A stretch of DNA of 64,000 nt, from the IMG/VR virus record IMGVR_UViG_3300042010_000040, positions 28,348 through 92,347 of that record; one strand, given 5' to 3'. Numbering within the stretch: the first letter of the stretch is position 1; the number at the start of each line of letters is the position of its first letter. The notes under the pieces are model-generated. The model was not told the DNA's origin. It ran no database searches and saw nothing but the letters and a program-made list of their open reading frames with translations. Positions 1 to 64,000 of this stretch are shown piece by piece. The DNA is from a virus. A program made the translations under genes and the position numbers.

Positions 1-15
1 TGACATAAAATACCT

Positions 16-1473
16 TTAAATTAAATAAGAACCAGAGATGAGAATAGATCCCGAAGCGTCAACAGGAAGATAATTTCTTCCCGCACCAAACGGAGTATCC
101 GTCAGGGTTATTTTAGATGCCCCTGACTCAATAAACCCACCTACAACCCCTACCGATGTAATGCTACCAACATTTATGTTGACAATCGTATTGCCACCAG
201 AAGAGCAGGCATAGGGCAAGCCCCTAATTTCCATATTACCTGTTCCTGTGTGGCCGGACCATTGTATTTCAGCATCAAAGGTACATACACCGGAATCAAT
301 TTTGAAGTTTCCTCTTCGGATTTGGTATGTGCATCCACCAGTAGAAGAAGTACCTGCAATATAAGGCAAAAATGTAAATACCCTACCTTGCCACTGTACA
401 TTTCCGGAGTAACTTATTTCCCCGTCGAATACACAAGCCGTTTCATATAAGCTAATCTTACCAGACGTTCCTGTAGCAACGATGGCTTTATCATTGATAT
501 TGGTTTTTGTAGATGTACATCCATTTAAGGTAATACTTGCAGGCCGACCGTCCGAGGTTTTAATTGCTAGGAAAGACGCTGCCATCCCCGCATTTGCCAT
601 GCTGCCGTGAAGTGCGTGGCATCCGTTGAGCACTAGACCCTTAATATTCTGGTATTCGGTAGGTATGCCTGAAGTTGAGGCTGTTGACGTATGGGCAAAA
701 TAGCTGTCCAGCAATGACCCTTCTGCCCCACAACCATTCAATACCATACCATTAATATTACTAAAGACATAACCCCATTTGTTATTATCAGACCCTAGTG
801 CGTCAAAAGAGCTGTAAGTTAGTCCATTAAAAGACCAGCCTGCATCATTTGGATTATTGTATGCCCAACACCTTCTACCTGTGATCGATGTGTGGAACCC
901 ATTAAATACAAATCCGCCCCCCATATTGGTGGAAGACCAGACATTATCCAATGACACCATAAAAGAGTTCTGACTGAAGATGCCATGCCTACCACAGAGC
1001 TGCACCCTTACATTGTCAATATACCCCTGAGAAACGAAATCTGTACTTCCAAGTATACCACCGTTTATGGATATACCATCCCTGCCAGCACCAGTAATGG
1101 CAAGGTGTTCAATACCAAAGTGGACCCCCGGACCAAAGCTAATCCCATCTTCTAAGGGAGATAATCCAGAAAACTCAATAATTGTAGCAATTGGCCCTTG
1201 CCCCCGAATAATAATATTATGAACTTGTCCGGGGGCATACTGAGTGAAGTACAAGGGTTGTGTTATCTTAAACCTTCCTTTTGGAAGTTCAAAAATCCCC
1301 CCACGATACTCAGTATTTGTTTGAAGAAAATCTCTAAGTTCAATAAAGGCTTCAGTGTCATCAGCAACCCCATCACCCACAGCACTGAAATCCTTTATGT
1401 CATCAGATAATTTTTCTTGCAAATTCCTTGCAAACTCATTTGGGCCATAATAAAGAACATCAGTGCTATTCAT
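16..1473 (-). CDS. Tailspike / pectin-lyase-like beta-helix depolymerase
   Basis: DIKDFSAVGDGVADDTEAF pectate_lyase_3-type N-terminal motif and beta-helix-like repeats; follows the tail fibre genes. Start moved to ATG 1473 (AAGGA SD, just after the upstream stop). Confidence 0.75.
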   Translation of the reverse strand: MNSTDVLYYGPNEFARNLQEKLSDDIKDFSAVGDGVADDTEAFIELRDFLQTNTEYRGGIFELPKGRFKITQPLYFTQYAPGQVHNIIIRGQGPIATIIEFSGLSPLEDGISFGPGVHFGIEHLAITGAGRDGISINGGILGSTDFVSQGYIDNVRVQLCGRHGIFSQNSFMVSLDNVWSSTNMGGGFVFNGFHTSITGRRCWAYNNPNDAGWSFNGLTYSSFDALGSDNNKWGYVFSNINGMVLNGCGAEGSLLDSYFAHTSTASTSGIPTEYQNIKGLVLNGCHALHGSMANAGMAASFLAIKTSDGRPASITLNGCTSTKTNINDKAIVATGTSGKISLYETACVFDGEISYSGNVQWQGRVFTFLPYIAGTSSTGGCTYQIRRGNFKIDSGVCTFDAEIQWSGHTGTGNMEIRGLPYACSSGGNTIVNINVGSITSVGVVGGFIESGASKITLTDTPFGAGRNYLPVDASGSILISGSYLI

Positions 1474-1474
1474 A

Positions 1475-1678
1475 TCAGGGAGTTCCTTCTGTGAATTCCC
1501 CGTCCAGATATACCCATCTTTCATCGGGCATTGGTTGTTCGTTAGTTATATCAACCAAAGTGGCCACAAATTCCGGTATAAATCTAAGTTCAATAGGGAT
1601 ATCCGTACCATCATCATAAAGCAGTGGTTTGATAATCTCCTGCACTACGTTGTTCTCTAATCTTGCATATATCTTCAA
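1475..1678 (-). CDS. Small tail fibre assembly/accessory protein
   Basis: MKIYARLENNVVQEII...W..DGEFT pattern typical of the small gene after Gly-rich fibres; coupled to the fibre stop. Confidence 0.55.
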   Translation of the reverse strand: MKIYARLENNVVQEIIKPLLYDDGTDIPIELRFIPEFVATLVDITNEQPMPDERWVYLDGEFTEGTP

Positions 1679-2724
1679 AGAGAATACTCCTCTACAATTA
1701 TGATCCCTGCTGCACCAGCACCACCAGCATTGCCACCGGGGATGCTAGCGAGGGAGAGCCCACCGGCACCACCAGCACCAATTGTAGTAGAAGATGCCCC
1801 TGTCCCAGATGCCCCACCAGCAGGACCACCACCACCAAATACGGACGACCCACCACCACCTGAGAAGGTTACAGTGGCAGCAAGGCTAAATGCTACGCTG
1901 CCAGCCGTACCACGGCTGTTTAATATAGAGGCGTTAGACCCTAGGCCACCCGCGCCTGCTGAAGTGATCGCCGGGAATGCACCAATGCCAGATCCGGCTG
2001 GACCTCCACCCCCACCGGTTGCGGTTGCAACAGCGCCAAAACTAGAACTAGCGCCATTAGAACCAGCACTGAATCCAGCCGCACCACCAGCACCACCAGC
2101 ACCTACGGTAACAGCTATTGCCGAGAGTGCACCTGCAACAACACCATCACAATATCCACCTGCACCACCACCACCCCCTGCGGCTGATTGGCCAGCACCA
2201 GTGGCACCTGCCCCACCACCACCACCACCACCCGAGTGCAACTTATATCTAGTAAAAGCTGTCTTTGAGTGTGTAGTAAAAGTTGTTGCTCCTGTTGTCG
2301 TCGCTGCTGCATCATCTACAGAGATTCGCTGAACACCGCCCACATTGGTGTACACAGTTCTGCGTAACAACCTACCTTGAGTTGGAAACGCAACATCCCA
2401 GTAGGTGTGGGTTACATCTGTCACAGGGTTTTGGTTTAAGCTATCAGCTACAGCTACATAAATAGTACCGTCTGAACCTTGGACGTATGAACGCTCACCA
2501 CTTGTGGTGAAATAGTAGTTATCAGTGGCTGACCAAACACTAATACCCTTCTGGAATAAGTGCAGGATTGCATTATCCTGACGGTTCTGTGCAAAGTTCT
2601 CCCACTGAAAAGGTGGGACTTCAGCAGTCCAGCCAGTCTGAATCTTGACATCACTTGGGGCAACAATAGAACCACCAGAGGCCCATTGAAAACTAAAATC
2701 GGGTTTGTTTACTTCAGCAGCCAT
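1675..2724 (-). CDS. Glycine-rich tail fibre protein
   Basis: Baseplate-anchoring N-terminus (WASGG..KIQTGWTAEVPPFQWEN), long Gly-rich region, GIIIVEEY C-terminus. Confidence 0.8.
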   Translation of the reverse strand: MAAEVNKPDFSFQWASGGSIVAPSDVKIQTGWTAEVPPFQWENFAQNRQDNAILHLFQKGISVWSATDNYYFTTSGERSYVQGSDGTIYVAVADSLNQNPVTDVTHTYWDVAFPTQGRLLRRTVYTNVGGVQRISVDDAAATTTGATTFTTHSKTAFTRYKLHSGGGGGGGAGATGAGQSAAGGGGGAGGYCDGVVAGALSAIAVTVGAGGAGGAAGFSAGSNGASSSFGAVATATGGGGGPAGSGIGAFPAITSAGAGGLGSNASILNSRGTAGSVAFSLAATVTFSGGGGSSVFGGGGPAGGASGTGASSTTIGAGGAGGLSLASIPGGNAGGAGAAGIIIVEEYSL

Positions 2725-2738
2725 TATTAAATCCTTTG

Positions 2739-3500
2739 TTAGATGAGCTGAGCATATAGCCCACCCAATGATAAATCACTCAAATCTCCGTAGCCTTTGG
2801 CATTCAGAGCACCTTGAAAACCAAAATAGTTTTCCGCAATAAACTCACCAAAATTGATTCTTACACCAATTGGCTTTGGAATAAATCTAGAAGGGTAACC
2901 GGAGGAATAGGATGTATAAGTAAGTAGTACTTTCTCAAAAGAAGATAACTCTCTCCCTAGCATTACAGTAACTTCAGCATTACCCTCTGCAACAACCAAG
3001 CTCATATCAATTCCAAATATGAATTGCATAAACTCTATGAATTGGTTTGGGGTTACATTTGTATTATTCTTTACAATCTTAGCTTTAATGAACAGTCGAT
3101 ATTGTTCATCTGTAAGGAGTGTGTTCCCAGCTAAGGGATTGTTGATATCGTAATACGGTCCACCAAGTGCTGGGTTATCCAAGTCACCGTAAGATTGAGC
3201 ATCTGGATAGCCAACAAAAGCGAAGAACGTTAATAATGCTGTATCAATAAGCTCTCTTGGTTGGCCTACGATATCGCCAATGATGTCTAATTGAGCACCA
3301 ACAGCAGTGTCAATAGAGCGCTCTTGCATCAATTGACGGAAGACTTCTTGAAGTTCAATCTTTCCGCCAAGGAGGAGTTGGAGGTACTTGTCGAACACAA
3401 TCGGCCCAGAGCCATCTGAATCTAGCATAAACTGCTGAGTCACACGAGAACGTGCTACAGAAAGGTAATCCTCAATATTGAACAAATTCAATTCTGACAT
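2739..3500 (-). CDS. Baseplate wedge protein (DUF2612-like)
   Basis: SIDTAVGAQLDIIGDIVG...LTDEQYRLFIKAKI motif; located after baseplate J. Confidence 0.8.
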   Translation of the reverse strand: MSELNLFNIEDYLSVARSRVTQQFMLDSDGSGPIVFDKYLQLLLGGKIELQEVFRQLMQERSIDTAVGAQLDIIGDIVGQPRELIDTALLTFFAFVGYPDAQSYGDLDNPALGGPYYDINNPLAGNTLLTDEQYRLFIKAKIVKNNTNVTPNQFIEFMQFIFGIDMSLVVAEGNAEVTVMLGRELSSFEKVLLTYTSYSSGYPSRFIPKPIGVRINFGEFIAENYFGFQGALNAKGYGDLSDLSLGGLYAQLI

Positions 3501-3509
3501 GCTACCTCC

Positions 3510-4949
3510 TTATGTGATAACTATGTTGACACTGGACAGTGAGGCAATCTCATCGAAGGCTATAATTACGTTCGTAACTCCAACAGGTGCTGGCGAAGTA
3601 CCGATTGTAAGCGATACAACTTCATGTCCCGGAATACTATTGATGGGAGTGTACAGACGACTATAAATCACATCATCACCAGTACCAAAGTTAGCAGTGA
3701 AGTATTCAATTAATGCCGACTTGATAGCATCATTCCCGTTAGGTGGGAAGTTCACATCTGTTGTGATGTTCATGCTAATATAAATTACAACAGGATCTGG
3801 GCGAGAGAAACTAATGTCGTGAGGGAAACCCTGAACATCAGAAATGCTTACAGTGGTGTTGCCATAGCTTAAAATACCAATCGGCTTGTTATCCCAAATA
3901 GCATTAGCAATGTCTGTAGACAATCCCCCGGAAACAATGGGGAGAAAACTGTGTGCAGGAACGCCATTACCGTCTACAACACTTGTGTCATTCTCATAGA
4001 TGGTTACTTCGCTAACATTATCAAGATTGATAAGAGCAGAGTAGATAGCATCTAGCGTATTAGTTGCACGATCAAACTTACCATTGCGGAACCTAAGACG
4101 AAGCTCTTCATCTGTTTCACGATCTTCACCGGGAGTAGCTGCAACTGGGTTGTTTACACTATCCCAACCCAGCATTGGTGTGAGGATTGTGTCAATAGTG
4201 TTTGCAGGCTGTTCAATGATGCCAGATTCTACAGCAACAACTTCGCCAACAGTGCGTACTTTAGTAATACCAAGATTAACAGAAGTGGTAAAGTTTACAG
4301 TCTGGAAGATATCATTCCGATCAATTACAAGAGTCGTTCCAACAACAGAGGCTGTCAGCGTTGGATGAGCACCAGCAATAACACCTTGCAATCCTGCCAA
4401 GATTTCAGCAACAGTAGCACTCGCATCAGATGTAAACGTGATGGTGTTAGAGGTTGTTGTATTGGCATAAGTGATGGTGTAAGCTGTGCTATCTTGTAAG
4501 GTGACTACAGATACGGTAATCCCACTCGCCGTGCTCGGAGATAGAGAAATTGCACCAACTGTAGTGAATTGTTCGCCAGTTGTAGAGCTACTTACAGTTT
4601 GTCCAACAGGGATTAGTGTGTTAGTGTCACCAGCTACAAGAATAGAGGATGTGGTGAAGGTTTGTTCTTTGCGGGTAATGCCCGCATATGCTACAAGGTT
4701 ATCAAGAGCAATACCTGTTGCAGAGTTTGGGTCAAAGGCTGCGTATACTTCTTGGGCAGCTTCCCATAGATCAGCTTCACTTGGAGCAGCTATGGAGATG
4801 AGGCGACCTAGTGCTGAGCTATCTGAAGTGTCAACTTGGTCTCCGGGCTGAATAAGGTCTTGAAAGAGTTGTACTGCTAAAGCTCGGTCATCGGCTAGGA
4901 TGTCGGCCAACCTTTTTATTACGAATCCTTGGTCAGTTACCCCGGCCAT
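3510..4949 (-). CDS. Baseplate J-like wedge protein
   Basis: FDPNSATGIALDNL, ETDEELRLR and VSGG...IANAIW motifs; synteny. Confidence 0.88.
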   Translation of the reverse strand: MAGVTDQGFVIKRLADILADDRALAVQLFQDLIQPGDQVDTSDSSALGRLISIAAPSEADLWEAAQEVYAAFDPNSATGIALDNLVAYAGITRKEQTFTTSSILVAGDTNTLIPVGQTVSSSTTGEQFTTVGAISLSPSTASGITVSVVTLQDSTAYTITYANTTTSNTITFTSDASATVAEILAGLQGVIAGAHPTLTASVVGTTLVIDRNDIFQTVNFTTSVNLGITKVRTVGEVVAVESGIIEQPANTIDTILTPMLGWDSVNNPVAATPGEDRETDEELRLRFRNGKFDRATNTLDAIYSALINLDNVSEVTIYENDTSVVDGNGVPAHSFLPIVSGGLSTDIANAIWDNKPIGILSYGNTTVSISDVQGFPHDISFSRPDPVVIYISMNITTDVNFPPNGNDAIKSALIEYFTANFGTGDDVIYSRLYTPINSIPGHEVVSLTIGTSPAPVGVTNVIIAFDEIASLSSVNIVIT

Positions 4950-4963
4950 AAAAGTTCCTTAAA

Positions 4964-5338
4964 TTAATTGATTGGTTGCACAGATATGGGTGCTGTAACT
5001 TCACCAGTAACAACCTTAACTTGAAAGGTTAGGGAATACTGTCTGTTCTGGAAGGTAGATTTAAAAGAAACGATTTCTTTTACACCCTCTTCTTCTAGGA
5101 TTGCTGTTTGAAAAATCAAATCAACAGAGGACTTAGACGTTTGCTTAATCCCAAGAATACGAGAAAGGTAGGGGACACCATAGGTTGTATCGGCAAACCA
5201 CTCAGGTTCCATTGTTAACAGACGAATCTTCAAACGCTGAGCAACAGTTTGAGTAAATGGCTGTGTGGTGTATTCGCGTGTCAAAGGCCCATTGTTCCAA
5301 ACTATGTCATGAGTTTGGGTATCAAGTAGAAAATCAAT
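4964..5338 (-). CDS. Baseplate wedge / sheath initiator (gp25-like), probable ATT start
   Basis: VAQRLKIRLL..EWFADTTYGVPY motif; frame is open upstream of the TTG at 5284 to an ATT placed 6 nt after GGAGG. Confidence 0.7.
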   Translation of the reverse strand: MDFLLDTQTHDIVWNNGPLTREYTTQPFTQTVAQRLKIRLLTMEPEWFADTTYGVPYLSRILGIKQTSKSSVDLIFQTAILEEEGVKEIVSFKSTFQNRQYSLTFQVKVVTGEVTAPISVQPIN

Positions 5339-5350
5339 AATACACCTCCA

Positions 5351-6112
5351 TTATGGGTTAGTTGGTGGAATAACAGCAGGTGCGTGTCTGTGGGTGTTGA
5401 AGATGACACCATTAAAGGTCGCTTGCCCACCGACAAGAGTATAATTTCCTGTCTGACTGTAATCGCCTTGGTGAATTATTGCTCCAATCCATGTTGTGGT
5501 TGGAATATCGACAGTCATCGTCTGTGCATTCAAATTAATTGCACCACTCGCGTTAACAGTGGCATCTGAGCAATTGATAACTACAGGTTGATTTGAAGTG
5601 TTAATTTCAATACTACCATCAGCTTTCAGTCGTACTTCACTCTCAACACCTCCAAGGTTCTGGAACAACACAGCATCACTTGGGTCATGCGTTAAAATGT
5701 GTTTTGCTGGGTTATTAACAGCGGAGCCCGGAGGTTGAATACCGGGGATAAACATTGCATCCCCTTTATCCATCTTTGCAAAGTTCATTGGTGAGGCAGG
5801 GCGACCATTACCAGCTTTCCAACCATCCATGTTACGCATAGAGAAGATGGCAATGCCTGTGCTACCAACTTTGATTGGAAAAGTAAAACCTGCCGTAGAG
5901 GATACTGGGAACGATACTGGGACACCCAACACTTGAGGACGTTCTTTAACAGTGCCATCTTTAAACTTTTGATTGATTGTGGGCTGTATATCTACCATTT
6001 GCCCATTTAAACCATCTCTTACAGCAATAACGATGCACGGTAGGCTAGTATACATATTGTTGATCTTGTTATCAAAACCAGCACCAAGAAGTTCTTGAAC
6101 GTCTGCACTCAT
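5351..6112 (-). CDS. Baseplate central spike protein
   Basis: OB-fold-like N-terminus (VPVSFP..FTFPIKVG), beta-repeat region, C-terminal NTHRH iron-binding HxH motif. Confidence 0.82.
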   Translation of the reverse strand: MSADVQELLGAGFDNKINNMYTSLPCIVIAVRDGLNGQMVDIQPTINQKFKDGTVKERPQVLGVPVSFPVSSTAGFTFPIKVGSTGIAIFSMRNMDGWKAGNGRPASPMNFAKMDKGDAMFIPGIQPPGSAVNNPAKHILTHDPSDAVLFQNLGGVESEVRLKADGSIEINTSNQPVVINCSDATVNASGAINLNAQTMTVDIPTTTWIGAIIHQGDYSQTGNYTLVGGQATFNGVIFNTHRHAPAVIPPTNP

Positions 6113-6999
6113 GATTTAAGAACCTTCTCTAATGAAATGCCTTTGCAATCCGTGTACCAGCTATTATCGCGAAACCCGCCATAGTGACGTAGAGTCTCAA
6201 TCTTGAAATAACCCTGAATCAAAGTATCTTCAAGCAAAACAATATCACCAGCTCTGATATCTGGGTTCAGTAACATTGTCCACTGCACACCGGGTTTCTT
6301 CGCCTTATTCTTTTTAGACTTACGAACTTGTGGATTCACACGGTAAGCAGAACCAATAAGACCTGTGTCTTCACTAATAACGTATGCTTGAGTGAAGTTC
6401 TCAGAGTTAGCCCTGTCGTTGTTATGCATGTACAAGGTGTCTTCTTCAATCTGCCAATCTACTTGATACTTCTCAGACAGCTCATCAAGCATCTCTTTTG
6501 GTGTACCTGATAACGGATAACCATAAATGATTTCATTATTCAGGTTTGTGCCGTTGTATATACCGCGAGATACACCGGGTATAGCTTGCCTGATAGCTTC
6601 AGCAACGTCTTTGACATTACGACCGGGAGCAACCAAAGAGTTCAACACCTCGTGGTTAATTTCTGTGTAAACAGCCCCCATCTGAAGCTGACTCACCAAA
6701 TCAGGACCACTCTTACGAGTTGCAACATTAGTAACACGACCAGAGAAAATACGTTGCAAACTGTTAGTATCTTCATAGCCGCAACTAAATACTGCTGCTG
6801 GGTAGTCTGTATCTAACAGTGCTAGGGTTTCTGGGTCAAGGTTGTACACTTCAATAGAAGCAGAGTTTGTACGGTCTTTGTTGTTCGTACTCTTACTGAT
6901 ATCAAAAGTAACTTGAAGGTTACTTTCTACAAGAACACCTTCAGAAGTATTATAATCCCCAACCGTTAGTTGGAATACCCTGTTCCTTTGATAAATCAT
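6109..6999 (-). CDS. Baseplate hub protein
   Basis: Synteny; NSASIEVYNL and LLNPDIRAG motifs typical of hub proteins. Confidence 0.7.
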   Translation of the reverse strand: MIYQRNRVFQLTVGDYNTSEGVLVESNLQVTFDISKSTNNKDRTNSASIEVYNLDPETLALLDTDYPAAVFSCGYEDTNSLQRIFSGRVTNVATRKSGPDLVSQLQMGAVYTEINHEVLNSLVAPGRNVKDVAEAIRQAIPGVSRGIYNGTNLNNEIIYGYPLSGTPKEMLDELSEKYQVDWQIEEDTLYMHNNDRANSENFTQAYVISEDTGLIGSAYRVNPQVRKSKKNKAKKPGVQWTMLLNPDIRAGDIVLLEDTLIQGYFKIETLRHYGGFRDNSWYTDCKGISLEKVLKS

Positions 7000-7001
7000 A
7001 A

Positions 7002-7337
7002 CTACTCTCCGTCGTCATATACATACCACATCAAGTAATATTCGTTGATCTTGTCTGGGTAAACTTTATAAGGTTCTGAGATAATCTCAGCAATCTCTTC
7101 CATCCAGAACCAACCAGTTAGTGGGAAAAGAGCATAGTCTTTGAACATTGGATATCCGGGGACTAATCTTTCCCCCATAACAATTGGATTGTTGTCTTGG
7201 TCCAGTAGATCTAAGAAGTAAGCTTCAGATCTGTCACTGTAGGTGAACCTAAGAATAACTGACAGACCTTGAAAGGATGTGCTATATTCATAGTAAGCAT
7301 CACTAAAGAGTGGAAGAGATACGTATTGTAATGCCAT
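7002..7337 (-). CDS. Virion structural (baseplate) protein
   Basis: Position between tube initiator and hub; translationally coupled. Confidence 0.6.
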   Translation of the reverse strand: MALQYVSLPLFSDAYYEYSTSFQGLSVILRFTYSDRSEAYFLDLLDQDNNPIVMGERLVPGYPMFKDYALFPLTGWFWMEEIAEIISEPYKVYPDKINEYYLMWYVYDDGE

Positions 7338-8125
7338 TATAACTCCTCCGCTACTTTAGTTTGTGGGTCTACGTCAGGACTTGCACCGTCCGTACCACTG
7401 ACAGGCTTGGGAGTTGGATCTTGCTTACCTTTTGAAGCTTTTGGTGCAGCCTTCTTCTTGAGAGAATTCACAACATCTTGTGGGAGTACAGTCTTCTTCA
7501 ATGTAGCAAAGGTAACTTGTTCAAAGGTTAAATCACAAAACAATCCTTCGCCACTATTGACATCTTCCCTAAAGACCATGCTTGTGATGACGAGATTATT
7601 AATAATCTTCTTAAGAAGTGTCCCGTCATATTCAAACAACCTTACCAACTGAATATTGGGAACAAACTTACCTTTCTTTTCGTTGAAGATAACACCAGCC
7701 ATCAAACCAACAATAGCGTCTTTAACTGTGTCAAGGGTTTGTAGTCTAGGACCGTCAACAATAATTTCGGGGGTACTACTTGAAAGAAATTGACCAATAC
7801 TGTCTGGGATGAATTGTTTTAAAACGCTATCATCTGTAGATGCGACAGAAACTGCTGTTGGTGCTTCGTTAACATTGTAGGGAGTATTACCAACCAAGTC
7901 CTGAATAAGATAACTATTCATGGAAATGTCATAGCCGGTGATAACTGTTGACATTGTGAAGATAGGGTTTTGGCGTATAAAGTGGTCCGATATGGATGCA
8001 CCACTCGCAATAGGGTGCTTTGTTACTTGACCAGAATAATTCTCTGTACTTACCGTAATGGCGTCAAAAAACACGAATCCGCCACCCTCTTCGTTGTCCT
8101 CCCCCCATCTCAAACCAAAGCTCAT
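7337..8125 (-). CDS. Tail tube initiator / Dit-like baseplate protein
   Basis: VTKHPIASGASISDH motif; directly after the tape measure gene. Confidence 0.65.
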   Translation of the reverse strand: MSFGLRWGEDNEEGGGFVFFDAITVSTENYSGQVTKHPIASGASISDHFIRQNPIFTMSTVITGYDISMNSYLIQDLVGNTPYNVNEAPTAVSVASTDDSVLKQFIPDSIGQFLSSSTPEIIVDGPRLQTLDTVKDAIVGLMAGVIFNEKKGKFVPNIQLVRLFEYDGTLLKKIINNLVITSMVFREDVNSGEGLFCDLTFEQVTFATLKKTVLPQDVVNSLKKKAAPKASKGKQDPTPKPVSGTDGASPDVDPQTKVAEEL

Positions 8126-8128
8126 TCT

Positions 8129-10069
8129 TTATTCCTTCTCTGAATATTTATCTAAGGTTTGATGCACAATGTCAGCCAAACTACTTTCAAACTGTGTTTT
8201 AAAATCTTCTGGATTAGCCGCTGTGATCTTCACGTCCATTTTCAAAGTTACATCAGCTTTTGGTGCCAATGGAGATGGTGTGCTTGAAGATCCAGAATCA
8301 GGCATCCCAGCCTTTTCCATAGGGAAAATACCAAGAGTTCCGTTGAAGTTATCACGTCTACGATTGGCAAGAGCTTCATCTTGTCTAGCTCGTTGCTGTG
8401 TCTCATAGTTTGCAGGGTCAAAGTCAGGGCGAAGTTTCTGCATGGTACTGCTTGCTGGAAGACCAAAAGCATCTAAGGTTTTCTGAGCAGGAGTTGTGAT
8501 ATAGTTTAAATACCCAAACCCAGCAGCTTTTGCTGCCTCGCCAGCACCAGAGGTATCACCACCAGCGAGTTTATTGATCGTACCCACTGTGTTGCTTACA
8601 GTGTTGGCCCAATTCTTAAGATTGACAAAAGCATCAGAGTTAAAGAGTTTGAGTAGATCAGCCCAACCATTGTAGATGTTCTTACCTAGTTGTCCAATCT
8701 CAGACATCGCACCTTTATAGGCGTTCAAGAACTGGAGAACTTCGCCACGTTCTTCTGGTGTTGGGAAGAACTTATTACCCAAGAAACTATCACGACCGTC
8801 CAACATACGTTGAAAAGATTGAGCAGACAATAGGGCAAAAGACACGTATTTAGAGACGTTATCAAAACCCCGTGCCAAACCTTCAACCATCGGTGCAGAC
8901 TCTTTAAGACCATCATTTAATGCACGAAAGAGCCTTGCGAAACCAGACTCAATACCTGAGTCTGACGCTACAGTTGCAAGGTTGTTTACTGTATTCTGAT
9001 ACCGTGCTTGTTGAGCTTGAGATGCTGTTTTAGCAGCTTCAAGACCCGGAGCAGCCTGCTCAGACGCAAGTCTTCCCGCATAGGTAAGAATGTTCCCTTT
9101 AACAAGACCTTTCTTCATGGCTTTGTTAAGTTCATCAATGGCAGCTTGACCTGTCTTACCTCCACCCTTACCCTCAGAAGCAAGTTGTGCTTGATATGCA
9201 CGAGCAAACAAAGATACCGCGCCCGGTAAACTTTCTGCTAGCTGGCCAGTCAACTCTTCAGATTGAAGTTTGTTTTTACCAGCGATTTGAGACAGCGCCC
9301 GGTAAACACGGGACTGAGCGGTGCGGTCAAGTTTGTTAACACGACTCAACTCAGAGAATCCCTTGAATACACCCTGAGATTGTTGAATACTCATGCCTGC
9401 GCCTGTCAGGCCAGATGTGAGTTTATTGTAATCAGGCGCCGCGTCGAGGTAATTAAAACCAATGACATCCGCTTGTTTTTTCAGCCACTCAAAGGATTGC
9501 TTTCCTTCATACGGTGTAGCACCAGCCTGTTGAGCAACAGCAGAGGTTTGTAACTGCGCAGCAACCACTTGTTGATTTCGGTTATTTAGGGCACCAAGAC
9601 CATATCCACCTAAGCCTAATGCAAGGGCGGGACCGTATAGGCGAGAAAGTCCACCTGCGATACCTCCCGCAACGCCACCAGCGACAATGTGACGACCACT
9701 GCCGGGGATTCGTGCTGACCCCGCATTACCGGGTGCCACATTTGGACGAATGTTTACTTTGGCTGATTTAGATGCGGCGGCGAACGCATTACTGAGTGTA
9801 CGATTTAGATGAGCTTGGTCAACAACAAATCGAGATACTTGAAATGTAGTCTGTTTGCTTGCCAGATCTAGGGCACTACCCATTGCAAAATTAAGAGCTT
9901 TCTGGTTTACATTAAACTTAACCAGATTGATTGCCATGTTCTGAGAAGCAGTCTTACCAAAAGCTTTGAGCTTCTTCTCCATATTCTTCAGAGCAGAATC
10001 GACTTTCCTGATACTCTTGGCGTTGACCCCAAATCCTAATTCTGCGAAGTAGCTTGTGATTGCTGGCAT
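8129..10069 (-). CDS. Tail tape measure protein
   Basis: Ala/Gly-rich helical protein with ALSQIAGKNKLQSEELTGQLAE tape-measure motif; follows the chaperone pair. Confidence 0.85.
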   Translation of the reverse strand: MPAITSYFAELGFGVNAKSIRKVDSALKNMEKKLKAFGKTASQNMAINLVKFNVNQKALNFAMGSALDLASKQTTFQVSRFVVDQAHLNRTLSNAFAAASKSAKVNIRPNVAPGNAGSARIPGSGRHIVAGGVAGGIAGGLSRLYGPALALGLGGYGLGALNNRNQQVVAAQLQTSAVAQQAGATPYEGKQSFEWLKKQADVIGFNYLDAAPDYNKLTSGLTGAGMSIQQSQGVFKGFSELSRVNKLDRTAQSRVYRALSQIAGKNKLQSEELTGQLAESLPGAVSLFARAYQAQLASEGKGGGKTGQAAIDELNKAMKKGLVKGNILTYAGRLASEQAAPGLEAAKTASQAQQARYQNTVNNLATVASDSGIESGFARLFRALNDGLKESAPMVEGLARGFDNVSKYVSFALLSAQSFQRMLDGRDSFLGNKFFPTPEERGEVLQFLNAYKGAMSEIGQLGKNIYNGWADLLKLFNSDAFVNLKNWANTVSNTVGTINKLAGGDTSGAGEAAKAAGFGYLNYITTPAQKTLDAFGLPASSTMQKLRPDFDPANYETQQRARQDEALANRRRDNFNGTLGIFPMEKAGMPDSGSSSTPSPLAPKADVTLKMDVKITAANPEDFKTQFESSLADIVHQTLDKYSEKE

Positions 10070-10072
10070 AGC

Positions 10073-10369
10073 TTATCCTTTCTGATTTTGAATTCTTTTA
10101 GCTTCTGCCTTGTCATAAGCTATTTGTTGCCTAGCATCGTAAACTCTAATAACTTCTAACATCATGTAGGCTTGCTTGATGGAGTAGACATTCTCTAACT
10201 CCCATAAAGTGCAAGGCTTTGTTTCATGGGTTAGCAGTTCGTAAACAATCCAGCTTTGAGAGAACTCTTCTTCAACTTGTCTCTCATCTTTGTTACGAAC
10301 TGTTGGTGCAGAGGATTTTTTATTTAAGCCTCTGAACCGCTTTCCGTAAAAACATCTTGGAAGTTCCAC
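10073..10369 (-). CDS. Tail assembly chaperone, frameshift (GT-like) part
   Basis: Overlaps the upstream chaperone in the -1 frame, directly before the tape measure gene. Confidence 0.6.
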   Translation of the reverse strand: MELPRCFYGKRFRGLNKKSSAPTVRNKDERQVEEEFSQSWIVYELLTHETKPCTLWELENVYSIKQAYMMLEVIRVYDARQQIAYDKAEAKRIQNQKG

Positions 10370-10650
10370 TGAATCAATGCATCAACTACGTTGTAGAGGT
10401 GGAGAGTACGGCGAGCAAAGTGATATTCAAACTCATCTTTGTCAATAGCCTTACCTTCAGATTCCATACGACTACCCACTACGATTTTACGTACTAGGTC
10501 AATGTCTGGGCGCCAGCCCGGAGTTTCACCATTCTCAATCAGAACATCTTGAATCATGATTGCAAGGGTGGTAGGAAGTGCGTTTGCTACATATTTAACT
10601 TCGTCAATCTCAAAAGATTCAGACGGAAGTTGGGAGAGAGTTTTTGCCAT
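10324..10650 (-). CDS. Tail assembly chaperone (G-like)
   Basis: Position between tube genes and tape measure. Confidence 0.65.
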   Translation of the reverse strand: MAKTLSQLPSESFEIDEVKYVANALPTTLAIMIQDVLIENGETPGWRPDIDLVRKIVVGSRMESEGKAIDKDEFEYHFARRTLHLYNVVDALIQWNFQDVFTESGSEA

Positions 10651-10665
10651 TATTTATCTCAGAAT

Positions 10666-11163
10666 TTAAAGTAAGTTATTTACGAAATCGGATACTTCAT
10701 TTAAAGCAGTGTCAAACAAACTTGTTGAAGGTCTAGTGTTGCCACCTACATTGTAAGACTCGGTGGTCTGTGCGAACAGTTCCCAAGACCGATCTTCAAT
10801 TTGTCCAGTAAACGATGCTGAAGGGTATCCAGTAATATATGCTTCGTTAGTAGAGAACACGCTACTCCCCGAAGCATCTTTAATTGTTAGTGCAATCCTT
10901 GCTGTACCAAGTTCCAAGTCTAAATCATGAATCTGTGAAAGTACATCATTGGTAGGTGAACTACCCATAAGAGTTAGAATAATCGTAGCAGATGTGTCTT
11001 TATTCTTAACTCTCGTGTTCTTACCACGAATCCCACGAATTACTGTAAAACCTTTTACATTTCGTGTAATGGTGATACTCTGCCAACCAGCTACTGGGTA
11101 GCCACCGATGTTAAGACTTACGTCGGAAGGATTATAGGTTGAGACTGTAAAACTATTAGACAT
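10666..11163 (-). CDS. Tail tube-like structural protein
   Basis: TYNPSDV...IKDASGS...RSWEL motif shared with the two upstream genes. Confidence 0.65.
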   Translation of the reverse strand: MSNSFTVSTYNPSDVSLNIGGYPVAGWQSITITRNVKGFTVIRGIRGKNTRVKNKDTSATIILTLMGSSPTNDVLSQIHDLDLELGTARIALTIKDASGSSVFSTNEAYITGYPSASFTGQIEDRSWELFAQTTESYNVGGNTRPSTSLFDTALNEVSDFVNNLL

Positions 11164-11666
11164 TACAGAATACCTTCCAAGATTGGTAGAGCAGAAGCGC
11201 CTATGTTGAACAAGTCTTCAAGCAACCCTGATTCCCCGTTGTTACTACCAATGTTAATAACAGCTTGAGATGATCTGAGAATCCACGTCCTAGGTTCAAA
11301 GTCGTTACTCTTAATTAGAGAAGGGATACCTTCAATCCAAGTATTGGTTGAAAAGAACAAGTCACTGCCTGAACCATCCTTCACCATCATTTGGAACTTG
11401 CCACGCTGGGTGATTTCATCAATCTGCCACAGCTTAGTAAGGAATGTGTTACTTGTACTACCACTTAAAACTGTAAGCTCAATCGTATAAGTTTGGTCAT
11501 TGTTATATACTCTACTGACCATACCAGATGTTGAACGCTGTGTTGAAAATGGAACCATATCCTTATTTATTGAGATAAATGTTCCATCAACAAAACCTTC
11601 CAAGGGAAAGAATCCACAAAGTAATACAGAGACTTCTTGAGGGATGTATGTCGCTAACTCAACCAT
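11163..11666 (-). CDS. Tail tube-like structural protein
   Basis: TYIPQEV...VKDGSGS...RTWIL; paralogue of its neighbours. Confidence 0.65.
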   Translation of the reverse strand: MVELATYIPQEVSVLLCGFFPLEGFVDGTFISINKDMVPFSTQRSTSGMVSRVYNNDQTYTIELTVLSGSTSNTFLTKLWQIDEITQRGKFQMMVKDGSGSDLFFSTNTWIEGIPSLIKSNDFEPRTWILRSSQAVINIGSNNGESGLLEDLFNIGASALPILEGIL

Positions 11667-11710
11667 TAGAATCTCCTAATGAGGGGCTTTACAGCCCCTA
11701 TTAATATTAC

Positions 11711-12241
11711 TTACAATTTCCAACGATCTTCAATCGAGCCACCAAGAGCCTCAACAACAGCAACTGCCGCTTGATCCATTTTGGTGTTACCACCAACCAG
11801 AGTTTGTAGGTTAACAGCGTGAATCATCCATTCACGGTTTTCACCAGTCTCAGCATCGGAATAAGAACTGTCTGCCTGAGTGCCAATGAATGCTTGTTGT
11901 GCAAAGTACAAACTCTGACCAGAGTTGTCCTTAATTGTGATTGAGAAAACGAAGGTATCGGTTGCGTCTTCTTCATCAGCAATTTGCATTTGTTGAAAAA
12001 CACGGTTACTGATAGAAGCTTGGTGTAAAGTTACCGAGATATCGGACGCTTTATTACGACGCTTTACACGGAATGCAGAAAGATCAGAACCAACTACCAG
12101 ACTAGAAGCTGGGGTTTGCCGGGTGATATTAATAAACGTACCCGGAGCAGTACCAGAAACAATATGTGTTTGACCTGCCACGTTAATCAAAATTGTTACT
12201 TCTTCGGGACTATAAGTGCCAAGGATAATATCTGAAGCCAT
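11711..12241 (-). CDS. Tail tube protein (DUF3277-like)
   Basis: Immediately after the sheath; TYSPEEV...IKDNSG...REWMI. Confidence 0.75.
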   Translation of the reverse strand: MASDIILGTYSPEEVTILINVAGQTHIVSGTAPGTFINITRQTPASSLVVGSDLSAFRVKRRNKASDISVTLHQASISNRVFQQMQIADEEDATDTFVFSITIKDNSGQSLYFAQQAFIGTQADSSYSDAETGENREWMIHAVNLQTLVGGNTKMDQAAVAVVEALGGSIEDRWKL

Positions 12242-12252
12242 TTAAACTCTCC

Positions 12253-13536
12253 TTATGCGGTTACAGTGCCAACGATAGTAACAACGCGAACGCTGCCCTG
12301 AAGTCGTGCAGTGAAGAGGAAGTCACCAGCAACACGCTGGATTCGTTGGTTAGCTGCGATGGTCAATGGATCAGGACTTGTGACGGTCCAGCCAGAGTCA
12401 TACAAGCCGTTAGCTTGACCTTGTGCAAGTACAGAGCGCATTTCACTTTCAATGATCAAGAAACCATTACGGGTATATGGAACTTTCAACAAGTTAACAA
12501 GGCGGCTGTAGATAGCCTCTTGCATGCGTGCATAAGTCCAATCGATGCCAATGATGATATCAATCGCGTCACTAACACCAGTAGACATGTTACCGTCTTG
12601 GAAGATGTTAACACCCGCCACAGTAGTGTACATATTAGCATTCTTGGAACGCAAGTTAGTACGCTGAGTATCAGTCAATACAGAAACTGTAACCAAAGTT
12701 GCGCGTTTAAAGTCCCAGTCATTACTGCCCGGAGTACGAGGAAGCTGACTACCAGCCCAAGCTGCTTCTGGATATTCAGTGTCTGCTGTTGGCAGATAGA
12801 TGATTGCAGTACGGCTATAACTACCAGCTTTCAACAAAGATGCTGGATCGGTTGTACCAGTTGTAATGGTAACTGGGTCAGCGGTGCTGGTCAGGTAAAT
12901 TTTATGACGTGGTTGGATAGAGGCAGCAAGAGCCATAATATCAGCAGAAACATGAGTCTCTGCAATCAAAGCATACCAAGCATTAGTCACATCAGTAGCA
13001 GCGTCTAGTGCTTCAACCCAAGTTTCAGTTGGTACAGCATTAACGCCCACCAAATTCGCAGAAGACACAACACTCCAAGCAGTCCCAGCAACAGTAGGTG
13101 CCAAAGTGAGGGTAGTGGTGCCTGTGACAGTGATACCGGTTGGAGTACCAATAGCAGCTTTCAGACCAGTTACAATAGTGGTTGCTGTAGCACCAACACC
13201 AGAAGTGAACGAGTAAAGAACGCCATTGAGAGTTACACTGTAAACAGTGCTATCTGCAACTGTTGGGGTGAAGGTTACACTGTCTACTTGACGGCGACCA
13301 ACGATAATCGAAGGAGGACGTACACCATCTTGACCAAACAGGCGCTGGGCAATCTTATAAACATTGTCTGTGCTGTTGAAGTCGTCAGCTACGGCATCAA
13401 AGTCAGTGTAGGTACGAACACGTTCAGAGAAATTAGTAAATGTTGCGAGCACCAGAGGGATTTGAAAGCTAGCAGTTGCTACTGCTGTGGTTTCTCGATT
13501 TATGGTGATAGAAATAATTGAATCAAGCTCTGCCAT
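12253..13536 (-). CDS. Tail sheath protein (DUF3383-like)
   Basis: YPEAAW, PGS..WDFK, IDIIIGIDW and KVPYT motifs. Confidence 0.85.
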   Translation of the reverse strand: MAELDSIISITINRETTAVATASFQIPLVLATFTNFSERVRTYTDFDAVADDFNSTDNVYKIAQRLFGQDGVRPPSIIVGRRQVDSVTFTPTVADSTVYSVTLNGVLYSFTSGVGATATTIVTGLKAAIGTPTGITVTGTTTLTLAPTVAGTAWSVVSSANLVGVNAVPTETWVEALDAATDVTNAWYALIAETHVSADIMALAASIQPRHKIYLTSTADPVTITTGTTDPASLLKAGSYSRTAIIYLPTADTEYPEAAWAGSQLPRTPGSNDWDFKRATLVTVSVLTDTQRTNLRSKNANMYTTVAGVNIFQDGNMSTGVSDAIDIIIGIDWTYARMQEAIYSRLVNLLKVPYTRNGFLIIESEMRSVLAQGQANGLYDSGWTVTSPDPLTIAANQRIQRVAGDFLFTARLQGSVRVVTIVGTVTA

Positions 13537-13542
13537 CGGATT

Positions 13543-14466
13543 TTATCCTTGTGTGGAGTAAATGTAGCCATATGTAGGAATCTTTTTGGAGATTCTGTTT
13601 TTAATAGTATTAAGTGGGATTCCCAGAGCTAGAGAAGCCTCCTCTAAACTTGAGAACTCCTTTCCTTCTGCCATGTAATTCCTACTTGGTTTTTCTTTCT
13701 TTATTTTATTGTTTTCTTCAAATACTCCACGAAGTATTTGTTGTCTAATACTTTCAGGTCTTTTATTGTAGACCTGCCCAGCTATAAACAAATCTGGAAA
13801 CCAAAACCCTTTGTAGTAGTTTGGAACCTTTAATGCTGTTGAATTTGACTTTCTTTGTGGAACTTTAATGTCCCCTAGATAACCTTCAACCCTGCGCTTT
13901 TCATAAACATTCTGAGAGATATCTAGAGCAGCCAAAGCGTATTTTTTACTAGGGAACCAAAAACCTAACGCATACACAAACTTTTGTGGGCCGGACTTCT
14001 TTTCTGGGATTTTAATTTCACCAAGGAGATTTCTTTTCTTCCTTGAATTAAATAAACCTTGCCCCCACTGAAGCTTACTAAGGGCCGTCCTCAGATTAGG
14101 GAACCACCATCCAGAAACATATATTTCTTTATCATCAGACCTAGATTTAACTGGGCCTCTGAGCCCACCTTTACCACCCATCCCACCAACGGAGAGATTG
14201 TATCCGTGACCAGTTACTAAAGAGTCATAGGAAGAAATGGCCTTTTGCTCAAGAGCATAGATATAATCTCTTGTGCCAATACACAAAACTTCAAAGGTAA
14301 AATTTTCTTTACCGTATTTCTTAACAGCTTTATTGACTGGGCGTCCCTTTTTCACTTTCGTAAAATGTTGAGCCTTTCTGTTGGTTGGATTAGTCGTAAC
14401 ACCAATATATAGCTTCCCATTTACAAGATTTGTTATTTTATATAAATAATGAACGTCGTCTTGCAA
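13543..14466 (-). CDS. GIY-YIG homing endonuclease with repeated DNA-binding modules
   Basis: YLYKITNLVNGKLYIG...R...GYN motif; three YxxGxWFP repeats; inserted in the tail operon. Confidence 0.85.
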   Translation of the reverse strand: MQDDVHYLYKITNLVNGKLYIGVTTNPTNRKAQHFTKVKKGRPVNKAVKKYGKENFTFEVLCIGTRDYIYALEQKAISSYDSLVTGHGYNLSVGGMGGKGGLRGPVKSRSDDKEIYVSGWWFPNLRTALSKLQWGQGLFNSRKKRNLLGEIKIPEKKSGPQKFVYALGFWFPSKKYALAALDISQNVYEKRRVEGYLGDIKVPQRKSNSTALKVPNYYKGFWFPDLFIAGQVYNKRPESIRQQILRGVFEENNKIKKEKPSRNYMAEGKEFSSLEEASLALGIPLNTIKNRISKKIPTYGYIYSTQG

Positions 14467-14476
14467 GATAAGCCTC

Positions 14477-15010
14477 CTAAGGGGTTATGATAAAATCTGG
14501 TGGGACTGTAAACACTTCGCCTGTTAATTCATCAACGATGATTACAGCCTCAACTACATCCACAATCTGCTGTGTATTAACAGCGTATGTAAATACGACA
14601 TCCATATTGTGATATTCAACCCACTTCGTATCTCGTTTCTGTGGTGCTCGACGGATGTTTGTTTTTGTTCTTAGATTAAGACTATTTCTTTGTAGCTCTT
14701 CACGCACAAGTACATTGTTCAATTGTTGTGTGAAGACTTGAGACATTTCCCCAGACTTACTCCCAACAAAACTAAACTGTGCGTAGATATTGTAATTAGC
14801 TTGGATGGTGAGTTCATCTAATTCATTAACTAAAGTAGATGTATATCCTTTACCAACCTGTTCAACTTGCAGAATATTAATTACAACATAACTCTCGGCA
14901 GGTTCTGCACCATTAGAGTGAGAGAAGATAACCTGAGGGTTTGTGAATTCTGATAAGGCTACTAAAGCCCCTTTACGGATACTTGTTCGAACGTCGGAAT
15001 AGACACTCAA
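14477..15010 (-). CDS. Tail terminator / neck protein
   Basis: Synteny upstream of the sheath; TTG start with GAGGAG SD. Confidence 0.65.
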   Translation of the reverse strand: MSVYSDVRTSIRKGALVALSEFTNPQVIFSHSNGAEPAESYVVINILQVEQVGKGYTSTLVNELDELTIQANYNIYAQFSFVGSKSGEMSQVFTQQLNNVLVREELQRNSLNLRTKTNIRRAPQKRDTKWVEYHNMDVVFTYAVNTQQIVDVVEAVIIVDELTGEVFTVPPDFIITP

Positions 15011-15058
15011 TTTTTGCTACTCCTCAGCGTATTGTCTGCACGATATGAGGAAAGGCGA

Positions 15059-15532
15059 TTAAGCGCCCTTTTTAGCTACCTCAAAATCTGTGGTGTCATA
15101 CATTGTCCCACTATCAATCAGAGGATTATTAAAACCCTTGTCTGCAATTGTTTGGGGACTGTTTGGTGGAGTATCCCACTTAGCTATTACATCCTTCATC
15201 TCTTTGACAAAGGTGGGGCCAAGCTTTGTGTACTCTTGTTTAAATGAACTTTTACCTTCTGCAATCCTTTGCATACTTTCTTTGAACAAGCTGTCATAAA
15301 CACCTTTTTTAATTGGTGTCATGAAACCAACCCGTATGAAAGGACGTATTGGGTTGGTTGAGGTTCCTTCCTCGTTAAACTGTGCCACCTGAGCTACGGG
15401 CAGGTTGTCATTCTCGGGTCCATAATTAGAACCTTCAAACCAACCAATCCTAAGTTTATCTTGTGTGTTTTTGGAGATATCCTTCTTCATCTTCTCCCAA
15501 CCAGACTTATCAACCTTCAACTTAAAAGACAT
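15059..15532 (-). CDS. Neck / tail completion protein
   Basis: VAQFNEEGT..PIRPF and PPNSPQTI..KGFNNPLIDSG motifs. Confidence 0.7.
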   Translation of the reverse strand: MSFKLKVDKSGWEKMKKDISKNTQDKLRIGWFEGSNYGPENDNLPVAQVAQFNEEGTSTNPIRPFIRVGFMTPIKKGVYDSLFKESMQRIAEGKSSFKQEYTKLGPTFVKEMKDVIAKWDTPPNSPQTIADKGFNNPLIDSGTMYDTTDFEVAKKGA

Positions 15533-15545
15533 TTTGTTATCCTTT

Positions 15546-15920
15546 TTAGTTTGGGGTTAATTCAATTCTGGCTGCTTGAATTTTAACGTGCTCCAAAATG
15601 CCCATTCCGTTTGTCCAATCATCAACCTTCATAATCTTATAACGATCATTCTTCCAAATGAATTCATCAGCATCCCAGCCTGAAGTTCCCTCTTTAAGAG
15701 TACGGGCATAATCAGCGGAGTAAAATTTAACCCACACTCTTGTCCTGTCAGCTTCGGGAAGCATCATGATTTCATAAGGTTTCAGAGGCTGGATATTTAC
15801 TTGAAGAAGAACTTCAGTAACAGTGCCCTCAACCCAATCACCATCAACAAATGAACCAGCAGTCTGTCTATAGATTGTGAGGGGAATCTTATGCGTCAAA
15901 AGGAATTGTGGTCTTAGCAT
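15546..15920 (-). CDS. Head closure / stopper protein
   Basis: Synteny; G.WVEG and NIQP motifs. Confidence 0.6.
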   Translation of the reverse strand: MLRPQFLLTHKIPLTIYRQTAGSFVDGDWVEGTVTEVLLQVNIQPLKPYEIMMLPEADRTRVWVKFYSADYARTLKEGTSGWDADEFIWKNDRYKIMKVDDWTNGMGILEHVKIQAARIELTPN

Positions 15921-15928
15921 ATCAACTC

Positions 15929-16366
15929 CTAATAAACAAAAGTTTCACCACAAGAAGTGCAGCCGCACCCTGTGGTGCATCCTGTCTCACAACATTCCGC
16001 TTCTCTACAGATATCCCCATCACAAACTTCGATGTTCATGAGCTTGCTTGGACAACTGTTAGCAGACCAAGGCATCAATCCCATAGGGATGAGTACAGTA
16101 GGGTTGTTAATGAAGTTACCAAGAGCTGCTAGATAGTTCTTAGCGTAGTCGTTCCACACAAGAATATCGCCGGTTTGCTCTCTCGTGTTATATCCGGAGA
16201 TAGTGAACGAAGCACTAATAGCAGCCATCCTCGCCGCCTGATACACATTTTGATTATTTAAATCTAAGAATTGTTGTATCTCTTCCTCACTGAATATTGG
16301 GTAAAATGGATTACCCAAAGTATTACCAATCAGCAGGTTAACCTGCTCGACAGGAGTTAATGCCAT
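15929..16366 (-). CDS. Head-tail adaptor with Cys-rich C-terminus
   Basis: V.LLIG...FSEEEIQQFLD adaptor-type motif; synteny. Confidence 0.65.
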   Translation of the reverse strand: MALTPVEQVNLLIGNTLGNPFYPIFSEEEIQQFLDLNNQNVYQAARMAAISASFTISGYNTREQTGDILVWNDYAKNYLAALGNFINNPTVLIPMGLMPWSANSCPSKLMNIEVCDGDICREAECCETGCTTGCGCTSCGETFVY

Positions 16367-16368
16367 AA

Positions 16369-16842
16369 CTATTCCTTTATGTAACCATAGTATTGTAGTT
16401 CGGCTTCCTGTCTTACTTTGATTGCCTCTTCTAAAGAATCGTAACGACCAAGATTAATTCGTTTCTTTTCTTTAGAAATGTAAACTTCCCACTTACCTCT
16501 TTCTGAACACCAACTAACTCCAGTTTTACCTGATGTATTGTGTGCTTTAAGAGTTTGGTTAAAGTTTTGTTCAGAGTAAGTTGTCCACCTGCAATTTTCT
16601 AAGAAGTAGTCACCATTGACATCAATTCTGTCTAGTGTAGTACCTTCTGGACGCTCACCCATATCTTCAAAGAAGTTAAGAACCCCATTAGATGGGTCAA
16701 GCCATCGATCACAAATCTGGATACCTCTACCACCACTATGCTCAAAAGATTTATGATTTTCATCAGTAACCCTCTGAATCATTGCTCGATAGGAAGCATA
16801 TGTCTTTGTTTTATATTTTCCGTGTTTCACATTATGATGCAT
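16369..16842 (-). CDS. HNH/AP2 homing endonuclease
   Basis: GGRGIQICDRW, TLDRIDVNGDY..ENCRW and C-terminal AP2-like domain. Confidence 0.85.
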   Translation of the reverse strand: MHHNVKHGKYKTKTYASYRAMIQRVTDENHKSFEHSGGRGIQICDRWLDPSNGVLNFFEDMGERPEGTTLDRIDVNGDYFLENCRWTTYSEQNFNQTLKAHNTSGKTGVSWCSERGKWEVYISKEKKRINLGRYDSLEEAIKVRQEAELQYYGYIKE

Positions 16843-16894
16843 TTTAGACCTCCTTTAAACTAATTTGATCTAAAATCTTATCACATAATTCTTG

Positions 16895-16923
16895 TAAATA
16901 CAAGGGCAGAACTAACCGCCCTT
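16895..16923 (-). terminator. Intrinsic terminator
   Basis: AAGGGC/GCCCTT stem followed by GTATTT on the minus strand. Confidence 0.55.
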
Positions 16924-16928
16924 TATAC

Positions 16929-17240
16929 TTACGCAGCAGGCATAATACCGGCAGCAATCAATTTAGTAAGCAATGCATTATAAGCTACAGTAACTGCTGC
17001 CAAGTCTGCAAAGTCTGGAGTTTGTTGGGCAGTGAAAGTAATTTGTTTTGCAATACCAGCTACAGCAGTTGTTGCAGCAGCAGTGCCGAGAGCAGTACGA
17101 GCAGCGGCAGCGGTTGCAGCAGTCAATACAGAGCGGCCTACAGCAGTAGAGTCAGTGATGTCAGTGGAGGCAATACCGCCCAAACCAGTATCCAATTCTT
17201 GTACTGCAAAGATCCAACCGTTTTTAGTTGTTACAGCCAT
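16929..17240 (-). CDS. Head fibre / capsid decoration protein
   Basis: ITDSTAVGRSVLTA and YNALLTKLIAAGIM head-fibre-like motifs; directly after the major capsid gene. Confidence 0.6.
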   Translation of the reverse strand: MAVTTKNGWIFAVQELDTGLGGIASTDITDSTAVGRSVLTAATAAAARTALGTAAATTAVAGIAKQITFTAQQTPDFADLAAVTVAYNALLTKLIAAGIMPAA

Positions 17241-17253
17241 ATTTAAATCTCCG

Positions 17254-17280
17254 TAAATAAGGGGCTATATTTCAAGCCCC
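17254..17280 (-). terminator. Intrinsic terminator after major capsid gene
   Basis: GGGGCT/AGCCCC stem plus TTATTT. Confidence 0.65.
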
Positions 17281-17290
17281 ATTAGATCGT

Positions 17291-18355
17291 TTACAAGTAC
17301 AGACGAACAACAGCGGCAGGATTGAGCATGGCGTTCAAGAAGTTCTGCTCGGTCATGATTTCGATGATGTCATCTTTTTCATTCAGGTATTCGAACCAGT
17401 ACGAACCTTGGGCACGACGGTTGATCGAACCAAAACGGTTAGCCGGAGCGTAGTAGGTTTTGAACAGATCACGAACACCAACAGGCAGCAAGTAAGCATC
17501 ACCTTCTGGAATGAACGGTACGAAAGTACCAGCAGCATTCTCGTAACCACCGGCACCGGCATTGATGAATGTGATACCGAATACAGTCATCTGTTCGAAA
17601 CGTGCATCCAGACCAGCAACATCTGCACCACCTTTACCCAACAGAATGCTTGTACCTTGGCTTTGGTCAACATACTTGAATGCGTCAGTTACGAAAGCAT
17701 TCTGTTGCAGAGCCATATAGAAGCTGTCGGAGCACAGGCATACGAAGGCACGAACAGTACCGGCTTGACCATCACGCAGACCATTACGAACAGCTTTCTT
17801 AGCAGTGTTCAGAACAGCACGAGGATCAGCAGCACCTGCGAAGTCAACATCGATTTCTTCACGAGTAACATCAAACTCGGTGTAGTAGTTGGTTACTACA
17901 GTGCCACGAGGGGCGTAAGCAGTACCACTTACAATCAGTTGCATACGAGCAGCTTCAAGAGTGAGGGAATGCGCTTCACGCAGATCAATCATCTTGTCAG
18001 CACGAACCGAAGCTACAGTTTCCAGCTCAGCAAACTCAGCCAGACTACCACCTTGAACAATACCATCGATATCATTAGGGGTGATTGCGTCATCAGCAGG
18101 GAAGTGAGGGATCTTCAGCAACAGGGAATCTTGTTCACGACCAGCGATGGTCTGATTACGTTCGTCCCAGTTACGGTCTTCCAGAATGTGACTTTTCTTG
18201 GTGTTACGAACAATCTCGATGTTCTTCTGGCTGCGATAGTCAGGAGTAAACAAACCGAGAGCGTTAGTGATACCAACAGTATTAGGAACAATGATCAGGG
18301 ATTCGGTGCGGTCTACAACCTTACCCGGATTGTTGCGGTCAAGTACAATTGCCAT
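17291..18355 (-). CDS. Major capsid protein (lambda gpE-like)
   Basis: IPHFP.DD.ITP.DI motif, size, strong codon bias and synteny. Confidence 0.9.
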   Translation of the reverse strand: MAIVLDRNNPGKVVDRTESLIIVPNTVGITNALGLFTPDYRSQKNIEIVRNTKKSHILEDRNWDERNQTIAGREQDSLLLKIPHFPADDAITPNDIDGIVQGGSLAEFAELETVASVRADKMIDLREAHSLTLEAARMQLIVSGTAYAPRGTVVTNYYTEFDVTREEIDVDFAGAADPRAVLNTAKKAVRNGLRDGQAGTVRAFVCLCSDSFYMALQQNAFVTDAFKYVDQSQGTSILLGKGGADVAGLDARFEQMTVFGITFINAGAGGYENAAGTFVPFIPEGDAYLLPVGVRDLFKTYYAPANRFGSINRRAQGSYWFEYLNEKDDIIEIMTEQNFLNAMLNPAAVVRLYL

Positions 18356-18383
18356 AGTATTTATAATTCCTTAAGGTCGTAGA

Positions 18384-18848
18384 TTAAACAGTTTTGAGAA
18401 CTTGGATGCCTTGTTGCTCAAGCAGACCCTTCAGGGTTTCAACTTCAGCGTCAGACAGATCGGCACCACCATCAACAGCAGCCGACTTAGCTACTTGTTT
18501 GATGTAGTATTCTTTGAGTTGCAGAGCACCCGAAGTACCTACAAAACCAACAGCGTTATATTTACCAGAGGCAATTGCACGAGGAACAAACGAAGGGTTG
18601 AACGAGAAATGATCGCCATATACAACAGCGAATTCATTGGTCAGAACCAGTGGAGCTTCAGAAGCGAGTACGGTCCAAGCAGCAGTAAGATCGGCAGACT
18701 TGGCACGATAAACTACAGTACCCATACGGATAGCTGGAGTGATTGGAGTGATATTCAGATCACGGCGGCTGTAACCAACCGAGGGGTCCATCTCATGGAC
18801 AACCAGATCAGAGAAGCGTTGTACGAAAGTTTCAGCAACGAAAGGCAT
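18384..18848 (-). CDS. Head decoration / stabilisation protein
   Basis: SDLVVHE...GYSR motif; between protease and capsid genes. Confidence 0.7.
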   Translation of the reverse strand: MPFVAETFVQRFSDLVVHEMDPSVGYSRRDLNITPITPAIRMGTVVYRAKSADLTAAWTVLASEAPLVLTNEFAVVYGDHFSFNPSFVPRAIASGKYNAVGFVGTSGALQLKEYYIKQVAKSAAVDGGADLSDAEVETLKGLLEQQGIQVLKTV

Positions 18849-18872
18849 ATTTGTTTCCTTTAAATAATGTAA

Positions 18873-20216
18873 TTAGATCAAGCCAAGTTTTTGTTTGATA
18901 AGATCTTCGGTAGAAGTTTTAGCTTTCGAGGTAGTCTCTACAACGGCTTCAGTACCTTGGTCGCCAATCTCTGTAAACATATCAGATGCTTCAAGAGCTT
19001 GTTTCTGTGCAGCAAAACCACTCAGAACAGTTTCAAATGCCGAGTCGTCCAGAGAAGCCAAGGACGTGCTAACGGCCTCCACTTTGTCAGCGGACATAAC
19101 AGCGGCAAGTGCAGTCTTGCGACTGGTCATTTTTACGGCTACAGCAGCAGCTTCAGCAGAGGCTACTTGAGCAAGTGCTTCAGTCAGGGCTGCTTCTTTT
19201 TCTGCAAATGCAGATTGGAGAGTAGTCAGGGTTTCTTTGACAGAGGTAAGCTCTGCTACTTGGCCTTCGTACTGTGCAAGTTGTGCTTGCAATTCAGCGA
19301 GTTGCGACATATCCAGAGTTTCCTCATTGGTTTTCATATTAAATAGCTTATTCTTAAGCATACTGTTTCCTTCGGGTCTTTGAGCCGTATCGGCCAAATA
19401 GTTATAGAACTGATCCACAGTCATGGAACTATCAGCCAAACCAAGCTCAATTGCTTCTTTCGCAAGGAAAGTACGCGCTTGTGTCGATTTAACTGTCTCT
19501 ACAGTGAGGTTACGGTGTGTCGCAACAAACTCTGTAAATTCGGTGTACAAAGTGTCAACTTTGGATTGGATATCACTAATGAAGTCTGGGCGGAAAGAAC
19601 CATCATCTGCAAAAGGTGTTTTAGATTCACCAGCAAATACATAAGTGCGCTCGTAGCCTTCCATTTCAAGAGCTTTGCTATCGTTCATGAGTCTCACGAC
19701 TACCCCAATACTACCCAACTCACTTTGACTATTAGTAATAACTTCATCAGCAATTGCAGTCAGAGCGTAGCCAGCGCTTGCACTGAGCCCATCGACATAT
19801 GCAAGAATCCTTACACCGTTATCATCAGCAAGTTTACGCAAGTAGTTTGCTGTATCGAATACCGAGTAAGCTTCACCACCGGGGCTGTCCACAATGAAGG
19901 CGATGGTTTTAGCACCAGCATCCACCATAGCTGAGAAGTCTTCTTTCAAACCTTCGTATGAAGTACCACCGCAAAGGGCAGCAAACATTGTCGGCTTGTA
20001 GGTAAGAGGACCACTAATCTCAATAACACCAGTTTGAATATCAGCGTTATAAGTGAGTTGTTTTGGCTCACCATCAAAGAGAGCTTCAGGGGAAGTTTCA
20101 ACATCACCAGAGCAACGCTTGTTCACATAATCAACAATAGTCTCAAACGAGCTAGAATCAATCATGTGAGGAACGTTGACAATTTTACTTTTCAGACGTA
20201 ACAAGCTATGAGCCAT
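18873..20216 (-). CDS. Prohead protease (S49) fused to scaffold
   Basis: VDSPGG, ASAGY and GSIGVV S49 motifs; coiled-coil C-terminus. Confidence 0.88.
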   Translation of the reverse strand: MAHSLLRLKSKIVNVPHMIDSSSFETIVDYVNKRCSGDVETSPEALFDGEPKQLTYNADIQTGVIEISGPLTYKPTMFAALCGGTSYEGLKEDFSAMVDAGAKTIAFIVDSPGGEAYSVFDTANYLRKLADDNGVRILAYVDGLSASAGYALTAIADEVITNSQSELGSIGVVVRLMNDSKALEMEGYERTYVFAGESKTPFADDGSFRPDFISDIQSKVDTLYTEFTEFVATHRNLTVETVKSTQARTFLAKEAIELGLADSSMTVDQFYNYLADTAQRPEGNSMLKNKLFNMKTNEETLDMSQLAELQAQLAQYEGQVAELTSVKETLTTLQSAFAEKEAALTEALAQVASAEAAAVAVKMTSRKTALAAVMSADKVEAVSTSLASLDDSAFETVLSGFAAQKQALEASDMFTEIGDQGTEAVVETTSKAKTSTEDLIKQKLGLI

Positions 20217-21823
20217 TATTCATATCCTAGTTCTTGCCAATCTTCTAAGGAGTACGTAGTAACAACCCCAGCCATCTTGACTTTAATGTATTCGGAATCT
20301 CTTGAGATAACCTCGTAGACCGTTCTTTGTATATTTGCGTTAGCGTTGTTAGCTGTTGAGGCATCCCCAGAAGATCCATTAGAACCACCAGTGCCGTTAG
20401 ACATACCTTCTACCATCCCTGCACCACTGTTAGAAGTTTCTGGTGTAAGTTGTTTAGAAAGTTCTTCTACAGACAATTCTTCATCCACTTTGTAAGGGAT
20501 GTTAGCTTGATCCATAATCCAATTGACAACTTTTGGTGCTTTCGGAATTAGGCCAACTGCTGCTGTACGTTGAATAAACTTAGAGATTTCATCAAGACTA
20601 ACTTTACCAATCTCACCGTACGTCCACTCTGGCATAACTTCTGTTGACCAACCATTTAACTGGAACAGTTGTTTGGCAAGGTCAAAGTTAAGTTGAGTTT
20701 TAATCTCATCCAGTTTAGATTGAATAGCCATCTCTACTACGCTGATTTTAGATTCAGCAAGAGAGAAGCTACCGGAACCATTACTACCAAGAGTCAAGAA
20801 GTCTGCAAACAAAGCAGTAAGAATCTCTGCTGTGTAACGCTGAATAATAAGGTTTGTATCATAAGACTTTTGTCCAGTTACAGACATAATCTCAAACTCA
20901 AACATTTTCTTGCCATCTTGGTCAAGGATAAGGGGGAGAATCAAACCAGACTCTTTAGCCTGATGCATGTTCTTGATTACAGTTTTGTAATGTTCGAACA
21001 CCGCTTTATCTTCAACAGTTGCGGTTTCAGTCATATACTGAGGTGGCAAGTAAAGCACTTTAAACCCGTTCGAATCTTGAGCCACGGAGATAGCCTCCGA
21101 CTCTTGATAAGCTGTCTTGTACTTCCAAGCTGTCCAACAACCAACCAAAGGAGATTGGCCTTCGGGGCTATCTTTTATGGGATTTGAGCGGAACAACATG
21201 AACTTTTTACGCGGGATGAACTTAATGTTAGTATCGTTAAATTCGGCTACTTCTTGATAGGAATTTATAGCCCGATTACTTGGGATATTAACGCACTGAT
21301 TCAAACCAGCAAGGTCACGGCCTTTATTCTTGAATACCCAACTGTCAATTGAGTCTTGTGAACGCAAAGGAAGTTTACGAATACCAATTAGGCCATCATT
21401 ATACATCGAGCCTTTTTCTTTGTATCTTTGACGATAAACCTTCTCTACCGGTGCAAAACCATAACGGTTGAAGCTCACAGCTTGCTTAATAAAGGACTTA
21501 AAATCGTGTTCCATATCATTCATACATTGACGCATGAATATGGCTTTATCTTTCAACTCTTCTTCGTAGCCTTCTGGAATCTTTACTGTCCAGTCAACAC
21601 GAGAAATCATCATCTCAACATACGCAAGAGCTGGGGCAATGGCACCATCTTTTTCCATACGTTTAAAGGTCTTAATTGCTTGTGGCCAACGTAGTTCGCT
21701 AGCGCACTCCTCAAGAATTTCGCCACCTAAAACCCGAAGATTATTAAATCCAGTTTCACCAAGAGCAAGAGTTGGAATATCATTTTCCCCAGCCTCTAGG
21801 GAGATTTCTGCTTCGTCAGCCAT
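20216..21823 (-). CDS. Portal protein
   Basis: YGFAPVEKVY and GSFSLAE motifs; between terminase and protease. Confidence 0.88.
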   Translation of the reverse strand: MADEAEISLEAGENDIPTLALGETGFNNLRVLGGEILEECASELRWPQAIKTFKRMEKDGAIAPALAYVEMMISRVDWTVKIPEGYEEELKDKAIFMRQCMNDMEHDFKSFIKQAVSFNRYGFAPVEKVYRQRYKEKGSMYNDGLIGIRKLPLRSQDSIDSWVFKNKGRDLAGLNQCVNIPSNRAINSYQEVAEFNDTNIKFIPRKKFMLFRSNPIKDSPEGQSPLVGCWTAWKYKTAYQESEAISVAQDSNGFKVLYLPPQYMTETATVEDKAVFEHYKTVIKNMHQAKESGLILPLILDQDGKKMFEFEIMSVTGQKSYDTNLIIQRYTAEILTALFADFLTLGSNGSGSFSLAESKISVVEMAIQSKLDEIKTQLNFDLAKQLFQLNGWSTEVMPEWTYGEIGKVSLDEISKFIQRTAAVGLIPKAPKVVNWIMDQANIPYKVDEELSVEELSKQLTPETSNSGAGMVEGMSNGTGGSNGSSGDASTANNANANIQRTVYEVISRDSEYIKVKMAGVVTTYSLEDWQELGYE

Positions 21824-23278
21824 TTAAGCTCCTGCATTAAGGAAGGGGTTAGATTGAGTTAAGTTTGCGGATAGTAAGCCGGAGGAGAAGTTTGGAATTT
21901 GTAACTTCTGGGCAAGGGTGATAAATGCATCACTTGTGGCGTCCACTTGGTCATCCTTGTTCTTACGGCTCCCATCGAAACTCTCCAACTCATCAAAATA
22001 AGTGTCTGTCCAAGGCGCTTCGATATAATCAACAAGTCCGGCTTCAGCAGCTGCTGCGAATGGTTGGAATCTGATAATCTTGCTCTTATTAGAAGGACGC
22101 ATTCTAGCGTAGAAACCTTCCGACAAAAGTTCTTTAATCATCATTTGTCCGGCAGCCTTCCCAGCTTGGCCCGGTTCTTGTGGGAGTATAATTTGAGTAC
22201 CATCAGGATCAGATCCAGCAGTCTCAATTATCTTTGCCATAACTTCGCCAAATCTTGCACGAAACCTAACAACATCAATTACAATATAACGACCTTGTTT
22301 TGTCTTACCAATAAGGACGCCAGCAGTCCAGTCCGGATTTGGTAGTGCCTCACTAGGGATCGAACCGGCTATATCCCACGCACGACAGTAAGATATAATC
22401 TCTTTATCAAACAGATTAACTTTACCACAGAATTCTTTTTTCATGAATCCCGCTGCACTTTCCCTTACGAACCAATTGCCTTCCAGCAATCTTTTTCGTT
22501 CGGTGCCGCGAAGACCTTTGAGCCAAGCTACATACTTAGGGTTAACCTCTTCTACAATTTTATTGTCATAAACGTTAGCACTAATGAAGGTAAAAGATAG
22601 AGCATCTTGCTCTCTTACACCATATTCAGCTAGAAGTTGCTCTTTAGTATCAGCCCAAACAAAGTCACCATCCATGAAAGAAAAGTATCTCAACATCCCA
22701 TCTTTTGAACGGTCAGGAGTACCATCTTCTTGCAGGTAAGGCTCTACCCACTTACGAAGTCCATGATCTGCATCAGGGTTACATGTGATTTTAAGGTGGG
22801 GTTTGATCGAAGGACAAGAGGGGTTCCGCATACGAGACATGATATATTGTATCATATACATCGTATATTGGGTTCCCTCGTCTATATAGAAAAGATTTGC
22901 CTCAGACCCTTGCCAGTTTACATCAGCTTGGTCGTTTTCAAAGTGCTTTAAATATATTTCAGCACCACTAGCATGGAACACGAACTTACCATCCTTCGCA
23001 CGCCATGTATATTCATCTGGTTTATATGCTTGACTAAAGACACGTTTACATTTAGTAAGTAGACCACCCGGACCATTAAGCTGTGGTGTTGTACGACGGG
23101 TCATCACACCAATAAAGTTAGGGATATCCGTGTACTTCAAGAAGTCAATAACGCCAATTTCACTTTTTCCGCTCGCGGCTGCGCCACCGAATAAGGTTAC
23201 GTCAGCCTCCGAGGCGATATACATACTTTGGCGTAATGAACACGGGCCGGGTAACTTTTTCTGAACAACTTCAGCCAC
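21824..23278 (-). CDS. terL: Terminase large subunit
   Basis: Walker A GGAAASGKS, Walker B FYIDE, TCNP, nuclease RAWD and DDQVDA; GTG start after GAGGAGG. Confidence 0.93.
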   Translation of the reverse strand: MAEVVQKKLPGPCSLRQSMYIASEADVTLFGGAAASGKSEIGVIDFLKYTDIPNFIGVMTRRTTPQLNGPGGLLTKCKRVFSQAYKPDEYTWRAKDGKFVFHASGAEIYLKHFENDQADVNWQGSEANLFYIDEGTQYTMYMIQYIMSRMRNPSCPSIKPHLKITCNPDADHGLRKWVEPYLQEDGTPDRSKDGMLRYFSFMDGDFVWADTKEQLLAEYGVREQDALSFTFISANVYDNKIVEEVNPKYVAWLKGLRGTERKRLLEGNWFVRESAAGFMKKEFCGKVNLFDKEIISYCRAWDIAGSIPSEALPNPDWTAGVLIGKTKQGRYIVIDVVRFRARFGEVMAKIIETAGSDPDGTQIILPQEPGQAGKAAGQMMIKELLSEGFYARMRPSNKSKIIRFQPFAAAAEAGLVDYIEAPWTDTYFDELESFDGSRKNKDDQVDATSDAFITLAQKLQIPNFSSGLLSANLTQSNPFLNAGA

Positions 23279-24434
23279 TTGTGGCCTCCTCAATGTATTT
23301 AATAATCAAGTCTTTAGCTTCATTACTAAAGCATTCAGTGTAACCTGTGAACTTCTTAGTTGGTTTATAGTAATAACCAAGAGATTTTAATTCCCGCATA
23401 ATCTTTCTTTCAAGATTTGCAGAGTCTATATTAATCATCTCTTTTTCATATACAAAGTTATAGTCATAAATATCTTTTTGGCGTTTATAAACCTTTTCCC
23501 GACCTTTCTTATTACAAGTAATACCGAGTTTCAGGAAAGATTCCTTGCCGTCTGACATTTCAACAATATAAATTGAGCCAACTCTTTGACCAAGCTCTGT
23601 ATCTTCAGTGTACCGGTCAACCATATTATAAGTTGTTTTGTCGTAAGTACATTGGGCACAACCTTTACCTTTTACATGGCAAAGTGGACGTTGTTCAAAA
23701 ATACCATGCACATCACAAACAATTTTAACTTTAGTTTCTGTATTTACATATTCTGCAAAATCATATGAATACTTATCTTTGTGAGTTTGTTTTGCTCTTT
23801 CGATAAAGTACTCAGTCGTGTATTCTGAATAGCGTTGAAGCAAACTTCTCTCGACACCACACTTAGGACAACCATTACCATACATATGGGGTCCGGCAGA
23901 TTGCGTGAACTCACCATGTTCTGGACAGCCAATTACAACTTTCTGAGTGAAACCTTTAGTTAAGATAACTTTAGAATAGTCATATTTATGTTCATGGAAT
24001 TCCGCACTCTTAACTAGAAAGTCTTCTTGAGATAATCTCTGCTTTTCTACACTGCACTCTGGACATCCACGGGATACCAAGTGGTGTGCTACCGTCTGAC
24101 TGAAAACACCATGCTCTTTACAAATGATATCAATTTTACTTGTAGTTTTGGTTGTTGTTACTAAAGAGTAGTCAAACTTGTTTTGGTGTATTGCGGAGGC
24201 TTCAACAACAAAGTCCTCAATAGAGCGCTTGAGTGGAATAGACTCATGAACACAATGGCGACAACCTGCACCTTTCAGGTGAGAGTCAGTTCGCTGAACA
24301 AATATACCATGATCTTTACATTCAATATCAATGTAATATCTTGGACCTCTTGCTTCCCAAGCAACATATTTATATTTGCTGTCGTGTATGTTGTTTGCTT
24401 TTTCTACAAACTTTTCAAAATTAAATTCTGGCAA
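23271..24434 (-). CDS. Putative homing endonuclease (Zn-ribbon repeats plus GIY-YIG-like C-terminus)
   Basis: Four C..HG.F.Q...H..G.GC..C repeats; IYIV...KLGIT and GYTECF. Confidence 0.7.
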   Translation of the reverse strand: MPEFNFEKFVEKANNIHDSKYKYVAWEARGPRYYIDIECKDHGIFVQRTDSHLKGAGCRHCVHESIPLKRSIEDFVVEASAIHQNKFDYSLVTTTKTTSKIDIICKEHGVFSQTVAHHLVSRGCPECSVEKQRLSQEDFLVKSAEFHEHKYDYSKVILTKGFTQKVVIGCPEHGEFTQSAGPHMYGNGCPKCGVERSLLQRYSEYTTEYFIERAKQTHKDKYSYDFAEYVNTETKVKIVCDVHGIFEQRPLCHVKGKGCAQCTYDKTTYNMVDRYTEDTELGQRVGSIYIVEMSDGKESFLKLGITCNKKGREKVYKRQKDIYDYNFVYEKEMINIDSANLERKIMRELKSLGYYYKPTKKFTGYTECFSNEAKDLIIKYIEEATSG

Positions 24435-24440
24435 AACTTT

Positions 24441-24520
24441 AACCTCTGATTAGGTATTTAATAGGCGAGAGCTAGCTAACTGAATCAGCAGTTAGCGGGG
24501 ATGGCCATCCTTTCGCTCTC
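24441..24520 (-). promoter_or_regulatory. Structured leader (three-way junction with pseudoknot touching the SD)
   Basis: GAGAGC/GCTCTC closing stem, two hairpins, loop CTGATT complementary to AATCAG of AATCAGAGG. Confidence 0.55.
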
Positions 24521-24531
24521 ATTGTATTTCT

Positions 24532-24894
24532 TTACTCAGCTTCTTCCGAAGCCTTTTCACCACCATCACATGTGGCAAGATATTGCTTGATCATTTTCGA
24601 TTTATCGCGACCTTTAATACCCCGACGGGCAAGGATTGGTCGGATTTCCTCGATAGGCATATCTTCAAGTTGTTCTTTCGTATAATTTTCTTGAATTACT
24701 TGATAACGAAAACCCGGACTATCTTCCAACATATCTTTGCTTTCAATGTACATCCAGCAACTATGCGGATAACTCAGTCGTGGTACTTTGTCTTCTTGGA
24801 GGATAGCGCCTTTATTAGAGGCTTCTACCACATTCTTCATGAAGTCGTAGCCGAGGCTATCATTGCCTGTGACGTACAGCATATATCGATTCAT
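24532..24894 (-). CDS. Hypothetical protein
   Basis: GGAG SD and its own sigma70-like promoter. Confidence 0.7.
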   Translation of the reverse strand: MNRYMLYVTGNDSLGYDFMKNVVEASNKGAILQEDKVPRLSYPHSCWMYIESKDMLEDSPGFRYQVIQENYTKEQLEDMPIEEIRPILARRGIKGRDKSKMIKQYLATCDGGEKASEEAE

Positions 24895-24930
24895 TTAAAT
24901 TCTCTCCGTTATGTTCAATTCATAAAAGAG

Positions 24931-24960
24931 ATATTACGCTACACAACAGTGGTTTGTCAA
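24931..24960 (-). promoter_or_regulatory. sigma70-like promoter
   Basis: TTGACA-18-TAATAT. Confidence 0.55.
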
Positions 24961-25039
24961 GCTTATTACAAATATATTTAAACTATTTCAAGCTGTCTTA
25001 ACAAATAACTCTATATTCCAAGAGTTATCTATAAATCAG

Positions 25040-25330
25040 CTATGTAACTCTAATATTCACCCTACCATACCCACTCAGCCAACATCCTGATTGAGATGCA
25101 GCTACTTGCGCAGACTGCCCCACGGCTATCTTAATACCGTCACTAATTTCAACAGGAGGTTTTTCAGATTTAACAAATACATAGAGATAGTCTGTAGTTT
25201 TGTTTTGGATAGTGATCGCAGTTCCTGACGGAATAGCTGAAAGCTCATAGGCATTCTCCCACTCCAATCCGGAAAGAATTACGTCTTCTTTTGTATCCCC
25301 AGAAATTACTATTACATTTTCCATAGACAC
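25040..25330 (-). CDS. Hypothetical beta-rich protein (paralogue of the upstream gene N-terminus)
   Basis: W.N.Y..S.I..GT....NK motif shared with 25332..26411. Confidence 0.6.
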   Translation of the reverse strand: MSMENVIVISGDTKEDVILSGLEWENAYELSAIPSGTAITIQNKTTDYLYVFVKSEKPPVEISDGIKIAVGQSAQVAASQSGCWLSGYGRVNIRVT

Positions 25331-25331
25331 C

Positions 25332-26411
25332 TCAAACTAACGCTAATGTTGCAGCAGAGTACATCGTGCCAAGAAAGGCTGCCGTAACGCTGGTGTCGTT
25401 AGTTGATGCTGACAACACCCTAATAGCAAAATCTGTTTTCTCTGCTACGATAATTCCGGGGTCTCCCTCATGCCGGTAAGGTGTGACCTGACTGACAGCA
25501 ACTTCAAGGGGCATTCTATAGAAACCTAGTGGGGACTGGAAGACCGTAGCCATAGTAACAGTCCTATCTACGCCACCTGATCTTGTCTGGGCGAATAGTA
25601 TTGAGTGGACGCTTAGGGTGTGCCCTGCTGGGACTGTGTAGACAGCTTGTCTTGCTAATCCGAACCCTGCTGGGATCTGTCCTCTGATTGTACCCCCACC
25701 GGAATCGCGAACGTTGATATCGCCTACGTTAACCTTGGTAGTGCCAGCACTCATAATTAGTATCGAGTTAATCCTGAACAATTGAAGTGGAACTGCCACA
25801 GGCGTTGTACCATTCAGTGTAATAGTTTGGTTAACTTCGACATAGTTGATATCAAGACCAAAGATGGTGATTGTTCTAGCACCTACACCGGCAGCGGCGT
25901 CACTCGTACTAGTTGATACTACTTCAAGACTCGTAGCCGCTGTCATCCACGGGTAAAGCCCACCAACAGACCATACATCCTCTGGTAGCGAAGCTTGGTC
26001 AACATCGGGGTTGCTACCTAGACCAGTCACCCTGCGGACACCCGGTACAAGGCCAAGCCCAACAGCAGTGTAGAAATCCATGCCTTTAGGGTGAACGTTT
26101 GTAGTCCACAGAGAACCGTTGCTACTCTTTTCAAGGGCCTTTTCTTGCACTAAAAGAGTTGTAGCAGAGTTAGGAGAGTAAGCCCACAGACCAACCTCAC
26201 CGGGAGCAATCTCTAGTGGATCTGCCTCTGGAAATGCTGAGAGATGATAGCCGTCCACGGTTGTTGGGGCTGCTAACGATGTAGCAATTTTACAGAATGA
26301 AGTGCTCTTGTTATGCACTTCTACTTGTGTACCGACAGTGATGCCAGAAGCTGTGTAGAGGTTTGTCCAAACTCCTTTTGGTACTACAACATCTACTCTT
26401 GTTATCGCCAT
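25332..26411 (-). CDS. Putative virion-associated beta-rich protein
   Basis: GGGAG SD; DAAAGVGARTITIFGLD and YTVPAG motifs resemble phage structural proteins. Confidence 0.55.
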   Translation of the reverse strand: MAITRVDVVVPKGVWTNLYTASGITVGTQVEVHNKSTSFCKIATSLAAPTTVDGYHLSAFPEADPLEIAPGEVGLWAYSPNSATTLLVQEKALEKSSNGSLWTTNVHPKGMDFYTAVGLGLVPGVRRVTGLGSNPDVDQASLPEDVWSVGGLYPWMTAATSLEVVSTSTSDAAAGVGARTITIFGLDINYVEVNQTITLNGTTPVAVPLQLFRINSILIMSAGTTKVNVGDINVRDSGGGTIRGQIPAGFGLARQAVYTVPAGHTLSVHSILFAQTRSGGVDRTVTMATVFQSPLGFYRMPLEVAVSQVTPYRHEGDPGIIVAEKTDFAIRVLSASTNDTSVTAAFLGTMYSAATLALV

Positions 26412-26755
26412 ATTGCTATCTCCCTTTAAGAGATGGTTCTTCTAAATTCGTTAGAACCTTATTGTTATTGTTACAAAAGGGAAATTGTATACGTGGTAGG
26501 TAATTCGTACCACTCAGCTCAATTATATTAATAAATATAATTGTGTATAAAATAAATGTATTAGCACCCACGCTACCATGGTCTAATAACTCTCTGAATG
26601 CAAAATCACTCAGCTTCTCCACTCGGTAGCTTACCTACCAGCATTTGTGTGGTTCGCCAGAACCACGGGCTTCCGAACTAGGCAGCTCAGAAATTCTTTT
26701 GAATAACATAAATCCCGAACGATATCACTACGACTGATTTCGTGCGAGTTTCTTG

Positions 26756-27160
26756 TTATTCATCTTCATCAGGTTCAACGAATACTAGTGACAGACGTGG
26801 TTTCATTTCGGCCTTGATCTGCTCAGGAGATTGCTCTTCCTCTTCAGTATCACGCTTACCTTCTGCACGAGCTTTGAAGTTTGTAATCTCATCGCTGCTA
26901 GCTGCTTTTTCAACGCTGACAATGGAATTGATAATCCACTTTGCGCTTGCGACAGACTCAGAGTTTACATTTTCATTCTTAAGACTCTTATCAATCAAAG
27001 CTAGAGCAATATCTTCGCGTTCACGAAGCTTGTCAGCCAGTTCACGCAGTTTACTCTTTTTGATTCGAACCTTACTGTTTCCCGAAGTGTTTCTGTTTGA
27101 ACGTGGCCCATCAAACCTAGTATCTGGGCTAGGATTCGGGTTTGTAATTTTCTTAGCCAT
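26756..27160 (-). CDS. Putative terminase small subunit
   Basis: Size, TRF.G..NTSG N-terminal motif, acidic tail, upstream of terL. Confidence 0.5.
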   Translation of the reverse strand: MAKKITNPNPSPDTRFDGPRSNRNTSGNSKVRIKKSKLRELADKLREREDIALALIDKSLKNENVNSESVASAKWIINSIVSVEKAASSDEITNFKARAEGKRDTEEEEQSPEQIKAEMKPRLSLVFVEPDEDE

Positions 27161-27172
27161 AAATGTTACCTA

Positions 27173-29869
27173 TTAAGATACAGAAGGCATAACGCGGAAG
27201 TTTGTACTCGTTCCGGCGACACCTTCCGCCACATTGACCCAGCCCATCGATCCACCTGCTGCAATTGTATTATTCCAAATCTTGTGACCTCTGGAATAAT
27301 AAAAACCATCGGTTGGAATTGCTGTTGCATAGTGTGGGGTGACAGAGACAAGCATCCACTCTGCTGTTGTACCTAGTTGTGGGATGATCCTTTCGAATAT
27401 CAAAGCACCACCGCTAGGGCAGGTGAGTTCAGGGACACCAGATGCACGTAGACTAATATTACCATTAGATCGTACAGTTACAGCACCGATTGCAAACAGT
27501 GTACGATGTTGTCCGGGGTTTGCCCAACCATGAAGATTTGAAATACGGATGGTCCTGTCAGCATTAGGGGACACATAGCAAGATGGATGGCCCTGCATAT
27601 CAACGTTACCAGAAGCATCAGTAACAACAATTTTGTGTTGTCTGTTGTTCTTAAACAGTGTCATTCCGGTAGTTTGCTTACTGTTCTGTCCCACGTATTC
27701 CCAAGACTGAACTTGGTCAAGGCCTACACTACTAGCGGCAACCATGTTGTCAACAGTACCGAGCATAAACCCACCGGGGCCAACCTGTGTGCGGCTGCTG
27801 ACACCTTCCCTGAAGATACCCCCATCACCAACACCACCTTGAATGAAAGTAGTTGCTACAGTTTGGGATGCGCTAACTTGGTAAGTGCCAGACTTTCCAG
27901 TTGAACCTGTCAACTGTTGGACTATGGTGGTTCCAGCAGTAACCCCAGTACCCGTTAATGACATACCCGCAGCGAACCTGCCAAGCATTGACACATCGTT
28001 CTCAATCGTAAGGGTAGTTCCTGCAATGGAGCCATTACCTCGACCCGCACCAACCGTACCATTGCCAGCATTAGCATGTCTGTTAGCTTGGAAGAATTGT
28101 TGGGCGCCAGTTTGAATGTCAAAACAGATACCTACAGATTCAAACCAAGTTTCCATTACGCTATTGTTACTGCAAGCACCAAGCTCCTTCCAACCCAATC
28201 GGGTTTTTTCACAAGCAAATTGCCCCATAGCCATTACACCAGTGGGGCAACGTGCAGCCTGACCAACACCGGCAATATCAGAAGTACTTTCACCATGACC
28301 ACTTGCATTGTCTGCAACTTCCGAGGGGGTTGGGTCAAATGTCAACAGTACACCGATATCTGATATATCATCTGGTGCTGTGCTCATACCGCCTGTGTAA
28401 CCGTTCTCAAGTTCAATTTGACCGTGTTGGCCAGTGAACATGTAGCCAATACTGCCAATAGCTCCACGGGCACCTACTTGACAATCCTGAAACTTAACAA
28501 ACTGGTTTGGGAGAAGTGAATGAGCATCGGTATATCCGGCTCTTGACCACACACATCTGTTGAAGTTAATGATTCTGACATTGAAGAATGTCGTGTGCCA
28601 CAACCCACCTTGAGTGTACCCAGCATCCCATTTTGCACGGGCATACAATCCCCACTGTGTTGGGTTGACAGGTGCCACGTTAAAGTCTGCTGTTGATGCT
28701 CCGCTTATAGTGAGGTTAGACCACCCGCATTCTGCAACAACGCCAGAGTCAATTTCCACCATCCCGTAAGTAAATCCGGGATCTGCTACAGGAAGAGCAA
28801 CAAACCCACCATTCCTCACGCCGGGGCCGTCAACTGGAACTCTGGAGCGGATGGTTAGCTTAGTTACGGGGGAGAAGCCAGACCCAAGTCTAACCTTACC
28901 CCCACCCTTACTGGACGCATATAGAGATGCTTTTTCACAAGCCAGAGTGTCATCTGTCACGCCGTCAGCCAGTCTACCAAACTCCTCCATCCAAATTTCA
29001 CCGGAAGTAATTCTTTGGAACCTGCCTGTTGGAACACCCACAACAGCGAAAGTATACCCACCATTATCCGGTTCTGTTGAAGCAGAGTCCCATATGAAAT
29101 CACCACCGCCGCGTGGGCCAAGATAAGGTACTCTTGTGGACCACCCAGCATGATAGGATGCGACTTTATAAGTAAGGCCAGTCTTTCTTGGTAGCGTCAA
29201 TAGGTCTGCAACAGAATCAACAGACACCACAGCACTGCCAACATTCAGTGCTGCACCATCGGCAGCAAGGTCTGCAATGCTTACTTTTGTACTTAGAAGA
29301 CCTTCTGTGTAAACAGCAGAAGCCTGTGCATCATTGGCGGAGTCTAAGGAGTCTTGAGCAGAAGCAGCGCTTTCAGCAGCTTTAGTAGTCGCTGTAACTG
29401 CACTTGATGCTGAAGACACAGCCGAAGTTTGACTTGCTGTGGCACTATTGGCAGAAGCTGTTGCAGAGTTAGCCGAATTCGTAGCACTTACCGCAGCTTG
29501 GCTTGCAGACGCAGCAGCAGCATTCTTACTAGCCAATGCACCAGCAGCATCAGCAGCCACTTGAGCTGCCAAGCCATCACTATGAGCTGTCTGATCAAGC
29601 ATCAACAATTCATTAATTGTTGTCTGCGTTGTATCATCTGTAATCTCAATATTACCAATGTTGGCATAAGATCTGTATTCTAAAGAAAATACACTAACAT
29701 GATACCAACCGTTTGGGACATCAATTTCATACTCACCATCTTCATCTGTCTTAAAGTCTTTTGTTACAAACATAAGAACTTGTTCAGAGGTGTTATTAGC
29801 TGTAATCCGAACAGAAGAGTTTTTGTATGGTTCGCCTGTAGGGGTGAGGAGGGTGCCTGAAAGAATCAT
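27173..29869 (-). CDS. Tailspike/fibre: Stf-like N-terminus, Ala/Ser linker, pectin-lyase-like beta-helix
   Basis: ILSGTLL..GEP...TD.DG.Y..DV..G.Y.VS N-terminus; GGGDFIWD; [10 protein letters not shown] beta-helix entry motif. Confidence 0.78.
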
Positions 29870-30144
29870 ATTGTCCCTACTGAGGTGGAGAGCTTGTTTT
29901 GTTTTTATAGAAAGATTTTCTTAAAGCCTATCAACAGGACAACCTGCAATACATTTAGAAATGATAATAGGACTTAAGAAAATCAACTCTTTAGAGGAGA
30001 GGGCTAAAGAGTTGATGAAAGAATGTCTACAGGAGAGGATAGACTTCTTTAAGATGCTGACGCGAGAGGAAGAGGAGGAGAACGTCAGCTTTGAAGGCAC
30101 CATTAATAAAGAATTTATACTTGGATGGTGTCGGGTGAAACTAA

Positions 30145-30254
30145 TTTGAGTGGTTGGTACTGAACTCCAACTTGCTGACGGCATATTCAGCAGCATACCC
30201 GCGTTGTGCTATTTCTAGTCTTACGCTGTGTATCAGTCTACACATTCACTCAAA
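30145..30254 (-). ncRNA. Candidate structured ncRNA (five-way junction with kissing loops)
   Basis: 8-bp closing stem enclosing four hairpins; GAAA tetraloop; ACTGA and TCAGT loops are complementary. Confidence 0.55.
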
Positions 30255-30256
30255 AC

Positions 30257-30338
30257 TGGAGCATACCTTGAAGGAATCTAACCTTCGACAACTTAAACGT
30301 ATTCTAGACTACAGAATAAGGAGCCAACATGAGGCAGC
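30257..30338 (-). ncRNA. tRNA-like / degenerate tRNA
   Basis: Acceptor-like GCTGCCT/AGGTA(T)GC plus TCCA end; T-arm GAAGG-TTAGATT-CCTTC; 6-bp arm with 7-nt loop; no proper D-arm. Confidence 0.4.
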
Positions 30339-30483
30339 ATAAAACTTTAGTTTGAATCTTTAAATTCATTACCCCGTATTAAAACCATTTGAGCATCAAT
30401 AAAGACACACATTGATAAGCTTGTTTAATTCCGAGGATTTCAGAACTCGTCAGTTCATTTCTTTAAGGGGCTCTAAGGCCTAC

Positions 30484-30573
30484 GAAAAGACATTATTATG
30501 TCTCTCGGAATTGGAGTATAAATACTTCCTTTATTTTTCCCTAAAAATTTCCGCTGGTCTTCCTTGACCCAGT
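30484..30573 (-). ncRNA. Candidate RsmY/RsmZ-like GGA-repeat sRNA
   Basis: Starts at the predicted TSS; UCAAGGAAGA hairpin; four GGA motifs in the first 50 nt; ends in hairpin plus UUUU. Confidence 0.45.
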
Positions 30574-30579
30574 AAAACA

Positions 30580-30608
30580 AGTATGAACTATAAAAGTTCT
30601 TTTGTCAA
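30580..30608 (-). promoter_or_regulatory. sigma70 promoter driving the non-coding region
   Basis: TTGACA-17-CATACT with AT-rich upstream sequence. Confidence 0.7.
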
Positions 30609-30632
30609 GTAATTGACTAATTTATTTGCAAT

Positions 30633-30779
30633 TTATTCAAAAATAGGCATCACTTTACGGAATTGTGTGTTTCCTTCGGTGATACTTTCGAATGCATACT
30701 CAAATTTAAAGTCTGGATTGTCTTCTTCCCACAAATCTTCTTCAAGTTCTTCGTCTTCAAGATAATCTTCAATTTTCAT
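30633..30779 (-). CDS. Small acidic protein (48 aa)
   Basis: AGGA SD, overlaps the HNH stop; MKIEDYLEDEELEEDLWEED... Confidence 0.55.
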   Translation of the reverse strand: MKIEDYLEDEELEEDLWEEDNPDFKFEYAFESITEGNTQFRKVMPIFE

Positions 30780-31554
30780 TTTTAATCCTATTCTTTCTCT
30801 TTTTGATTGCTATCTTTTCCCAGTCATCTGGGTGTTTAGCGTTCTTTTCTAAATTACATGTTGGACACAGCAGTTGAATATTCTCAGGCCAATTACTCCC
30901 ACCTAATGCAAGCGGCATAATATGATCTGCGTGGTAACTTGTGAATATTAAGTTAGCAAGACATCCTGTACACAGGCCATTTTGTTTAACAAATAAGTTA
31001 TGTATATCGTCTGCTGTAAACTCGCCTTCAGCGTTCTTTATTCTTGCACGTCTTCGGTGTGAATTAGCTTTGAGTGTGGCTTTATTTTCTAAAGTGTAGT
31101 TCTTAGCTCTTTCTTTGTAGCATTCAACGCAACCACCAGAGTCAGCATATTTCTTACTAAAATGTCCTTTTAATTCACAAGCAACATTATCGTAGTAATA
31201 CTTTTCTTCTACATATATGGCTTGTGCTCTGGTTTTAGGTAAGAAAGATAATTCCATTTCAAGAAGTTTTGTTGATTCGGGGCTATCTGGATCAGCAACA
31301 GACTTTAGGAAGTCCATTGTGTCTTTAGCATATTGAATTGCTTCTTTTGCTGTTTGTTTGCGTTTGTATTTCTCTTCAGCCCTATCGGAACTCTGTTCTC
31401 TAAATAAATCGTTTTGTTCGTGAATGCATTCAACACATTTAGTGGATTCAACCATTCTGTCTGCTATATGTCCATTCTTACATTCTTCACCAATAAAGTA
31501 ATATACCTCACCAGCTTTTCTTGCGTCACTTCTACTTATAAATTCCACTACCAC
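30769..31554 (-). CDS. HNH endonuclease
   Basis: CTGC...HADHIMPLALGGSNWPENIQLLCPTCN; N-terminal CxxGH..CVEC repeats. Confidence 0.88.
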   Translation of the reverse strand: MVVEFISRSDARKAGEVYYFIGEECKNGHIADRMVESTKCVECIHEQNDLFREQSSDRAEEKYKRKQTAKEAIQYAKDTMDFLKSVADPDSPESTKLLEMELSFLPKTRAQAIYVEEKYYYDNVACELKGHFSKKYADSGGCVECYKERAKNYTLENKATLKANSHRRRARIKNAEGEFTADDIHNLFVKQNGLCTGCLANLIFTSYHADHIMPLALGGSNWPENIQLLCPTCNLEKNAKHPDDWEKIAIKKRKNRIKNEN

Positions 31555-31683
31555 CGTACCTAATCAATGTCAATCTAATTAGTATACGGGGTAGATAGCT
31601 TATTAATCAAGCTTTCACAATATTTATTTCTTATTTGAAACTGTATTATATTGAGTTTGTCAAGTTATATTTAAAATAATTGT

Positions 31684-32931
31684 TCAAACAGATAACTTCT
31701 CCTCAATAGCAACACCATCTTCTTTCCAATTCAGACTGATAGGCACTAAATAATCCACACCAAACCTTTTACGAAAGCAATCACCCATAGTTTTTGATAG
31801 TAAGTCAGCATTCTTAGTCTGCACCAAAAATGAGTCATGCACTGGCAAGCATGAGATATTCTTTTCAATCATCACCTCTAGAATATCATTAGCCAAATGA
31901 CTATCAGCATTTTGTAAGATACGCCCCATGCTATCTGGGCAACAGAAGAAATCACCAAACTGTGGGTATTTATCATAGATAAGCAACATCACAGCCTTTG
32001 CACCGCCAAGGGAATACTTCTTTTTGTCTTCATCCTTAAGCAGATTAATCTCTTTACGAATAGCACCCTCTGCATCGTCGTCGTTATAGCAGTTAAACAT
32101 GATGTTAACAGCGAGCTTCACGATACGACGATCTACTGTGTTTGTTTCATCTTCAAGAATACCTGAGTAAACGTCTAGTGGAAGGTACTCGACATCAATA
32201 TCCTTGAGAGCAGCAGCTACACGAAAATGTAGATTGCAGAAGTCAATCTCACAAACTTCCTGACCTTCAATCTTAATATCAAGTCGTGCATCCGTATCTC
32301 GATTCTTAATTGCCAGCACATCAGCTTTATAAAATCGACCACCGTAAGCAAACGACTCATTGAAGATACGACAGTAGAAGTTTGTGAGAGTCTTACCACT
32401 ACCATCTTCAATACGAAATGATTCATTCATATGGTTGAGCTTACGAACAACCTCTTCCATTTTCTTGATATCTTGTGTGTTACGATAAGGGATTGAATTC
32501 TTGTCTTCATCTCGCAATTCAATAACCTTCACGGTGTCTTCATATGCTTTCATAGTTTCCTCAATCAATTCTTCCATGTGCCAGACTTCAATGAACTTCT
32601 GGGTTGGAGTGATGTAGCTAACTTCCCTCTTCTCTTTAATCTTATGTGGCTTACCCTTAACATTAACCACATAACCTTCATGTACTAAGTATTCAATACA
32701 ACGAATAACCTTACGAGAGGTAATATCTTTCTTACTACTTGTCTTTGTTCCTCCTGTGTCTCTACTATACACAAGCTTACATTGTTTCTTAAGACAAGCA
32801 ATCAGATTAGTGACAACCACACCTAACGTAGTAATGTCCTTATATCCATACACCCTAATAGCATTACTTACCTCTCTACTAACTTTAATATCATAGGTTA
32901 GTAGCTTAGTATTCAAGATTACATCTCCCAT
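31684..32931 (-). CDS. Minimal PolA / T7-RNAP-superfamily polymerase-like protein
   Basis: GGRFY, EIDFCNLHFR (motif A-like), RRIVKLAVN (motif B-like), LQNADS and PVHDSF (motif C-like) in the expected order; GAGGAGG SD. Confidence 0.65.
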   Translation of the reverse strand: MGDVILNTKLLTYDIKVSREVSNAIRVYGYKDITTLGVVVTNLIACLKKQCKLVYSRDTGGTKTSSKKDITSRKVIRCIEYLVHEGYVVNVKGKPHKIKEKREVSYITPTQKFIEVWHMEELIEETMKAYEDTVKVIELRDEDKNSIPYRNTQDIKKMEEVVRKLNHMNESFRIEDGSGKTLTNFYCRIFNESFAYGGRFYKADVLAIKNRDTDARLDIKIEGQEVCEIDFCNLHFRVAAALKDIDVEYLPLDVYSGILEDETNTVDRRIVKLAVNIMFNCYNDDDAEGAIRKEINLLKDEDKKKYSLGGAKAVMLLIYDKYPQFGDFFCCPDSMGRILQNADSHLANDILEVMIEKNISCLPVHDSFLVQTKNADLLSKTMGDCFRKRFGVDYLVPISLNWKEDGVAIEEKLSV

Positions 32932-33072
32932 CCTCCTCTATACCTCCCTACTATCATATAACGCAATTTTAGAGACAAAATGCTCTGTAGGCCACAGCCA
33001 CAAAGGCTTGTAGCAAAAATCCCATAAATAAGTTTGCCTAAATTCGTCTGTAGGCATCAAATCTGAACAACC

Positions 33073-33102
33073 ATATTGGCACACACAGCAGCACCTTGTC
33101 AA
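33073..33102 (-). promoter_or_regulatory. sigma70-like promoter for the polymerase-like gene
   Basis: TTGACA-18-CAATAT. Confidence 0.45.
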
Positions 33103-33147
33103 CTCTCCCACAACATTATTTTTATTCCAAACAAATCTATTCACCGC

Positions 33148-33176
33148 TTGCAATCCCTGAATCATGCGTGTAATAT
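33148..33176 (+). promoter_or_regulatory. sigma70-like promoter opening the plus-strand operon
   Basis: TTGCAA-17-TAATAT; divergent from the 33073 promoter. Confidence 0.6.
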
Positions 33177-33208
33177 GACTTCATCAACTGAACGAAGGAG
33201 AGAAATAA

Positions 33209-33382
33209 ATGATTTTGAAAGACTTGATTGATGCTTTACAGAGAGCAGAGGAAGCTAATGACTTGTTGCTGAGGTTGTGGTTGCAGATTGACGTGTATTC
33301 CGGAGAGCTTCGAGAGGGTAAGCTTGATGTTCATACCCTCAATGAGTTGCTGCATTTCTTTAATTTCGATGATAGCGAATAG
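33209..33382 (+). CDS. Hypothetical protein (57 aa)
   Basis: AAGGAG SD; first gene after the promoter. Confidence 0.6.
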   Translation: MILKDLIDALQRAEEANDLLLRLWLQIDVYSGELREGKLDVHTLNELLHFFNFDDSE

Positions 33383-33392
33383 GAGAACCCAA

Positions 33393-33548
33393 ATGCCCAT
33401 CATCCACCTACACACCTACCGTCTCCTGAAACAAATCCTTGAACATGCAGATAAGGTTGTGATAGTGTCGGTAAACACAGATGATGGGAAGCAAATGGCA
33501 TATACTTATGTGAAACGTAAACAAACTGAGAAGGGAGAGAAGAAATAA
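33393..33548 (+). CDS. Hypothetical protein
   Basis: AGGAG SD before ATG 33393. Confidence 0.5.
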   Translation: MPIIHLHTYRLLKQILEHADKVVIVSVNTDDGKQMAYTYVKRKQTEKGEKK

Positions 33549-33988
33549 TGGGAATGTACACAGAAATTCAAGGTACTATTGAGTTTACAACCGAAACACT
33601 GGCTGAATGTTTTGTAGGAAAGAATCAGTGGTCAATGATGGGTCACACATTGGATAAAGTAAAACCGTTCATCACATTCAGCCGAAGTCACTGGATACCA
33701 CATTCAGGTGATGGTGTAAAGTCAATTGAAGGTAATATTGTAAAGTTTCACAGTGAGCTTAAGAACTATGACCACACAATCGAAGAGTTCTTGAAGCTAC
33801 TTCCTTTTATGGCTAAGAAATGGTGCTTAGAAACTCGTTATGAAGAATGCAGTAACTGGACATTGCACAGGAATGATGAAGAAGATATCGACGTGAATGG
33901 TGATAACTACTTTGACAGAGAGCGGAGTAATGTTCCCGAGCAAATCTATCCAGATATTGATGTGTTTGATGAGAGTAACTTGAAATGA
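33548..33988 (+). CDS. Hypothetical protein (MGMYTE-type conserved phage protein)
   Basis: Coupled start; LKNYD..IEEFL and RYEE motifs. Confidence 0.7.
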   Translation: MGMYTEIQGTIEFTTETLAECFVGKNQWSMMGHTLDKVKPFITFSRSHWIPHSGDGVKSIEGNIVKFHSELKNYDHTIEEFLKLLPFMAKKWCLETRYEECSNWTLHRNDEEDIDVNGDNYFDRERSNVPEQIYPDIDVFDESNLK

Positions 33989-34160
33989 CCCACAATTTCC
34001 GAGACAAAGACATAGACGAAATCTTCGTCATCCATTCACCAAACAACACTCTCCTCCACGTAAGCTATCTTGGCCCAACAGAGGAGACATTTTACACGAG
34101 GGCTGATATAGTGGCGATGTTGGACATTATTGATGGGAAGGAAGAGGGAGCGCTACGTAA

Positions 34161-34364
34161 ATGAAGATTAGTGAGTATCAGCAGGGTTTTGTTATTGGAT
34201 TGGTTCTAGGTGCAATAATGATTATAACGATGTGTAGTTATTTTATTATCCGTCCTATGCTAGCTTTGGAGAATACTAGAATGCAGCTCATTGAAGAATG
34301 TCAGAAAGTTTTACCAAGGAATCAAACCTGTGAACTGGTAGCTGTGCCTGAGGAAAAACCATGA
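34161..34364 (+). CDS. Small membrane protein
   Basis: One hydrophobic helix. Confidence 0.6.
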   Translation: MKISEYQQGFVIGLVLGAIMIITMCSYFIIRPMLALENTRMQLIEECQKVLPRNQTCELVAVPEEKP

Positions 34365-34663
34365 CCTATATTCTCTTGTGGTTCCTTTGTGCTTACTGCG
34401 CATATAAGCTACTCAAAAACTACGTCTCAGCCAACCTGCGACTAGTAGGCATCCCTGACGCTAGCATCGCTCAAGCTATGAGAAATGCCGCTAAGAAAGA
34501 CGATTCGATTGAAGAAATCTACAATGCTACGGACAATACAATCAACGCAGCATTTTGGACAGTGGTTTTAGTGGTGCATCTAGCTATTTGGCCTATTTGT
34601 TTGGTACAGTTGGTGGTGTGGCAGACAATAGATAAACAAGACTTTTCGGATTTTAGGGGTTGA
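34361..34663 (+). CDS. Membrane protein
   Basis: Two hydrophobic segments; ATGA overlap. Confidence 0.6.
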   Translation: MTYILLWFLCAYCAYKLLKNYVSANLRLVGIPDASIAQAMRNAAKKDDSIEEIYNATDNTINAAFWTVVLVVHLAIWPICLVQLVVWQTIDKQDFSDFRG

Positions 34664-34664
34664 T

Positions 34665-34856
34665 ATGCTTCAGATTAAAACAGATAATCATGGTACTTAC
34701 TGGATTGAACTAGATGGTGAGTGTATTCATGGGTGCCTTACAAAAGAATCCTCGTTGGTGTGGTTTAAGAGTTATCAAAAGGTATGGGATAGCGGCTATA
34801 AGTTTAAGACAGCCGAAGAAGAGGCTGAATTGGCTAGATCTTGGGAGGGCTTGTAA
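34665..34856 (+). CDS. Hypothetical protein
   Basis: Tight operon packing. Confidence 0.55.
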   Translation: MLQIKTDNHGTYWIELDGECIHGCLTKESSLVWFKSYQKVWDSGYKFKTAEEEAELARSWEGL

Positions 34857-35098
34857 TGATTACCCCAACATGGCATCTAGAGCAAGCTATTATGATGCTT
34901 GACAAGTGGTATAAATTTGCTGAAAATTCCTTAGCGCTGATTGACAAATACCCTGTAAAGTATAGGAAGCTTCAGCCACAACGACATAAACAGAATGCAG
35001 ACTGTAAGCGTAATGCTCTACACTGTAAAACGGCTGGACTTGTATGGCATGATCGATATAAGAGGCTATTAGACACACAAAGAGGTATGTTTAAGTGA
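34856..35098 (+). CDS. Hypothetical protein
   Basis: GGAGG SD; coupled start. Confidence 0.55.
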   Translation: MITPTWHLEQAIMMLDKWYKFAENSLALIDKYPVKYRKLQPQRHKQNADCKRNALHCKTAGLVWHDRYKRLLDTQRGMFK

Positions 35099-35298
35099 GT
35101 GACACAAGAGAGTGTGAATTCTGTAGAGATAGGCTAGAAGAGTTTGCAGAAGATGCTGTTGTCTGTGGAGCCTGTGACGGAACTAGATTATTGGGTGTTC
35201 GTGAATGCTTCTGTCACGCCTATGAACCTTCAGAATGTGGTTGTGAGGCTGATTGGTCAGATTATACAGAGATTGATTACTGTGAGGATGAAGAGTGA
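35095..35298 (+). CDS. Cys-rich hypothetical protein
   Basis: Several CxxC motifs; GTGA overlap. Confidence 0.55.
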   Translation: MSDTRECEFCRDRLEEFAEDAVVCGACDGTRLLGVRECFCHAYEPSECGCEADWSDYTEIDYCEDEE

Positions 35299-35807
35299 AA
35301 GTATGCTGTTCAAACGGTAAACCTTATGACTCTCTAACAGACTTCGAGCGACTGGGTGGGTGCTCAACCGATCAATGTGTAGGACCAATAGAGGTTGAAG
35401 ACTTTGATCTATTACTAACTGGTCTTGGAACATTCGATCCAAAAGACATACCGACAATTGAAGATCTTCTGGATTTCGATAGAGGTGTGCAGTCTGCTAT
35501 TGATGGACAAGATATACGAAAAGCCAAACTAGCACAATTTGGAAGTAGGCTTCAGAAAGAAATAGATCTATTAACAGTCTGTGGAACATTCAACACAGAC
35601 GAATGCATCAGTCACGAAGACTTTAGACATCTCTTCAACAAATCTGGTAGTTGGGAACAATGGATACTTTCACAAATTGAACAAGAGGGTGTTGAGAAAT
35701 ATAAAGCGTGGTATGCTAGGATGTCAGAAAGGTGTGATTTGCATAGTGATTTGATTGAAGCTCATAATAAATTATTTGGAGAGAAGGATGAAGCCACAGG
35801 AGATTGA
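35295..35807 (+). CDS. Hypothetical protein
   Basis: GAGGA SD; coupled. Confidence 0.6.
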   Translation: MKVCCSNGKPYDSLTDFERLGGCSTDQCVGPIEVEDFDLLLTGLGTFDPKDIPTIEDLLDFDRGVQSAIDGQDIRKAKLAQFGSRLQKEIDLLTVCGTFNTDECISHEDFRHLFNKSGSWEQWILSQIEQEGVEKYKAWYARMSERCDLHSDLIEAHNKLFGEKDEATGD

Positions 35808-36030
35808 GAAGATTAAGCAGTTGGATGTCAATGGGATAAACGGAACTATCCAACATCTGTTGATGAATCCTAACATTAATCAAATGCCGTATGCTGATGC
35901 TATCTATTATTTGCTACACAAAACACTTGACGAACGTGCATACTATGAGAAGATGTATCAGAAGTTCTTTAATGTGATTACATCGGCTGGACTTATGACT
36001 AATGAATTGCTTGAATTGGAGGAGAAATGA
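35788..36030 (+). CDS. Hypothetical protein
   Basis: GGAG SD. Confidence 0.55.
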   Translation: MKPQEIEKIKQLDVNGINGTIQHLLMNPNINQMPYADAIYYLLHKTLDERAYYEKMYQKFFNVITSAGLMTNELLELEEK

Positions 36031-36286
36031 TTACTTTATGGTTGATTGGTTGGGGATTTACAGTAAACTTCTGCACGCCAGAAGAAACCCTTAAGAACAA
36101 TACAATGTGGCAGAATGCTAAAAATGATTTGAGTTATATGTTTACTTGGCCATTACAACTAGGCACATTTTGCAGAAAAGTTTTTGTGAAATAAACCTTG
36201 CATAATAGATTGAAGTGTGGGAAGCTAGAGATGTTGGGAAAGTAAAGGTGTGGAAATTTAATATCAATTGAAAGTGAGGTGGTACT

Positions 36287-37093
36287 TTGGGAGCAAAATT
36301 GCGCAACTTCGTAGTTAACGTCGATGGACAAGATGTTGAAGTCAATCGTAAATCCACTAGGAAGACTCGTAACGGAGGTTTGCCACAGGAACAGAAGGAG
36401 AAGTTTATAAGGGAAGCTGCTGCAAAGATTGAATACATTAAGAAGTTCGTACCAACACCGTCACAAGAGCAAGCAATTGAGATTGCACGCAATAACACAC
36501 TAAGTTGGATTGTTGGTGTGAGTGGTTCTGGTAAAAGTACCTGCATTCTTTGGGATTACTGCCAAGAATATCTTCGGGATAACACCAAAAAGATTTATGT
36601 AATCAAAGGTGCTACCGAAGTAAGTATGGATAAGATTGGATTCCTCCCTTTTGGTTTGGATGAAAAGATGTCTGCACATATGGTGGCTAATCGGAAGATT
36701 CTTGAAGATTTCCTTGGGGCTGAAAAGGTTGCAGCAGACTTGAACAAGCGAATCTTTCTTCTTCCGCCAAATTATCTGCTTGGACAGACGCTGGAAGGAC
36801 TCATTCTCATTGAGGAGGCTCAGCAATTACAGCCCAACGTTCTGAAGTTGATTCTTGAACGTACAGGTGCTCGGGGAAGTCGTGTTTGCGTGGTTGGTGA
36901 TGCTAGTCAACTCTACACAGATGCAAAAGAGGCTAAGTTGCGTAATGGTTTGACTGACGGACTCAAGCGATTCTTTAACGAAGACATGTCGCCTAAGTAT
37001 CCAGATGTTGGTCATTTTGAGTTTAATATTGAAGATGTACAGCGTTCAGAAATTGTGAAAACTATTCTGCGTGCGTATGCTGATTATCAGTAG
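36287..37093 (+). CDS. phoH: PhoH-family ATPase
   Basis: GVSGSGKS Walker A, IGFLP, IEEAQ, GD..Q and DVQRS motifs. Confidence 0.9.
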   Translation: MGAKLRNFVVNVDGQDVEVNRKSTRKTRNGGLPQEQKEKFIREAAAKIEYIKKFVPTPSQEQAIEIARNNTLSWIVGVSGSGKSTCILWDYCQEYLRDNTKKIYVIKGATEVSMDKIGFLPFGLDEKMSAHMVANRKILEDFLGAEKVAADLNKRIFLLPPNYLLGQTLEGLILIEEAQQLQPNVLKLILERTGARGSRVCVVGDASQLYTDAKEAKLRNGLTDGLKRFFNEDMSPKYPDVGHFEFNIEDVQRSEIVKTILRAYADYQ

Positions 37094-37100
37094 GAGGTTT

Positions 37101-37868
37101 ATGAAGGAAATTAATGGGGTGAGAGTTGCATACAATGCCATAGATTGGACAGGTCATAAAGTTGGAAGACTTGTTGTAAAGAATATTGAAGGCAGGCATG
37201 CAACTCGGAGGACTTTAGTGTGGAATGCTGAATGTTCTTGTGGTAACACCACTAAAGTTACATCAGCCGAGTTGTCAGCTAATGACACTCAATCTTGTGG
37301 ATGTCTGCACTTAGAAGTAATCGCTGCTACGAATAAGGCGTTTGCAGAGAAGTATCAAACGCATGGAATGGCAGGAACTGTGGAACAGAAGGCTTGGAAA
37401 AGGATTAAACAGAGATGTCTTAATCCTAATTCATTAGAATATGAAGTTTACTCTAAGATTGGAATCTCTGATTCATTTGCTGAGAGTTTCATGAACTTCT
37501 ATAATGATATTGGACCAGTGCCGAGTGACCTTGTAGGGAGGGTTTCTGTAGATAGAAAAGAAAATTCACTAGGATATGTTGAAGGCAATGTCCGCTGGGC
37601 CAATGATGAAATGCAGTCAAGAAACAAGGGGATGTACACCAGTAACAAAAGTGGCGTTAATGGAGTAAGGTTGCATATTGGGGCTGATGGCAAAGAGTAT
37701 TGGTGTGCTAGTTGGTATCCGATATCAGGTAAACAAAAGAGTAAATATTTCTCTATACCTAAATATGGAGATGAATTAGCTTTCTTCGCGGCTTGTGAAT
37801 ATCGAAGTTTGATGATTGAACGTTTAAATTTGTTGGGTGCAGGTTATGCCCATGACCACGGTAAATGA
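37101..37868 (+). CDS. HNH/AP2 homing endonuclease
   Basis: W..ECSCG, SCGC, SVDR..N..GY..GNVRWA and AP2-like C-terminus. Confidence 0.85.
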   Translation: MKEINGVRVAYNAIDWTGHKVGRLVVKNIEGRHATRRTLVWNAECSCGNTTKVTSAELSANDTQSCGCLHLEVIAATNKAFAEKYQTHGMAGTVEQKAWKRIKQRCLNPNSLEYEVYSKIGISDSFAESFMNFYNDIGPVPSDLVGRVSVDRKENSLGYVEGNVRWANDEMQSRNKGMYTSNKSGVNGVRLHIGADGKEYWCASWYPISGKQKSKYFSIPKYGDELAFFAACEYRSLMIERLNLLGAGYAHDHGK

Positions 37869-37879
37869 GGAGTAATAAT

Positions 37880-38641
37880 ATGAGCGAAGAAACTTTTATC
37901 CCGATGTTCCCACCAAAGAACATTTTCACAACTGAAGTACGCGGACAACAACATACATACTACCTCACTGGTCCTATTACAGAACCTGAAAATTATGTAG
38001 ACTTGTGCAATATCCTACGCTCTAGTGGGCCACAAGACGAAATTTTGATCAGAATAAATAGTTCAGGCGGGTCTGTAGCAACAGAGCGGATGATTTGTAA
38101 TGCAATCGAAGAGTCTGAAGCAAATGTTGTAGGTTTTATTGAATATGCCTGCATGTCAGCGGCTACGACTGTATTCTTGGCATGTAAACAGCATGGCTGG
38201 GGTCCACACATCCAGTTCATGATTCATTGCGCGTGGTGGAGCTCTTATGGAAAAACTCCCGATATTAAGAGCCATACAGAGTTTGCTCACAAACAGATGG
38301 AAGAGGAAATTATTGCTACGTACAGCGGCCTGTTGGATGAATCAGAGCTAAAAGCATGTAATGATGGGAAAGAGTTCTGGTTTGGTGCAAAAGAGCTTGA
38401 ACAGCGCATGAAAAACTTTTATGAGTACCGAGATTCTCAACCCTGTGGTTGTGGCTCGCCTGACTGTGAAATCAATGCACGGCTTGCCGAGGAAGACGAA
38501 GAAGAGCCTGAATTTTCTTTGGAAGATATCATCGAAAAAGCTGTGCAGGCTGGTGTAACCAAAGCTCTAGCTGCTCGTGATGCAAAAGAAAAGAAAGCAG
38601 CACGACCTAAGAAACCAGAAGGCGGAGCTGTTTTGAAATAA
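37880..38641 (+). CDS. ClpP-like protease proteolytic subunit
   Basis: INSSGGSV, CMSAAT (Ser) and FMIH (His). Confidence 0.8.
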   Translation: MSEETFIPMFPPKNIFTTEVRGQQHTYYLTGPITEPENYVDLCNILRSSGPQDEILIRINSSGGSVATERMICNAIEESEANVVGFIEYACMSAATTVFLACKQHGWGPHIQFMIHCAWWSSYGKTPDIKSHTEFAHKQMEEEIIATYSGLLDESELKACNDGKEFWFGAKELEQRMKNFYEYRDSQPCGCGSPDCEINARLAEEDEEEPEFSLEDIIEKAVQAGVTKALAARDAKEKKAARPKKPEGGAVLK

Positions 38642-38645
38642 CTTG

Positions 38646-38674
38646 TTGACAACGCATGTGGAGGGCTTTAAACT
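38646..38674 (+). promoter_or_regulatory. sigma70 promoter
   Basis: TTGACA-17-TAAACT. Confidence 0.65.
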
Positions 38675-38710
38675 AGACTCCACTAACCCAAACACAAAGG
38701 AGATAATAAG

Positions 38711-38806
38711 ATGATCAGCACACAGGAAATCGAGGAACTCATCGCAGAACAACAAGCTGACCTTGCTGCACAGGAAAAGTCAGAGAATTCTGAGGAGGAA
38801 GAATGA
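38711..38806 (+). CDS. Acidic micro-protein (31 aa)
   Basis: AAGGAG SD just after the promoter. Confidence 0.5.
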   Translation: MISTQEIEELIAEQQADLAAQEKSENSEEEE

Positions 38807-38925
38807 ACTACTTTGACCAATTACACGAAGTTCCAGACGAAGACGAACACCTAGAACCAGAATTCAATATTGACCCTTATTGGAATTTAGAATTTGATCT
38901 GCACTACGCACAAGGAGAAATGTAA
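38803..38925 (+). CDS. Acidic micro-protein (40 aa)
   Basis: GAGGAGG SD; ATGA overlap. Confidence 0.5.
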   Translation: MNYFDQLHEVPDEDEHLEPEFNIDPYWNLEFDLHYAQGEM

Positions 38926-39209
38926 TGATAAACGATGTTTTTGAATGTGTTAATACTAAAGTGCGCAAAGAACTACAAGGTATCTATAAAGCGTACAATG
39001 TTGTACATGGAACAGTAACCGCAAAGGCAGAAAATAAAATGATCGTCTATAGCGTCGTTAAGTTGGACTTCGGCCACAAAACAAATGTTGGTGTATTTGA
39101 CACACAAGATAAAGCTAAGGCTTATCAGTCGAGTCTTGAGTTAGAGTTATTTGATAATAGCAATCTTTGTGGTATTAGTTTTGAGATTGAGGAGTGTGTA
39201 GTAGTATGA
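38925..39209 (+). CDS. Hypothetical protein
   Basis: AAGGAG SD; coupled. Confidence 0.6.
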   Translation: MINDVFECVNTKVRKELQGIYKAYNVVHGTVTAKAENKMIVYSVVKLDFGHKTNVGVFDTQDKAKAYQSSLELELFDNSNLCGISFEIEECVVV

Positions 39210-39343
39210 ATTACGAACATGATCAGGTAGAAGGCTTGGAGTCATCTTTGGAACATTGGATTTTGTCGGACGAACAAGATATGCGTGAAACATTTGGGGA
39301 TGATCTGGTGATTGCAGTCAAGGAGGCTTTAGTAGATGACTGA
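39206..39343 (+). CDS. Acidic micro-protein (45 aa)
   Basis: GAGGAG SD; ATGA overlap. Confidence 0.5.
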   Translation: MNYEHDQVEGLESSLEHWILSDEQDMRETFGDDLVIAVKEALVDD

Positions 39344-39455
39344 TTATGATCGCTGGTTGGAAGAGGGTGATTATTACTTAGATGAACTCTACGAACCGAA
39401 AGATAAATATGACGATTATGAGCCAAATGATTACCCTGATGAGGATTGTGATTAA
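39336..39455 (+). CDS. Asp/Tyr-rich micro-protein (39 aa)
   Basis: AGGAGG SD; fills the gap to the next ORF exactly. Confidence 0.5.
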   Translation: MTDYDRWLEEGDYYLDELYEPKDKYDDYEPNDYPDEDCD

Positions 39456-39664
39456 TGGAAGAACCCCTAGGTCCACTTTGTGGGAAAGTAATTAAAATCA
39501 TCCCTCACATACCCTACTACCTAGCTGACGGAAACGTTGTTCTAAAGAAGTGGAAGGAAGGTTTTGTAGACCGAATGGGGAATAAGGCAGAGCTTACGAA
39601 AGTGTTGTTTAGGACGAAGAAGAATAAAGAGAATGTTGTAGTTATTAGGGTTAGGTGGGAGTAG
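39455..39664 (+). CDS. Hypothetical protein
   Basis: GAGGA SD; coupled. Confidence 0.55.
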   Translation: MEEPLGPLCGKVIKIIPHIPYYLADGNVVLKKWKEGFVDRMGNKAELTKVLFRTKKNKENVVVIRVRWE

Positions 39665-39669
39665 AGAAG

Positions 39670-39951
39670 ATGACTGAGAAGAAAGAGATTAAAGTTTCTA
39701 CAGTTACATACGAACAATATATTGACTATGAGTATGTCGATGTCGCTAATTATTTTATTGTCTCTGCACTTCAGGAGTACATTTATTTTCATACGAATGA
39801 TAGAATGCTAGCTCAGTCAAAATGTAATGAGATTTTTGGGGTTGGTAAGTACACAGTAAAATCCTCCAAAATTACTAAGAGTAAGTCTAGACTAGAATCA
39901 GGAAATTTATCAGCTACAGGAACTAGTACCAGACGGGGGCAGTCTAAATGA
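39670..39951 (+). CDS. Hypothetical protein
   Basis: GGAG SD. Confidence 0.6.
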   Translation: MTEKKEIKVSTVTYEQYIDYEYVDVANYFIVSALQEYIYFHTNDRMLAQSKCNEIFGVGKYTVKSSKITKSKSRLESGNLSATGTSTRRGQSK

Positions 39952-40436
39952 AGTCCAAACACATCCAAATGTACATGAACATCGCACAAGTATTGGCAGA
40001 CACTTCAAGTGGTGTTAGACTCAAAGTAGGTGCGGTATTGGTAAGAGATAATAATATTCTTTCAACGGGATACAATGCTTTGCCCGCTGCTATTGATGGC
40101 CCACTAGAAGATAAAGTTTATAGTATGGGAGCAGGTGGTTGGATGGATGCGGACTCTTTTAAAGAAACCTATCCATATGAAGATGAGTTTGGCTATTATA
40201 AACTTGTTACCAAACCGGAGACACGTCATGCTGAACGCAGTGTGCTTATGAACCTGTGCAAAACTAATGAGTCTGCTGTAGGTGCGAGCCTCTTCGTCAC
40301 CGACGGATGTTGTAAATTCTGTGCAATTGATATTGTGGATGCTGGTATAACTGAGGTATACTACAAAAACGAATACAGGGACACGTCTGGAATAGAATAT
40401 CTAGAATCACAAGGTGTTAAAGTAATTAAAATTTAA
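39948..40436 (+). CDS. dCMP deaminase
   Basis: KVGAVLV, TGYN, HAE and CCKFC zinc motifs. Confidence 0.9.
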   Translation: MKSKHIQMYMNIAQVLADTSSGVRLKVGAVLVRDNNILSTGYNALPAAIDGPLEDKVYSMGAGGWMDADSFKETYPYEDEFGYYKLVTKPETRHAERSVLMNLCKTNESAVGASLFVTDGCCKFCAIDIVDAGITEVYYKNEYRDTSGIEYLESQGVKVIKI

Positions 40437-40447
40437 AGGAGAACAAA

Positions 40448-40873
40448 ATGCACACTAAATCTTCAAGTTGGCAAGACGATGAAATTATTGACACCAAGAA
40501 ACTCCAATTCTTTTCATTATGTCAAGTGATGAAGGCACTGGGTTATGAATACGTAGAATATTGCTCTTGTCCTTCTAGGTTTGAGAGCAAGCATTGGTCA
40601 AACAAAGGTCGTAAAGTGGTTAGCGTGTCCAACGCCATCCGCTTGCATAACGGTGATAATATCAAGTGTATTTTTGGTAGGCCACCAAGTAAATTGACTA
40701 TTCTCTCCTTCAATGACTATACGATTGCTAACGCAAAAGCTGCACGAGTGGTAAAGAAGGTCAAATTGCAATTCTGTCGACAGACAAACCAATTAATTTG
40801 TCAGGACCACCGTGTTCAGTTTGTATATGGAAGTTACTCTTATTTGTTTCTGAACAACAAGTACTCGGGGTGA
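40448..40873 (+). CDS. Hypothetical protein
   Basis: AAGGAG SD. Confidence 0.65.
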   Translation: MHTKSSSWQDDEIIDTKKLQFFSLCQVMKALGYEYVEYCSCPSRFESKHWSNKGRKVVSVSNAIRLHNGDNIKCIFGRPPSKLTILSFNDYTIANAKAARVVKKVKLQFCRQTNQLICQDHRVQFVYGSYSYLFLNNKYSG

Positions 40874-40876
40874 TGT

Positions 40877-41068
40877 ATGAGCAACAGAACCATCGCGTTG
40901 CTTTTTAGTAACTCACATTGGATGTGGTCTGAAGATTATCATTTCGGTAATCACAAACACCTTGGAGAGTTCGTTGAAGTATATTTTGCTAAAGGCTTCT
41001 CTGATCGTGAGGTTGATGAAGTGATTCGGGACTATTACTCTGATAATATTGAACATCTTTTTGACTAA
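40877..41068 (+). CDS. Hypothetical protein
   Basis: Operon packing; followed by a terminator. Confidence 0.55.
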   Translation: MSNRTIALLFSNSHWMWSEDYHFGNHKHLGEFVEVYFAKGFSDREVDEVIRDYYSDNIEHLFD

Positions 41069-41074
41069 TTCTAA

Positions 41075-41106
41075 AGCTCGGGACTTGACTGTCTCGGGCT
41101 TTTCTT
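41075..41106 (+). terminator. Intrinsic terminator
   Basis: AGCTCGGGAC/GTCTCGGGCT stem plus TTTCTT. Confidence 0.6.
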
Positions 41107-41125
41107 ATAAACTTAGGAAATCAAA

Positions 41126-41317
41126 ATGAGAAAATTTGAAGGTTTATCTGATTTCTTTAGAAACGCAACAGATGAAGAGAAACAAGAAGTTTATTCAGAA
41201 GTTATTGAGAAAGCTAACCAAGAACAACTTAAAGTAATTGAAAAGGCAAAGGAGATTGAGCTTGACAAAGAAACAGCTACACCGACAATTGCAACTGCTC
41301 CACAAAGACCTGACTAA
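41126..41317 (+). CDS. Small helical hypothetical protein
   Basis: AGGA SD; SDFFRNA..EEK..VY motif. Confidence 0.6.
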   Translation: MRKFEGLSDFFRNATDEEKQEVYSEVIEKANQEQLKVIEKAKEIELDKETATPTIATAPQRPD

Positions 41318-41497
41318 AGTAGAACTTAGGATGGAAAAGATATCTGATAAATTAGGTATCGACAGAGGACATGAATGGGTTGAGAGAACTCTTTGAGAAG
41401 TAGAGGAGCTTATTAAGATGTTTGACTCATCTTGTCCTGATTGTGGCCTAACTGGTCAACATAAGATGTCGTGTGATACGTAATACGAGGATGAACA

Positions 41498-41692
41498 ATG
41501 AACTTAGTTAAACAAAGGATTAAATGGGAGTATGAATATGCTTTCGGTAAGCCTGTAGAATTCCAAGCATTCTTGGATTATAAGAAGTATAGACACACAG
41601 AAGACTTTAGACTTAATTCAGGGCTGGAAGAATATTTTGAATATGTTATATCACTTGAAAACAAAATAGCTGAGCTTACTAGCTCAAGGTAG
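41498..41692 (+). CDS. Hypothetical protein
   Basis: GAGGA SD. Confidence 0.6.
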   Translation: MNLVKQRIKWEYEYAFGKPVEFQAFLDYKKYRHTEDFRLNSGLEEYFEYVISLENKIAELTSSR

Positions 41693-41724
41693 CTCTATCG
41701 AGCCCTAAACATAGGTAGAAGGAA

Positions 41725-42009
41725 ATGAAAACTTCCGTAATTAGTATTCTTGTATTTACAACGCTTCTCACAGGCTGTACACTCACACCTGTAAAGCAGA
41801 CCAATAGTGTCATCGTAGGTCCCGGAACATTCTATGCTAAATGGCAGAAGCAAGTGTTGAATGCTTGTTCTGATAAAGCAGCAGAAGTTGTTCTAAAACT
41901 CACGGCTGATAAATACAGGGAAGGAATTCTATTAACGGAAGAGCAGATTGTTATGATTCATGGGATGTTGGTTAGGAAGTGTTCTATGAATAGTGGGTTG
42001 GTTATATAA
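41725..42009 (+). CDS. Putative lipoprotein
   Basis: Signal peptide with LTGC lipobox. Confidence 0.6.
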   Translation: MKTSVISILVFTTLLTGCTLTPVKQTNSVIVGPGTFYAKWQKQVLNACSDKAAEVVLKLTADKYREGILLTEEQIVMIHGMLVRKCSMNSGLVI

Positions 42010-42165
42010 TTGGAGAGAAATATGAGTAAGAATGAAAGATGGTTCTTTGGGTTTGTTACCCTGTGGATTGTACTATGTGCAGGGAAGCCTGATTTGATCG
42101 ATGCACTCACTGTACGTGTTATGGGTGATCAAGCTGTTTACGAAAAAATGAAAGGAGAGTAGCAG

Positions 42166-42513
42166 ATGATTAGTAATTTGACACCACTAACAGATGAACA
42201 GAAGCAATTGGCACAGGTAGCCCGTCGAGAGAAGATTCTTGATGGTGAATCCCTACGACACGGTTGGATGGACGGGCAACACTGGCGTGATTTGGCTAAA
42301 AAGATGAACACCCGCCTTCCACAATCCTATCAGCCAGCTACTCAGACCAAATACATTCGAAAAGTAGCAAAGAAAGTTGGTGTGGATATTAAAGAGTGGA
42401 TTGAGAGTACCGGATGTGCTAATCTTACTGAAATTAACAATTTAAACCCAAATATCCCAGCATATGCCATGACAGGTTGGATGTTGGAATGGATTGACGA
42501 GTTTAAGAGCTAA
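42166..42513 (+). CDS. Hypothetical protein
   Basis: AAGGAG SD. Confidence 0.65.
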   Translation: MISNLTPLTDEQKQLAQVARREKILDGESLRHGWMDGQHWRDLAKKMNTRLPQSYQPATQTKYIRKVAKKVGVDIKEWIESTGCANLTEINNLNPNIPAYAMTGWMLEWIDEFKS

Positions 42514-42589
42514 TTTAGGTGCTTTTCCTGCATAAAATTTATAGAAAGTGCTTAAAACAGCCTATATTCAACACAGTGTGAGGATGGTC

Positions 42590-42618
42590 TTGACGTGTTG
42601 TAAAACACCGTATAAAAT
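42590..42618 (+). promoter_or_regulatory. sigma70 promoter
   Basis: TTGACG-17-TAAAAT. Confidence 0.6.
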
Positions 42619-42645
42619 ATGCAGGAAATCACTTTGGAGATTATC

Positions 42646-43107
42646 ATGATTAAAAGAATCTTAGCTCTCAGGTATGTATGCAAGAAATATGACTTAAAAT
42701 ACCACCTGAAATTCTTCGGCGACGAAGGGTGGCTTGCACCTGAAGAGAAGATTATCTGTGTCAGTTTGTTCCAAAAGCACTTCTATGAAACACTTTATCA
42801 TGAAATAGGGCACATGGTTGCAGAAAGGAGCCTAGGTTTTAAGCGGAAATATTTTAAAGCAAGGTGGTTTAGTCGTCTTCAGTTCGGTGACTATTATGAT
42901 GTGTTTGTAAGAATTGAGGAAGAAGCTAAAGCTAGTAAATTCGCTATGAGAGTGCTTAAGACTAAGGACAGGACTTATCTGAAGAACTCTTGGCATACAT
43001 ACACATCAACTGTTGCTCGGTTGATTCGTTCTGATGAGCTTGATGTTTATGTAAAAACAGTTGCAAAATATAGTGGATACTTTGAAAACAAATTGGAGAT
43101 TAAATAA
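42646..43107 (+). CDS. HEXXH metallopeptidase-like protein (ImmA/IrrE-like)
   Basis: LYHEIGH and EEEAKASKFA; GGAG SD before ATG 42646. Confidence 0.6.
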   Translation: MIKRILALRYVCKKYDLKYHLKFFGDEGWLAPEEKIICVSLFQKHFYETLYHEIGHMVAERSLGFKRKYFKARWFSRLQFGDYYDVFVRIEEEAKASKFAMRVLKTKDRTYLKNSWHTYTSTVARLIRSDELDVYVKTVAKYSGYFENKLEIK

Positions 43108-43108
43108 A

Positions 43109-43363
43109 ATGTTAGTTCTTATATATCTTATCGTTTCACTTATATTCGTATACATCAATGCTACAGCCTGTTATATTAGAGGAATGAAATATCCTTGGAG
43201 ACAAGATATTCCTCTGTGTCTTATCTGGCCTGTGGTTGTTCCCGTATGGATTATAAATCTGATTAATTCAGATGATCCTGAATGCTCACAATGTCATAAC
43301 AAAGCTTCTATTGGGCATAAAATGTCTTGTGGAAAGCGTTATAATAGGAAGAATAAACAATGA
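43109..43363 (+). CDS. Membrane protein with C-terminal Zn-finger-like motif
   Basis: Two hydrophobic segments; CSQC...HKMSC. Confidence 0.55.
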   Translation: MLVLIYLIVSLIFVYINATACYIRGMKYPWRQDIPLCLIWPVVVPVWIINLINSDDPECSQCHNKASIGHKMSCGKRYNRKNKQ

Positions 43364-43551
43364 TCATGGAGCATTCCTATGACAGAGAAGTGATCAAAGA
43401 CTTCATCCGCTGGATTAGCGATACGCATAAGTGCGCTGTCGTGAGCTTTCCGAATGAATTTGCAGCTAATAGTTATGTCAACTATCGTTTTGTCAATGTT
43501 TCAGAACTAGTGGAAGAGTTTATTGAAGGTGAAAAGCATGCAAATAATTAG
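43360..43551 (+). CDS. Hypothetical protein
   Basis: Coupled ORF. Confidence 0.55.
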   Translation: MIMEHSYDREVIKDFIRWISDTHKCAVVSFPNEFAANSYVNYRFVNVSELVEEFIEGEKHANN

Positions 43552-43915
43552 ATTAGATGAAAAAGGTCAGCAGATTAAACCTTGGCTAGCTACAGAAAGT
43601 ATTGTAATAACCAAAAAAGAAACAAACGTGAAAGTAGTAGAACGAAATAAGACTGTCGGATTCTTTGAGCGACTTTTCTTGCGCAAACATTACTCTAAAA
43701 TTATCGACAGTTGGGTAGAATCTGACAAAGGAACTTATCGTATTGGTGTAACTGAAGAATACGACGGATTGTTCTCTGGAAAAGTTAGAAGGAATACCTA
43801 CCACATGTCTTGTTTTCCGGGTGGTGACGACTATGCTTGGTATACAAAAGATTTGAATGAAGCTAAAGACAAATGTATCGAAGTGTTATGGAGGGCAACA
43901 AATGAATTGGTTTAA
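43538..43915 (+). CDS. Hypothetical protein
   Basis: Coupled ORF. Confidence 0.6.
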   Translation: MQIIRLDEKGQQIKPWLATESIVITKKETNVKVVERNKTVGFFERLFLRKHYSKIIDSWVESDKGTYRIGVTEEYDGLFSGKVRRNTYHMSCFPGGDDYAWYTKDLNEAKDKCIEVLWRATNELV

Positions 43916-44423
43916 GCGTATTTTCTGTGGTCAGGAAGAGTTCGGTGGTTATGTGGATCAGTGGGGGCTGCCTTCCGTGAAGAATCTTGTGCCGATACCT
44001 AAAGTGAAACCACCGAAACCCGATAAGGATATCTCTGAGCCTGTATTGTCGTTTGTCAAATGTGTTCAGGAAAACCCTAAGAGGTTTAAAGTGACCTATG
44101 ATTTTGAGTATTATGGGTGTGAAGTTAATAATGGTGTTGTGGGGATAAGTAAGAAGCCAACCACCTATAATTACTCGTTGGTAGACGTAATGACAGGGGA
44201 GAGTTGGTCTTTAACAAAAGAGATGTTATTTACCAGTTGCCGACAGGAGCGAAAACACACTTATAATCCAGAATGGTTGACAGCAGACGAAACAGAATAT
44301 TTGATTGATTCTGTCAAGACAATCTTCCAGAGTCGTAAAGATCGTAAGGCTAAGCTTCAACAAATTCGTAAAGAACGTCGTATTCGTGATGAGCGCAACC
44401 GTTTGAAGGAGATTTATAAATGA
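43902..44423 (+). CDS. Hypothetical protein
   Basis: GGAGG SD before ATG 43902. Confidence 0.65.
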   Translation: MNWFKRIFCGQEEFGGYVDQWGLPSVKNLVPIPKVKPPKPDKDISEPVLSFVKCVQENPKRFKVTYDFEYYGCEVNNGVVGISKKPTTYNYSLVDVMTGESWSLTKEMLFTSCRQERKHTYNPEWLTADETEYLIDSVKTIFQSRKDRKAKLQQIRKERRIRDERNRLKEIYK

Positions 44424-44650
44424 ATAATGATTTAGAGCGTGCAGTTTATAATATACTATGGGTTTGGTATCAATATAATTATACACATAAGAGCACAGAA
44501 GACTACTTCAGTCATGCTTGTATGGGTGCTGGAGAAAATGCAGCATTGTTTCTTGAACGGTTGGGCTATGGGCACGATGATGGTTGGGGGTTTGTACCTA
44601 ATCAGAGAGCAAAAGACTTGATGGCTAATGAACTGGAGATGGAAGAATGA
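44420..44650 (+). CDS. Hypothetical protein
   Basis: AAGGAG SD; ATGA overlaps at both ends. Confidence 0.6.
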   Translation: MNNDLERAVYNILWVWYQYNYTHKSTEDYFSHACMGAGENAALFLERLGYGHDDGWGFVPNQRAKDLMANELEMEE

Positions 44651-45483
44651 GCATTCAAATGCAAAACCAAACAATCATGTTGGGGAACCAATCCATATAC
44701 GTTTCGATTAAGCCGGGGAAGGGTGGTACTATTCCTCTGTTGATCATGAATGGCATTGGAGCGAATACAACTTTACTGACTCCTTTTGTCGAAGCTATGC
44801 ATGAAGCGAATCCTGATATCGAGATCATTACTTTCGATGTGCCCGGTTGTGGAGGTAGCTCTACTCCAAGTATACCGTACAGGTTTAGTGGTTTGGCTAG
44901 AACAGTAAGTCAGATGCTTGATTATCTTAACTATGCACAAGTTGATGTACTCGGTTTAAGTTGGGGTGGATTTTTGGCGTCCCAGTTTGCATATGACCAC
45001 CCTCAGCGCGGCAATAAACTAATTTTGTGTGCTACAGCAACAGGAGTTACATCCATCCCGCCAAGTTTGAAAGTACTTTCTCTGATGGCTTCTCCTAGAC
45101 GCTATACTGATTCGGCCTATATGATTGAAGTTGCACCTCTGATCTACGGTGGAAAATTCCAAACAGATCCTGAGCTAGCAATTAAGTATGCACAGAAGAT
45201 GGAAGCTAATAGGTCTGAAAATAAAGCTAACGCCACTGGATACAAGTTTCAACAGCTAGCAATTTGTTGGTGGAGCAGTTTGTGGATGCTTCCTTACATT
45301 AAACAGCCTACACTTTTGATTGGTGGTAGCGATGATCCAATCATTCCGTTGGTGAATATGAAGATTATGAAAGGGCTTATTCCTAATTCTAAACTTCATG
45401 TGGTGGATGATGGTCACCTTTTCCTTCTTTGTTCAACGGATGTTGTAACACCTATTATTAACGAGTTTTTGGAGAGTAAATAA
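44647..45483 (+). CDS. phaZ: Intracellular mcl-poly(3-hydroxyalkanoate) depolymerase (alpha/beta hydrolase)
   Basis: PLLIMNGIGAN, FDVPG.GGSSTP..PYRF, MLDYL.Y, GLSWGG lipase box, MASPRRY, DDPIIPLVNM and DDGHLFL match Pseudomonas PhaZ motifs along the whole length. Confidence 0.88.
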   Translation: MSIQMQNQTIMLGNQSIYVSIKPGKGGTIPLLIMNGIGANTTLLTPFVEAMHEANPDIEIITFDVPGCGGSSTPSIPYRFSGLARTVSQMLDYLNYAQVDVLGLSWGGFLASQFAYDHPQRGNKLILCATATGVTSIPPSLKVLSLMASPRRYTDSAYMIEVAPLIYGGKFQTDPELAIKYAQKMEANRSENKANATGYKFQQLAICWWSSLWMLPYIKQPTLLIGGSDDPIIPLVNMKIMKGLIPNSKLHVVDDGHLFLLCSTDVVTPIINEFLESK

Positions 45484-45716
45484 TGAAACTAGAGCCTCCT
45501 AAACCACCGCCAAGGCGTTGTATGCAAGGCTACACTTGGGTAAATGAGTGGGAACTTGTGGATTGGTACACTGATATGGGTAAGCTTTATGATAAGCGCA
45601 GTATCTATGAAGACCGCTGGGGTTGGTTCTTCAATCTGTTTAAGAGAGTCTATCAAATTAAGCTTGAAAAGAGTCTTATGAAGAATCGAATGGTGTGTAC
45701 GGAGTGGCCTAGATGA
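45483..45716 (+). CDS. Hypothetical protein
   Basis: GGAG SD; coupled. Confidence 0.55.
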   Translation: MKLEPPKPPPRRCMQGYTWVNEWELVDWYTDMGKLYDKRSIYEDRWGWFFNLFKRVYQIKLEKSLMKNRMVCTEWPR

Positions 45717-45925
45717 ATGATTTCAATAGTTGGGAAGAAGTAGCTGCATACCTACAAGCTAATCAATACAATGCAGTGGATGTTGGCGGTGTATTCTGGT
45801 ATTCAGAAACTCATAGTTGCTGTTATGATGATTGTCAGTGTGAGGAAGATTATAATTCTGTGGTAGAAACTTTAGCATCTATTCAATATATGTGTGATGG
45901 ACTGCATGAGGTATGGAAACGATGA
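45713..45925 (+). CDS. Hypothetical protein
   Basis: Coupled ORF. Confidence 0.55.
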   Translation: MNDFNSWEEVAAYLQANQYNAVDVGGVFWYSETHSCCYDDCQCEEDYNSVVETLASIQYMCDGLHEVWKR

Positions 45926-46143
45926 GTTCTGAACGCTGCTCATGTGGAGCTAGGGAGAAGAATAAGTGTAACAAGGAGAGTGAACACAAGACAGGGAAGA
46001 TGTGTTTGAAACCTGAAGACACACTATTCATTAACTTTAGAGACACCTTAAGTGGTGGTTTCTGTGCTGACATAGATTATGAATCACAAGCTTGGCAGAA
46101 AGTGTTGAGTGATTGGGAAGGGTTTAAAATTGAGGAGAAGTAA
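45913..46143 (+). CDS. Hypothetical protein
   Basis: Coupled ORF. Confidence 0.55.
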   Translation: METMSSERCSCGAREKNKCNKESEHKTGKMCLKPEDTLFINFRDTLSGGFCADIDYESQAWQKVLSDWEGFKIEEK

Positions 46144-46626
46144 ATGTTAGTTGAAATGGACAAGGAGATGCTGTCTGCACTAATCAAGGGTTGTGATCCA
46201 GCCTATGAGATTATGGATCATCCGTTGATTAAGTCTAAAGGTTATTATTCAGGTGGGCACAGTGACAGATGGAACTGGAACCATTCTTTTGGAGATTGTA
46301 CAGAGGAACAGTTGTGGGAGACGTATCAACTTCTACAGAATCCTGCACCTTACAAAGATAAATCAAAAGTTTATGGTGGTCCTTGCTCCATTAATGATCT
46401 GTATGACAGGTTGTATGCACTTGAAGGGGTCACTTGGGTTTATATTGAAGACCACAACAACCTAGACGTTACAATCACAGTTGAGGGTGGGAGTGATGAA
46501 CAGATTGCTAATGTACTGTGTAACAGCTTACCTATGATGTGTAGGACTCTTGGTAATTACCAAGTCTCAACTATGTTGGTAGGGTATTTGATTACTTATC
46601 GTATTTACAGGAAGATGCAAGAATGA
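46144..46626 (+). CDS. Protein whose C-terminal half resembles a baseplate J segment
   Basis: LY..L..LEGV..V.I...VEGG.DEQIAN.L....P......GN..VS aligns by eye with 3510..4949. Confidence 0.6.
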   Translation: MLVEMDKEMLSALIKGCDPAYEIMDHPLIKSKGYYSGGHSDRWNWNHSFGDCTEEQLWETYQLLQNPAPYKDKSKVYGGPCSINDLYDRLYALEGVTWVYIEDHNNLDVTITVEGGSDEQIANVLCNSLPMMCRTLGNYQVSTMLVGYLITYRIYRKMQE

Positions 46627-46868
46627 ATCAAACAATTGAAGAACGTATGTTGAATATAGAACAAGAGCTATCAGAGATTAGGAAGGAATTGGAGGAGAGT
46701 TTGGCGAGGTATAAGAACAAACATTATCCATTTAATGCTGACTTAGATCCTATGACTGCTACAGGATATGGTCTGAGATACCTTGCTCAAGAAGCTAGTA
46801 TAGACTTTGATGCACTGGATACTGATGAACAAGTGAGGAAGTCTTTAAATGAAACCACTAATCCTTAA
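46623..46868 (+). CDS. Small protein with baseplate wedge core motif
   Basis: DPMTATGYGLRYLA...DTDEQVR versus DPNSATGIALDNLV...ETDEELR in baseplate J. Confidence 0.55.
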   Translation: MNQTIEERMLNIEQELSEIRKELEESLARYKNKHYPFNADLDPMTATGYGLRYLAQEASIDFDALDTDEQVRKSLNETTNP

Positions 46869-47349
46869 AACCCCAGAAGGGCTATATGTCTGTGAAATAC
46901 CAATTGAGAATGAACCAGAAGACGGGGCATCTGATAGAGAATGGTGGATATGGGCAGCTTGTGGTGTTGGTAGAACACCAACAGAGGCTTATGATAATTG
47001 GCTGAAGGATTGGGAGGAGGTGGTGTGAATATTAAACAACAGCTATTTGAAGATTGGTACGTAACAAACAGGTCTGGTCCTGATATAGATGTTTATGACG
47101 ACCTTAAGCTTGGGGACGATGGTGAGTACTATTATCAAGAAACTTATTGGATGTATCGGGCGTTTAAAGCTGGGCAAGTGCTGAGAGTGTATGAAGAATG
47201 ACACAAGAAGAAATTGATGAAGACGAAGATATGTATTATTGCTGGGAGGAACAGGTCTGGTTAGAGAATAGGTTGTTCTATGAATATGATTTAGAACATT
47301 TGGAAGAATTAAATAAGCGAGAGCGACACCCAACGAAGGAGAAACGTAG

Positions 47350-47547
47350 ATGAGAATCTTAAGTAGCGAACATGCTGATGTTATTAGAAAACAGATTGTT
47401 GATGAACACCTAATGCCTACATACGAGAGGTTTGGAAGTGGTGTTTATGAAGCACACTTTGAAATTAATGGTATCAGGTATGATTTCACTAAATATGAAG
47501 GGTTGTCTTCGGTTTGTTATGTTGAAGTGATAGAGGAGGAAGTATGA
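47350..47547 (+). CDS. Hypothetical protein
   Basis: AAGGAG SD. Confidence 0.55.
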   Translation: MRILSSEHADVIRKQIVDEHLMPTYERFGSGVYEAHFEINGIRYDFTKYEGLSSVCYVEVIEEEV

Positions 47548-47750
47548 ATAACTGGAAACCAAGGGCACCACTAACACAAGAAGAAATAAACCAACTGCTG
47601 TCTTCTATCCAACTAAGGTCAACACCAGAAGACCCATGTGCTAAATATCCTGAGTTGTTGAAGATGAAAAGTAGGTATCGTGTTCAGTTTGGAGAGGGGC
47701 AACTGTACAAAGATTATAAACTTGCACAACAAAGGTTAGGGAAAGAATGA
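47544..47750 (+). CDS. Hypothetical protein
   Basis: GGAGG SD; coupled. Confidence 0.55.
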   Translation: MNNWKPRAPLTQEEINQLLSSIQLRSTPEDPCAKYPELLKMKSRYRVQFGEGQLYKDYKLAQQRLGKE

Positions 47751-48298
47751 CAGTTAAAACAATTGAATCTAGACACGAAGGTCTTACGGTCTTCGATGTT
47801 GAGACAGGAGAACTCCTTTACTATAAGAAGCCTAAAGCTGTAAAGGTGACAAGCTTTGACAAGTATGTTGGGATTGATACCAAATATCCCTACGAGTGTG
47901 TAACCAAGGACAGTCTGATTGAGTGCTTGTCTATAATGGATGGGTACATCAAGGATGAACCTTACCTTACTTCTCACAACCTTGTAGATGCACTGAACCA
48001 AAGTCTTATGACTCCTTTGGAGATGAGGTTAATCACTCATGTGGTTATGAACCTTGCAGGCTGGAATATCTATATCGGCACAGTCAAGGATTTATGCTCT
48101 TGTGGTATTACAGAGGCAAACATATCTAGATTGATTAAGGGACTAGAGCCTAATGGGGTTAGAGTAAAGAGCAGGAACAAACCTTACAGGGGAGATATAG
48201 TATTAGAAGTAAGCCCACACTATGGCTGGAAAGGAGATATTAGGTATCGAGAAATGAGGATGAATAGTTGGTATGGTGGTGAAATGTCATTGGACTAG
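47747..48298 (+). CDS. Putative winged-helix / RepL-like DNA-binding protein
   Basis: VDxETGE-like N-terminus (DVETGE), NISRLIKGL helix and SPHYGWKG C-terminal motif. Confidence 0.4.
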   Translation: MTVKTIESRHEGLTVFDVETGELLYYKKPKAVKVTSFDKYVGIDTKYPYECVTKDSLIECLSIMDGYIKDEPYLTSHNLVDALNQSLMTPLEMRLITHVVMNLAGWNIYIGTVKDLCSCGITEANISRLIKGLEPNGVRVKSRNKPYRGDIVLEVSPHYGWKGDIRYREMRMNSWYGGEMSLD

Positions 48299-48412
48299 AA
48301 ACGAACTCATCATTGGTGATGAATTGATACACCTACAAGCCCCTATTTCTGGGGCTGTTTGCATCTACTATACTTATTATACTTTAAGTAAGAGAAATAT
48401 TAATGGGGTTAT

Positions 48413-49405
48413 ATGGCTGATTTGAAAGACTTAATTGAAGATGGGGTGATGAAATATGATGGGTATGAAGGAACAGTATTTGGAAATCTAACAGTTGTAG
48501 GTTGGAATGGTTTATTCCGAAACCCAAAGAAATATATTGTATCTTGCTCTGTATGTAAAGAAGATCCCGAACTTCATGGAGAAGGTTTGTTTGCTATGTC
48601 CAAAGGACATTTAGTAAGAGGTTGTATTCCGTGTGGTTGTACAGATAAATGTAACTGGACAGAGGACCAGTACAAAGTAAGGGTAAATAGAGCATGTATT
48701 GAAAGAGGCTTAGTCTTTAAGGGTTGGTCAGGAGAATTTATTAACGCAAATAAAACAAAAGTGTTAGTGGACTGTCCAGATCATGGCGAGTTTTGGACAA
48801 TGACTATAAGCTATTTACTCATAGAAGGTGGTTACAAAGGTTGTGCTGGATGCTTTGCTATTCGCATGGGAGACTATAAAAGAAAAGATGATCAAGTTAT
48901 GATTGATACGTTTATGGCTTCTGGTGGTTATTCAGAAGGCACTAAGTTTACAAGAAGTGAAAGATTAGATAAACACGGACACTTAAAGTATTGGCACATG
49001 GAATGTCCTGACTGTAATACTTCAGGTGAGGGACATATAGTGGGGCTGTATAAGGGTAGTAGGTCTTGTGCCTGTGCAAATAGTAGACCTCAAGAGACAT
49101 ACATTAATCTGATTAAGGACGGAGAGAACATCATTGCCATAAAGTTTGGTGTGGCTAATACCTCACTAGAAAGGATTAAAAGGCAAAATTATACTTCTAT
49201 GTACGAACTTACTAATTATGGTGTTTGGACGTATCCTACAGTTAGACAGTGCAGGGATGCTGAGATAACTTGCAAGCGCAACTTAGAAACTGGTGTTTTA
49301 AGTAAGTTAGAAATGCCCGATGGATATACTGAAACTACTTTCCCCTCAAATATTGATCGAGTTATCGATATCTTTGAAGAGAATGGTGGTGTGAGAAATA
49401 TCTAA
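48413..49405 (+). CDS. Putative homing endonuclease (Zn-ribbons plus GIY-YIG-like C-terminus)
   Basis: CSVC, CPDHG, CPDC; YINLI...IKFGVAN..R and DGYTET. Confidence 0.7.
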   Translation: MADLKDLIEDGVMKYDGYEGTVFGNLTVVGWNGLFRNPKKYIVSCSVCKEDPELHGEGLFAMSKGHLVRGCIPCGCTDKCNWTEDQYKVRVNRACIERGLVFKGWSGEFINANKTKVLVDCPDHGEFWTMTISYLLIEGGYKGCAGCFAIRMGDYKRKDDQVMIDTFMASGGYSEGTKFTRSERLDKHGHLKYWHMECPDCNTSGEGHIVGLYKGSRSCACANSRPQETYINLIKDGENIIAIKFGVANTSLERIKRQNYTSMYELTNYGVWTYPTVRQCRDAEITCKRNLETGVLSKLEMPDGYTETTFPSNIDRVIDIFEENGGVRNI

Positions 49406-49420
49406 ACCCCTGTCAGAATT

Positions 49421-49449
49421 AGAAGCCCTCCTTGTGAGGGTTTTCTTTT
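49421..49449 (+). terminator. Intrinsic terminator ending the plus-strand region
   Basis: AAGCCCTC/GAGGGTTT stem plus TCTTTT. Confidence 0.75.
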
Positions 49450-49529
49450 GCGTATCTAGAAAATATGTCTGTAAGCCTTGAAAATACTGGATCTCTAGCT
49501 GAAGGTCTTAACACGCTCTGCCGTACCCC

Positions 49530-49547
49530 AGCAACTATCATGCCAAA
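49530..49547 (-). promoter_or_regulatory. sigma54 (-24/-12) consensus site 1
   Basis: TTGGCATGATAGTTGCT, GG-N10-GC. Confidence 0.6.
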
Positions 49548-49614
49548 TCCAGAAATATTGACAAATTCTATTAGAGGTCCCTTCACAGTAGTCCAACCCT
49601 ATCACCTCAATGGA

Positions 49615-49632
49615 AGCAACTAGTGTGCCAAG
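49615..49632 (-). promoter_or_regulatory. sigma54 (-24/-12) consensus site 2
   Basis: CTTGGCACACTAGTTGCT, GG-N10-GC. Confidence 0.6.
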
Positions 49633-49871
49633 CTAGGCTCATCGACAGGACCGCTCATCAGATACTAATAAACCACTTGACAGACTGACTAGAACATGGA
49701 TAAACACCTTTAGAGCAAATGCTCTTCAGGTATGGCCGCTTATGTTAAACTCGAGAGCCAGAGTTTAGACATCCTGTCAAGACATTTATTTCACCTATTA
49801 GCTACCCTGTATCCCTACCACACTTTACAAGGATACGTCAAGGGATTGTGTAGGTCAAGAGCATAGGGCAG

Positions 49872-49955
49872 CCTTACTGGTTAGTTATACAGCACTGTAC
49901 GTCAGTACAGGTGCATAATCTGCGCTCGGGAGAGCGCTATGCTTAACCAGTAAGG
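49872..49955 (+). other. Branched inverted-repeat structure (RNA or ssDNA)
   Basis: Perfect 12-bp closing stem CCTTACTGGTTA/TAACCAGTAAGG with two inner hairpins. Confidence 0.6.
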
Positions 49956-50105
49956 AAGTGTTGAGACACTAAAAGGAGTTGAATTACTATACTAATGGGT
50001 ACACTAATGTAGTCATAAAGACTAGGAGGAATGAAGCTTTGGGGGTATTTTGTAGTATCAACAGAAAGGATACTTAGGGGGCTTGTATTAATCTTGTTAA
50101 TAGGC

Positions 50106-50128
50106 TAAGCCCTCCATTGGAGGGCTAT
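50106..50128 (-). terminator. Terminator-like hairpin ending the early region
   Basis: AGCCCTCC/GGAGGGCT 8-bp stem just after the 50158 stop; weak U-tract. Confidence 0.5.
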
Positions 50129-50157
50129 ATAATAAACCTGCTAGAAGAGTTGTGACA

Positions 50158-50382
50158 TTATTTATCAAATGCCTCACTAGCCACTTTCTCAGCCAGTGTA
50201 ACAGCCTCGATGTAATCCATACCCGTTGCTCTCAAGGCATCATATGTAAGAGCCTTTAGCTTAGCGAACTTAGTGGCTTCTTCGATTGTATCAAAGCGTG
50301 CTTTGTCTCCGGGTTTAGCGAAGTGTGATGAGAATTCTTTGTCTGTAAGACCTGTCTTTGAGTTACGTTTTGAAGTGATCAT
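50158..50382 (-). CDS. Early hypothetical protein
   Basis: AAGGAG SD and its own promoter. Confidence 0.65.
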   Translation of the reverse strand: MITSKRNSKTGLTDKEFSSHFAKPGDKARFDTIEEATKFAKLKALTYDALRATGMDYIEAVTLAEKVASEAFDK

Positions 50383-50430
50383 GAAGAATCTCCTTGAAGG
50401 CTTGGAAGATTTTCTCTTCCTGTACGACAA

Positions 50431-50458
50431 AGAATAGCACAACCCTACCAGTGTGCAA
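50431..50458 (-). promoter_or_regulatory. Early sigma70 promoter
   Basis: TTGCAC-16-TATTCT with TG extension. Confidence 0.55.
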
Positions 50459-50672
50459 GGGGAATTTCTTCGATTATAGGAGATAATTTCTTTTAGACTA
50501 TTTCAAACGTAACAGGACTATACCACCCATGATCGCCAAGCATATGGAACACTTCATAATCATAAGCTCTGAATGAATAGGACCATAGAATCAAGCCGTT
50601 GATGTTCATTGGTACAGATACATTAAGCTTTTTCATTAGATTAGCTCCTGTATGAAAAGTTATTGATCCAAT

Positions 50673-50921
50673 CTATTGATTGATCCGCAGAGACCACTTT
50701 GAAGCATCAGGCCACAAGTACACAATAATGTCTTTATTCTCTTCTAACATCTCATTCTTCAAAGCTATTGCTTTCTCTTTCAATTCAGCATAAGAATAGG
50801 CATAAAGCTGTTTACTGCTAGCCTTCTTATCACCGTACCAAAGGTAGCCAGTGACCATGATTGAGCCAACGATCACACCACTTTCATCATCGTCTTTGAA
50901 CACATCATGAATGTTTGCCAT
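50673..50921 (-). CDS. Early hypothetical protein
   Basis: Operon packing. Confidence 0.6.
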   Translation of the reverse strand: MANIHDVFKDDDESGVIVGSIMVTGYLWYGDKKASSKQLYAYSYAELKEKAIALKNEMLEENKDIIVYLWPDASKWSLRINQ

Positions 50922-50923
50922 GA

Positions 50924-51130
50924 TTAAGCCACCTTCAGTTCATATTGACCGATGATGAAAGTGTTGTTGTAAGACAGGGCCACTTCAGCAGCGTAGATGT
51001 GATGACCTTCCAGAATGCCTTTAGCAATCAAAGACACAATGGTTTCTGTAGTGGTGAGGTGGTAGCCTTGAACACCGTTAAAAGCTTTGTTGGTCATTTT
51101 GATTTCTTGGTTGGCGAGGAAGGTTTTCAT
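50924..51130 (-). CDS. Early hypothetical protein
   Basis: GGAG SD directly behind a promoter. Confidence 0.65.
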   Translation of the reverse strand: MKTFLANQEIKMTNKAFNGVQGYHLTTTETIVSLIAKGILEGHHIYAAEVALSYNNTFIIGQYELKVA

Positions 51131-51169
51131 GTCTGCTGCTCCGTTGTGTGTTTCGTTCTCTGTATTAAG

Positions 51170-51198
51170 AGAATAGACCACTATCAGACATTGTGCAA
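51170..51198 (-). promoter_or_regulatory. Early sigma70 promoter
   Basis: TTGCAC-17-TATTCT with AT-rich UP region. Confidence 0.65.
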
Positions 51199-51457
51199 GG
51201 AATTTCTGAAGAAAATCTAAAGAAATTTATCATTTATTTTCAATGAACCACTTTAGTGCCACTTTAGTGGACAACCATCTGCAAGCTCTTAGCATAGCTA
51301 GAGGCTGGATAGCCTTCCACTTCGTCTTTCCATGTTCTATGGTAGACAGGCTGAGGTTTATTGGAGGCTACATCTTCTTGAATAAAGATTTTGTAGAAGA
51401 CTATTAAAGAGATGATCATGATAGCTTCCTTATATTGTAATTCATTAACGAATCTAT

Positions 51458-51646
51458 TTATTCCACGTAATAACAATCAGACTCTTTATAGCCCTTCTTA
51501 CTCATATACTCACGTTCAAGCTTAGCACATTGCTCAAAGGCTTCGTTCTCTTCCTGTTGTGTGCTAACAGACCAAGAGGTTGGTTCGTAAGCATCACATT
51601 GGTTAGGAGATGAACACAAAGCGACATACAAGAGAATAGTGTACAT
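51458..51646 (-). CDS. Small Cys-containing hypothetical protein
   Basis: AAGGA SD. Confidence 0.55.
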   Translation of the reverse strand: MYTILLYVALCSSPNQCDAYEPTSWSVSTQQEENEAFEQCAKLEREYMSKKGYKESDCYYVE

Positions 51647-51688
51647 GAGAATCTTCCTTATTTGAGAGGGATTAATCTTGGTTGAGTC

Positions 51689-51835
51689 TTACACTAACAC
51701 AAAACCATAAAAGCTATGCTCCAACCTCATCCCGTGAATCTTTGCCACTTGTTTGTAGAACATCATAGCATCATTACTACGGATTGCAACAGGGATTTTA
51801 TGAGACATTGCAAACAGCTTGATGATGGTTTTCAT
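51689..51835 (-). CDS. Early hypothetical protein
   Basis: AAGGA SD behind a promoter. Confidence 0.55.
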   Translation of the reverse strand: MKTIIKLFAMSHKIPVAIRSNDAMMFYKQVAKIHGMRLEHSFYGFVLV

Positions 51836-51869
51836 GTCTACGTTCCTTGTGTTTTGTTTGGTATGGCTC

Positions 51870-51898
51870 ATTATGTTCCTATTCACCACACCAGTCAA
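51870..51898 (-). promoter_or_regulatory. Early sigma70 promoter
   Basis: TTGACT-17-CATAAT. Confidence 0.7.
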
Positions 51899-51934
51899 CA
51901 ATTATTTTAGGCATTTCGCAGTCTATTTAGACAT

Positions 51935-52761
51935 TCAACCCTCTTGATAAAATTTAGTTGTGACTCTTCCAAACATTAGGTCTGATTCTATCTCATTTAC
52001 CAACTTAAGTAGAGCATCTTCAACCTCACATCTATAAAACACCTCTTTTCTGTATCTATCCAATACTTCTAACAACCTATTAATTTTAGCTTTTTGCCAA
52101 GCCTTGTGGGCTTCTGTTTCACTAGTAAATGACCCAAGCCCCGTATAACCCTTATCTGATTTTATTGATGCTTGAAACTTGCTAGCTTTGCTGGATTTAG
52201 ACACACCCATGAGCATGTCAGACTTTGGGTGCTTCCTAACGAGATTGTTTATATAAGATGATACAGCAACACATGTTTCTGGTGAATAGGTGTTGCTATC
52301 TGGAAACAGTATATCTTTATCAATTTGCAGTGATATATTTGTGTCATATACAGCATGATTTTGATACCACTCAGCAAAGTTTTGAAAGTTGTGCCAATAC
52401 TCGCACACTTCTACACCTTTAGCTCCATATGTATAATAAGAAGGGTTCGTTTCACTGTAGCACCTTTCTATAATGCCTTTCCATATCTGGTGCACTGGGT
52501 TTTCGGACCTCTTCCTACCTCCGAGGTTTTAAATCTAGATGTATGTTCACCTACACCCATAAAACCCACACCCGCAATTAAGCGGGCAAAAGGGTCAGCA
52601 ACCAAACCACTGTTGATATTCTGGGCGCTGGTCACACGCTCGTAGCCAGTGTTCAAGAACCTAACATAGACTTCAGGACCACTTACTATTTTTGTTATGA
52701 CTAGCTCACCACACCGTTTGGTCTGGAAAATGTCCCCTTCTTTGTACGAACCTCTTTTCAT
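51935..52761 (-). pseudogene. HNH homing endonuclease split by a frameshift
   Basis: N-terminal half (52468..52761) and catalytic half (W..IIERCY, IDKDIL, YSPETC) overlap in the -1 frame. Confidence 0.7.
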
Positions 52762-52781
52762 TTCATCCTCATCATATTAGT

Positions 52782-53072
52782 TTATTGATTAGTACCACTA
52801 TAATAACCATCCCCACCACTATTCCCTGTCCGTTTGCTCCAAAGATCATCAGCACCGTATTCTTCCAATGTATTCTCCACTCTATCCCAGCTCTGAAACT
52901 TACTCGTCCACTGATACAGCTTCTTAGTCTTACGATCAAGTCTGTAGAGGTCTGGAACCTCGTTGAAGTTAACAAACCAGATTGTGTTATCCTCTACATA
53001 TGAGCACTCAAGCTTTATATCGTTGTAGTAGTCGTGAGATATCTTGTATAGATTGCCTTCTTTAAAGTTCAT
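52782..53072 (-). CDS. Hypothetical protein
   Basis: ORF in the early operon. Confidence 0.6.
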   Translation of the reverse strand: MNFKEGNLYKISHDYYNDIKLECSYVEDNTIWFVNFNEVPDLYRLDRKTKKLYQWTSKFQSWDRVENTLEEYGADDLWSKRTGNSGGDGYYSGTNQ

Positions 53073-53093
53073 AAGGATACCACCATGATTATT

Positions 53094-53324
53094 TTACCTC
53101 TTTTCATAAAACTTCTTGACTGTAACGTTAGTGTAGTCTTCAAGTTTGTAGTACTTGAGGATGCCTGAATGAGGTTTCAGCATTCCTAGTACTGGGTGAT
53201 GATTGTATTCGATTGTGTAGGTTTTAGACACAGGATCAGTGCTAACACTGTAGTCATTAATCCCATCATCTGAATAGAGATAGTGGATTCTATCTCTATG
53301 TTCAAGAACAGTAACATTCTTCAT
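53094..53324 (-). CDS. Hypothetical protein
   Basis: Coupled to the upstream micro-ORF. Confidence 0.6.
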   Translation of the reverse strand: MKNVTVLEHRDRIHYLYSDDGINDYSVSTDPVSKTYTIEYNHHPVLGMLKPHSGILKYYKLEDYTNVTVKKFYEKR

Positions 53325-53443
53325 TCTGGGAGATACTTGCCGAAGGTGCAGAAGTAGGTCCAGTTGATGCTGTTAGCTTTCTTGATATCACCAGCTTCAC
53401 GGGCTTTGTTGAAGGAGGTTTCGAGGTTGGCTTGAATGTTCAT
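53321..53443 (-). CDS. Early micro-protein (40 aa)
   Basis: AGGA SD directly behind a strong promoter; MNIQANLETSFNKAREAG... Confidence 0.6.
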   Translation of the reverse strand: MNIQANLETSFNKAREAGDIKKANSINWTYFCTFGKYLPE

Positions 53444-53483
53444 TTTCTGGCTTCCTGAGTGGTTTGCTGTCTTGATAGGTTAG

Positions 53484-53512
53484 ATTCTACACACCCACTG
53501 AAGACGTGTCAA
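53484..53512 (-). promoter_or_regulatory. Early sigma70 promoter
   Basis: TTGACA-17-TAGAAT with UP element. Confidence 0.8.
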
Positions 53513-53571
53513 CAAATTAAATCAAATTCTTTTCGAGATAAATGAGAGCCTCTTGATGGGTATTAAACCAC

Positions 53572-53775
53572 TCAAGACCAGCATACAGCCAGCCTGAAGG
53601 TGTCATACTCCAACCTAAGACAATCCACTGATCGTTGTCCTCTACAATTTCCATCATTCTTTCTCCCAATTCCTTTTAAGACTTCTCTCAGTGCTATAGC
53701 CTCGCTTCTTGTTTTTACCGCCTGTGTCATAGTGGTCTGCACACTTTTGCTTAGCTGAAGAACGCTTGCGTTCAT
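53572..53775 (-). CDS. Hypothetical protein
   Basis: ORF in the early operon. Confidence 0.5.
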   Translation of the reverse strand: MNASVLQLSKSVQTTMTQAVKTRSEAIALREVLKGIGRKNDGNCRGQRSVDCLRLEYDTFRLAVCWS

Positions 53776-53805
53776 ATTTCTGGAATGATTCTTGTGTGTA
53801 GGTGC

Positions 53806-53997
53806 TCATTTGATATTGTCCAGTTTAATTGCTTTAGCTACCACTTTCATACGTTCCATACAATAGTCCAGAGTTGCTGCTACAAGCAGACTACCATCAG
53901 GTTCACGAATCTCAGCATAGATGCTGTTTTGATGGTCACGTTTACCATATCGGATGTTTGTAATTACAGCATCATGGTACTTATCTGTCCAGTTCAT
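53806..53997 (-). CDS. Hypothetical protein
   Basis: AAGGT SD. Confidence 0.55.
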   Translation of the reverse strand: MNWTDKYHDAVITNIRYGKRDHQNSIYAEIREPDGSLLVAATLDYCMERMKVVAKAIKLDNIK

Positions 53998-54253
53998 TTC
54001 GTTTCTACCTTATTACGATATACCAGAATAAATCCAAACAGCTTGTAGTCTTCCATGGTCCAAGTCTTACCATACCGCTCATATTTCATGTAAACTTTAC
54101 GAGTAATCATTTCAACATCTCCAATTCAATCGTCTGTTTTGTGTTATACATCGGAACACATGTCCAATGCCCATTGTCACGGAATAATTTAGCAGCTATG
54201 CCTTGGGAAAGGAATGTGTAGGCTTGTTGAAAAGATTGGTGAGTGTTCATCTC

Positions 54254-54469
54254 TCAGTCCTCATAATCTGCTTGACAATGCATAAAGGATTCATGTTGGC
54301 AGGTGTCACACGCAGAGCCTTGACCACGGTTAATCATCACCATTGCGTGACAAGACGAGCATACAGGAAACTCTCCTTGTTCATCTACTTGGTAGGTTTG
54401 ATAGTGACCAAATCCGTTATCTTGAACATCATAAAAGAAACCTTCAAAGTTATCCATGTCACACCTCAC
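54254..54469 (-). CDS. Small Zn-finger-like protein
   Basis: CSSC and CDTC motifs. Confidence 0.5.
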   Translation of the reverse strand: MRCDMDNFEGFFYDVQDNGFGHYQTYQVDEQGEFPVCSSCHAMVMINRGQGSACDTCQHESFMHCQADYED

Positions 54470-55100
54470 TCAAAGTTTTAATGTATTGTTTGGTTGCTTG
54501 TGTGTATCTTATCAAAGCTTTAGTGGTCTTGCAAGCAATCTGTAAAATCTTTTTAAAACTATTTGTGCGTGGTAATTCGTCGATAAAATCGGACATCCAG
54601 CTCACTCCACATGGTGTGGCTACCTCTGTGTGGCTGTAGTCTACATCACAGCTTGAGTAGGCAGTTTCTGCCTCAACTTGTTGAGTATCTTCCTCATATT
54701 CTTCCTCTGTTTTGATAGGCTTTGCAGCTATTGCTTTCTTGTACAAGAATTCTGCACGTTGAAGCTTAGCGAAAGCTACATCTCTATAGACGCTGTACTC
54801 TTCCAAGCTGAATTCACCAGCACGATAGGCTGTCTCAAGCTCAAGGATTTCTGAGCGGAGTTTTTCTACTCTAGACAATTGTGGGAGAATTCGTGATTTC
54901 AAAGGAACAGAAGTTTTACGTTTCTCTTTACGAGCTTCGATAGCCTCATCAGAAAATGCCTTGACATTTGGTTTACCATTGATGTAGGTAGGCACAGCCT
55001 CAATAGATTTGTCACCACGATACTGGTCATTGCCACCTGACCACTCACCATGGTCTGAGCAGCTATCAATCCACGAAGGTTGTATGTAAAGTCTTGTCAT
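54459..55100 (-). CDS. Early hypothetical protein
   Basis: 213-aa ORF directly behind a promoter. Confidence 0.7.
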   Translation of the reverse strand: MTRLYIQPSWIDSCSDHGEWSGGNDQYRGDKSIEAVPTYINGKPNVKAFSDEAIEARKEKRKTSVPLKSRILPQLSRVEKLRSEILELETAYRAGEFSLEEYSVYRDVAFAKLQRAEFLYKKAIAAKPIKTEEEYEEDTQQVEAETAYSSCDVDYSHTEVATPCGVSWMSDFIDELPRTNSFKKILQIACKTTKALIRYTQATKQYIKTLSEV

Positions 55101-55141
55101 GATAAAAGCCCCTAACCTGAAACACCTTGTTGATGTCTAAG

Positions 55142-55170
55142 ATTATGGGGCTTTGGGATATAGCTGTCAA
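55142..55170 (-). promoter_or_regulatory. Early sigma70 promoter
   Basis: TTGACA-17-CATAAT. Confidence 0.75.
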
Positions 55171-55173
55171 CAA

Positions 55174-55461
55174 CTATTTGTAAACTTTCTCGTCTACGTA
55201 CTTTGAGAAGCGAATCATTGTCTTGATAGAAGGCCGGGCTCTAGGAAACTCCTTACCATATGCATGAGCGTAGCTGTACCAACGATTTGATGTCCAGATT
55301 TCAATTCCACCTAGGATGACCGTATGATAGGACATATCCACTTCAACGCCAGCATCCATCAATTCATTTAGCTTTTTATCCCAACCCGCTGAATAGCTCT
55401 CTTGAAACAAGATGCCTCCTAGGACAGATAGCCACACTTTAAACATTTCAAAGTAAATCAT
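55174..55461 (-). CDS. Hypothetical protein
   Basis: AAGGA SD; coupled. Confidence 0.6.
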   Translation of the reverse strand: MIYFEMFKVWLSVLGGILFQESYSAGWDKKLNELMDAGVEVDMSYHTVILGGIEIWTSNRWYSYAHAYGKEFPRARPSIKTMIRFSKYVDEKVYK

Positions 55462-55865
55462 TATTTTGTTTCCTTTTTAGGTTCATCATCTTTCAGCTCA
55501 CGCTTAGCCCTTGCCAGCAATTCATACAGAACGTCTATAGCATCATTCCCAATCTGCTGTGCTTGTGGTGTCTGTGCAATAGCTTGTCCAGCATATGCAA
55601 CCACCATCGTATACATAGTCTTCTCGCTTGGGATAGTTTTTGCAAACAGAATCAACAGCAAAGGTAGCCAAACCCAACGTAAGGCTTTACGTCGTCCAGC
55701 TTTCTTATATTCAACAGTCTCTTTACTGTCCCAAGAGTTGATATCTACAGTGAAATAAAACGCTGCACCTAGAAGTAACAGCAGGGTAACACCGCCTGTC
55801 ACACCGAAGAATGCTGCAACGCCGGGAAGGATGCCAATGCAGTATACGATAAAAGCCAATTCCAT
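55461..55865 (-). CDS. Membrane protein
   Basis: Hydrophobic helices; IPSEKTMYTM motif. Confidence 0.65.
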   Translation of the reverse strand: MELAFIVYCIGILPGVAAFFGVTGGVTLLLLLGAAFYFTVDINSWDSKETVEYKKAGRRKALRWVWLPLLLILFAKTIPSEKTMYTMVVAYAGQAIAQTPQAQQIGNDAIDVLYELLARAKRELKDDEPKKETK

Positions 55866-56034
55866 TATTTCTTCTCCTTAACAAGTTGACGTAAAAGTTC
55901 CAGTTGTTCTTTCTTCATAGCAGCCTCTTCACGACGACGTTTGTTTCCAACACTGACAAGACAGCACAAGTATACTAAGCCCCAAGGAAAGAACAAGATT
56001 GTCAGTAGGATGTGTATGACGTGGGCAAAGGGGT

Positions 56035-56253
56035 TCATGATTTATCCTCCAAAGCATATTCGAAATAATTAGTCCAAGCCTGTTCTCCAACACTATAGAA
56101 GATATGCACAGTGTTATTCTTGAACTGCTGAATGTCACCATTAGATTTCATGTGAAAGGAGTATTCCCCTCCAGCTTTGAAGGCTACTTCACCTGTTGGG
56201 ATCATGACAACGTCCTTGACACATAAGAGCTTGATCATGTCACACCACCTCAA
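56035..56253 (-). CDS. Hypothetical protein
   Basis: ORF in the early operon (start probably the ATG at 56238). Confidence 0.55.
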   Translation of the reverse strand: MRWCDMIKLLCVKDVVMIPTGEVAFKAGGEYSFHMKSNGDIQQFKNNTVHIFYSVGEQAWTNYFEYALEDKS

Positions 56254-56398
56254 CTGGGTAATGAGCTTTGACCACGTACCTTACAGCACCGTATTTCATG
56301 TCAAGACGATCAGCTTGTTTAAGAGCCCGGTTCCGGTCGTTGTAGACTTTACCAACTTGAGTTTTGGTCTGTACGTCGATGATGGTGTAAGTGGTCAT
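56240..56398 (-). CDS. Early micro-protein (52 aa)
   Basis: AAGGAG SD behind a promoter. Confidence 0.6.
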   Translation of the reverse strand: MTTYTIIDVQTKTQVGKVYNDRNRALKQADRLDMKYGAVRYVVKAHYPVEVV

Positions 56399-56439
56399 TT
56401 CATTCTCCTTTGGAAGCCCTTTGCTTCCTTCATGTGTTC

Positions 56440-56468
56440 AGTATAGGTGGGTAACAGCTGCCTGTCAA
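56440..56468 (-). promoter_or_regulatory. Early sigma70 promoter
   Basis: TTGACA-17-TATACT. Confidence 0.8.
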
Positions 56469-56471
56469 GGT

Positions 56472-56765
56472 TTATTTTGACTCTATCCACTTTTGAATAT
56501 GCTCTTGTACCCGTTCGTCATCGCCAGAGTAGAACACATACCCACCCATAACACTGCGATATTCTTGATCAACGTATTCAAAACCACCGTAGTATTGAAG
56601 GTTCTTGTCAGCACTCATACTGCAAGCAATCACATCCTCGGTGATGAACAGCTTATAGCCTGCACGATTGTCTAAACCACATACTTCAGGTTTGACCTCC
56701 TCGGCACAAGCAATGAATTGTGCAACAGAGTCGTCTACAATGCTGGTCATTTCGTAAAAGTCCAT
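56472..56765 (-). CDS. Early hypothetical protein
   Basis: AGGA SD behind a promoter; LQYYGGFEYVD. Confidence 0.65.
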   Translation of the reverse strand: MDFYEMTSIVDDSVAQFIACAEEVKPEVCGLDNRAGYKLFITEDVIACSMSADKNLQYYGGFEYVDQEYRSVMGGYVFYSGDDERVQEHIQKWIESK

Positions 56766-56807
56766 GAGGGTGATTCCTGTGTGGGTTGTTTTGTCTCTGT
56801 GATTAAG

Positions 56808-56836
56808 ATGGTAGATCACTCTGAGGAAGGAGTCAA
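56808..56836 (-). promoter_or_regulatory. Early sigma70 promoter
   Basis: TTGACT-17-TACCAT; AAAATAAACC UP sequence shared with the 56440 promoter. Confidence 0.65.
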
Positions 56837-56856
56837 GGGTTTATTTTCAGACAGAC

Positions 56857-56882
56857 AAAAGAAAACCCTCGAAAGAGGGTTT
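56857..56882 (-). terminator. Intrinsic terminator
   Basis: AAACCCTC/GAGGGTTT stem plus TCTTTT. Confidence 0.75.
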
Positions 56883-56885
56883 GGG

Positions 56886-57530
56886 TTAAAGTGAGAATGT
56901 TTCTCGATGGTTCGCATGATCATCTCTTAACATCTCTGCACGTAAGTAGATTGCATTGGCTACGTCTTGTCTATAGCAAGGTTCGAGCATGTAGCGGAGT
57001 ATGGCAGCTTCAATAACATCTGCTTTAGCTAATTGCCATGCCCGGTGTGCATCTAAGGCCGTTGGAAATCTGCCTAAGTGCCTGCTTTTATCAACTGCCC
57101 AAAAATCCCTGCACTGTGCAACGTAGGGGTTGACACCTCTACCAGAACAATCTTTCACAGAAACACCAATCGGGTATGAACTGTTTTGTTGGCTGACATT
57201 TAAGAGTTTATTGATATGCTGTGGTACAAACACACAAGTGGTAGGGCCATATTCTTTGTTCCCCTTAACTAGTATGTCTTTATCTAGGTCACAACCTTCC
57301 CAGTATTGTTTTTCCATCCAAGTCTTGAAGGTGCTTAGGTATTTCCAAGCTAGGTTAACGCTGACTTCTTGATATGTTGGATGCTTCTCTTTACATTTCT
57401 CAGAATGACCACGCTCTATCAAACTTCTCCACTTCAAGTAGTAAGGACAGTAAGCACCATTCGTATAGGTAACGTAATCAACATCTTTAATGCCCCAACC
57501 ATATATGGTTGGCTTCAAAGTTTCTTCCAT
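56886..57530 (-). CDS. HNH homing endonuclease
   Basis: LDKDILVKGNKEYGPTTCVFVP..IN; same family as 51935..52761. Confidence 0.82.
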   Translation of the reverse strand: MEETLKPTIYGWGIKDVDYVTYTNGAYCPYYLKWRSLIERGHSEKCKEKHPTYQEVSVNLAWKYLSTFKTWMEKQYWEGCDLDKDILVKGNKEYGPTTCVFVPQHINKLLNVSQQNSSYPIGVSVKDCSGRGVNPYVAQCRDFWAVDKSRHLGRFPTALDAHRAWQLAKADVIEAAILRYMLEPCYRQDVANAIYLRAEMLRDDHANHRETFSL

Positions 57531-57548
57531 TTATTTCTCCACGCACTA

Positions 57549-57576
57549 TAAGCCCCTCAAATGAGGGGCTATTTTA
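57549..57576. terminator. Intrinsic terminator, possibly bidirectional
   Basis: AGCCCCTCA/TGAGGGGCT 9-bp stem. Confidence 0.6.
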
Positions 57577-57590
57577 TTGTGACTGTTTTA

Positions 57591-57857
57591 TCAGTCGTTA
57601 GGTTTACGTTCCAACTCTTTTATCTTAGCTTTCAATTCCCTATTCTCCTCATCTAACATCTCGCAGATTTGGGCATACAGATTTCTATCGTCTTGCACTT
57701 CCCTCAGTAATACTTCAAGGGAATCATCGTAAGCTACTAGTCGCGTCACCTTGTACTCTGGATCCTCAACAGCCCACAGAACTTCGGTCAAGTCTCTGAT
57801 GAACAGATGCCGTCCTTCACGATACACTAAATAGCCGAGTGTGGTAGTCATGGTCAT
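57591..57857 (-). CDS. Hypothetical coiled-coil protein
   Basis: AGGAG SD. Confidence 0.6.
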   Translation of the reverse strand: MTMTTTLGYLVYREGRHLFIRDLTEVLWAVEDPEYKVTRLVAYDDSLEVLLREVQDDRNLYAQICEMLDEENRELKAKIKELERKPND

Positions 57858-57861
57858 TCTC

Positions 57862-58071
57862 CTAGTTTGCACGCTTAATGCTAGCGAACGCATCAGCGAG
57901 ACTAGTTTTCAGACGACTTTTTCCATCAACTCTAGTCACGCGGTAGCCACCCTTCGTCTTCACAATTACCCCAAGGAAATTGTTGGAAGCATCGTAGCAC
58001 CTACGAACGGTGTTCCCAGCTACTGGAGAGAACTGCCCGGTTACTGCTTTAACATTCGCCATGATATTCAC
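57862..58071 (-). CDS. Early basic hypothetical protein
   Basis: AAGGTG SD after a structured leader. Confidence 0.6.
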   Translation of the reverse strand: MNIMANVKAVTGQFSPVAGNTVRRCYDASNNFLGVIVKTKGGYRVTRVDGKSRLKTSLADAFASIKRAN

Positions 58072-58074
58072 CTT

Positions 58075-58179
58075 TAAGGATGTGGAACTCGCCGTTCCAA
58101 GTAACGAATAGAGCCATTTCTATTCGCTTACCTCCGTGGGCGATGACCTACTACCCGTCATCTATTCAGTGCTCCCTTA
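58075..58179 (-). ncRNA. Structured early 5' leader / sRNA candidate
   Basis: Three hairpins enclosed by TAAGG/CCTTA right after a predicted TSS. Confidence 0.4.
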
Positions 58180-58190
58180 CTCATGACTAT

Positions 58191-58219
58191 AGAGTAGGAT
58201 ATCTCTTACACACCGTCAA
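58191..58219 (-). promoter_or_regulatory. Early sigma70 promoter
   Basis: TTGACG-17-TACTCT with AT-rich UP region. Confidence 0.65.
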
Positions 58220-58248
58220 GCAAAAAGTGAAATTATTTTCAGATTATT

Positions 58249-58512
58249 TTAGCTATTGTAAATTAACCCTTTCAAAACAAGGGCTTCCTCGATTCTCCCC
58301 AGTGTGATAGCGTAAGCTTTATCCTCTTCTGTCTTGTAATCTTCACCCTCAGCCAGCCACAACCATTTGGAAAAATGCTCTTCCAAGGCTGTTTGTGAAA
58401 GATTTATTGCATTGATGCAGTCTAGAAGGGCTTCCGAGTACGAATAGCCATCTTGCATTTGTTCGAAAGCAGCCTTGATATCAGAAACTTTGTTTTCTTC
58501 TTGAGTGTTCAT
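58249..58512 (-). CDS. Hypothetical protein
   Basis: AGGAG SD. Confidence 0.6.
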   Translation of the reverse strand: MNTQEENKVSDIKAAFEQMQDGYSYSEALLDCINAINLSQTALEEHFSKWLWLAEGEDYKTEEDKAYAITLGRIEEALVLKGLIYNS

Positions 58513-58627
58513 TAAAAGCTCCTACGTTTGTGTTGGGTGTGTAAAGCTGGTGACTCATTCTTGTAAGGCTAATGTGACATGTGATCCAATGTGAAAGCAA
58601 TAGCCTTATGAAAATAAATTCTTTACC

Positions 58628-58876
58628 TTACCTGCCAAGAAACGAATGCTCCTTCCATTGAACATATCTATTGATTCCCTTATACAGATAGCTTTTCTCT
58701 TTGTATAATTTAATAGCTTTCGGAATCAATACACGTTGTGTAAAGCTTTGCCCAGAAGCAATTTCATAAACACTTCCAGCTGTATGTAAGAGAGCGAGTT
58801 GTACGCTGTTCATTTTGTCACCTCCGAGGATGTTGACTAAAAATTGTTCTAAGTGGTGCTCAAATTGTTTGTTCAT
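58628..58876 (-). CDS. Hypothetical protein
   Basis: Coupled ORF. Confidence 0.55.
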   Translation of the reverse strand: MNKQFEHHLEQFLVNILGGDKMNSVQLALLHTAGSVYEIASGQSFTQRVLIPKAIKLYKEKSYLYKGINRYVQWKEHSFLGR

Positions 58877-59340
58877 TTGTTTAGTTCTTTGGAATTGTTG
58901 AGGGTTGTTTCAATTCGAGTAAGAAGATCGGTCCCGAAATAGTTAGCTGCATCACCATCTTCTATTGCCAACGTAAGCAGCCCAACTAACTCCGCATTCC
59001 GCTGCTCGGTAGTTGTCAGTCGATCGATCAGTGCATCTTCTCGGCTTATAGATAGTTCCAAACATGCCTGAGCGGCATCGCGCTCTTCTAACAAAATCAG
59101 ACCACCGTCAATACCTTCAACGATCTGCTCAAGATCTACGATGTAACTCTGGATCGCACCTACTGGCGAAGTACAGTTTTTATGCTTTTCAGGGACGGAT
59201 GCCCTCAGCACTCGGTCTTGATTCACCAGCTCTTCCCGCAGCACTGCCAGTTCGGATTGTACTTTATCGTAGTCTGCTTTAGTGACCACATGTATATCTT
59301 CTTTCAAATTACATGCCAAATAAACGTTTGCATCACTCAT
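58873..59340 (-). CDS. Coiled-coil hypothetical protein (prophage early-gene type)
   Basis: GGAG SD; DYD..QSELAVLREEL and EQRNAELV segments. Confidence 0.6.
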   Translation of the reverse strand: MSDANVYLACNLKEDIHVVTKADYDKVQSELAVLREELVNQDRVLRASVPEKHKNCTSPVGAIQSYIVDLEQIVEGIDGGLILLEERDAAQACLELSISREDALIDRLTTTEQRNAELVGLLTLAIEDGDAANYFGTDLLTRIETTLNNSKELNK

Positions 59341-59372
59341 CTCAAATCTCCAATAATTTAGTTTAAAATTCT

Positions 59373-59624
59373 CTAAAACATTCCAACTATCTTATACCAC
59401 TCTTGTTTTACAAATTCTACACCTTTTACATAGGGATCACCAGATTTATATTCTAAATACTTAGGTGTAACCCAAGACTGCATCCACTGCTCAAGAGCTG
59501 CAACACTGCCTAAATTGCATGCATTAATAGCATCACGCAAGGCTTCAACATAGTCTTCAGAGGTATGTGTTCGGCTTAGGGTGTACTCTAATTGTTTCTT
59601 TAGAAGTTCAAGAGGATTTGTCAT
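59373..59624 (-). CDS. Hypothetical protein
   Basis: AGGAG SD; L.DAINACNL resembles LLDCINAINL in 58249..58512. Confidence 0.6.
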   Translation of the reverse strand: MTNPLELLKKQLEYTLSRTHTSEDYVEALRDAINACNLGSVAALEQWMQSWVTPKYLEYKSGDPYVKGVEFVKQEWYKIVGMF

Positions 59625-59910
59625 ACATTTCTCCTAGCAATTCTCTTGCTGTTTATTTTTCAAATCACTCATAAGCTCTATGAAACTAAAATCACTTCCC
59701 TTATGAACCTTCCTGAGTGCCGACTCTAGCCAATACTCAGCCGTCCCTTGAGCACCATCAAGCTTGTAAATGTAGACATCTTTTAGCAGCTCTTTACTAG
59801 TTTCACAGATACATAGTGGTGAATGCTTGACATCAATTACAACATACTCTCCATTGCATTCTGGTTGTCCTTTGGATTGGAGGAGGATAAGTTCGTTTAG
59901 TGGAATTTAT

Positions 59911-60120
59911 TCACTGTAGACGCTCCTCTCTAAGATTGTACCAAACAGCCTCTGAACCCCGGCGACCACCGCCCTTCAATATGTGCTCTTGGTCGGCTTC
60001 ACTTGTGATTCCGTTTCTGCACAAATCATTACCTGTAGGCTTATCTTGGAATATAGCTTCAAAGTATTCTCCTAGCTGATCATAAGCATTATATTCAGAT
60101 GTCAATAACCAAACGTTCAT
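59911..60120 (-). CDS. Hypothetical protein
   Basis: GAGGAG SD; coupled. Confidence 0.6.
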   Translation of the reverse strand: MNVWLLTSEYNAYDQLGEYFEAIFQDKPTGNDLCRNGITSEADQEHILKGGGRRGSEAVWYNLREERLQ

Positions 60121-60335
60121 ACTTCAATCTCCTCTTCAATATCATACCCAAATACATTAGCCAAAACATACTCACGACATGCCTTATCAAACCTAAAACG
60201 ACACTGCTTAAGTTCTTCACGGCACAGTATGTACTCAAGGCTATTATCTAGCGAACTTTTCGACGTTATATAGGCACTTTCTGCATGCCGCAGACGTTCT
60301 AGCAGTGATGTAAGGTGATTCATAGGGGTCGTCAT
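60117..60335 (-). CDS. Hypothetical protein
   Basis: AAGGAG SD. Confidence 0.55.
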   Translation of the reverse strand: MTTPMNHLTSLLERLRHAESAYITSKSSLDNSLEYILCREELKQCRFRFDKACREYVLANVFGYDIEEEIEV

Positions 60336-60805
60336 TCTGACGCTCCTTGTTGCTCTTTATACACCAGATATTTAAGGTATTGAGCAACATCAAATAGCTG
60401 CTCATCGTCTTCTAAATCCATATCAGGGATACAAATGTTCGCTGTTCCAACAGAAGCTGTCATCTCAAAGGCAAGCTTGAGAAGGGCTACTTGCATCTCT
60501 TGTTCGTTCATTTCTGAACCCCAATAATCCTAGTCATACGAGCTACACATTCCCACTCATCAAAATCTAGGAAATGATACCCTGAAACTTTACTCCACAC
60601 AAGCAGAGTTTTATCTTTGATAGATTGATTTGTGTATTCTTCAAAGTCTTTGATGTTCATTTCACCAACTCCTTCGCATAAAACATCGCATCACTCACAT
60701 TTCCAAATGTCTTAGTAATGTTGTTAAAGATTACTGTCCAAGTGCCGTTGTGTTTGAATGGGAGAATTCCCAATCCGTTCATGGTCATTAGTTCGGTTGA
60801 GGTGC

Positions 60806-61027
60806 TCATTTAGGTTCATCCTTTAAGATTGCAATATCAATAAGACGAACAAGTTCTGTGCTGGCTGTCTTTGGTTCGGCCTGTGCGTCAAAGAATTCCA
60901 TCCACTCATCTGTAAGCTTGTCAAATGAATATCCAGAAGCTTTAATGAAGGCTTCCCAACGCTCACTGTTCTTAATCTGTTCAGCAGATGGACGCTTCGC
61001 TACTGAGACTCGCTTAGGAGTTTTCAT
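60806..61027 (-). CDS. Hypothetical protein
   Basis: Coupled ORF. Confidence 0.55.
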   Translation of the reverse strand: MKTPKRVSVAKRPSAEQIKNSERWEAFIKASGYSFDKLTDEWMEFFDAQAEPKTASTELVRLIDIAILKDEPK

Positions 61028-61218
61028 ACACTCACCTTATTAATTTCCACCAAGATAACTTCAAAGTCTTCATCCATGAACCAATCTTCACCGTAAGCCT
61101 CATCAAGCAACTTACAGCAATCCAAACGATTCTTACTGGCGCTGAAAAGCATCACGCCATCAGTTTGCTTGTGATGGCCCATCCAATACTTAGGTGACAG
61201 CCCTTGACCTTCTTTCAT
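61024..61218 (-). CDS. Hypothetical protein
   Basis: AGGAG SD. Confidence 0.55.
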   Translation of the reverse strand: MKEGQGLSPKYWMGHHKQTDGVMLFSASKNRLDCCKLLDEAYGEDWFMDEDFEVILVEINKVSV

Positions 61219-61323
61219 ACCATTCTCTCCTATAATATCCTACATACCATATCTATTTCATTCATTTCAGCGCTTTTAACGCCATGTCTTGTGTGTTGAT
61301 TATGATGGGTTGAAGGTAAGCTG

Positions 61324-61560
61324 TCAAGAATTACTTTCTTGGATTTTCAAAAGAAATTTACCAGATTCAAATAGTTTCTCAAACATATCCTTTGGAATTG
61401 CACTGATAACACTGACCTCATTCCACTCCTTGGTTTCAGAATCATATTCTTGATAAACAATATCAACATGACCCTCAATCTCATCCCACAAGCGAACGCC
61501 TGTACGGTAGAAGTCGAAGTCTTCACAGAACCAAATAACACCATTCTCAACTTTAGACAT
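61324..61560 (-). CDS. Hypothetical protein
   Basis: GAGGAG SD. Confidence 0.6.
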   Translation of the reverse strand: MSKVENGVIWFCEDFDFYRTGVRLWDEIEGHVDIVYQEYDSETKEWNEVSVISAIPKDMFEKLFESGKFLLKIQESNS

Positions 61561-61728
61561 TCACTTTCTCCTCGTTACTTATAAAGAATTTACATTCCTT
61601 TACAGGGTCTTTGACACTCACTTCCATGCAAATCCACGGCTGATGTCTAGGAGCTGCCTCTACCAAATACCTATAGCAAAGCTCCTTTCGTGGGCAGTTT
61701 GTGCCAACACACTTACTGAAGACTGACA

Positions 61729-61980
61729 TCATACTCTAACCTCTTCAGGAATTTCACTAAGATACTGTGGATATCCTCCGTGATACTCAACTACATTCTC
61801 TGTATAGTCTTCATTTACTTCAAAAGATTTAGCCTCTTGGATATGGTGATTGTTAATCAAGCCAAAGATATCATGTGTAGAAATGCTGTGAGCTTCACAA
61901 TACAAATCGTTGTCAAGATACAAACCTTCCCAATCGCCAGAGCTGCACCTAACAAGTGTGATATTTTTATATGTGACCAT
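61729..61980 (-). CDS. Hypothetical protein
   Basis: GAGG SD; coupled. Confidence 0.6.
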   Translation of the reverse strand: MVTYKNITLVRCSSGDWEGLYLDNDLYCEAHSISTHDIFGLINNHHIQEAKSFEVNEDYTENVVEYHGGYPQYLSEIPEEVRV

Positions 61981-62202
61981 TTAATAACCCTCATCTTCAG
62001 ATTCATAACGATGTTTATCGTAGTCAGCTTGTATAATTCTAACACAACGACTATCACCACATGTTGCACAAGAAGTATTACCAAACCATGTTGTAGCTTC
62101 TTTCCCACAACCTGCATCACATTTGTTAGTGACTGGAATTGAGTGGAATGCTTTATACCACTCTTTGTTTTCTCGCAAGGATTCGTCTAGGGTTGTCATC
62201 AC
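61981..62202 (-). CDS. Cys-rich hypothetical protein
   Basis: CDAGC and CATC motifs; coupled. Confidence 0.55.
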   Translation of the reverse strand: MMTTLDESLRENKEWYKAFHSIPVTNKCDAGCGKEATTWFGNTSCATCGDSRCVRIIQADYDKHRYESEDEGY

Positions 62203-62468
62203 ACATACTCCACTTTTTCTGTCATCACTTGAGTGACTTTACGTGTCAAATCAGTTTCACCAACATCCACATTTGACCAACCCCAATCATAGCTTGCTGT
62301 AAAGCTTACGTCACGATAGATGTCCATCTCTTTATGTTTCATATAAAAGCAAACAAGAGTGTCGCGTTTGTGTGATTCTTCAGTGCGATCAATCTGATTA
62401 TCTGCATGAAAGTTATTCTCAATGCACCAATCTTCAAACTCACTGTATGTTTCAAAGTAAATGCTCAT
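62199..62468 (-). CDS. Hypothetical protein
   Basis: Operon packing. Confidence 0.6.
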   Translation of the reverse strand: MSIYFETYSEFEDWCIENNFHADNQIDRTEESHKRDTLVCFYMKHKEMDIYRDVSFTASYDWGWSNVDVGETDLTRKVTQVMTEKVEYV

Positions 62469-62469
62469 T

Positions 62470-62904
62470 TCATTGCCCCCAAATAATCAAAGGTTTGATA
62501 ATAAACTCTTCTTGCTCATTAAACTTTTTACCAACAAGATGTTTAAGTTTACTTGGTGGGTAGCCTGAACGACGGCAGAATGTTCCGTACCAACTTGTTT
62601 TAGCTCCTGTCTGAGAATCAAAGCAACTACCCCAACGCTCGCCAGTTTCTTTATGTACGACCACATAACCGTGAATGTAAGGTTCTGGTTTATTCAGGCT
62701 ATGAATTTGCACGTAATCTTTCAGCATACCATCCAAACCTGCTGCGTAGTTCTCCTGTCCTTCGTCATCTATGAACAATGCGCTACCTGTCACACAAATA
62801 CGAGACACCTCGTAGACCTTACCAACAGTCACACCAGACAACTCTTCATTGTAAATACCAAGGTCTGGTTTCTCTGTAAAACTGAATGTTGTTCCGATGT
62901 TCAT
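62470..62904 (-). CDS. Hypothetical protein
   Basis: GAGGA SD. Confidence 0.65.
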   Translation of the reverse strand: MNIGTTFSFTEKPDLGIYNEELSGVTVGKVYEVSRICVTGSALFIDDEGQENYAAGLDGMLKDYVQIHSLNKPEPYIHGYVVVHKETGERWGSCFDSQTGAKTSWYGTFCRRSGYPPSKLKHLVGKKFNEQEEFIIKPLIIWGQ

Positions 62905-63058
62905 TATTCCTCTTCTCCCAAATCAAATTCAAGCGCTTCAATAATCTTCTCAATATCGTCTGTCACACTATAATCATAGTGTAGCTCTTTCTCCAACAAA
63001 TGTTTAGCATTTTGGAGGAGAGCGATTGTGTCAAGGATTGTTTGTTTACGTTGGGTCA

Positions 63059-63271
63059 TTATTCTTCTCCATCAAATTCACGATCAATAGCTTCATGTGG
63101 ACACTTCCCTTCGCAAGCTGCATTCAATCCAATTGAAACAATACTTGGAGGATAACCATCAAGCCCATAAAATTGTTCGATTGCATAGCACAGACCAGAT
63201 GCACCTGTAGACATATACAGATAATACTGATCACGGTGTTTGATTGCAACTTCTACATTAAACTCACTCAT
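63059..63271 (-). CDS. Hypothetical protein
   Basis: GGAG SD; coupled. Confidence 0.55.
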   Translation of the reverse strand: MSEFNVEVAIKHRDQYYLYMSTGASGLCYAIEQFYGLDGYPPSIVSIGLNAACEGKCPHEAIDREFDGEE

Positions 63272-63468
63272 TCTCCAAACCTCCGCAATTCATTAACCAA
63301 AACATAACATTTACCGGTAGTTTTGTCCATCCCAAGCACCGTTAGGTGCATCCCCTTACCTAGCTCATCAGGATACGTTCCGACACGAATCACTAGCTCT
63401 TTTCCCGCCAACTCTTCCCATTTGAAGATGGAGTTGGCTAGGGTTTCTTTGGTGAATACGGCTACCAT
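63268..63468 (-). CDS. Hypothetical protein
   Basis: Coupled ORF. Confidence 0.55.
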   Translation of the reverse strand: MVAVFTKETLANSIFKWEELAGKELVIRVGTYPDELGKGMHLTVLGMDKTTGKCYVLVNELRRFGE

Positions 63469-63767
63469 TAGTCATATCCCAAGAGAGTAGGTTTGTTTGG
63501 ATATCGGATATAGCCGTCCGTATGCAAGACTGCACCCTGTTCTTTACACTGCTTTAGAAGGTTGAGTCTGTAAATCAAATCCTTGTTAGAACTATTTTGT
63601 TGTAGGTCTGCTTCGGCTTGTTTAATAGCTTCGTCTAATAATGTATTCATATTACACCCATGTTGGTTGATTACGATTCGTCCACTGTACCTTAATCGGT
63701 TTCTCTCTGCAAGCCCATTCTGTAAACTTGACACGCAAGTATTCTTGGTAAGCTTTGGTCTGATCAA
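63468..63767 (-). CDS. Hypothetical protein (true start probably the internal ATG of MNTLL)
   Basis: ORF in the early operon. Confidence 0.45.
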   Translation of the reverse strand: MIRPKLTKNTCVSSLQNGLAERNRLRYSGRIVINQHGCNMNTLLDEAIKQAEADLQQNSSNKDLIYRLNLLKQCKEQGAVLHTDGYIRYPNKPTLLGYD

Positions 63768-64000
63768 ACAAACCTACTCGCTGATACTCCTCATCCATAC
63801 ACATAGCAAACGGCTCAAGCTCAGCTTTCTTGATATTGCATGGAAGCTTATCTAGTACAGATAATAGCTCAGATGTCTTATGAATCTTTCCTGTGCGGAA
63901 GGTGTATTCTGAGCAAAGCGCTTTGAAGTGAGCATAGAGCCATTGGTAATTGGCTGAGGTTGAGCGACACCACTTGATAGAGGGGTGCCCAGAATGCGTG

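What the first reader, a model, noticed from the sequence alone, without database searches (positions are those of the whole stretch)
30145..30254. Unrecognised five-way-junction RNA with a kissing-loop interaction
Seen on the minus strand: closing stem TTTGAGTG/CACTCAAA encloses four hairpins: GTGTA-gactga-TACAC; GCGT..CTA-GAAA-TAG..ACGC (GNRA tetraloop); TGCTGA/TCAGCA; GTTGG-agttcagta-CCAAC. Loop 1 ACTGA is complementary to loop 4 TCAGT. Most of the 110 nt is accounted for by pairing, and it starts right after the CCA of the tRNA-like element. I do not recognise it as a known family.
Basis: seen in the sequence. Interest (0 to 1): 0.8.

Follow-up and report, generated by a model that had tools for sequence, protein, structure and literature searches.

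The report
Orphan folded-RNA cassette in phage tRNA slot
The 110-base fold is really there and sits as a swappable unit in the place where related phages keep tRNA genes. It has no relatives and folds no better than chance, so it is at most an unproven small phage RNA like the long-known T4 "species 1 and 2" RNAs.

Summary

STATISTICS ARE WEAK:
- The opposite strand folds as well (z -3.05). All 31 pairs are Watson-Crick.
- Folds of this type are as frequent in shuffled sequence (13 real against 7-12).
- The 5-nt loop1/loop4 complement has P about 0.01-0.03.

NO KNOWN FAMILY AND NO HOMOLOGUE: nothing in Rfam, no tRNA call, and nothing in ten related phage genomes, GenBank phages, or pattern scans of viral and prokaryote contigs. 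Covariation cannot be tested.

WHAT LIFTS IT ABOVE CHANCE IS CONTEXT:
- It lies in an ORF-free unit of about 600 nt running from a promoter-like site to a terminator-like hairpin in a 92-kb phage.
- It sits between a D-armless tRNA-like element ending in CCA and a conserved CU-rich three-hairpin RNA.
- Relatives have tRNA genes there, with CCA abutting GTTTCAC.
- Two near-identical backgrounds carry a different insert in exactly this slot. One of these (L028) is also closed by an 8-bp stem and folds well only on the transcribed strand.

BEST READING (about 0.45): an optional structured small-RNA module of a phage tRNA-type operon with the connectivity of a long-variable-arm tRNA. The closest analogues are T4 rnaC/rnaD and PAK_P3 sRNA2. 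This scan has noted similar cassette-like RNA modules in other phages' tRNA arrays. Interest is low to moderate.

The parts
30580..30608 (-). Sigma-70-like promoter TTGACA-17-CATACT at the head of the ORF-free unit
   Evidence: 10 of 12 matches. A near-identical promoter word is seen in relative L003. This is a consensus match only; no transcript data.
30427..30512 (-). Sibling closed multibranch module: 9-bp closing stem AAUUCCGAG/CUCGGAAUU around three hairpins
   Evidence: Folds. The variant contig in run X7 changes pair A30455-U30444 to G-C and shifts hairpin B by one register while keeping 3 bp (my reading of tables 3 and 4).
30257..30338 (-). tRNA-like element: bulged 7-bp acceptor, no D arm, T arm GAAGG-UUAGAUU-CCUUC, discriminator U, encoded CCA
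   Evidence: Fold (z only -0.9). It is 100% identical in the X7 contig, has 1 substitution in L028, and has a homologous element at L002:8646-8727. It is not called by ARAGORN or by Rfam tRNA.
30145..30254 (-). The finding: 110-nt closed five-way junction. Closing stem 30254-30247/30152-30145; H1 30244-30227; H2 with GAAA 30226-30201; J2/3 GGGUAUGC 30200-30193; H3 30192-30173; H4 30171-30153
   Evidence: MFE equals centroid. Single copy in the genome. Absent from L002, L003, L004 and L023. Replaced by other sequence in X7 and in L028.
30142..30144 (-). AU-rich linker UUA. Together with the following GUUU it repeats the (A)GUUU that follows the upstream CCA
   Evidence: Read directly from the sequence. 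The inference is either a single-stranded processing linker (RNase E type) or a target-site-duplication-like repeat.
29976..30141 (-). Conserved CU-rich three-hairpin RNA module starting GUUUCACCC. Its last hairpin (30014-29984) plus U tract (29983-29976) looks like an intrinsic terminator
   Evidence: nhmmer homology to L002, L003 and L023. The pattern scan shows it directly after the CCA of the last tRNA in relatives. Weak full-length Rfam ar14 match: 30.2 bits, E 0.0025, below the gathering score of 58.8.
30769..31554 (-). HNH endonuclease gene (261 aa) immediately upstream of the ncRNA unit
   Evidence: Pfam HNH 1.5e-10; phrog_1035 8e-24. Absent at this place in L002, L003, L004 and L028.
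31684..32931 (-).
Evidence: 82-98% identical in L002-L004.
27173..29869 (-). Tail-fibre gene that follows the ncRNA unit
   Evidence: Pfam phage_tail_N 1.3e-11 and PHROG tail-fibre families.

Best explanation
The 110-nt element is one optional, self-contained structured-RNA module in a phage polycistronic 'tRNA-type' non-coding operon.

OPERON LAYOUT: promoter at 30608-30580; 5' structured modules; a D-armless tRNA-like element ending in CCA; this element; a CU-rich three-hairpin RNA with a terminator.

INFERRED MECHANISM:
- The operon is transcribed as one precursor.
- The modules are separated at the short AU-rich single-stranded linkers (CCA-GU|UUUG... and ...CAAA-UUA-GUUU) by the host enzymes that mature tRNA operons. 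These would be RNase E at the linkers, and possibly RNase P at the 12-13-bp stack of closing stem plus H4.
- The released roughly 110-nt RNA folds with the connectivity of a long-variable-arm tRNA. The closing stem stacks on the abutting 5-bp H4. H1 stacks on the abutting H2. Loop 1 pairs with loop 4 where a tRNA has its D-loop/T-loop elbow.
- It cannot decode, because it has a GAAA tetraloop, no anticodon loop and no CCA. It would therefore act as a stable tRNA-shaped RNA that binds or decoys some tRNA-recognising host or phage factor, as is suspected for T4 rnaC/rnaD and PAK_P3 sRNA2.

SHOWN HERE: the fold, the position, the cassette boundaries, the absence from relatives, and the absence of a family match.

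INFERRED ONLY: transcription, processing, the tertiary contact and the function.
For: (1) The element lies in a stretch with no supported gene, on the strand of all neighbouring genes, between a promoter-like site and a terminator-like hairpin. The only overlapping ORF (29921-30196, 91 aa) has no family hit. It runs through a module that carries no ORF of at least 50 aa in L002.

(2) Relatives hold tRNA-Asn, Thr, Arg, Gly, Ser and Pro genes in the same slot. The last CCA there directly abuts GTTTCAC. This phage has no tRNA at all at E<=10.

(3) The swapped segment coincides with the fold.
- An X7 contig is 100% identical over 30251-30350 and about 96% identical over 29950-30134. It has 120 other letters in place of 30135-30250.
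- L028 shares the tRNA-like element and the word CCAGTTTTG, then carries a different 136-nt insert. That insert is again closed by 8 bp (TTGCAAGC/GCTTGCAA) before GTTTCAC.
- The cassette-specific parts of the two closing stems (AGUG/CACU and CAAGC/GCUUG) are complementary in both. My estimate is that this is unlikely by chance (about 1e-4 or less).

(4) The L028 cassette folds to -45.9 kcal/mol (z -3.0) on the transcribed strand, against -35.7 (z -0.5) on the other. It has 6 G-U among 43 pairs. This is an RNA-type, strand-specific signal for a sister occupant of the slot.

(5) A sibling module in the same unit shows one A-U to G-C double change in the X7 variant.

(6) The connectivity (linkers of 2, 0, 8, 1 and 0 nt), a 7-8-bp closing stem, a 5-bp last hairpin abutting it, and a G-UUCA word in that loop resemble a class II tRNA.

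(7) Precedent.
- T4 has homing endonuclease segB, then tRNA-Arg, then rnaD (119 nt), then rnaC (139 nt).
- rnaC folds as a closed multibranch with a T arm next to its closing stem, z -4.6.
- PAK_P3 sRNA2 is an abundant late RNA of about 100 nt between phage tRNAs, with a T-loop-like 11-mer (PMC4933390).
Against: - No homologue was found anywhere, so there is no covariation.
- Thermodynamic signal is within chance for this genome.
- The opposite strand folds as well, and there are no G-U pairs.
- In the full transcript the closing stem has probability of only 0.39.
- There is no significant sequence similarity to any tRNA, to the neighbouring tRNA-like element, to the L028 cassette or to T4 rnaC/rnaD.
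- The Rfam tRNA model gives nothing even at E<=10.
- The L028 cassette has a different interior, a four-way junction with 9 unpaired nt before its closing stem. Its support therefore transfers to the slot, not to this fold.
Confidence: 0.45

Rival explanations
1. The fold is a chance result in cassette filler. The slot between the tRNA-like element and the CU-rich RNA is a recombination hot spot, perhaps driven by the neighbouring homing endonuclease. It accumulates unrelated sequence, and this particular 110 nt has no function of its own. Its neat fold is what one finds when 64 kb is read for pretty structures.
For: - Closed folds with at least 4 hairpins are as common in shuffled sequence (13 against 7-12).
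- After GC correction the element ranks only in the top 2.8% of windows.
- It is an orphan in every search.
- Three different occupants, or none, are found in close relatives.
Against: - The boundaries defined by comparison coincide with perfect inverted termini in two independent occupants.
- The sister occupant has strand-specific stability.
- The sequence is kept unchanged in contigs from several rhizosphere studies (X3-X5). These may, however, be one phage population.
Confidence: 0.28
2. It is a DNA-level element: a miniature palindromic insertion (MITE-like, or a homing or recombination scar) that landed at the GTTT following the tRNA-like CCA. The inverted repeats serve DNA transactions rather than RNA folding.
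For: - Terminal inverted repeats of 8 bp.
- Flanking direct repeat (A)GTTT ... (A)GTTT, against a single CCAGTTTCAC in relatives.
- All 31 pairs are Watson-Crick, and both strands fold equally.
- An HNH endonuclease gene lies 500 nt upstream, only in this phage.
Against: - It is single-copy in the genome.
- No other copy was found in ten related genomes or in viral, prokaryote or GenBank-phage searches. That is unlike a mobile repeat family.
- The second occupant of the same site is strand-asymmetric.
- The GTTT could simply be the conserved single-stranded linker that starts each module.
Confidence: 0.2
3. It is protein-coding sequence: the 5' end of ORF 29921-30196 (91 aa) on the minus strand, or ORF 30154-30342 (62 aa) on the plus strand.
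For: Both ORFs exist in the mechanical ORF list.
Against: - There are no Pfam or PHROG hits.
- The 91-aa frame runs through the CU-rich module, which is conserved as hairpins with length changes. That module has no ORF of at least 50 aa in L002.
- I saw no Shine-Dalgarno sequence before ATG 30196.
Confidence: 0.03

Closest known systems
Bacteriophage T4 small stable RNAs rnaC (species 1, 139 nt) and rnaD (species 2, 119 nt)
   Same: - RNAs of about 110-140 nt with unknown function, lying at the distal end of a phage tRNA cluster within a few nt of the preceding tRNA.
- A homing endonuclease gene (segB) sits in the cluster.
- rnaC folds as a closed multibranch whose last hairpin, next to the closing stem, is a T arm.
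   Different: - No sequence similarity.
- rnaC carries a canonical GGUUCGAAUCC T arm and a strong fold (z -4.6). This element has a 9-nt loop and z -2.5.
- The T4 RNAs are proven stable transcripts; this one is not.
Pseudomonas phage PAK_P3 sRNA2 (PMC4933390)
   Same: - An RNA of about 100 nt in the intergenic space between phage tRNA genes of a myovirus whose large terminase is the nearest cultured match to this phage's (about 50% identity).
- It carries a tRNA T-loop-like word.
- Its function is unknown.
   Different: - sRNA2 is experimentally seen as abundant late in infection.
- I did not compare sequences directly. blastn of the region against GenBank phages found nothing.
Class II (long-variable-arm) tRNA
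   Same: - 7-8-bp closing stem, and a 2-nt linker to the first hairpin.
- First and second hairpins abut each other.
- An extra arm is present.
- A 5-bp last hairpin abuts the closing stem.
- There is complementarity between the first and last loops, where a tRNA has its elbow.
- The element occupies a tRNA slot.
   Different: - Fails ARAGORN, and fails Rfam tRNA even at E<=10.
- The central arm ends in a GAAA tetraloop.
- The first stem is 6 bp with a 6-nt loop.
- The T-like loop is 9 nt.
- AUUA stands in place of NCCA.
- No significant similarity to 33 distinct tRNAs collected by ARAGORN from all loci held (relatives, unrelated scan hits and phage T4).
Bacterial and phage YrlA-type Y RNAs (PMC4201824)
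   Same: Non-coding RNAs of about 100 nt with a tRNA-like multibranch domain and a D/T-loop contact. Some are cut by RNase P and receive CCA.
   Different: YrlA genes lie next to an Rsr/Ro60 (TROVE) gene and keep canonical D and T loops. This phage has no TROVE gene and no Rfam match.

Membership tests
Any Rfam 15 family | Covariance-model score at or above the gathering threshold | tested here: not met
   No hit in the whole window at gathering score. At E<=10, only noise on the wrong strand (veev_FSE and a lncRNA fragment) overlaps the element.
tRNA (RF00005 / ARAGORN) | Recognised by the tRNA covariance model or by ARAGORN | tested here: not met
   ARAGORN finds no gene. Even at 70% threshold it calls nothing on this strand at these coordinates. 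RF00005 gives no match at E<=10 in the whole phage genome.
tRNA (RF00005 / ARAGORN) | 7-nt anticodon loop on a 5-bp stem; 7-nt T loop UUCRANY; 3' discriminator plus CCA or a site for its addition | tested here: not met
   The central arm ends in GAAA. H3 has an 8-nt loop. H4 has the 9-nt loop AGUUCAGUA. The closing stem is followed by UUA-GUUU.
tRNA (RF00005 / ARAGORN) | 7-bp acceptor stacked on a 5-bp T stem with no spacer; 2-nt linker to the D arm | tested here: met
   The dot-bracket structure shows a 7-8-bp closing stem, the linker AA, and a 5-bp H4 directly abutting the 3' strand.
Phage tRNA-cluster small stable RNAs (T4 rnaC/rnaD type) | Encoded inside or at the end of a phage tRNA operon, on the same strand, a few nt from the preceding tRNA 3' end | tested here: met
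   The element starts 2 nt after the CCA of a tRNA-like element. Relatives have true tRNAs there. T4 layout.
Phage tRNA-cluster small stable RNAs (T4 rnaC/rnaD type) | Accumulates as a discrete stable RNA processed from the tRNA precursor | not testable with these tools
   No RNA run was listed for this sequence. All runs laid were DNA contigs.
YrlA / Y RNA | Gene adjacent to an Rsr/Ro60 (TROVE) gene; canonical T and D loops | tested here: not met
   PF05731 is absent from the complete phage record. There is no Rfam match.
MITE-like palindromic insertion | Terminal inverted repeats and a target-site duplication | tested here: inconclusive
   The 8-bp inverted termini are present. (A)GTTT is repeated on both sides, against one copy in relatives. 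The same word could be a conserved linker.
MITE-like palindromic insertion | Multiple dispersed copies | tested here: not met
   One copy in the genome. None in ten related genomes or in the collection scans.
Kissing-loop tertiary contact | Loop-loop complementarity maintained by covariation | not testable with these tools
   A 5-nt Watson-Crick complement is present (P 0.008-0.03). There are no homologues to test.

The most novel reading that the evidence does not exclude
The slot right after the tRNA-like CCA is a hypervariable RNA-cassette site. There are at least three unrelated occupants in near-identical backgrounds, and none in others. Each occupant is closed by its own stem on a shared UUUG/CAAA frame. 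Under this reading the occupants are interchangeable tRNA-shaped decoys, selected in an arms race with host tRNA-targeting or RNA-sensing defences, or they are partners of the adjacent mini polymerase. This element would then be one allele of a new class of phage counter-defence RNAs.
Probability: 0.1. Interest if true: 0.65.

Novelty: new member of a known kind. Interest (0 to 1): 0.3.

Why it matters
If real, it adds to growing evidence, from T4 rnaC/rnaD and PAK_P3 sRNA2 and from several earlier notes of this scan on other phages, that phage tRNA operons carry exchangeable, tRNA-shaped non-decoding RNAs of unknown function. This phage is a sharp case. It has lost every canonical tRNA from the slot and keeps only look-alikes. 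A cloned 600-nt unit would therefore be a clean substrate for asking what such RNAs do. On its own, however, this element is an orphan with chance-level folding statistics, so it does not open a question that better-supported modules could not open.

Tried and rejected
SEARCHES FOR A KNOWN FAMILY
- Rfam at gathering score and at E<=10: nothing.
- ARAGORN at default and relaxed thresholds: nothing on this strand.

SEARCHES FOR HOMOLOGUES
- blastn against GenBank phages with 801-nt and 121-nt queries: only 30-nt noise.
- A single-sequence covariance model R1 over 26 loci and ten related phage records: only the element itself.
- Exact and loop-only degenerate pattern scans of viral contigs and prokaryote genomes: nothing.
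- A cassette-frame pattern: 24 hits, which on inspection were unrelated sequence without closing stems, most inside what looks like coding sequence.
- Scans for the tRNA-like 3' end: only L028 (the same contig in two collections) and L002's contig.
- tblastn with the anchor protein against GenBank phages: only distant relatives (<=35% identity), which are no use for this slot.

EXPRESSION
- No RNA holder was listed. All runs laid were DNA contigs.

BLOCKED STEPS
- The 120 letters that replace the element in run X7 are not printed by the tool and could not be retrieved.
- I tried to fetch more slot alleles through homologues of the anchor protein (one search found 220).

IDEAS TESTED AND DROPPED
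- Sequence similarity of the element to tRNAs, the neighbouring tRNA-like element, the L028 cassette and T4 rnaC/rnaD is within shuffle expectation. MAFFT and nhmmer lining H4 up with the T arms of relatives is therefore only suggestive.
- I considered and dropped these:
  - hammerhead or other small ribozyme: no core motifs by eye, no Rfam hit
  - integron attC: no RYYYAAC/GTTRRRY
  - tmRNA: ARAGORN found none
  - HEARO/IscB guide RNA: the HNH protein has only an HNH domain, and there is no Rfam hit
  - group I intron: the flanking genes are intact, and there is no Rfam hit here

Full report
WHAT IS THERE

The window is part of a complete 92-kb IMG/VR phage record. Its large terminase is about 50% identical to those of Pseudomonas PAK_P1/KPP10-like myophages. 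Near-identical DNA is found in rhizosphere metagenomes.

On the minus strand the order of features is as follows:
- a conserved 415-aa gene (phrog_4756)
- an HNH endonuclease gene (30769-31554)
- a sigma-70-like promoter (30608-30580)
- about 600 nt without a supported ORF
- the tail-fibre gene (29869-27173)

The finding lies in the middle of the ORF-free stretch.

THE OBSERVATION

Together they are the MFE and the centroid structure of 30145-30254(-): -32.0 kcal/mol, z -2.53. The fold survives in a 501-nt context. Loop 1 (ACUGA) and loop 4 (UCAGU) are complementary.

IS THE FOLD MORE THAN CHANCE?

On folding criteria, no.
- The reverse complement folds slightly better (z -3.05).
- All 31 pairs are Watson-Crick.
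- The GC-corrected energy is only in the top 2.8% of 110-nt windows here.
- I took every 7-mer inverted repeat 90-140 nt apart and asked how often the enclosed RNA keeps that closing stem, has at least four hairpins and reaches -30 kcal/mol. The real strand gave 13 cases. Four block dinucleotide shuffles gave 7-12.
- The loop-loop complement has P 0.008 for that pair and 0.03 for any pair.
- In the whole transcript the closing stem has a probability of only 0.39.

NO FAMILY AND NO RELATIVES

- Rfam gives nothing at gathering score or at E<=10.
- ARAGORN finds nothing.
- A single-sequence covariance model finds only the element itself in 26 loci and ten related phage genomes.
- GenBank phages have no match.
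- Exact and loop-only pattern scans of viral and prokaryote collections are empty.
- The element is single-copy in its own genome.

CONTEXT

Context is the only real argument for the element. The argument has six steps.

1. The conserved downstream module. Relatives found through the 415-aa protein (L002-L004) and through a pattern in the downstream module (L011-L027) carry tRNA genes in the same slot: Asn, Thr, Arg, Gly, Ser and Pro. A conserved RNA-like module follows them. It begins GTTTCACCC and carries three hairpins with CU-rich loops. In L011, L013, L017/L003, L019/L002, L023 and L027 the last tRNA or tRNA-like CCA is followed immediately by GTTTCAC.

2. How the window differs. Here the tRNA-like element ends ...GCTCCA. 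It is followed by GT, the 110-nt element, TTA and then GTTTCACCC. The element is thus an extra module at the position where a tRNA 3' end meets the CU-rich RNA. This phage has no canonical tRNA at all.

3. First alternative occupant: X7. Contigs from other samples show that the unit is exchanged as a block. In run X7 one 950-nt contig matches 30251-30350 perfectly and 29950-30134 at about 96%. It has 120 unrelated letters in place of 30135-30250.

4. Second alternative occupant: L028.
- L028 has the same tRNA-like element (one substitution) and the same CCAGTTTTG.
- It then carries a different 136-nt sequence closed by its own 8-bp stem, followed by CTT-GTTTCAC.
- That insert is much more stable on the transcribed strand (-45.9, z -3.0) than on the other (-35.7, z -0.5). 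It has 6 G-U pairs.

5. What the two closing stems show. Two independent occupants each have cassette-specific complementary termini extending a shared UUUG/CAAA frame. That is hard to get by chance. One occupant behaves like an RNA structure. This supports the view that the slot holds closed RNA modules. It does not prove that this particular interior fold matters, because the two interiors are unrelated and have different junction types.

6. A sibling module. A sibling module of the same unit (30512-30427) shows an A-U to G-C double change in the X7 variant. This is a small hint that the unit is under RNA-level constraint.

SHAPE

The linker lengths around the junction are 2, 0, 8, 1 and 0 nt. 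The junction has these features:
- a 7-8-bp closing stem
- a first hairpin abutting the second
- an extra arm
- a 5-bp last hairpin abutting the closing stem
- a contact between the first and last loops

This is the connectivity of a long-variable-arm tRNA. nhmmer and MAFFT also line H4 and the 3' strand up with the T arm and acceptor of the relatives' tRNAs, in register with GTTTCAC.

It is nevertheless not a tRNA by any test:
- no covariance-model or ARAGORN signal
- a GAAA tetraloop on the central arm
- a 9-nt last loop
- AUUA where NCCA would be
- sequence similarity to 33 distinct tRNAs within shuffle expectation

I therefore describe it as tRNA-shaped, not as a tRNA.

COMPARISON WITH KNOWN SYSTEMS

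- T4. The tRNA cluster ends with segB (a homing endonuclease), then tRNA-Arg, rnaD (119 nt) and rnaC (139 nt), with gaps of 1 and 6 nt. rnaC folds as a closed multibranch with a T arm next to the closing stem. Both are stable RNAs whose function is still unknown, according to PMC4933390.
- PAK_P3. The same paper reports sRNA2, an abundant late RNA of about 100 nt between phage tRNAs, with a T-loop-like 11-mer.
- YrlA Y RNAs are tRNA mimics too. They go with a Ro60 gene, which this phage lacks.
- Earlier notes of this scan describe cassette-like structured RNA modules in the tRNA arrays of several other phages. I take them as agreement, not as evidence.

VERDICT

- The interpretation as an unrecognised RNA is partly supported: the element is a discrete unit in an RNA operon and matches no family.
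- There is no statistical or evolutionary support for the specific five-way junction or for the kissing loop.
- Best reading (about 0.45): an optional tRNA-shaped small RNA module, released by tRNA-processing nucleases, with a possible decoy function.
- Rivals: a chance fold in recombinational filler (about 0.28), a DNA-level palindromic insertion (about 0.2), and coding sequence (about 0.03).

- No RNA runs were listed.

Noticed in passing
window 29976-30141 (-): Conserved RNA-like module starting GUUUCACCC, with three hairpins whose loops are CU-rich (CUCCUC-type, anti-Shine-Dalgarno-like). The last hairpin plus a U tract looks like a terminator. It is homologous in L002, L003, L004, L011, L013, L021, L023 and L027, where it directly follows the last tRNA. 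It gives a weak full-length match to Rfam ar14 (30 bits, E 0.0025, below gathering).
   Followed up: partly
window 30257-30338 (-); L002:8646-8727; L028:1660-1740: Non-canonical tRNA-like element: bulged acceptor, no D arm, T loop UU(A/G)GAUU, encoded CCA. It is conserved in at least three phages. ARAGORN and Rfam do not recognise it.
   Followed up: partly
whole phage record G000: This complete 92-kb phage has no canonical tRNA gene (RF00005 at E<=10, and ARAGORN). Its relatives carry 1-5 tRNAs in the equivalent slot.
   Followed up: yes
window 30427-30512 (-): 86-nt closed three-hairpin module with a 9-bp closing stem. The variant contig of run X7 carries 12 substitutions across 30363-30523, including an A-U to G-C double change in one hairpin of this module and a register-shifted second hairpin.
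   Followed up: partly
window 21824-24434 (-): The large terminase ORF (489 aa) aligns only from position 146 of its PHROG profile. It is preceded by, and overlaps, a 387-aa endonuclease ORF (phrog_681/559, T5orf172-like). This could be a homing-endonuclease insertion or a split terminase.
   Followed up: no
L002:8140-8417 and L028:1280-1640: A conserved non-coding stretch of about 300 nt behind a strong promoter and ahead of the tRNAs. It begins ATTTCCTTGGTT.TATGGAACAACC, has no Rfam match and differs from the 5' domain of the window.
   Followed up: no
L013 (last ~85 nt before GTTTCAC), L021, L027: Further odd tRNA-like modules with a 7-bp acceptor and CCA that ARAGORN does not call. Two examples are a D-armless tRNA-Arg(UCU)-like in L021 and a long-extra-arm UCU form in L027.
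   Followed up: no
L021:8381-8607: Group I intron (Rfam RF00028, 71.5 bits) in a related phage.
   Followed up: no

Follow-up and report, generated by a model that had tools for sequence, protein, structure and literature searches.

What does a phage encode in the ORF-poor stretch that separates a small polymerase-like gene from its morphogenesis genes, and is whatever lies there tied to that polymerase? The question arises from a 64,000-nt stretch of DNA (hereafter the window) from the 92-kb genome of an uncultured soil phage, a member of a clade of 85–93 kb phages, in which a sequence-only reading had placed a processed multi-RNA transcript at the head of the late operon. The minus-strand gene order that it described was borne out: the gene of a 415-aa polymerase-like protein (31684–32931) is followed by an HNH endonuclease gene (30769–31554; PF01844, E 1.5e-10), a 48-aa acidic ORF from the ORF list (30633–30779), a promoter-like site and an ORF-poor stretch. 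Morphogenesis genes do lie downstream, starting with a tail-fibre gene (27173–29869, minus strand; PF08400, E 1.3e-11) and continuing with packaging and head genes. The stretch said to be free of ORFs is indeed poor in them, but its extent had been put at ~430 nt and is about 760 nt instead, since a Ser-rich ORF of 91 aa (29921–30196), which overlaps the RNA described below, has no counterpart in relatives.

The surroundings of the locus vary between phages. The HNH gene is missing at the same place in the closest relatives (loci L002 and L004), which have other small ORFs there and whose polymerase-like protein is 98% identical to that of the source phage, and the DNA of the 48-aa ORF shares 73% identity with a stretch upstream of the corresponding RNA in L115 (genome G022). 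A blastn search with 29800–32950 found no match among 50,697 phage records, and in a comparison with Nankokuvirus and Otagovirus the large terminase was only ~50% identical. The sequencing runs with the best content of the locus were rhizosphere DNA metagenomes, and four of these DNA runs showed only a variant of the G013 type, with 420 different letters in place of 472 nt.

The core of the locus, which had been read as a run of consecutive folded modules behind a consensus promoter, turned out to be mostly spacer. A sigma-70-like candidate (TTGACA-17-CATACT, 10 of 12 positions) is present on the minus strand at 30608–30580, but the number of such sites is not above chance (10 in 29500–33600, vs 13.1 ± 3.6 in shuffles), and it is one of 19 minus-strand sites in the window that score at least 10/12; many relatives do have near-consensus sites ahead of the RNA or the tRNA module, at distances of 18–680 nt. 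The inverted repeats that had been named exist in the sequence, but positions 30197–30585 fold no better than shuffles (z −0.48) and the majority of the 430 flagged bases are not conserved. Of the original observation the gene order and the repeats stand. The GGA hairpins have no conserved counterpart: the GGA-rich leader (30481–30579, minus strand; fold z −1.29) is lineage-specific, and no homologue of it was found in any of the fetched loci. Its GGA density is unexceptional, four GGA in 61 nt being matched by 0.5% of the 60-nt windows of that strand (~325 windows).

CsrB and RsmZ bind CsrA through repeated GGA loops, and a decoy set for a host regulator, considered here as CsrA/RsmA, had been one suggestion for the locus. 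With a lineage-specific GGA stretch, no significant enrichment and no Rfam match for 30481–30608 at E ≤ 10, this suggestion is not supported; membership of that region in the CsrB/RsmY/RsmZ sponges found no support either, since no family model matched it and relatives do not conserve its GGA loops. The 9-bp AATTCCGAG helix is likewise there as a repeat, but the homologous element of three other phages lacks it; together with the GGA stretch it probably represents lineage-specific spacer.

The best-supported RNA of the locus is displaced from this core. It occupies 29903–30145 on the minus strand (model R1, ~235 nt) and only touches, with its upper end, the start coordinate of the range that had been flagged. 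It is single-copy and strand-specific, and consists of five hairpins: P1 (30098–30130), P2 (30056–30089), P3 (30018–30050), P4 (29982–30016) and P5 (29917–29981). The fold z of 29870–30200 is −4.41, and individual folding of seven sequences returned the same five hairpins in all seven, with compensatory change in 22 of the 32 predicted pairs of an alignment made with MAFFT only. When the alignment was extended to 31 sequences, 91.1% of its cells were paired, as against 39–47% with slid partners, both sides had changed in 37/42 pairs, and none of 500 shuffles matched these pairing and covariation values. G–U pairs are frequent, which fixes the strand. The RNA occurs in 31 viral contigs and at least three metagenome contigs (a pattern scan of metagenomes gave three true matches among 80 listed stretches, hence the lower bound), or at least 34 members. 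No Rfam family matched the whole 64-kb window at gathering thresholds, a literature search found no description of the RNA, and model R1 had no match in the Vibrio phages HNL01 and 1.121.O or the Pseudomonas phages 16Q, Ep020 and RP8. It is a new and well-conserved structured RNA with very strong covariation.

Upstream of it lies a second, smaller conserved structured RNA (module 2, 30353–30480, minus strand), built from a covarying hairpin with the loop UGACGA and a covarying long-range helix of 5 bp, with compensatory change in six of 13 predicted pairs. It is conserved in four genomes, namely the source phage and three other phages (L122 of genome G013, 95% identical; L115 of G022; and L121 of G011, nhmmer E 5e-9). 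The ATCAAT hairpin noticed earlier is real, but it is the variable tip of this module rather than a unit of its own. A hammerhead ribozyme was considered for module 2 and rejected: there was no Rfam match in 29800–31800 at E ≤ 10, and the CUGA-like word forms the loop of the covarying hairpin, which leaves no room for hammerhead stem II. At least two modules of the locus, the five-hairpin RNA and module 2, are conserved structured RNAs.

Between the two sit two tRNA-like units (30146–30338, minus strand). Unit 1 (30257–30338; fold z −0.8) has a bulged acceptor-like stem, a T-arm-like hairpin and an encoded CCA, but no D arm, and is missing from the G013-type variant. Unit 2 (30146–30254; fold z −1.55) has an 8-bp closing stem with an adjoining T-arm-like hairpin and three inner hairpins, a layout repeated in L007 with a different closing-stem sequence. 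One tRNA-like unit had been claimed here, and its acceptor-like stem and T-arm-like hairpin are present but no cloverleaf is recognised: ARAGORN found no tRNA gene in the window, even with relaxed settings, or in the whole 92-kb genome, across which the Rfam tRNA model RF00005 had no match at E ≤ 10 either. The term tRNA-like therefore refers to the acceptor-like stem and the T-arm-like hairpin only.

In relatives the same position holds true tRNAs, whose CCA ends run directly into the five-hairpin RNA. The proposal that related phages keep tRNA genes in this slot is supported: several of the fetched loci have tRNAs at a distance of 0.4–4 kb on the downstream side of the gene for the polymerase-like protein. 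In six loci (L003, L025, L114, L115, L117 and L121) the tRNA ends 0–6 nt from the conserved 5′ word of the RNA, CCA immediately precedes that word in 11 of the 31 members, and in L123 a tRNA-Gln begins at the last base of the RNA, between it and the next gene. The usual first gene after the RNA is that of the 134-aa conserved protein (26756–27160 on the minus strand of the source phage), and in most loci no more than about 45 nt separate the end of the RNA from the start of a homologue of this gene. The tail-fibre gene intervenes between the two in some genomes only (L002, L007, L112 and L122 alone share this layout with the source phage), and in L010 and L114 another ORF does. No Pfam or PHROG family matched the 134-aa protein, and its structure model is poor (helical, low-confidence, pLDDT 69.6); it is possibly a small terminase. 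The Atlas points this protein toward DUF5681, as a lead only.

The polymerase-like protein is of interest in itself. It belongs to phrog_4756, matches no Pfam family at E ≤ 0.01, including PF00476 (DNA_pol_A), and no description of this small polymerase family was found in a literature search; a canonical PolA that PF00476 does match is encoded elsewhere in the same genome. Its AlphaFold model (pLDDT 89.4) retrieved Pol I-type polymerases with Foldseek (E 2e-5, probability 1.0), and VIA-align gave Z 14.7 for both the apicoplast DNA polymerase and the yeast mitochondrial RNA polymerase, with an rmsd of 3.6–4.2 over 245–255 residues. As modelled, the protein has the palm and fingers fold of family-A polymerases (Pol I or T7 type). 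It shares these domains with Pol I, the T7 DNA and RNA polymerases and the mitochondrial RNA polymerase (Z 14–14.7 over ~250 residues) but is about half their size, and has neither an exonuclease nor an N-terminal domain. Across 30 sequences D230, K272 and H365-D366-S367-F368 do not vary, D230 and D366 falling at motif-A-like and motif-C-like positions that were tentatively equated, by eye from the motifs, with the catalytic pair; the motif C reads HDSF, as it does in T7-type RNA polymerases.

Whether the RNA could be a partner, primer or template of this protein is a matter of distribution, and the distribution makes it highly improbable. Each genome has one to three polymerase-like paralogs, and one of them lies 0.5–3.6 kb upstream of the RNA on the same strand in 18 of the 28 genomes with the RNA; in eight of these 18 the place is held by a distant paralog (E about 1e-20). 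In nine of the 28 genomes, however, the polymerase-like gene is 25–58 kb away and no polymerase-like ORF lies within 4 kb upstream, so that the link proposed from adjacency is one of synteny only. Three of 25 near-complete polymerase-bearing genomes gave no RNA match (with default filters and the first model, which a divergent copy might escape), and the Vibrio phages HNL01 and 1.121.O have the polymerase-like family at 32–36% identity without an RNA match. Shared presence of the two is not independent evidence, because all the genomes belong to one phage clade. To judge from gene positions, the polymerase-like gene is probably a neighbour of the RNA, not its partner.

The loops of P2, P3 and P4 all carry CCUCUCCU in the source phage, and the CU-rich word recurs in these three hairpins in nearly all of the 31 members, whereas their stems differ. 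The word is the complement of AGGAGA, the commonest Shine-Dalgarno (SD) form of the source phage and the top hexamer upstream of its ORFs (21 of 178, with five for AGGAGG). Other words conserved as single strands are the 5′ word GUUUCACC, the inner loop of P1 and CUUAAAGA at the base of P3. The predicted pairing of the loops with the start regions of the phage itself is no stronger for other genes (−7.0/−7.7 kcal/mol) than for late genes (−6.7/−7.6 kcal/mol), and a role in shutting off early genes therefore gains no support.

In the NfeR1/alpha-r14 sRNAs three hairpins with unrelated stems present one and the same anti-SD loop, and these sRNAs silence mRNAs by pairing with ribosome-binding sites, the three loops acting as redundant seeds (PMC10746234). 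The alpha-r14 family (RF02344; NfeR1 of Sinorhizobium meliloti) and the phage RNA thus have in common consecutive hairpins, unrelated stems and a repeated anti-SD-type loop word, and three hairpins with one such word are found across the 31 members. They differ in the word, which is CCUCUCCU here and CCUCCUCCC in ar14, in the two additional conserved hairpins (P1 and P5) and conserved 5′ word of the phage RNA, and in that the latter is phage-encoded, joined to tRNAs and devoid of a terminator. Over its full length the ar14 model of Rfam can be aligned to P2–P4 at 30.2 bits, without reaching its gathering threshold of 58.8 bits, and among nine other members it matched one (24.9 bits) and not the other eight; with scores this far below the threshold and a single weak match, the likeness is one of architecture and not of descent.

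A precedent for the genomic setting comes from PAK_P3, a related Pseudomonas phage (Nankokuvirus) with abundant processed ncRNAs (ncRNA1 and ncRNA2) within its tRNA array; both lack their own start sites and arise by processing, and ncRNA2, flanked by tRNA-Tyr and tRNA-Gln, is abundant late in infection (PMC10914365). Like the RNA described here, these ncRNAs are found among or beside phage tRNA genes and upstream of the structural module, and the PAK_P3 sRNA2, which has experimental support, shows in its fold an acceptor-like stem and a T arm, comparable to both tRNA-like units. Among phages of this type, R1 had no match in the Nankokuvirus RP8 or the Otagovirus phages 16Q and Ep020, and by eye the tRNA region of RP8 has no CU-rich triple loops.

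We tentatively favour the reading that the five-hairpin RNA is a stable RNA, excised together with tRNAs, which acts in trans through its anti-SD-like loops. Its expression, ends and processing we infer, and in outline they would be as follows. The locus would be the tRNA slot of the 85–93 kb phage clade, in which the tRNAs of the source phage have probably decayed. The array may be transcribed from a sigma-70-type promoter and cleaved by host tRNA-processing enzymes (RNase P, RNase Z or E), with the tRNA-like units kept as cutting handles in the tRNA-less source phage. The freed RNA could then act in trans, its three redundant loops pairing with purine-rich ribosome-binding sites and so altering which mRNAs initiate translation, much as the three-hairpin alpha-r14/NfeR1 sRNAs do. 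Stand-alone processing is favoured by the tRNAs that abut the RNA, the CCA that precedes its 5′ word and the tRNA or ORF that can intervene downstream. Against this reading, a general SD competitor would strike the phage's own mRNAs too, and no terminator-like site follows P5.

That last point fits better with a cis-acting leader of the first late gene, in which the RNA would stay on the mRNA of the weakly SD-equipped 134-aa or tail-fibre gene and either provide, in its pyrimidine-rich loops, a platform for ribosome standby or S1 binding, or stabilise the 5′ end through its structure. RNA and next gene always share a strand, and in about 15 of 26 loci no more than about 45 nt separate the model end from the next start codon, which favours a leader; the tail-fibre gene, where present, follows directly (33 nt in the source phage), and the start regions downstream have short AGG-type SD sequences only. 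We nevertheless regard a leader as rather unlikely, since the tRNAs abutting the 5′ end lead one to expect cutting, the tRNA of L123 and the extra ORFs of L010 and L114 separate the RNA from the gene, and a loop word in three identical copies is seen more typically in multi-seed or sponge RNAs than in leaders. A sponge or scaffold for a protein, of host or phage, with affinity for single strands of CU-rich or anti-SD-like sequence (for instance ribosomal protein S1, a KH-domain factor, Rho, or a factor or toxin directed against the 16S 3′ end) would account for one word in three exposed loops on covarying stems, and the conservation of GUUUCACC, the P1 inner loop and CUUAAAGA as single strands suggests recognition beyond simple pairing. 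In CsrB/RsmZ, too, many hairpins display one short loop word, although there the word is GGA and the partner CsrA, whereas the conserved word here is its pyrimidine counterpart. No result indicates a protein partner, however, and no RNA-binding-like protein is found among the conserved neighbouring genes, so that a sponge seems unlikely.

Processive antitermination of the put type, in which the nascent RNA would bind RNA polymerase and carry it through the terminators of a roughly 30-kb late unit, is very unlikely. The RNA does head a long minus-strand structural block and is preceded by sigma-70-like promoters; in L119 only 18 nt lie between the end of a near-consensus site and the RNA model, and in L008 a −10-like hexamer can be seen by eye ~30 nt before the RNA. 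Yet promoter and RNA are separated by anything between 18 and about 680 nt, with tRNAs intervening, and the presence of tRNAs on its flanks implies that the RNA is released from the transcript. It resembles neither put nor nut nor boxA, Rfam gave no match, and nothing specific speaks in favour of antitermination. It is extremely improbable that the element is instead a packaging signal at the DNA level, with the word, present three times in about 110 bp next to the 134-aa gene (a putative small terminase), as a terminase recognition site: the stems covary, pairing being kept as the sequences drift, and many pairs are G–U on the RNA strand only, where the opposite strand, or a cruciform in the DNA, would have C–A mismatches.

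The interpretation first given to this locus is therefore supported in part, in the tRNA slot and in at least two conserved structured RNA modules, but not in the CsrA/RsmA decoy or the polymerase partner; adjacency to the small polymerase does not hold clade-wide, and the real element sat at the edge of the flagged core. The tRNA cluster of T4 encodes two stable RNAs, and to our knowledge no function has been assigned for decades to non-tRNA RNAs associated with phage tRNAs, such as these and the PAK_P3 ncRNAs. A family of at least 34 members with three identical SD-complementary loops presents an obvious functional surface and makes the question testable, and a role as cutting handles may explain why a phage without tRNAs keeps tRNA-shaped remnants. 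Phage tRNA arrays are now regarded as tools of translation takeover and counter-defence. It is conceivable, though quite doubtful, that the RNA is a phage-made mimic of the ribosome's anti-SD tail with tRNA-like processing handles, which retunes translation initiation in the whole cell or sequesters a host factor or a defence toxin that targets the 16S 3′ end; if true, counter-defence decoys, a role now emerging for phage tRNAs, would include mimics of ribosomal RNA as well.

The IMG/VR virus record (92,347 bp), whose bases 28348-92347 form the window, is estimated to be complete; reads place this phage in rhizosphere metagenomes, and its large terminase is ~50% identical to the corresponding proteins of Otagovirus and Nankokuvirus, two genera of Pseudomonas myoviruses. 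A minus-strand gene block extends from 33165 to the left end of the window, and its ORF calls and Pfam matches bear out the gene order given by the sequence-only reading: a 75-aa ORF, the 415-aa polymerase-like ORF (31684-32931), an HNH gene (30769-31554, PF01844), a 48-aa acidic ORF (30633-30779), ~760 nt in which no ORF is credible, the tail-fibre gene (27173-29869, PF08400), and then a 134-aa ORF (26756-27160) followed by packaging and head genes. The HNH gene is missing from two relatives (98% identity in the polymerase-like protein), which have small ORFs and tRNAs in its place; this absence points to a recent mobile insertion. Further along the block, the 344 nt that separate the 134-aa ORF from the following gene (26412-26755, minus strand) are strongly structured (z -5.2, equalled by 0 of 100 shuffles) and contain a promoter-like site (26551-26522).

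Consecutive folded modules had been proposed for about 430 nt of the ORF-free sequence, but 30197-30585 is no more stable than shuffled sequence (z -0.48). The GGA-rich stretch described there has no homologue in any fetched locus and no Rfam match at E ≤ 10; its GGA density is equalled in ~325 other 60-nt windows. The 9-bp helix, in turn, does not belong to the conserved fold of a 128-nt element, module 2 (30353-30480, minus strand). Promoter-like sites show no enrichment here (10 observed vs 13.1 expected), and the one at 30608-30580 belongs to a set of 19 comparable sites on the minus strand of the window. The closest relatives (polymerase-like protein 98% identical) share no DNA with this phage from the polymerase-like gene to the tail-fibre gene, a slot that is hypervariable.

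Strong structure was found at 29870-30200 (fold z -4.41), which includes a five-hairpin RNA (29903-30145, minus strand; hairpins P1-P5) present in a single copy per genome. Using nhmmer, 29870-30200 was matched in six other distinct phage contigs (eight of the loci fetched at that stage, two contigs being represented twice), some with a polymerase identity of only 46-54%. In a MAFFT alignment of seven copies, compensatory change was seen in 22 of the 32 predicted pairs, and the five hairpins were recovered when each sequence was folded singly. The covariance model built for this RNA (R1) retrieved 31 distinct copies in viral contigs and at least three in metagenome contigs. Across the 31 sequences, 91.1% of cells are paired, compared with 39-47% with slid partners, and 37 of 42 pairs show change on both sides, values reached by no shuffle; this alignment was fitted to R1, and the unfitted (MAFFT) alignment agrees. 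G-U pairs are frequent; they show which strand is transcribed and speak against a signal at the DNA level. While the stems drift, nearly every member displays CCUCUCCU, or a word very close to it, in the loops of P2, P3 and P4. This word is exactly complementary to AGGAGA, the SD form that this phage uses most often. Conservation extends to the 5' word GUUUCACC, the P1 inner loop and CUUAAAGA, located at the P3 base. No Rfam family was matched at its threshold. The ar14 model aligns end-to-end over P2-P4 at 30.2 bits, below its threshold of 58.8, and this match was repeated, weakly, in only one of nine relatives; the likeness is architectural.

The same slot is occupied by tRNA genes in relatives. 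A tRNA ends 0-6 nt from the conserved 5' word in six loci, CCA stands immediately 5' of that word in 11 of the 31 copies, and in one locus (L123) a tRNA-Gln starts at the last base of the RNA. No tRNA was detected in the whole genome of this phage; in same-clade relatives, the loci fetched around the slot contain one to seven. Two tRNA-shaped units lie here on the minus strand, one (30257-30338) with a T-arm-like hairpin and an encoded CCA, the other (30146-30254) with an 8-bp closing stem adjoining a T-arm-like hairpin. A unit in a related locus (L007, 7434-7541) has this layout with a different closing-stem sequence. Both it and 30146-30254 have 5 nt of the T-arm-like loop complementary to another stretch within the same unit, with sequences that differ between the two; this complementarity, known from these two cases only (the L007 one by eye), may represent an elbow-like tertiary contact. 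Module 2, with one covarying hairpin and one covarying long-range helix, is shared with two related genomes (G022 and G011) and with a G013-type variant that has neither tRNA-shaped unit and is otherwise 95% identical across 30353-30480. Among other related loci, L002 has a 78-nt tRNA-shaped unit (8645-8722, plus strand; 7-bp acceptor stem, T arm and encoded CCA) immediately 5' of the RNA, left uncalled by ARAGORN, which calls two tRNAs just upstream. In L014, ARAGORN likewise made no call at 7505-7580 (plus strand), just 3' of the RNA copy, where the sequence has a canonical T arm and an anticodon loop of the Tyr type. A weak Hammerhead_3 match in L112 (3297-3342, minus strand; 22.7 bits, E 2.8), ~65 nt upstream of the RNA copy, is probably due to chance. 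Near-consensus sigma-70 sites precede the RNA or tRNA module by 18-680 nt in many relatives.

The 415-aa protein has no Pfam family, its sole PHROG match is phrog_4756 (unknown function), and its >225 homologues are 410-460 aa long. A structure model from 30 sequences (pLDDT 89.4) matched Pol I-type enzymes in Foldseek (E 2e-5), and VIA-align gave Z 14.7 over ~250 residues against apicoplast DNA polymerase and also against yeast mitochondrial RNA polymerase. D230, K272 and H365-D366-S367-F368 are invariant, and a canonical PolA is encoded elsewhere in the genome. "Minimal polymerase-like" is therefore a fair label for what had been called a minimal polymerase. Related genomes (G001-G025) have one to three such paralogs, and in eight genomes a distant ~450-aa paralog (E ~1e-20 to the profile) occupies the site upstream of the five-hairpin RNA. 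Independent distribution, which would refute the proposed linkage to the polymerase, is seen in part: among 25 near-complete records the protein is present in all 25 and the RNA in 22, and a paralog lies 0.5-3.6 kb upstream on the same strand in 18 of the 28 records with the RNA, but in nine the gene is 25-58 kb away with none within 4 kb; one record, a fragment, has no paralog. All the genomes belong to one clade, so that co-presence is inherited; the adjacency itself is not maintained.

Established features of the RNA are its fold, the identical words exposed in three loops, the tRNA junctions and the single strand. The array, with its tRNAs or tRNA-shaped units, would be transcribed as a single unit and cut by tRNA-processing enzymes, and the five-hairpin RNA, once cut out, would act in trans. 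This is supported by two precedents: PAK_P3 ncRNA2, which lies between two tRNAs, lacks its own start site and is abundant in late infection (PMC10914365), and the alpha-r14/NfeR1 sRNAs, in which three redundant anti-SD loops block ribosome-binding sites (PMC10746234). We hold a trans-acting pairing RNA only tentatively, at somewhat less than an even chance. The predicted pairing of the loop words with the phage's own genes preferred no gene class and no terminator was found 3' of P5, both of which count against it, as does the closeness of the next gene to the RNA end. A cis leader, favoured by that closeness, is less likely; that gene is usually a homologue of the 134-aa ORF, starting within ~45 nt of the RNA in ~15 of 26 loci, and the tail-fibre gene lies between the two in five genomes, including this phage. 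A protein sponge would be less probable again, and the remaining readings rank below all three. The five-hairpin RNA, of which no description was found in Rfam or in the literature searched, is a new family of a known general type, represented by the stable RNAs of phage tRNA arrays and by anti-SD sRNAs with several loops.

Follow-up and report, generated by a model that had tools for sequence, protein, structure and literature searches.

Described PHA depolymerases and their viral counterparts

It is known that PhaZKT, the intracellular mcl-PHA depolymerase of Pseudomonas putida KT2440/KT2442, has an experimentally defined catalytic triad, Ser102/Asp221/His248, and a lid of residues 133-192 that covers the active site (PMC12504323). 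Removal of either the loop FNGIG (34-38) or the hinge YYWQLF (190-195) abolishes the activity of this enzyme (PMC12504323). In the same article, the substrate of PhaZKT is described as almost exclusively mcl-PHA, and the S184F mutation as raising the esterase activity and lowering the depolymerase activity (PMC12504323). Intracellular mobilisation of mcl-PHA is attributed there only to Pseudomonas enzymes (PMC12504323). The first-pass annotation of the DNA studied here had stated as established that chromosomal phaZ lies between phaC1 and phaC2. We verified this gene order in Pseudomonas sp. D1-36, in which a phaC1-phaZ-phaC2-phaD cluster is present.

A depolymerase encoded by a parasite is known from Bdellovibrio bacteriovorus. 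On PHA-rich prey, the predator gains fitness from its own mcl-PHA depolymerase, PhaZBd, which acts on the PHA of the prey, turns it into carbon and energy, and raises the predation efficiency (PMC7174725). PhaZBd is, however, an extracellular-type enzyme of a cellular predator, and we liken it to the phage protein described below by function only, with no claim of homology. The only virus-borne phaZ found in the literature searched is a polyhydroxybutyrate (PHB) depolymerase gene of a Gloeobacter prophage, which was proposed as an auxiliary metabolic gene (AMG) candidate for carbon utilisation (bioRxiv 10.64898/2026.04.06.716669). By its description it is set apart from our gene, as a PHB (short-chain) enzyme on a cyanobacterial prophage and not a Pseudomonas-type mcl enzyme on a lytic-type phage. 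Full-text searches of the literature gave no description of a phage-encoded mcl-PHA depolymerase. The 278-amino-acid protein reported here belongs to a known enzyme family and would have a known class of role, that of an AMG, and it is a member of a phage-type lineage that was not found described in the literature searched.

The carrier phage and its probable host

The IMG/VR record that contains the gene is 92,347 bp long and is rated 100% complete by CheckV. The window, i.e., the whole stretch of 64,000 nucleotides that was analysed, corresponds to bases 28348-92347 of this record. The first approximately 163 bp of the record recur at its end as a terminal repeat, and genes for the large terminase (TerL), portal, prohead protease, tail sheath, tape measure, baseplate wedge and tail fibre are present. 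The carrier is a complete lytic-type myovirus. When TerL, sheath and portal proteins were compared with 50,697 phage records, the best matches listed were all environmental or clinical Pseudomonas phages, with 43-51% identity. The closest cultured relative among these matches was vB_PsaM_M1, whose host is Pseudomonas sp. ZM01. The two phages have a common early gene order, in which phoH, a ClpP-like protease gene and a dCMP deaminase gene are followed by an endonuclease gene, and their GC contents are 0.419 (vB_PsaM_M1) and 0.409 (the present record). A low GC content (0.41) might seem to speak against a Pseudomonas host; this argument was rejected in view of the value for this cultured Pseudomonas phage. 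From the relatedness to Pseudomonas phages, the host is most likely a rhizosphere Pseudomonas.

In seven rhizosphere-metagenome runs from seven different studies, at least one quarter of the words sampled from the 10 kb around the phaZ-like gene was found; two of these runs are possible sources of the phage DNA itself. There was no RNA run among the runs listed as carrying this 10-kb region. The gene was present without any differences on contigs from further runs, and no joint skipping it was seen on the contigs of four rhizosphere runs. A megablast search with the 4 kb around the gene gave no match among the 50,697 phage records.

Sequence of the phaZ-like gene and its family

The phaZ-like gene (44647-45483, + strand) starts with ATG, ends with TAA and has no interruption. 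It encodes a protein of 278 amino acids, composed of an alpha/beta hydrolase core and a helical lid at about 141-207, with the triad Ser105/Asp230/His257 and the oxyanion loop MNGIG at 34-38. The motifs NGIGAN (35-40), GLSWGG (103-108, including Ser105), DDPIIP (229-234) and DDGHLFL (254-260), which the first-pass annotation had named, are all at the places given for them. Asp230 and His257 were invariant and Ser105 was nearly invariant across 117 homologues. Neither a signal peptide nor a transmembrane segment was detected, as the N-terminus is polar and the maximum Kyte-Doolittle value of a 19-residue segment is 1.25; the first-pass annotation was right on the former, and the protein looks cytoplasmic. 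The GC content of the gene is 0.415, practically the same as that of the window (0.414).

For the family assignment, the protein was scored with the NCBIfam equivalog TIGR02240. It reached 320.2 bits over the profile positions 5-264 of 276, and the curated cut-off is 250.6. The second-best family, PcaD (3-oxoadipate enol-lactonase), stayed at 89 bits, with a cut-off of 256. The TIGR02240 cut-off was passed by none of 14 well-known control genomes, and therefore, it is not trivially permissive. Pfam assigned the generic Abhydrolase_1 fold only, and in PHROGs and RefSeq the family of the phage protein is labelled only as 'esterase/lipase'. Judged from these data, the protein is a serine hydrolase of the PhaZ (intracellular mcl-PHA depolymerase) family with intact catalytic residues, and it is predicted to be catalytically competent.

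Gene neighbourhood

The gene is flanked by phage genes on both sides and is a bona fide phage gene. An upstream ORF of 76 amino acids (44420-44650, + strand) ends with a TGA that overlaps the phaZ start as ATGA, and a downstream ORF of 77 amino acids (45483-45716, + strand) starts with an ATG that overlaps the phaZ stop as TAATG. The sequence GGAGA is located 8 nucleotides upstream of the phaZ start. The proposed translational coupling to the phage neighbours is consistent with these overlaps. Neither of the two flanking ORFs is conserved in the eight related phages compared.

These genes are part of a hypervariable accessory region (40877-48298, + strand), which contains about 25 small ORFs and is bounded by the conserved dCMP deaminase/DUF7390 genes on one side and by the endonuclease gene on the other. 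The region itself lies in an early/middle gene block (33288-49444, + strand), whose gene order is syntenic with that of vB_PsaM_M1. The block includes, all on the + strand, phoH (36287-37093; Pfam PhoH, 90.9 bits) at 7.5 kb upstream of phaZ, a ClpP-like gene (37865-38641), the dCMP deaminase gene (39948-40436), the endonuclease gene (48413-49405) at 3 kb from phaZ, and a terminator-like hairpin (49422-49444) at its end. The first-pass annotation had taken a role of phaZ in fuelling infection to fit with the nearby phoH. We rejected this link, because phoH is a core gene of the phage group within the conserved early block, and it is present in vB_PsaM_M1, which has no PhaZ.

The absence of phaC, which had been noted for the window, extends to the entire genome: PhaC_N had no match in the 92,347 bp, nor did Pseudomonas-type phasins and AMP-binding acyl-CoA ligases. 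Without a PhaC, a phasin or an AMP-binding ligase from the phage, the enzyme must use a substrate made by the host and feed the pathways of the host. A search for a gene accompanying phaZ through the phage lineages found no partner; the 'families' in common were only ORFs running antisense within phaZ.

Phylogenetic position of the phage protein

More than 2000 homologues were obtained in a large protein search, and among the first approximately 90 of them (56-91% identity), many were on contigs as long as the present phage (78-92 kb). Of the named cellular proteins, those of Pseudomonas PhaZ were the nearest, with 51-55% identity. These matches came from an alignment query, and a single-protein query of genome contigs gave no relative. 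In a class-level search of 400 Gammaproteobacteria genomes, there were only five matches at E<=1e-40, which gave no information on the host.

A careful tree of 39 rows was calculated under LG+C20 with ultrafast bootstrap and SH-aLRT supports. The core PhaZ clade (98/99) was split into the canonical enzymes of the Pseudomonadaceae pha clusters (99/96) and a phage-type clade (99/97). The 278-amino-acid protein was placed in the latter, as a member of the sister group of the canonical enzymes. The clustering with generic esterases, which the first-pass annotation had named as a refuting outcome, was not seen. The phage-type clade comprised every phage sequence of the core clade and two cellular members, from P. 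lini and P. serbica. In P. lini CC269, the gene is an orphan second phaZ copy beside the genes for an epimerase, a glycosyltransferase and a UDP-galactopyranose mutase, outside the pha cluster. The P. serbica copy is on a contig labelled as a plasmid, and is likewise outside the pha cluster. A quick tree of 122 rows also gave the phage-type and canonical clades as sisters. On the other hand, the canonical clade was nested within the phage diversity, with weak support, in a quick tree of 81 rows. The trees thus disagree on the root within the core PhaZ clade.

Distribution among phages and selection

An alignment-based scan of IMG/VR gave 53 viral loci with this kind of phaZ, belonging to at least six unrelated phage types. 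PhaC was found within 6 kb in none of the 53. The loci form three groups by GC content (about 0.40, 0.48-0.53 and 0.55-0.60). Complete carriers with terminal repeats were 283,622, 228,597, 90,791, 103,827 and 85,776 bp long, and carriers of 307,129 and 53,993 bp were rated 100% complete. TerL similarity to the 92-kb phage was detected in only two of ten carrier records tested. All nine non-canonical copies tested, i.e., six IMG/VR phage copies and those of RP12, P. lini and P. serbica, passed TIGR02240 with 291-415 bits. The genes of the phage-type clade that come from uncultured phages (IMG/VR loci L002-L009 and L183-L227, with complete jumbo genomes of 229, 284 and 307 kb among the carriers) resemble the present gene in clade (99/97), in being solitary with no phaC nearby, and in passing TIGR02240 where tested. 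However, the subgroup of the 278-amino-acid protein, from phages of about 85-93 kb with GC of 0.39-0.41, is a distinct deep branch with 51-61% identity to the other groups, and the carriers of those groups are mostly unrelated to the 92-kb phage by TerL.

Among the sibling phages from IMG/VR that carry the gene, phaZ was the sole gene of the neighbourhood kept in all eight, with 63-92% identity, while the flanking ORFs come and go. Pairwise dN/dS values of these orthologues, within the clade of the phage protein, were 0.08-0.15 at synonymous divergences from 0.6 to saturation. By these values, the phage gene is evidently under purifying selection. PhaZ is lacking in ten relatives found via TerL (identity of 50-97%). 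A completeness of at least 94% was reached by nine of these, and the TerL identity was 94-97% in two. Since nine complete relatives lack it, phaZ is accessory and dispensable in this phage group. In comparison with the two nearest TerL relatives (94% and 97%, both without PhaZ), the DNA of the region matched only as short fragments of 71-79% identity, and no clean boundary of an insertion or deletion around phaZ was definable against these closest PhaZ-less relatives. One sibling (L006/L249) showed 89% identity in PhaZ but only 52% in TerL, which points to exchange of the module between phages.

Comparison of the lid and hinge with PhaZKT

To compare the protein with PhaZKT residue by residue, a pairwise alignment was made with L035, a PhaZ that shares the KT2440 numbering (FNGIG 34-38, S102, D221, H248, YYWQLF 190-195). 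Ser105, Asp230 and His257 of the phage protein fell on Ser102, Asp221 and His248. The phage protein is 52% identical to PhaZKT over the full length, and the two have in common the GxSWGG nucleophile elbow, the NGIG oxyanion loop, the alpha/beta hydrolase core with a helical lid, and the lack of a signal peptide. An AF2 model (pLDDT 96.5) gave the alpha/beta hydrolase core, with the lid helices 141-207 inserted after the strand 122-128. The lid is at full length and is identical to that of L035 at 29 of 63 positions (46%).

Several differences were found. The hinge of the phage protein is YKFQQL instead of YYWQLF, with three of six residues changed, and it is preceded by a 6-residue insertion beside the S184 position, whereas the loop MNGIG differs from FNGIG by a single conservative change. 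The published loss of activity in PhaZKT was seen on deletion of these segments, and the phage protein carries substitutions in them. The phage protein has a 3-residue insertion at 52-54 and has no counterpart of the 14-residue C-terminal tail. Its TIGR02240 score is 320 bits, while the canonical enzyme reaches 612 bits. The gene contexts also differ, as that of PhaZKT sits between phaC1 and phaC2 and the phage gene, with GC of 0.415, is accompanied by none of phaC1, phaC2, phaD and phasins; this position is a property of the setting of the chromosomal gene and not of the enzyme itself. The phage protein kept 123 of the 198 columns that are invariant in canonical PhaZ, and 21 of the 59 canonical-invariant columns that are also rare in outgroup families. 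Retained residues of this family-specific type are, for example, T9, Q15, F80, M90, D117, K142, F171, K184 and M238. Conversely, 13 canonical-invariant residues were changed in essentially all phage forms. Residues replaced in essentially all of these forms include W201, F204, G206 and W243, and the W and F of the YYWQLF hinge.

The lid is present but appears remodelled at the region that tunes substrate access, and for this reason we hold mcl-PHA specificity only as likely. The full-length co-linear match to mcl-PHA depolymerases claimed in the first-pass annotation stood as to the family and the triad, and became less certain as to mcl specificity, at 52% identity, about half the canonical HMM score and an altered hinge.

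These differences also speak for a PhaZ-derived esterase whose specificity has drifted from PHA to another host ester. Its substrates would be soluble or lipid esters, acylated metabolites, or acyl-homoserine or enol-lactones, and its purpose would have nothing to do with carbon stores. The altered hinge and the insertion adjoin the S184 position, which tunes ester versus PHA activity in PhaZKT, and the block of canonical-invariant residues replaced in all phage forms has many members in the lid. The 'esterase/lipase' label of PHROGs and RefSeq and the location of the chromosomal members of the phage-type clade outside pha clusters are also in line with a drifted esterase. Sequence and fold searches of the PDB gave no solved structure in the PhaZ family; the best folds (TM about 0.8) were those of generic esterases and lactonases, with an enol-lactonase and an AHL-degrading esterase among the nearest solved structures, a result that does not discriminate between substrates. 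However, the protein passes the PhaZ equivalog cut-off while the next families reach about one third of theirs, it is a strongly supported sister of bona fide PhaZ and not of esterase families, and the lid is retained at full length with 46% identity. In addition, PhaZKT is almost exclusively active on mcl-PHA (PMC12504323), implying that the ancestral state was already specialised. From these considerations, a drifted esterase seems unlikely, although we regard it as the most serious of the competing explanations.

Proposed use of the host PHA during infection

PHA can account for a large share of the dry mass in nutrient-limited pseudomonads, and an intact and selectively maintained PhaZ suggests that the phage taps this store of the host. 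Two attributes of an AMG are seen in the gene, as it is inside a bona fide phage genome and encodes a homologue of a host metabolic enzyme under purifying selection. The reading that we prefer, with modest confidence, is that the phage PhaZ would degrade host mcl-PHA to fuel the infection. According to this reading, phaZ would be translated during infection along with the adjacent genes of the early/middle block, and the enzyme would bind the PHA granules of the host and hydrolyse the polyester to (R)-3-hydroxyalkanoic acids. The host acyl-CoA synthetase and beta-oxidation, whose use of 3-hydroxyalkanoic acids is part of the established Pseudomonas PHA cycle, could then convert these acids to acetyl-CoA, NADH/reducing power and ATP. 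The released carbon and energy may sustain phage replication in carbon-loaded, nutrient-limited rhizosphere cells. The observations that weigh against the use of PHA as a fuel include the identity of 51-55% to canonical PhaZ, the HMM score of about half the canonical value, the altered hinge, the dispensability of the gene, and a host assigned from relatedness.

The phage may instead degrade host PHA to an end unrelated to fuel. It might clear granules that crowd the cell, release or disable granule-bound proteins (e.g., PhaF, a DNA-binding phasin), or block the stress tolerance provided by PHA turnover. The same sequence evidence applies to this explanation, and nothing in the sequence separates it from the fuel model. 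It is in accordance with the position of phaZ among small early/middle genes of the host-takeover type, not among nucleotide-metabolism genes, and with the supply of no monomer-using enzyme by the phage. On the other hand, the Bdellovibrio precedent is nutritional (PMC7174725), and the occurrence of phaZ in widely differing phages, jumbo phages among them, speaks for a general benefit in resources. We consider a non-nutritional role improbable, and slightly less likely than a drifted esterase.

A recently acquired passenger that is functionless in the phage is highly improbable: although the gene is accessory, absent from close relatives and located in a mosaic region, its catalytic residues are invariant, it persists amid flanking genes that turn over, its dN/dS stays at 0.08-0.15 over synonymous divergence up to saturation, and its GC (0.415) is fully adjusted to the phage, far below that of the Pseudomonas genomes holding the nearest cellular homologues (about 0.6).

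Taken beyond the single phage, degradation of host PHA as a fuel leads to a wider proposal, which we regard as plausible but put forward tentatively. Phages of rhizosphere pseudomonads may keep a PHA depolymerase lineage of their own, which would be old and sister to the chromosomal enzyme, and which would have been exchanged between phages of at least six unrelated types, with genomes from 54 kb up to jumbo size (307 kb). Raiding of the host polyester would then be a general, undescribed strategy, and the altered hinge might be an adaptation that frees the enzyme from host regulation. If this is true, it would be the first AMG class aimed at a carbon-storage polymer granule, and a phage-borne PhaZ lineage would tie the success of rhizosphere phages to the carbon-storage state of the host. 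The lineage would also be a source of natural PhaZ variants, differing in the lid hinge, for engineers of depolymerases for bioplastic recycling.

Homologues in cultured phages

The only homologues from cultured phages were ORF269, annotated as 'esterase/lipase', of the Ralstonia jumbo phages RP12 and RP31. They are 46% identical to the 278-amino-acid protein over 98% of the length, and the RP12 protein scored 291 bits with TIGR02240. In the tree, however, they were placed with unnamed representative proteins outside the core PhaZ clade. The TIGR02240 cut-off is generous in this respect, as the RP12 homologue passes it from outside the core clade. Ralstonia, the host of both phages, is known for short-chain PHB rather than mcl-PHA.

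Indications of recombination around phaZ

The phage record IMGVR_UViG_3300041407_000094 (81,122 bp; loci L006 and L249) encodes a PhaZ that is 89% identical to the product of the window's phaZ (44647-45483, + strand), while the TerL proteins of the two phages are just 52% identical, and therefore phaZ, as an accessory gene, differs in history from the structural module. As judged from these sequence comparisons, the differing histories indicate recombination among distinct phages of the group. Contigs from other rhizosphere runs matched the window perfectly and then diverged suddenly at 43373-43408, 45930-46137 and 46850. These points mark module boundaries, which flank phaZ on both sides, between variants of this phage that occur together.

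Phage-type PhaZ in cellular genomes

Members of the phage-type PhaZ clade were found in two cellular genomes, and both are located outside any pha cluster. One is on contig 5 of Pseudomonas lini CC269 (L010:7001-7810), and the other is on 'plasmid unnamed1' of P. serbica IT-P366 (L126:7001-7789). In P. lini CC269, the phage-type copy is additional to the canonical phaZ of this strain (locus L061), and its neighbours encode an NAD-epimerase, a glycosyltransferase, a UDP-galactopyranose mutase, a PAS histidine kinase and another alpha/beta hydrolase.

Possible mobile insertions

In the related record IMGVR_UViG_3300025728_000009 (91,285 bp; L224), TerL, located at about 83817-85738, matched the window TerL in three pieces, i.e., residues 11-38, 38-450 and 448-489, which are separated by gaps. 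The split match suggests that this terL is interrupted by inserted elements, for example introns, inteins or homing endonucleases. In the annotation of Pseudomonas phage vB_PsaM_M1, the closest cultured relative, a homing endonuclease and an intron-associated endonuclease adjoin terL and the portal gene.

The window itself carries a 265-aa ORF (37071-37868, + strand) that is flanked by phoH and the ClpP-like gene. The C-terminal part of its product contains an AP2 DNA-binding domain with a Pfam AP2 score of 30.6 bits, slightly under the cut-off, and a gene at the corresponding position is absent from vB_PsaM_M1. From the sequence, this ORF is probably an insertion of the homing-endonuclease type.

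Record ends and a minus-strand ORF

The initial 100-163 bp of the whole 92,347-bp record (G000:C1) are repeated at its extreme end (1-163 versus 92184-92347). The 3' copy corresponds to about 63837-64000 of the window, and the 5' copy lies outside it. IMG/VR classifies the record as 'linear'. The recurrence is either a short direct repeat of the termini or an overlap left by the assembly of a genome that is circular or permuted, and it is consistent with the CheckV completeness of 100% for this record.

The 415-aa ORF at 31684-32931 (- strand) matched only phrog_4756, to which no function is assigned in PHROGs. At the corresponding place in vB_PsaM_M1, a gene of similar size is annotated as 'DNA polymerase'.
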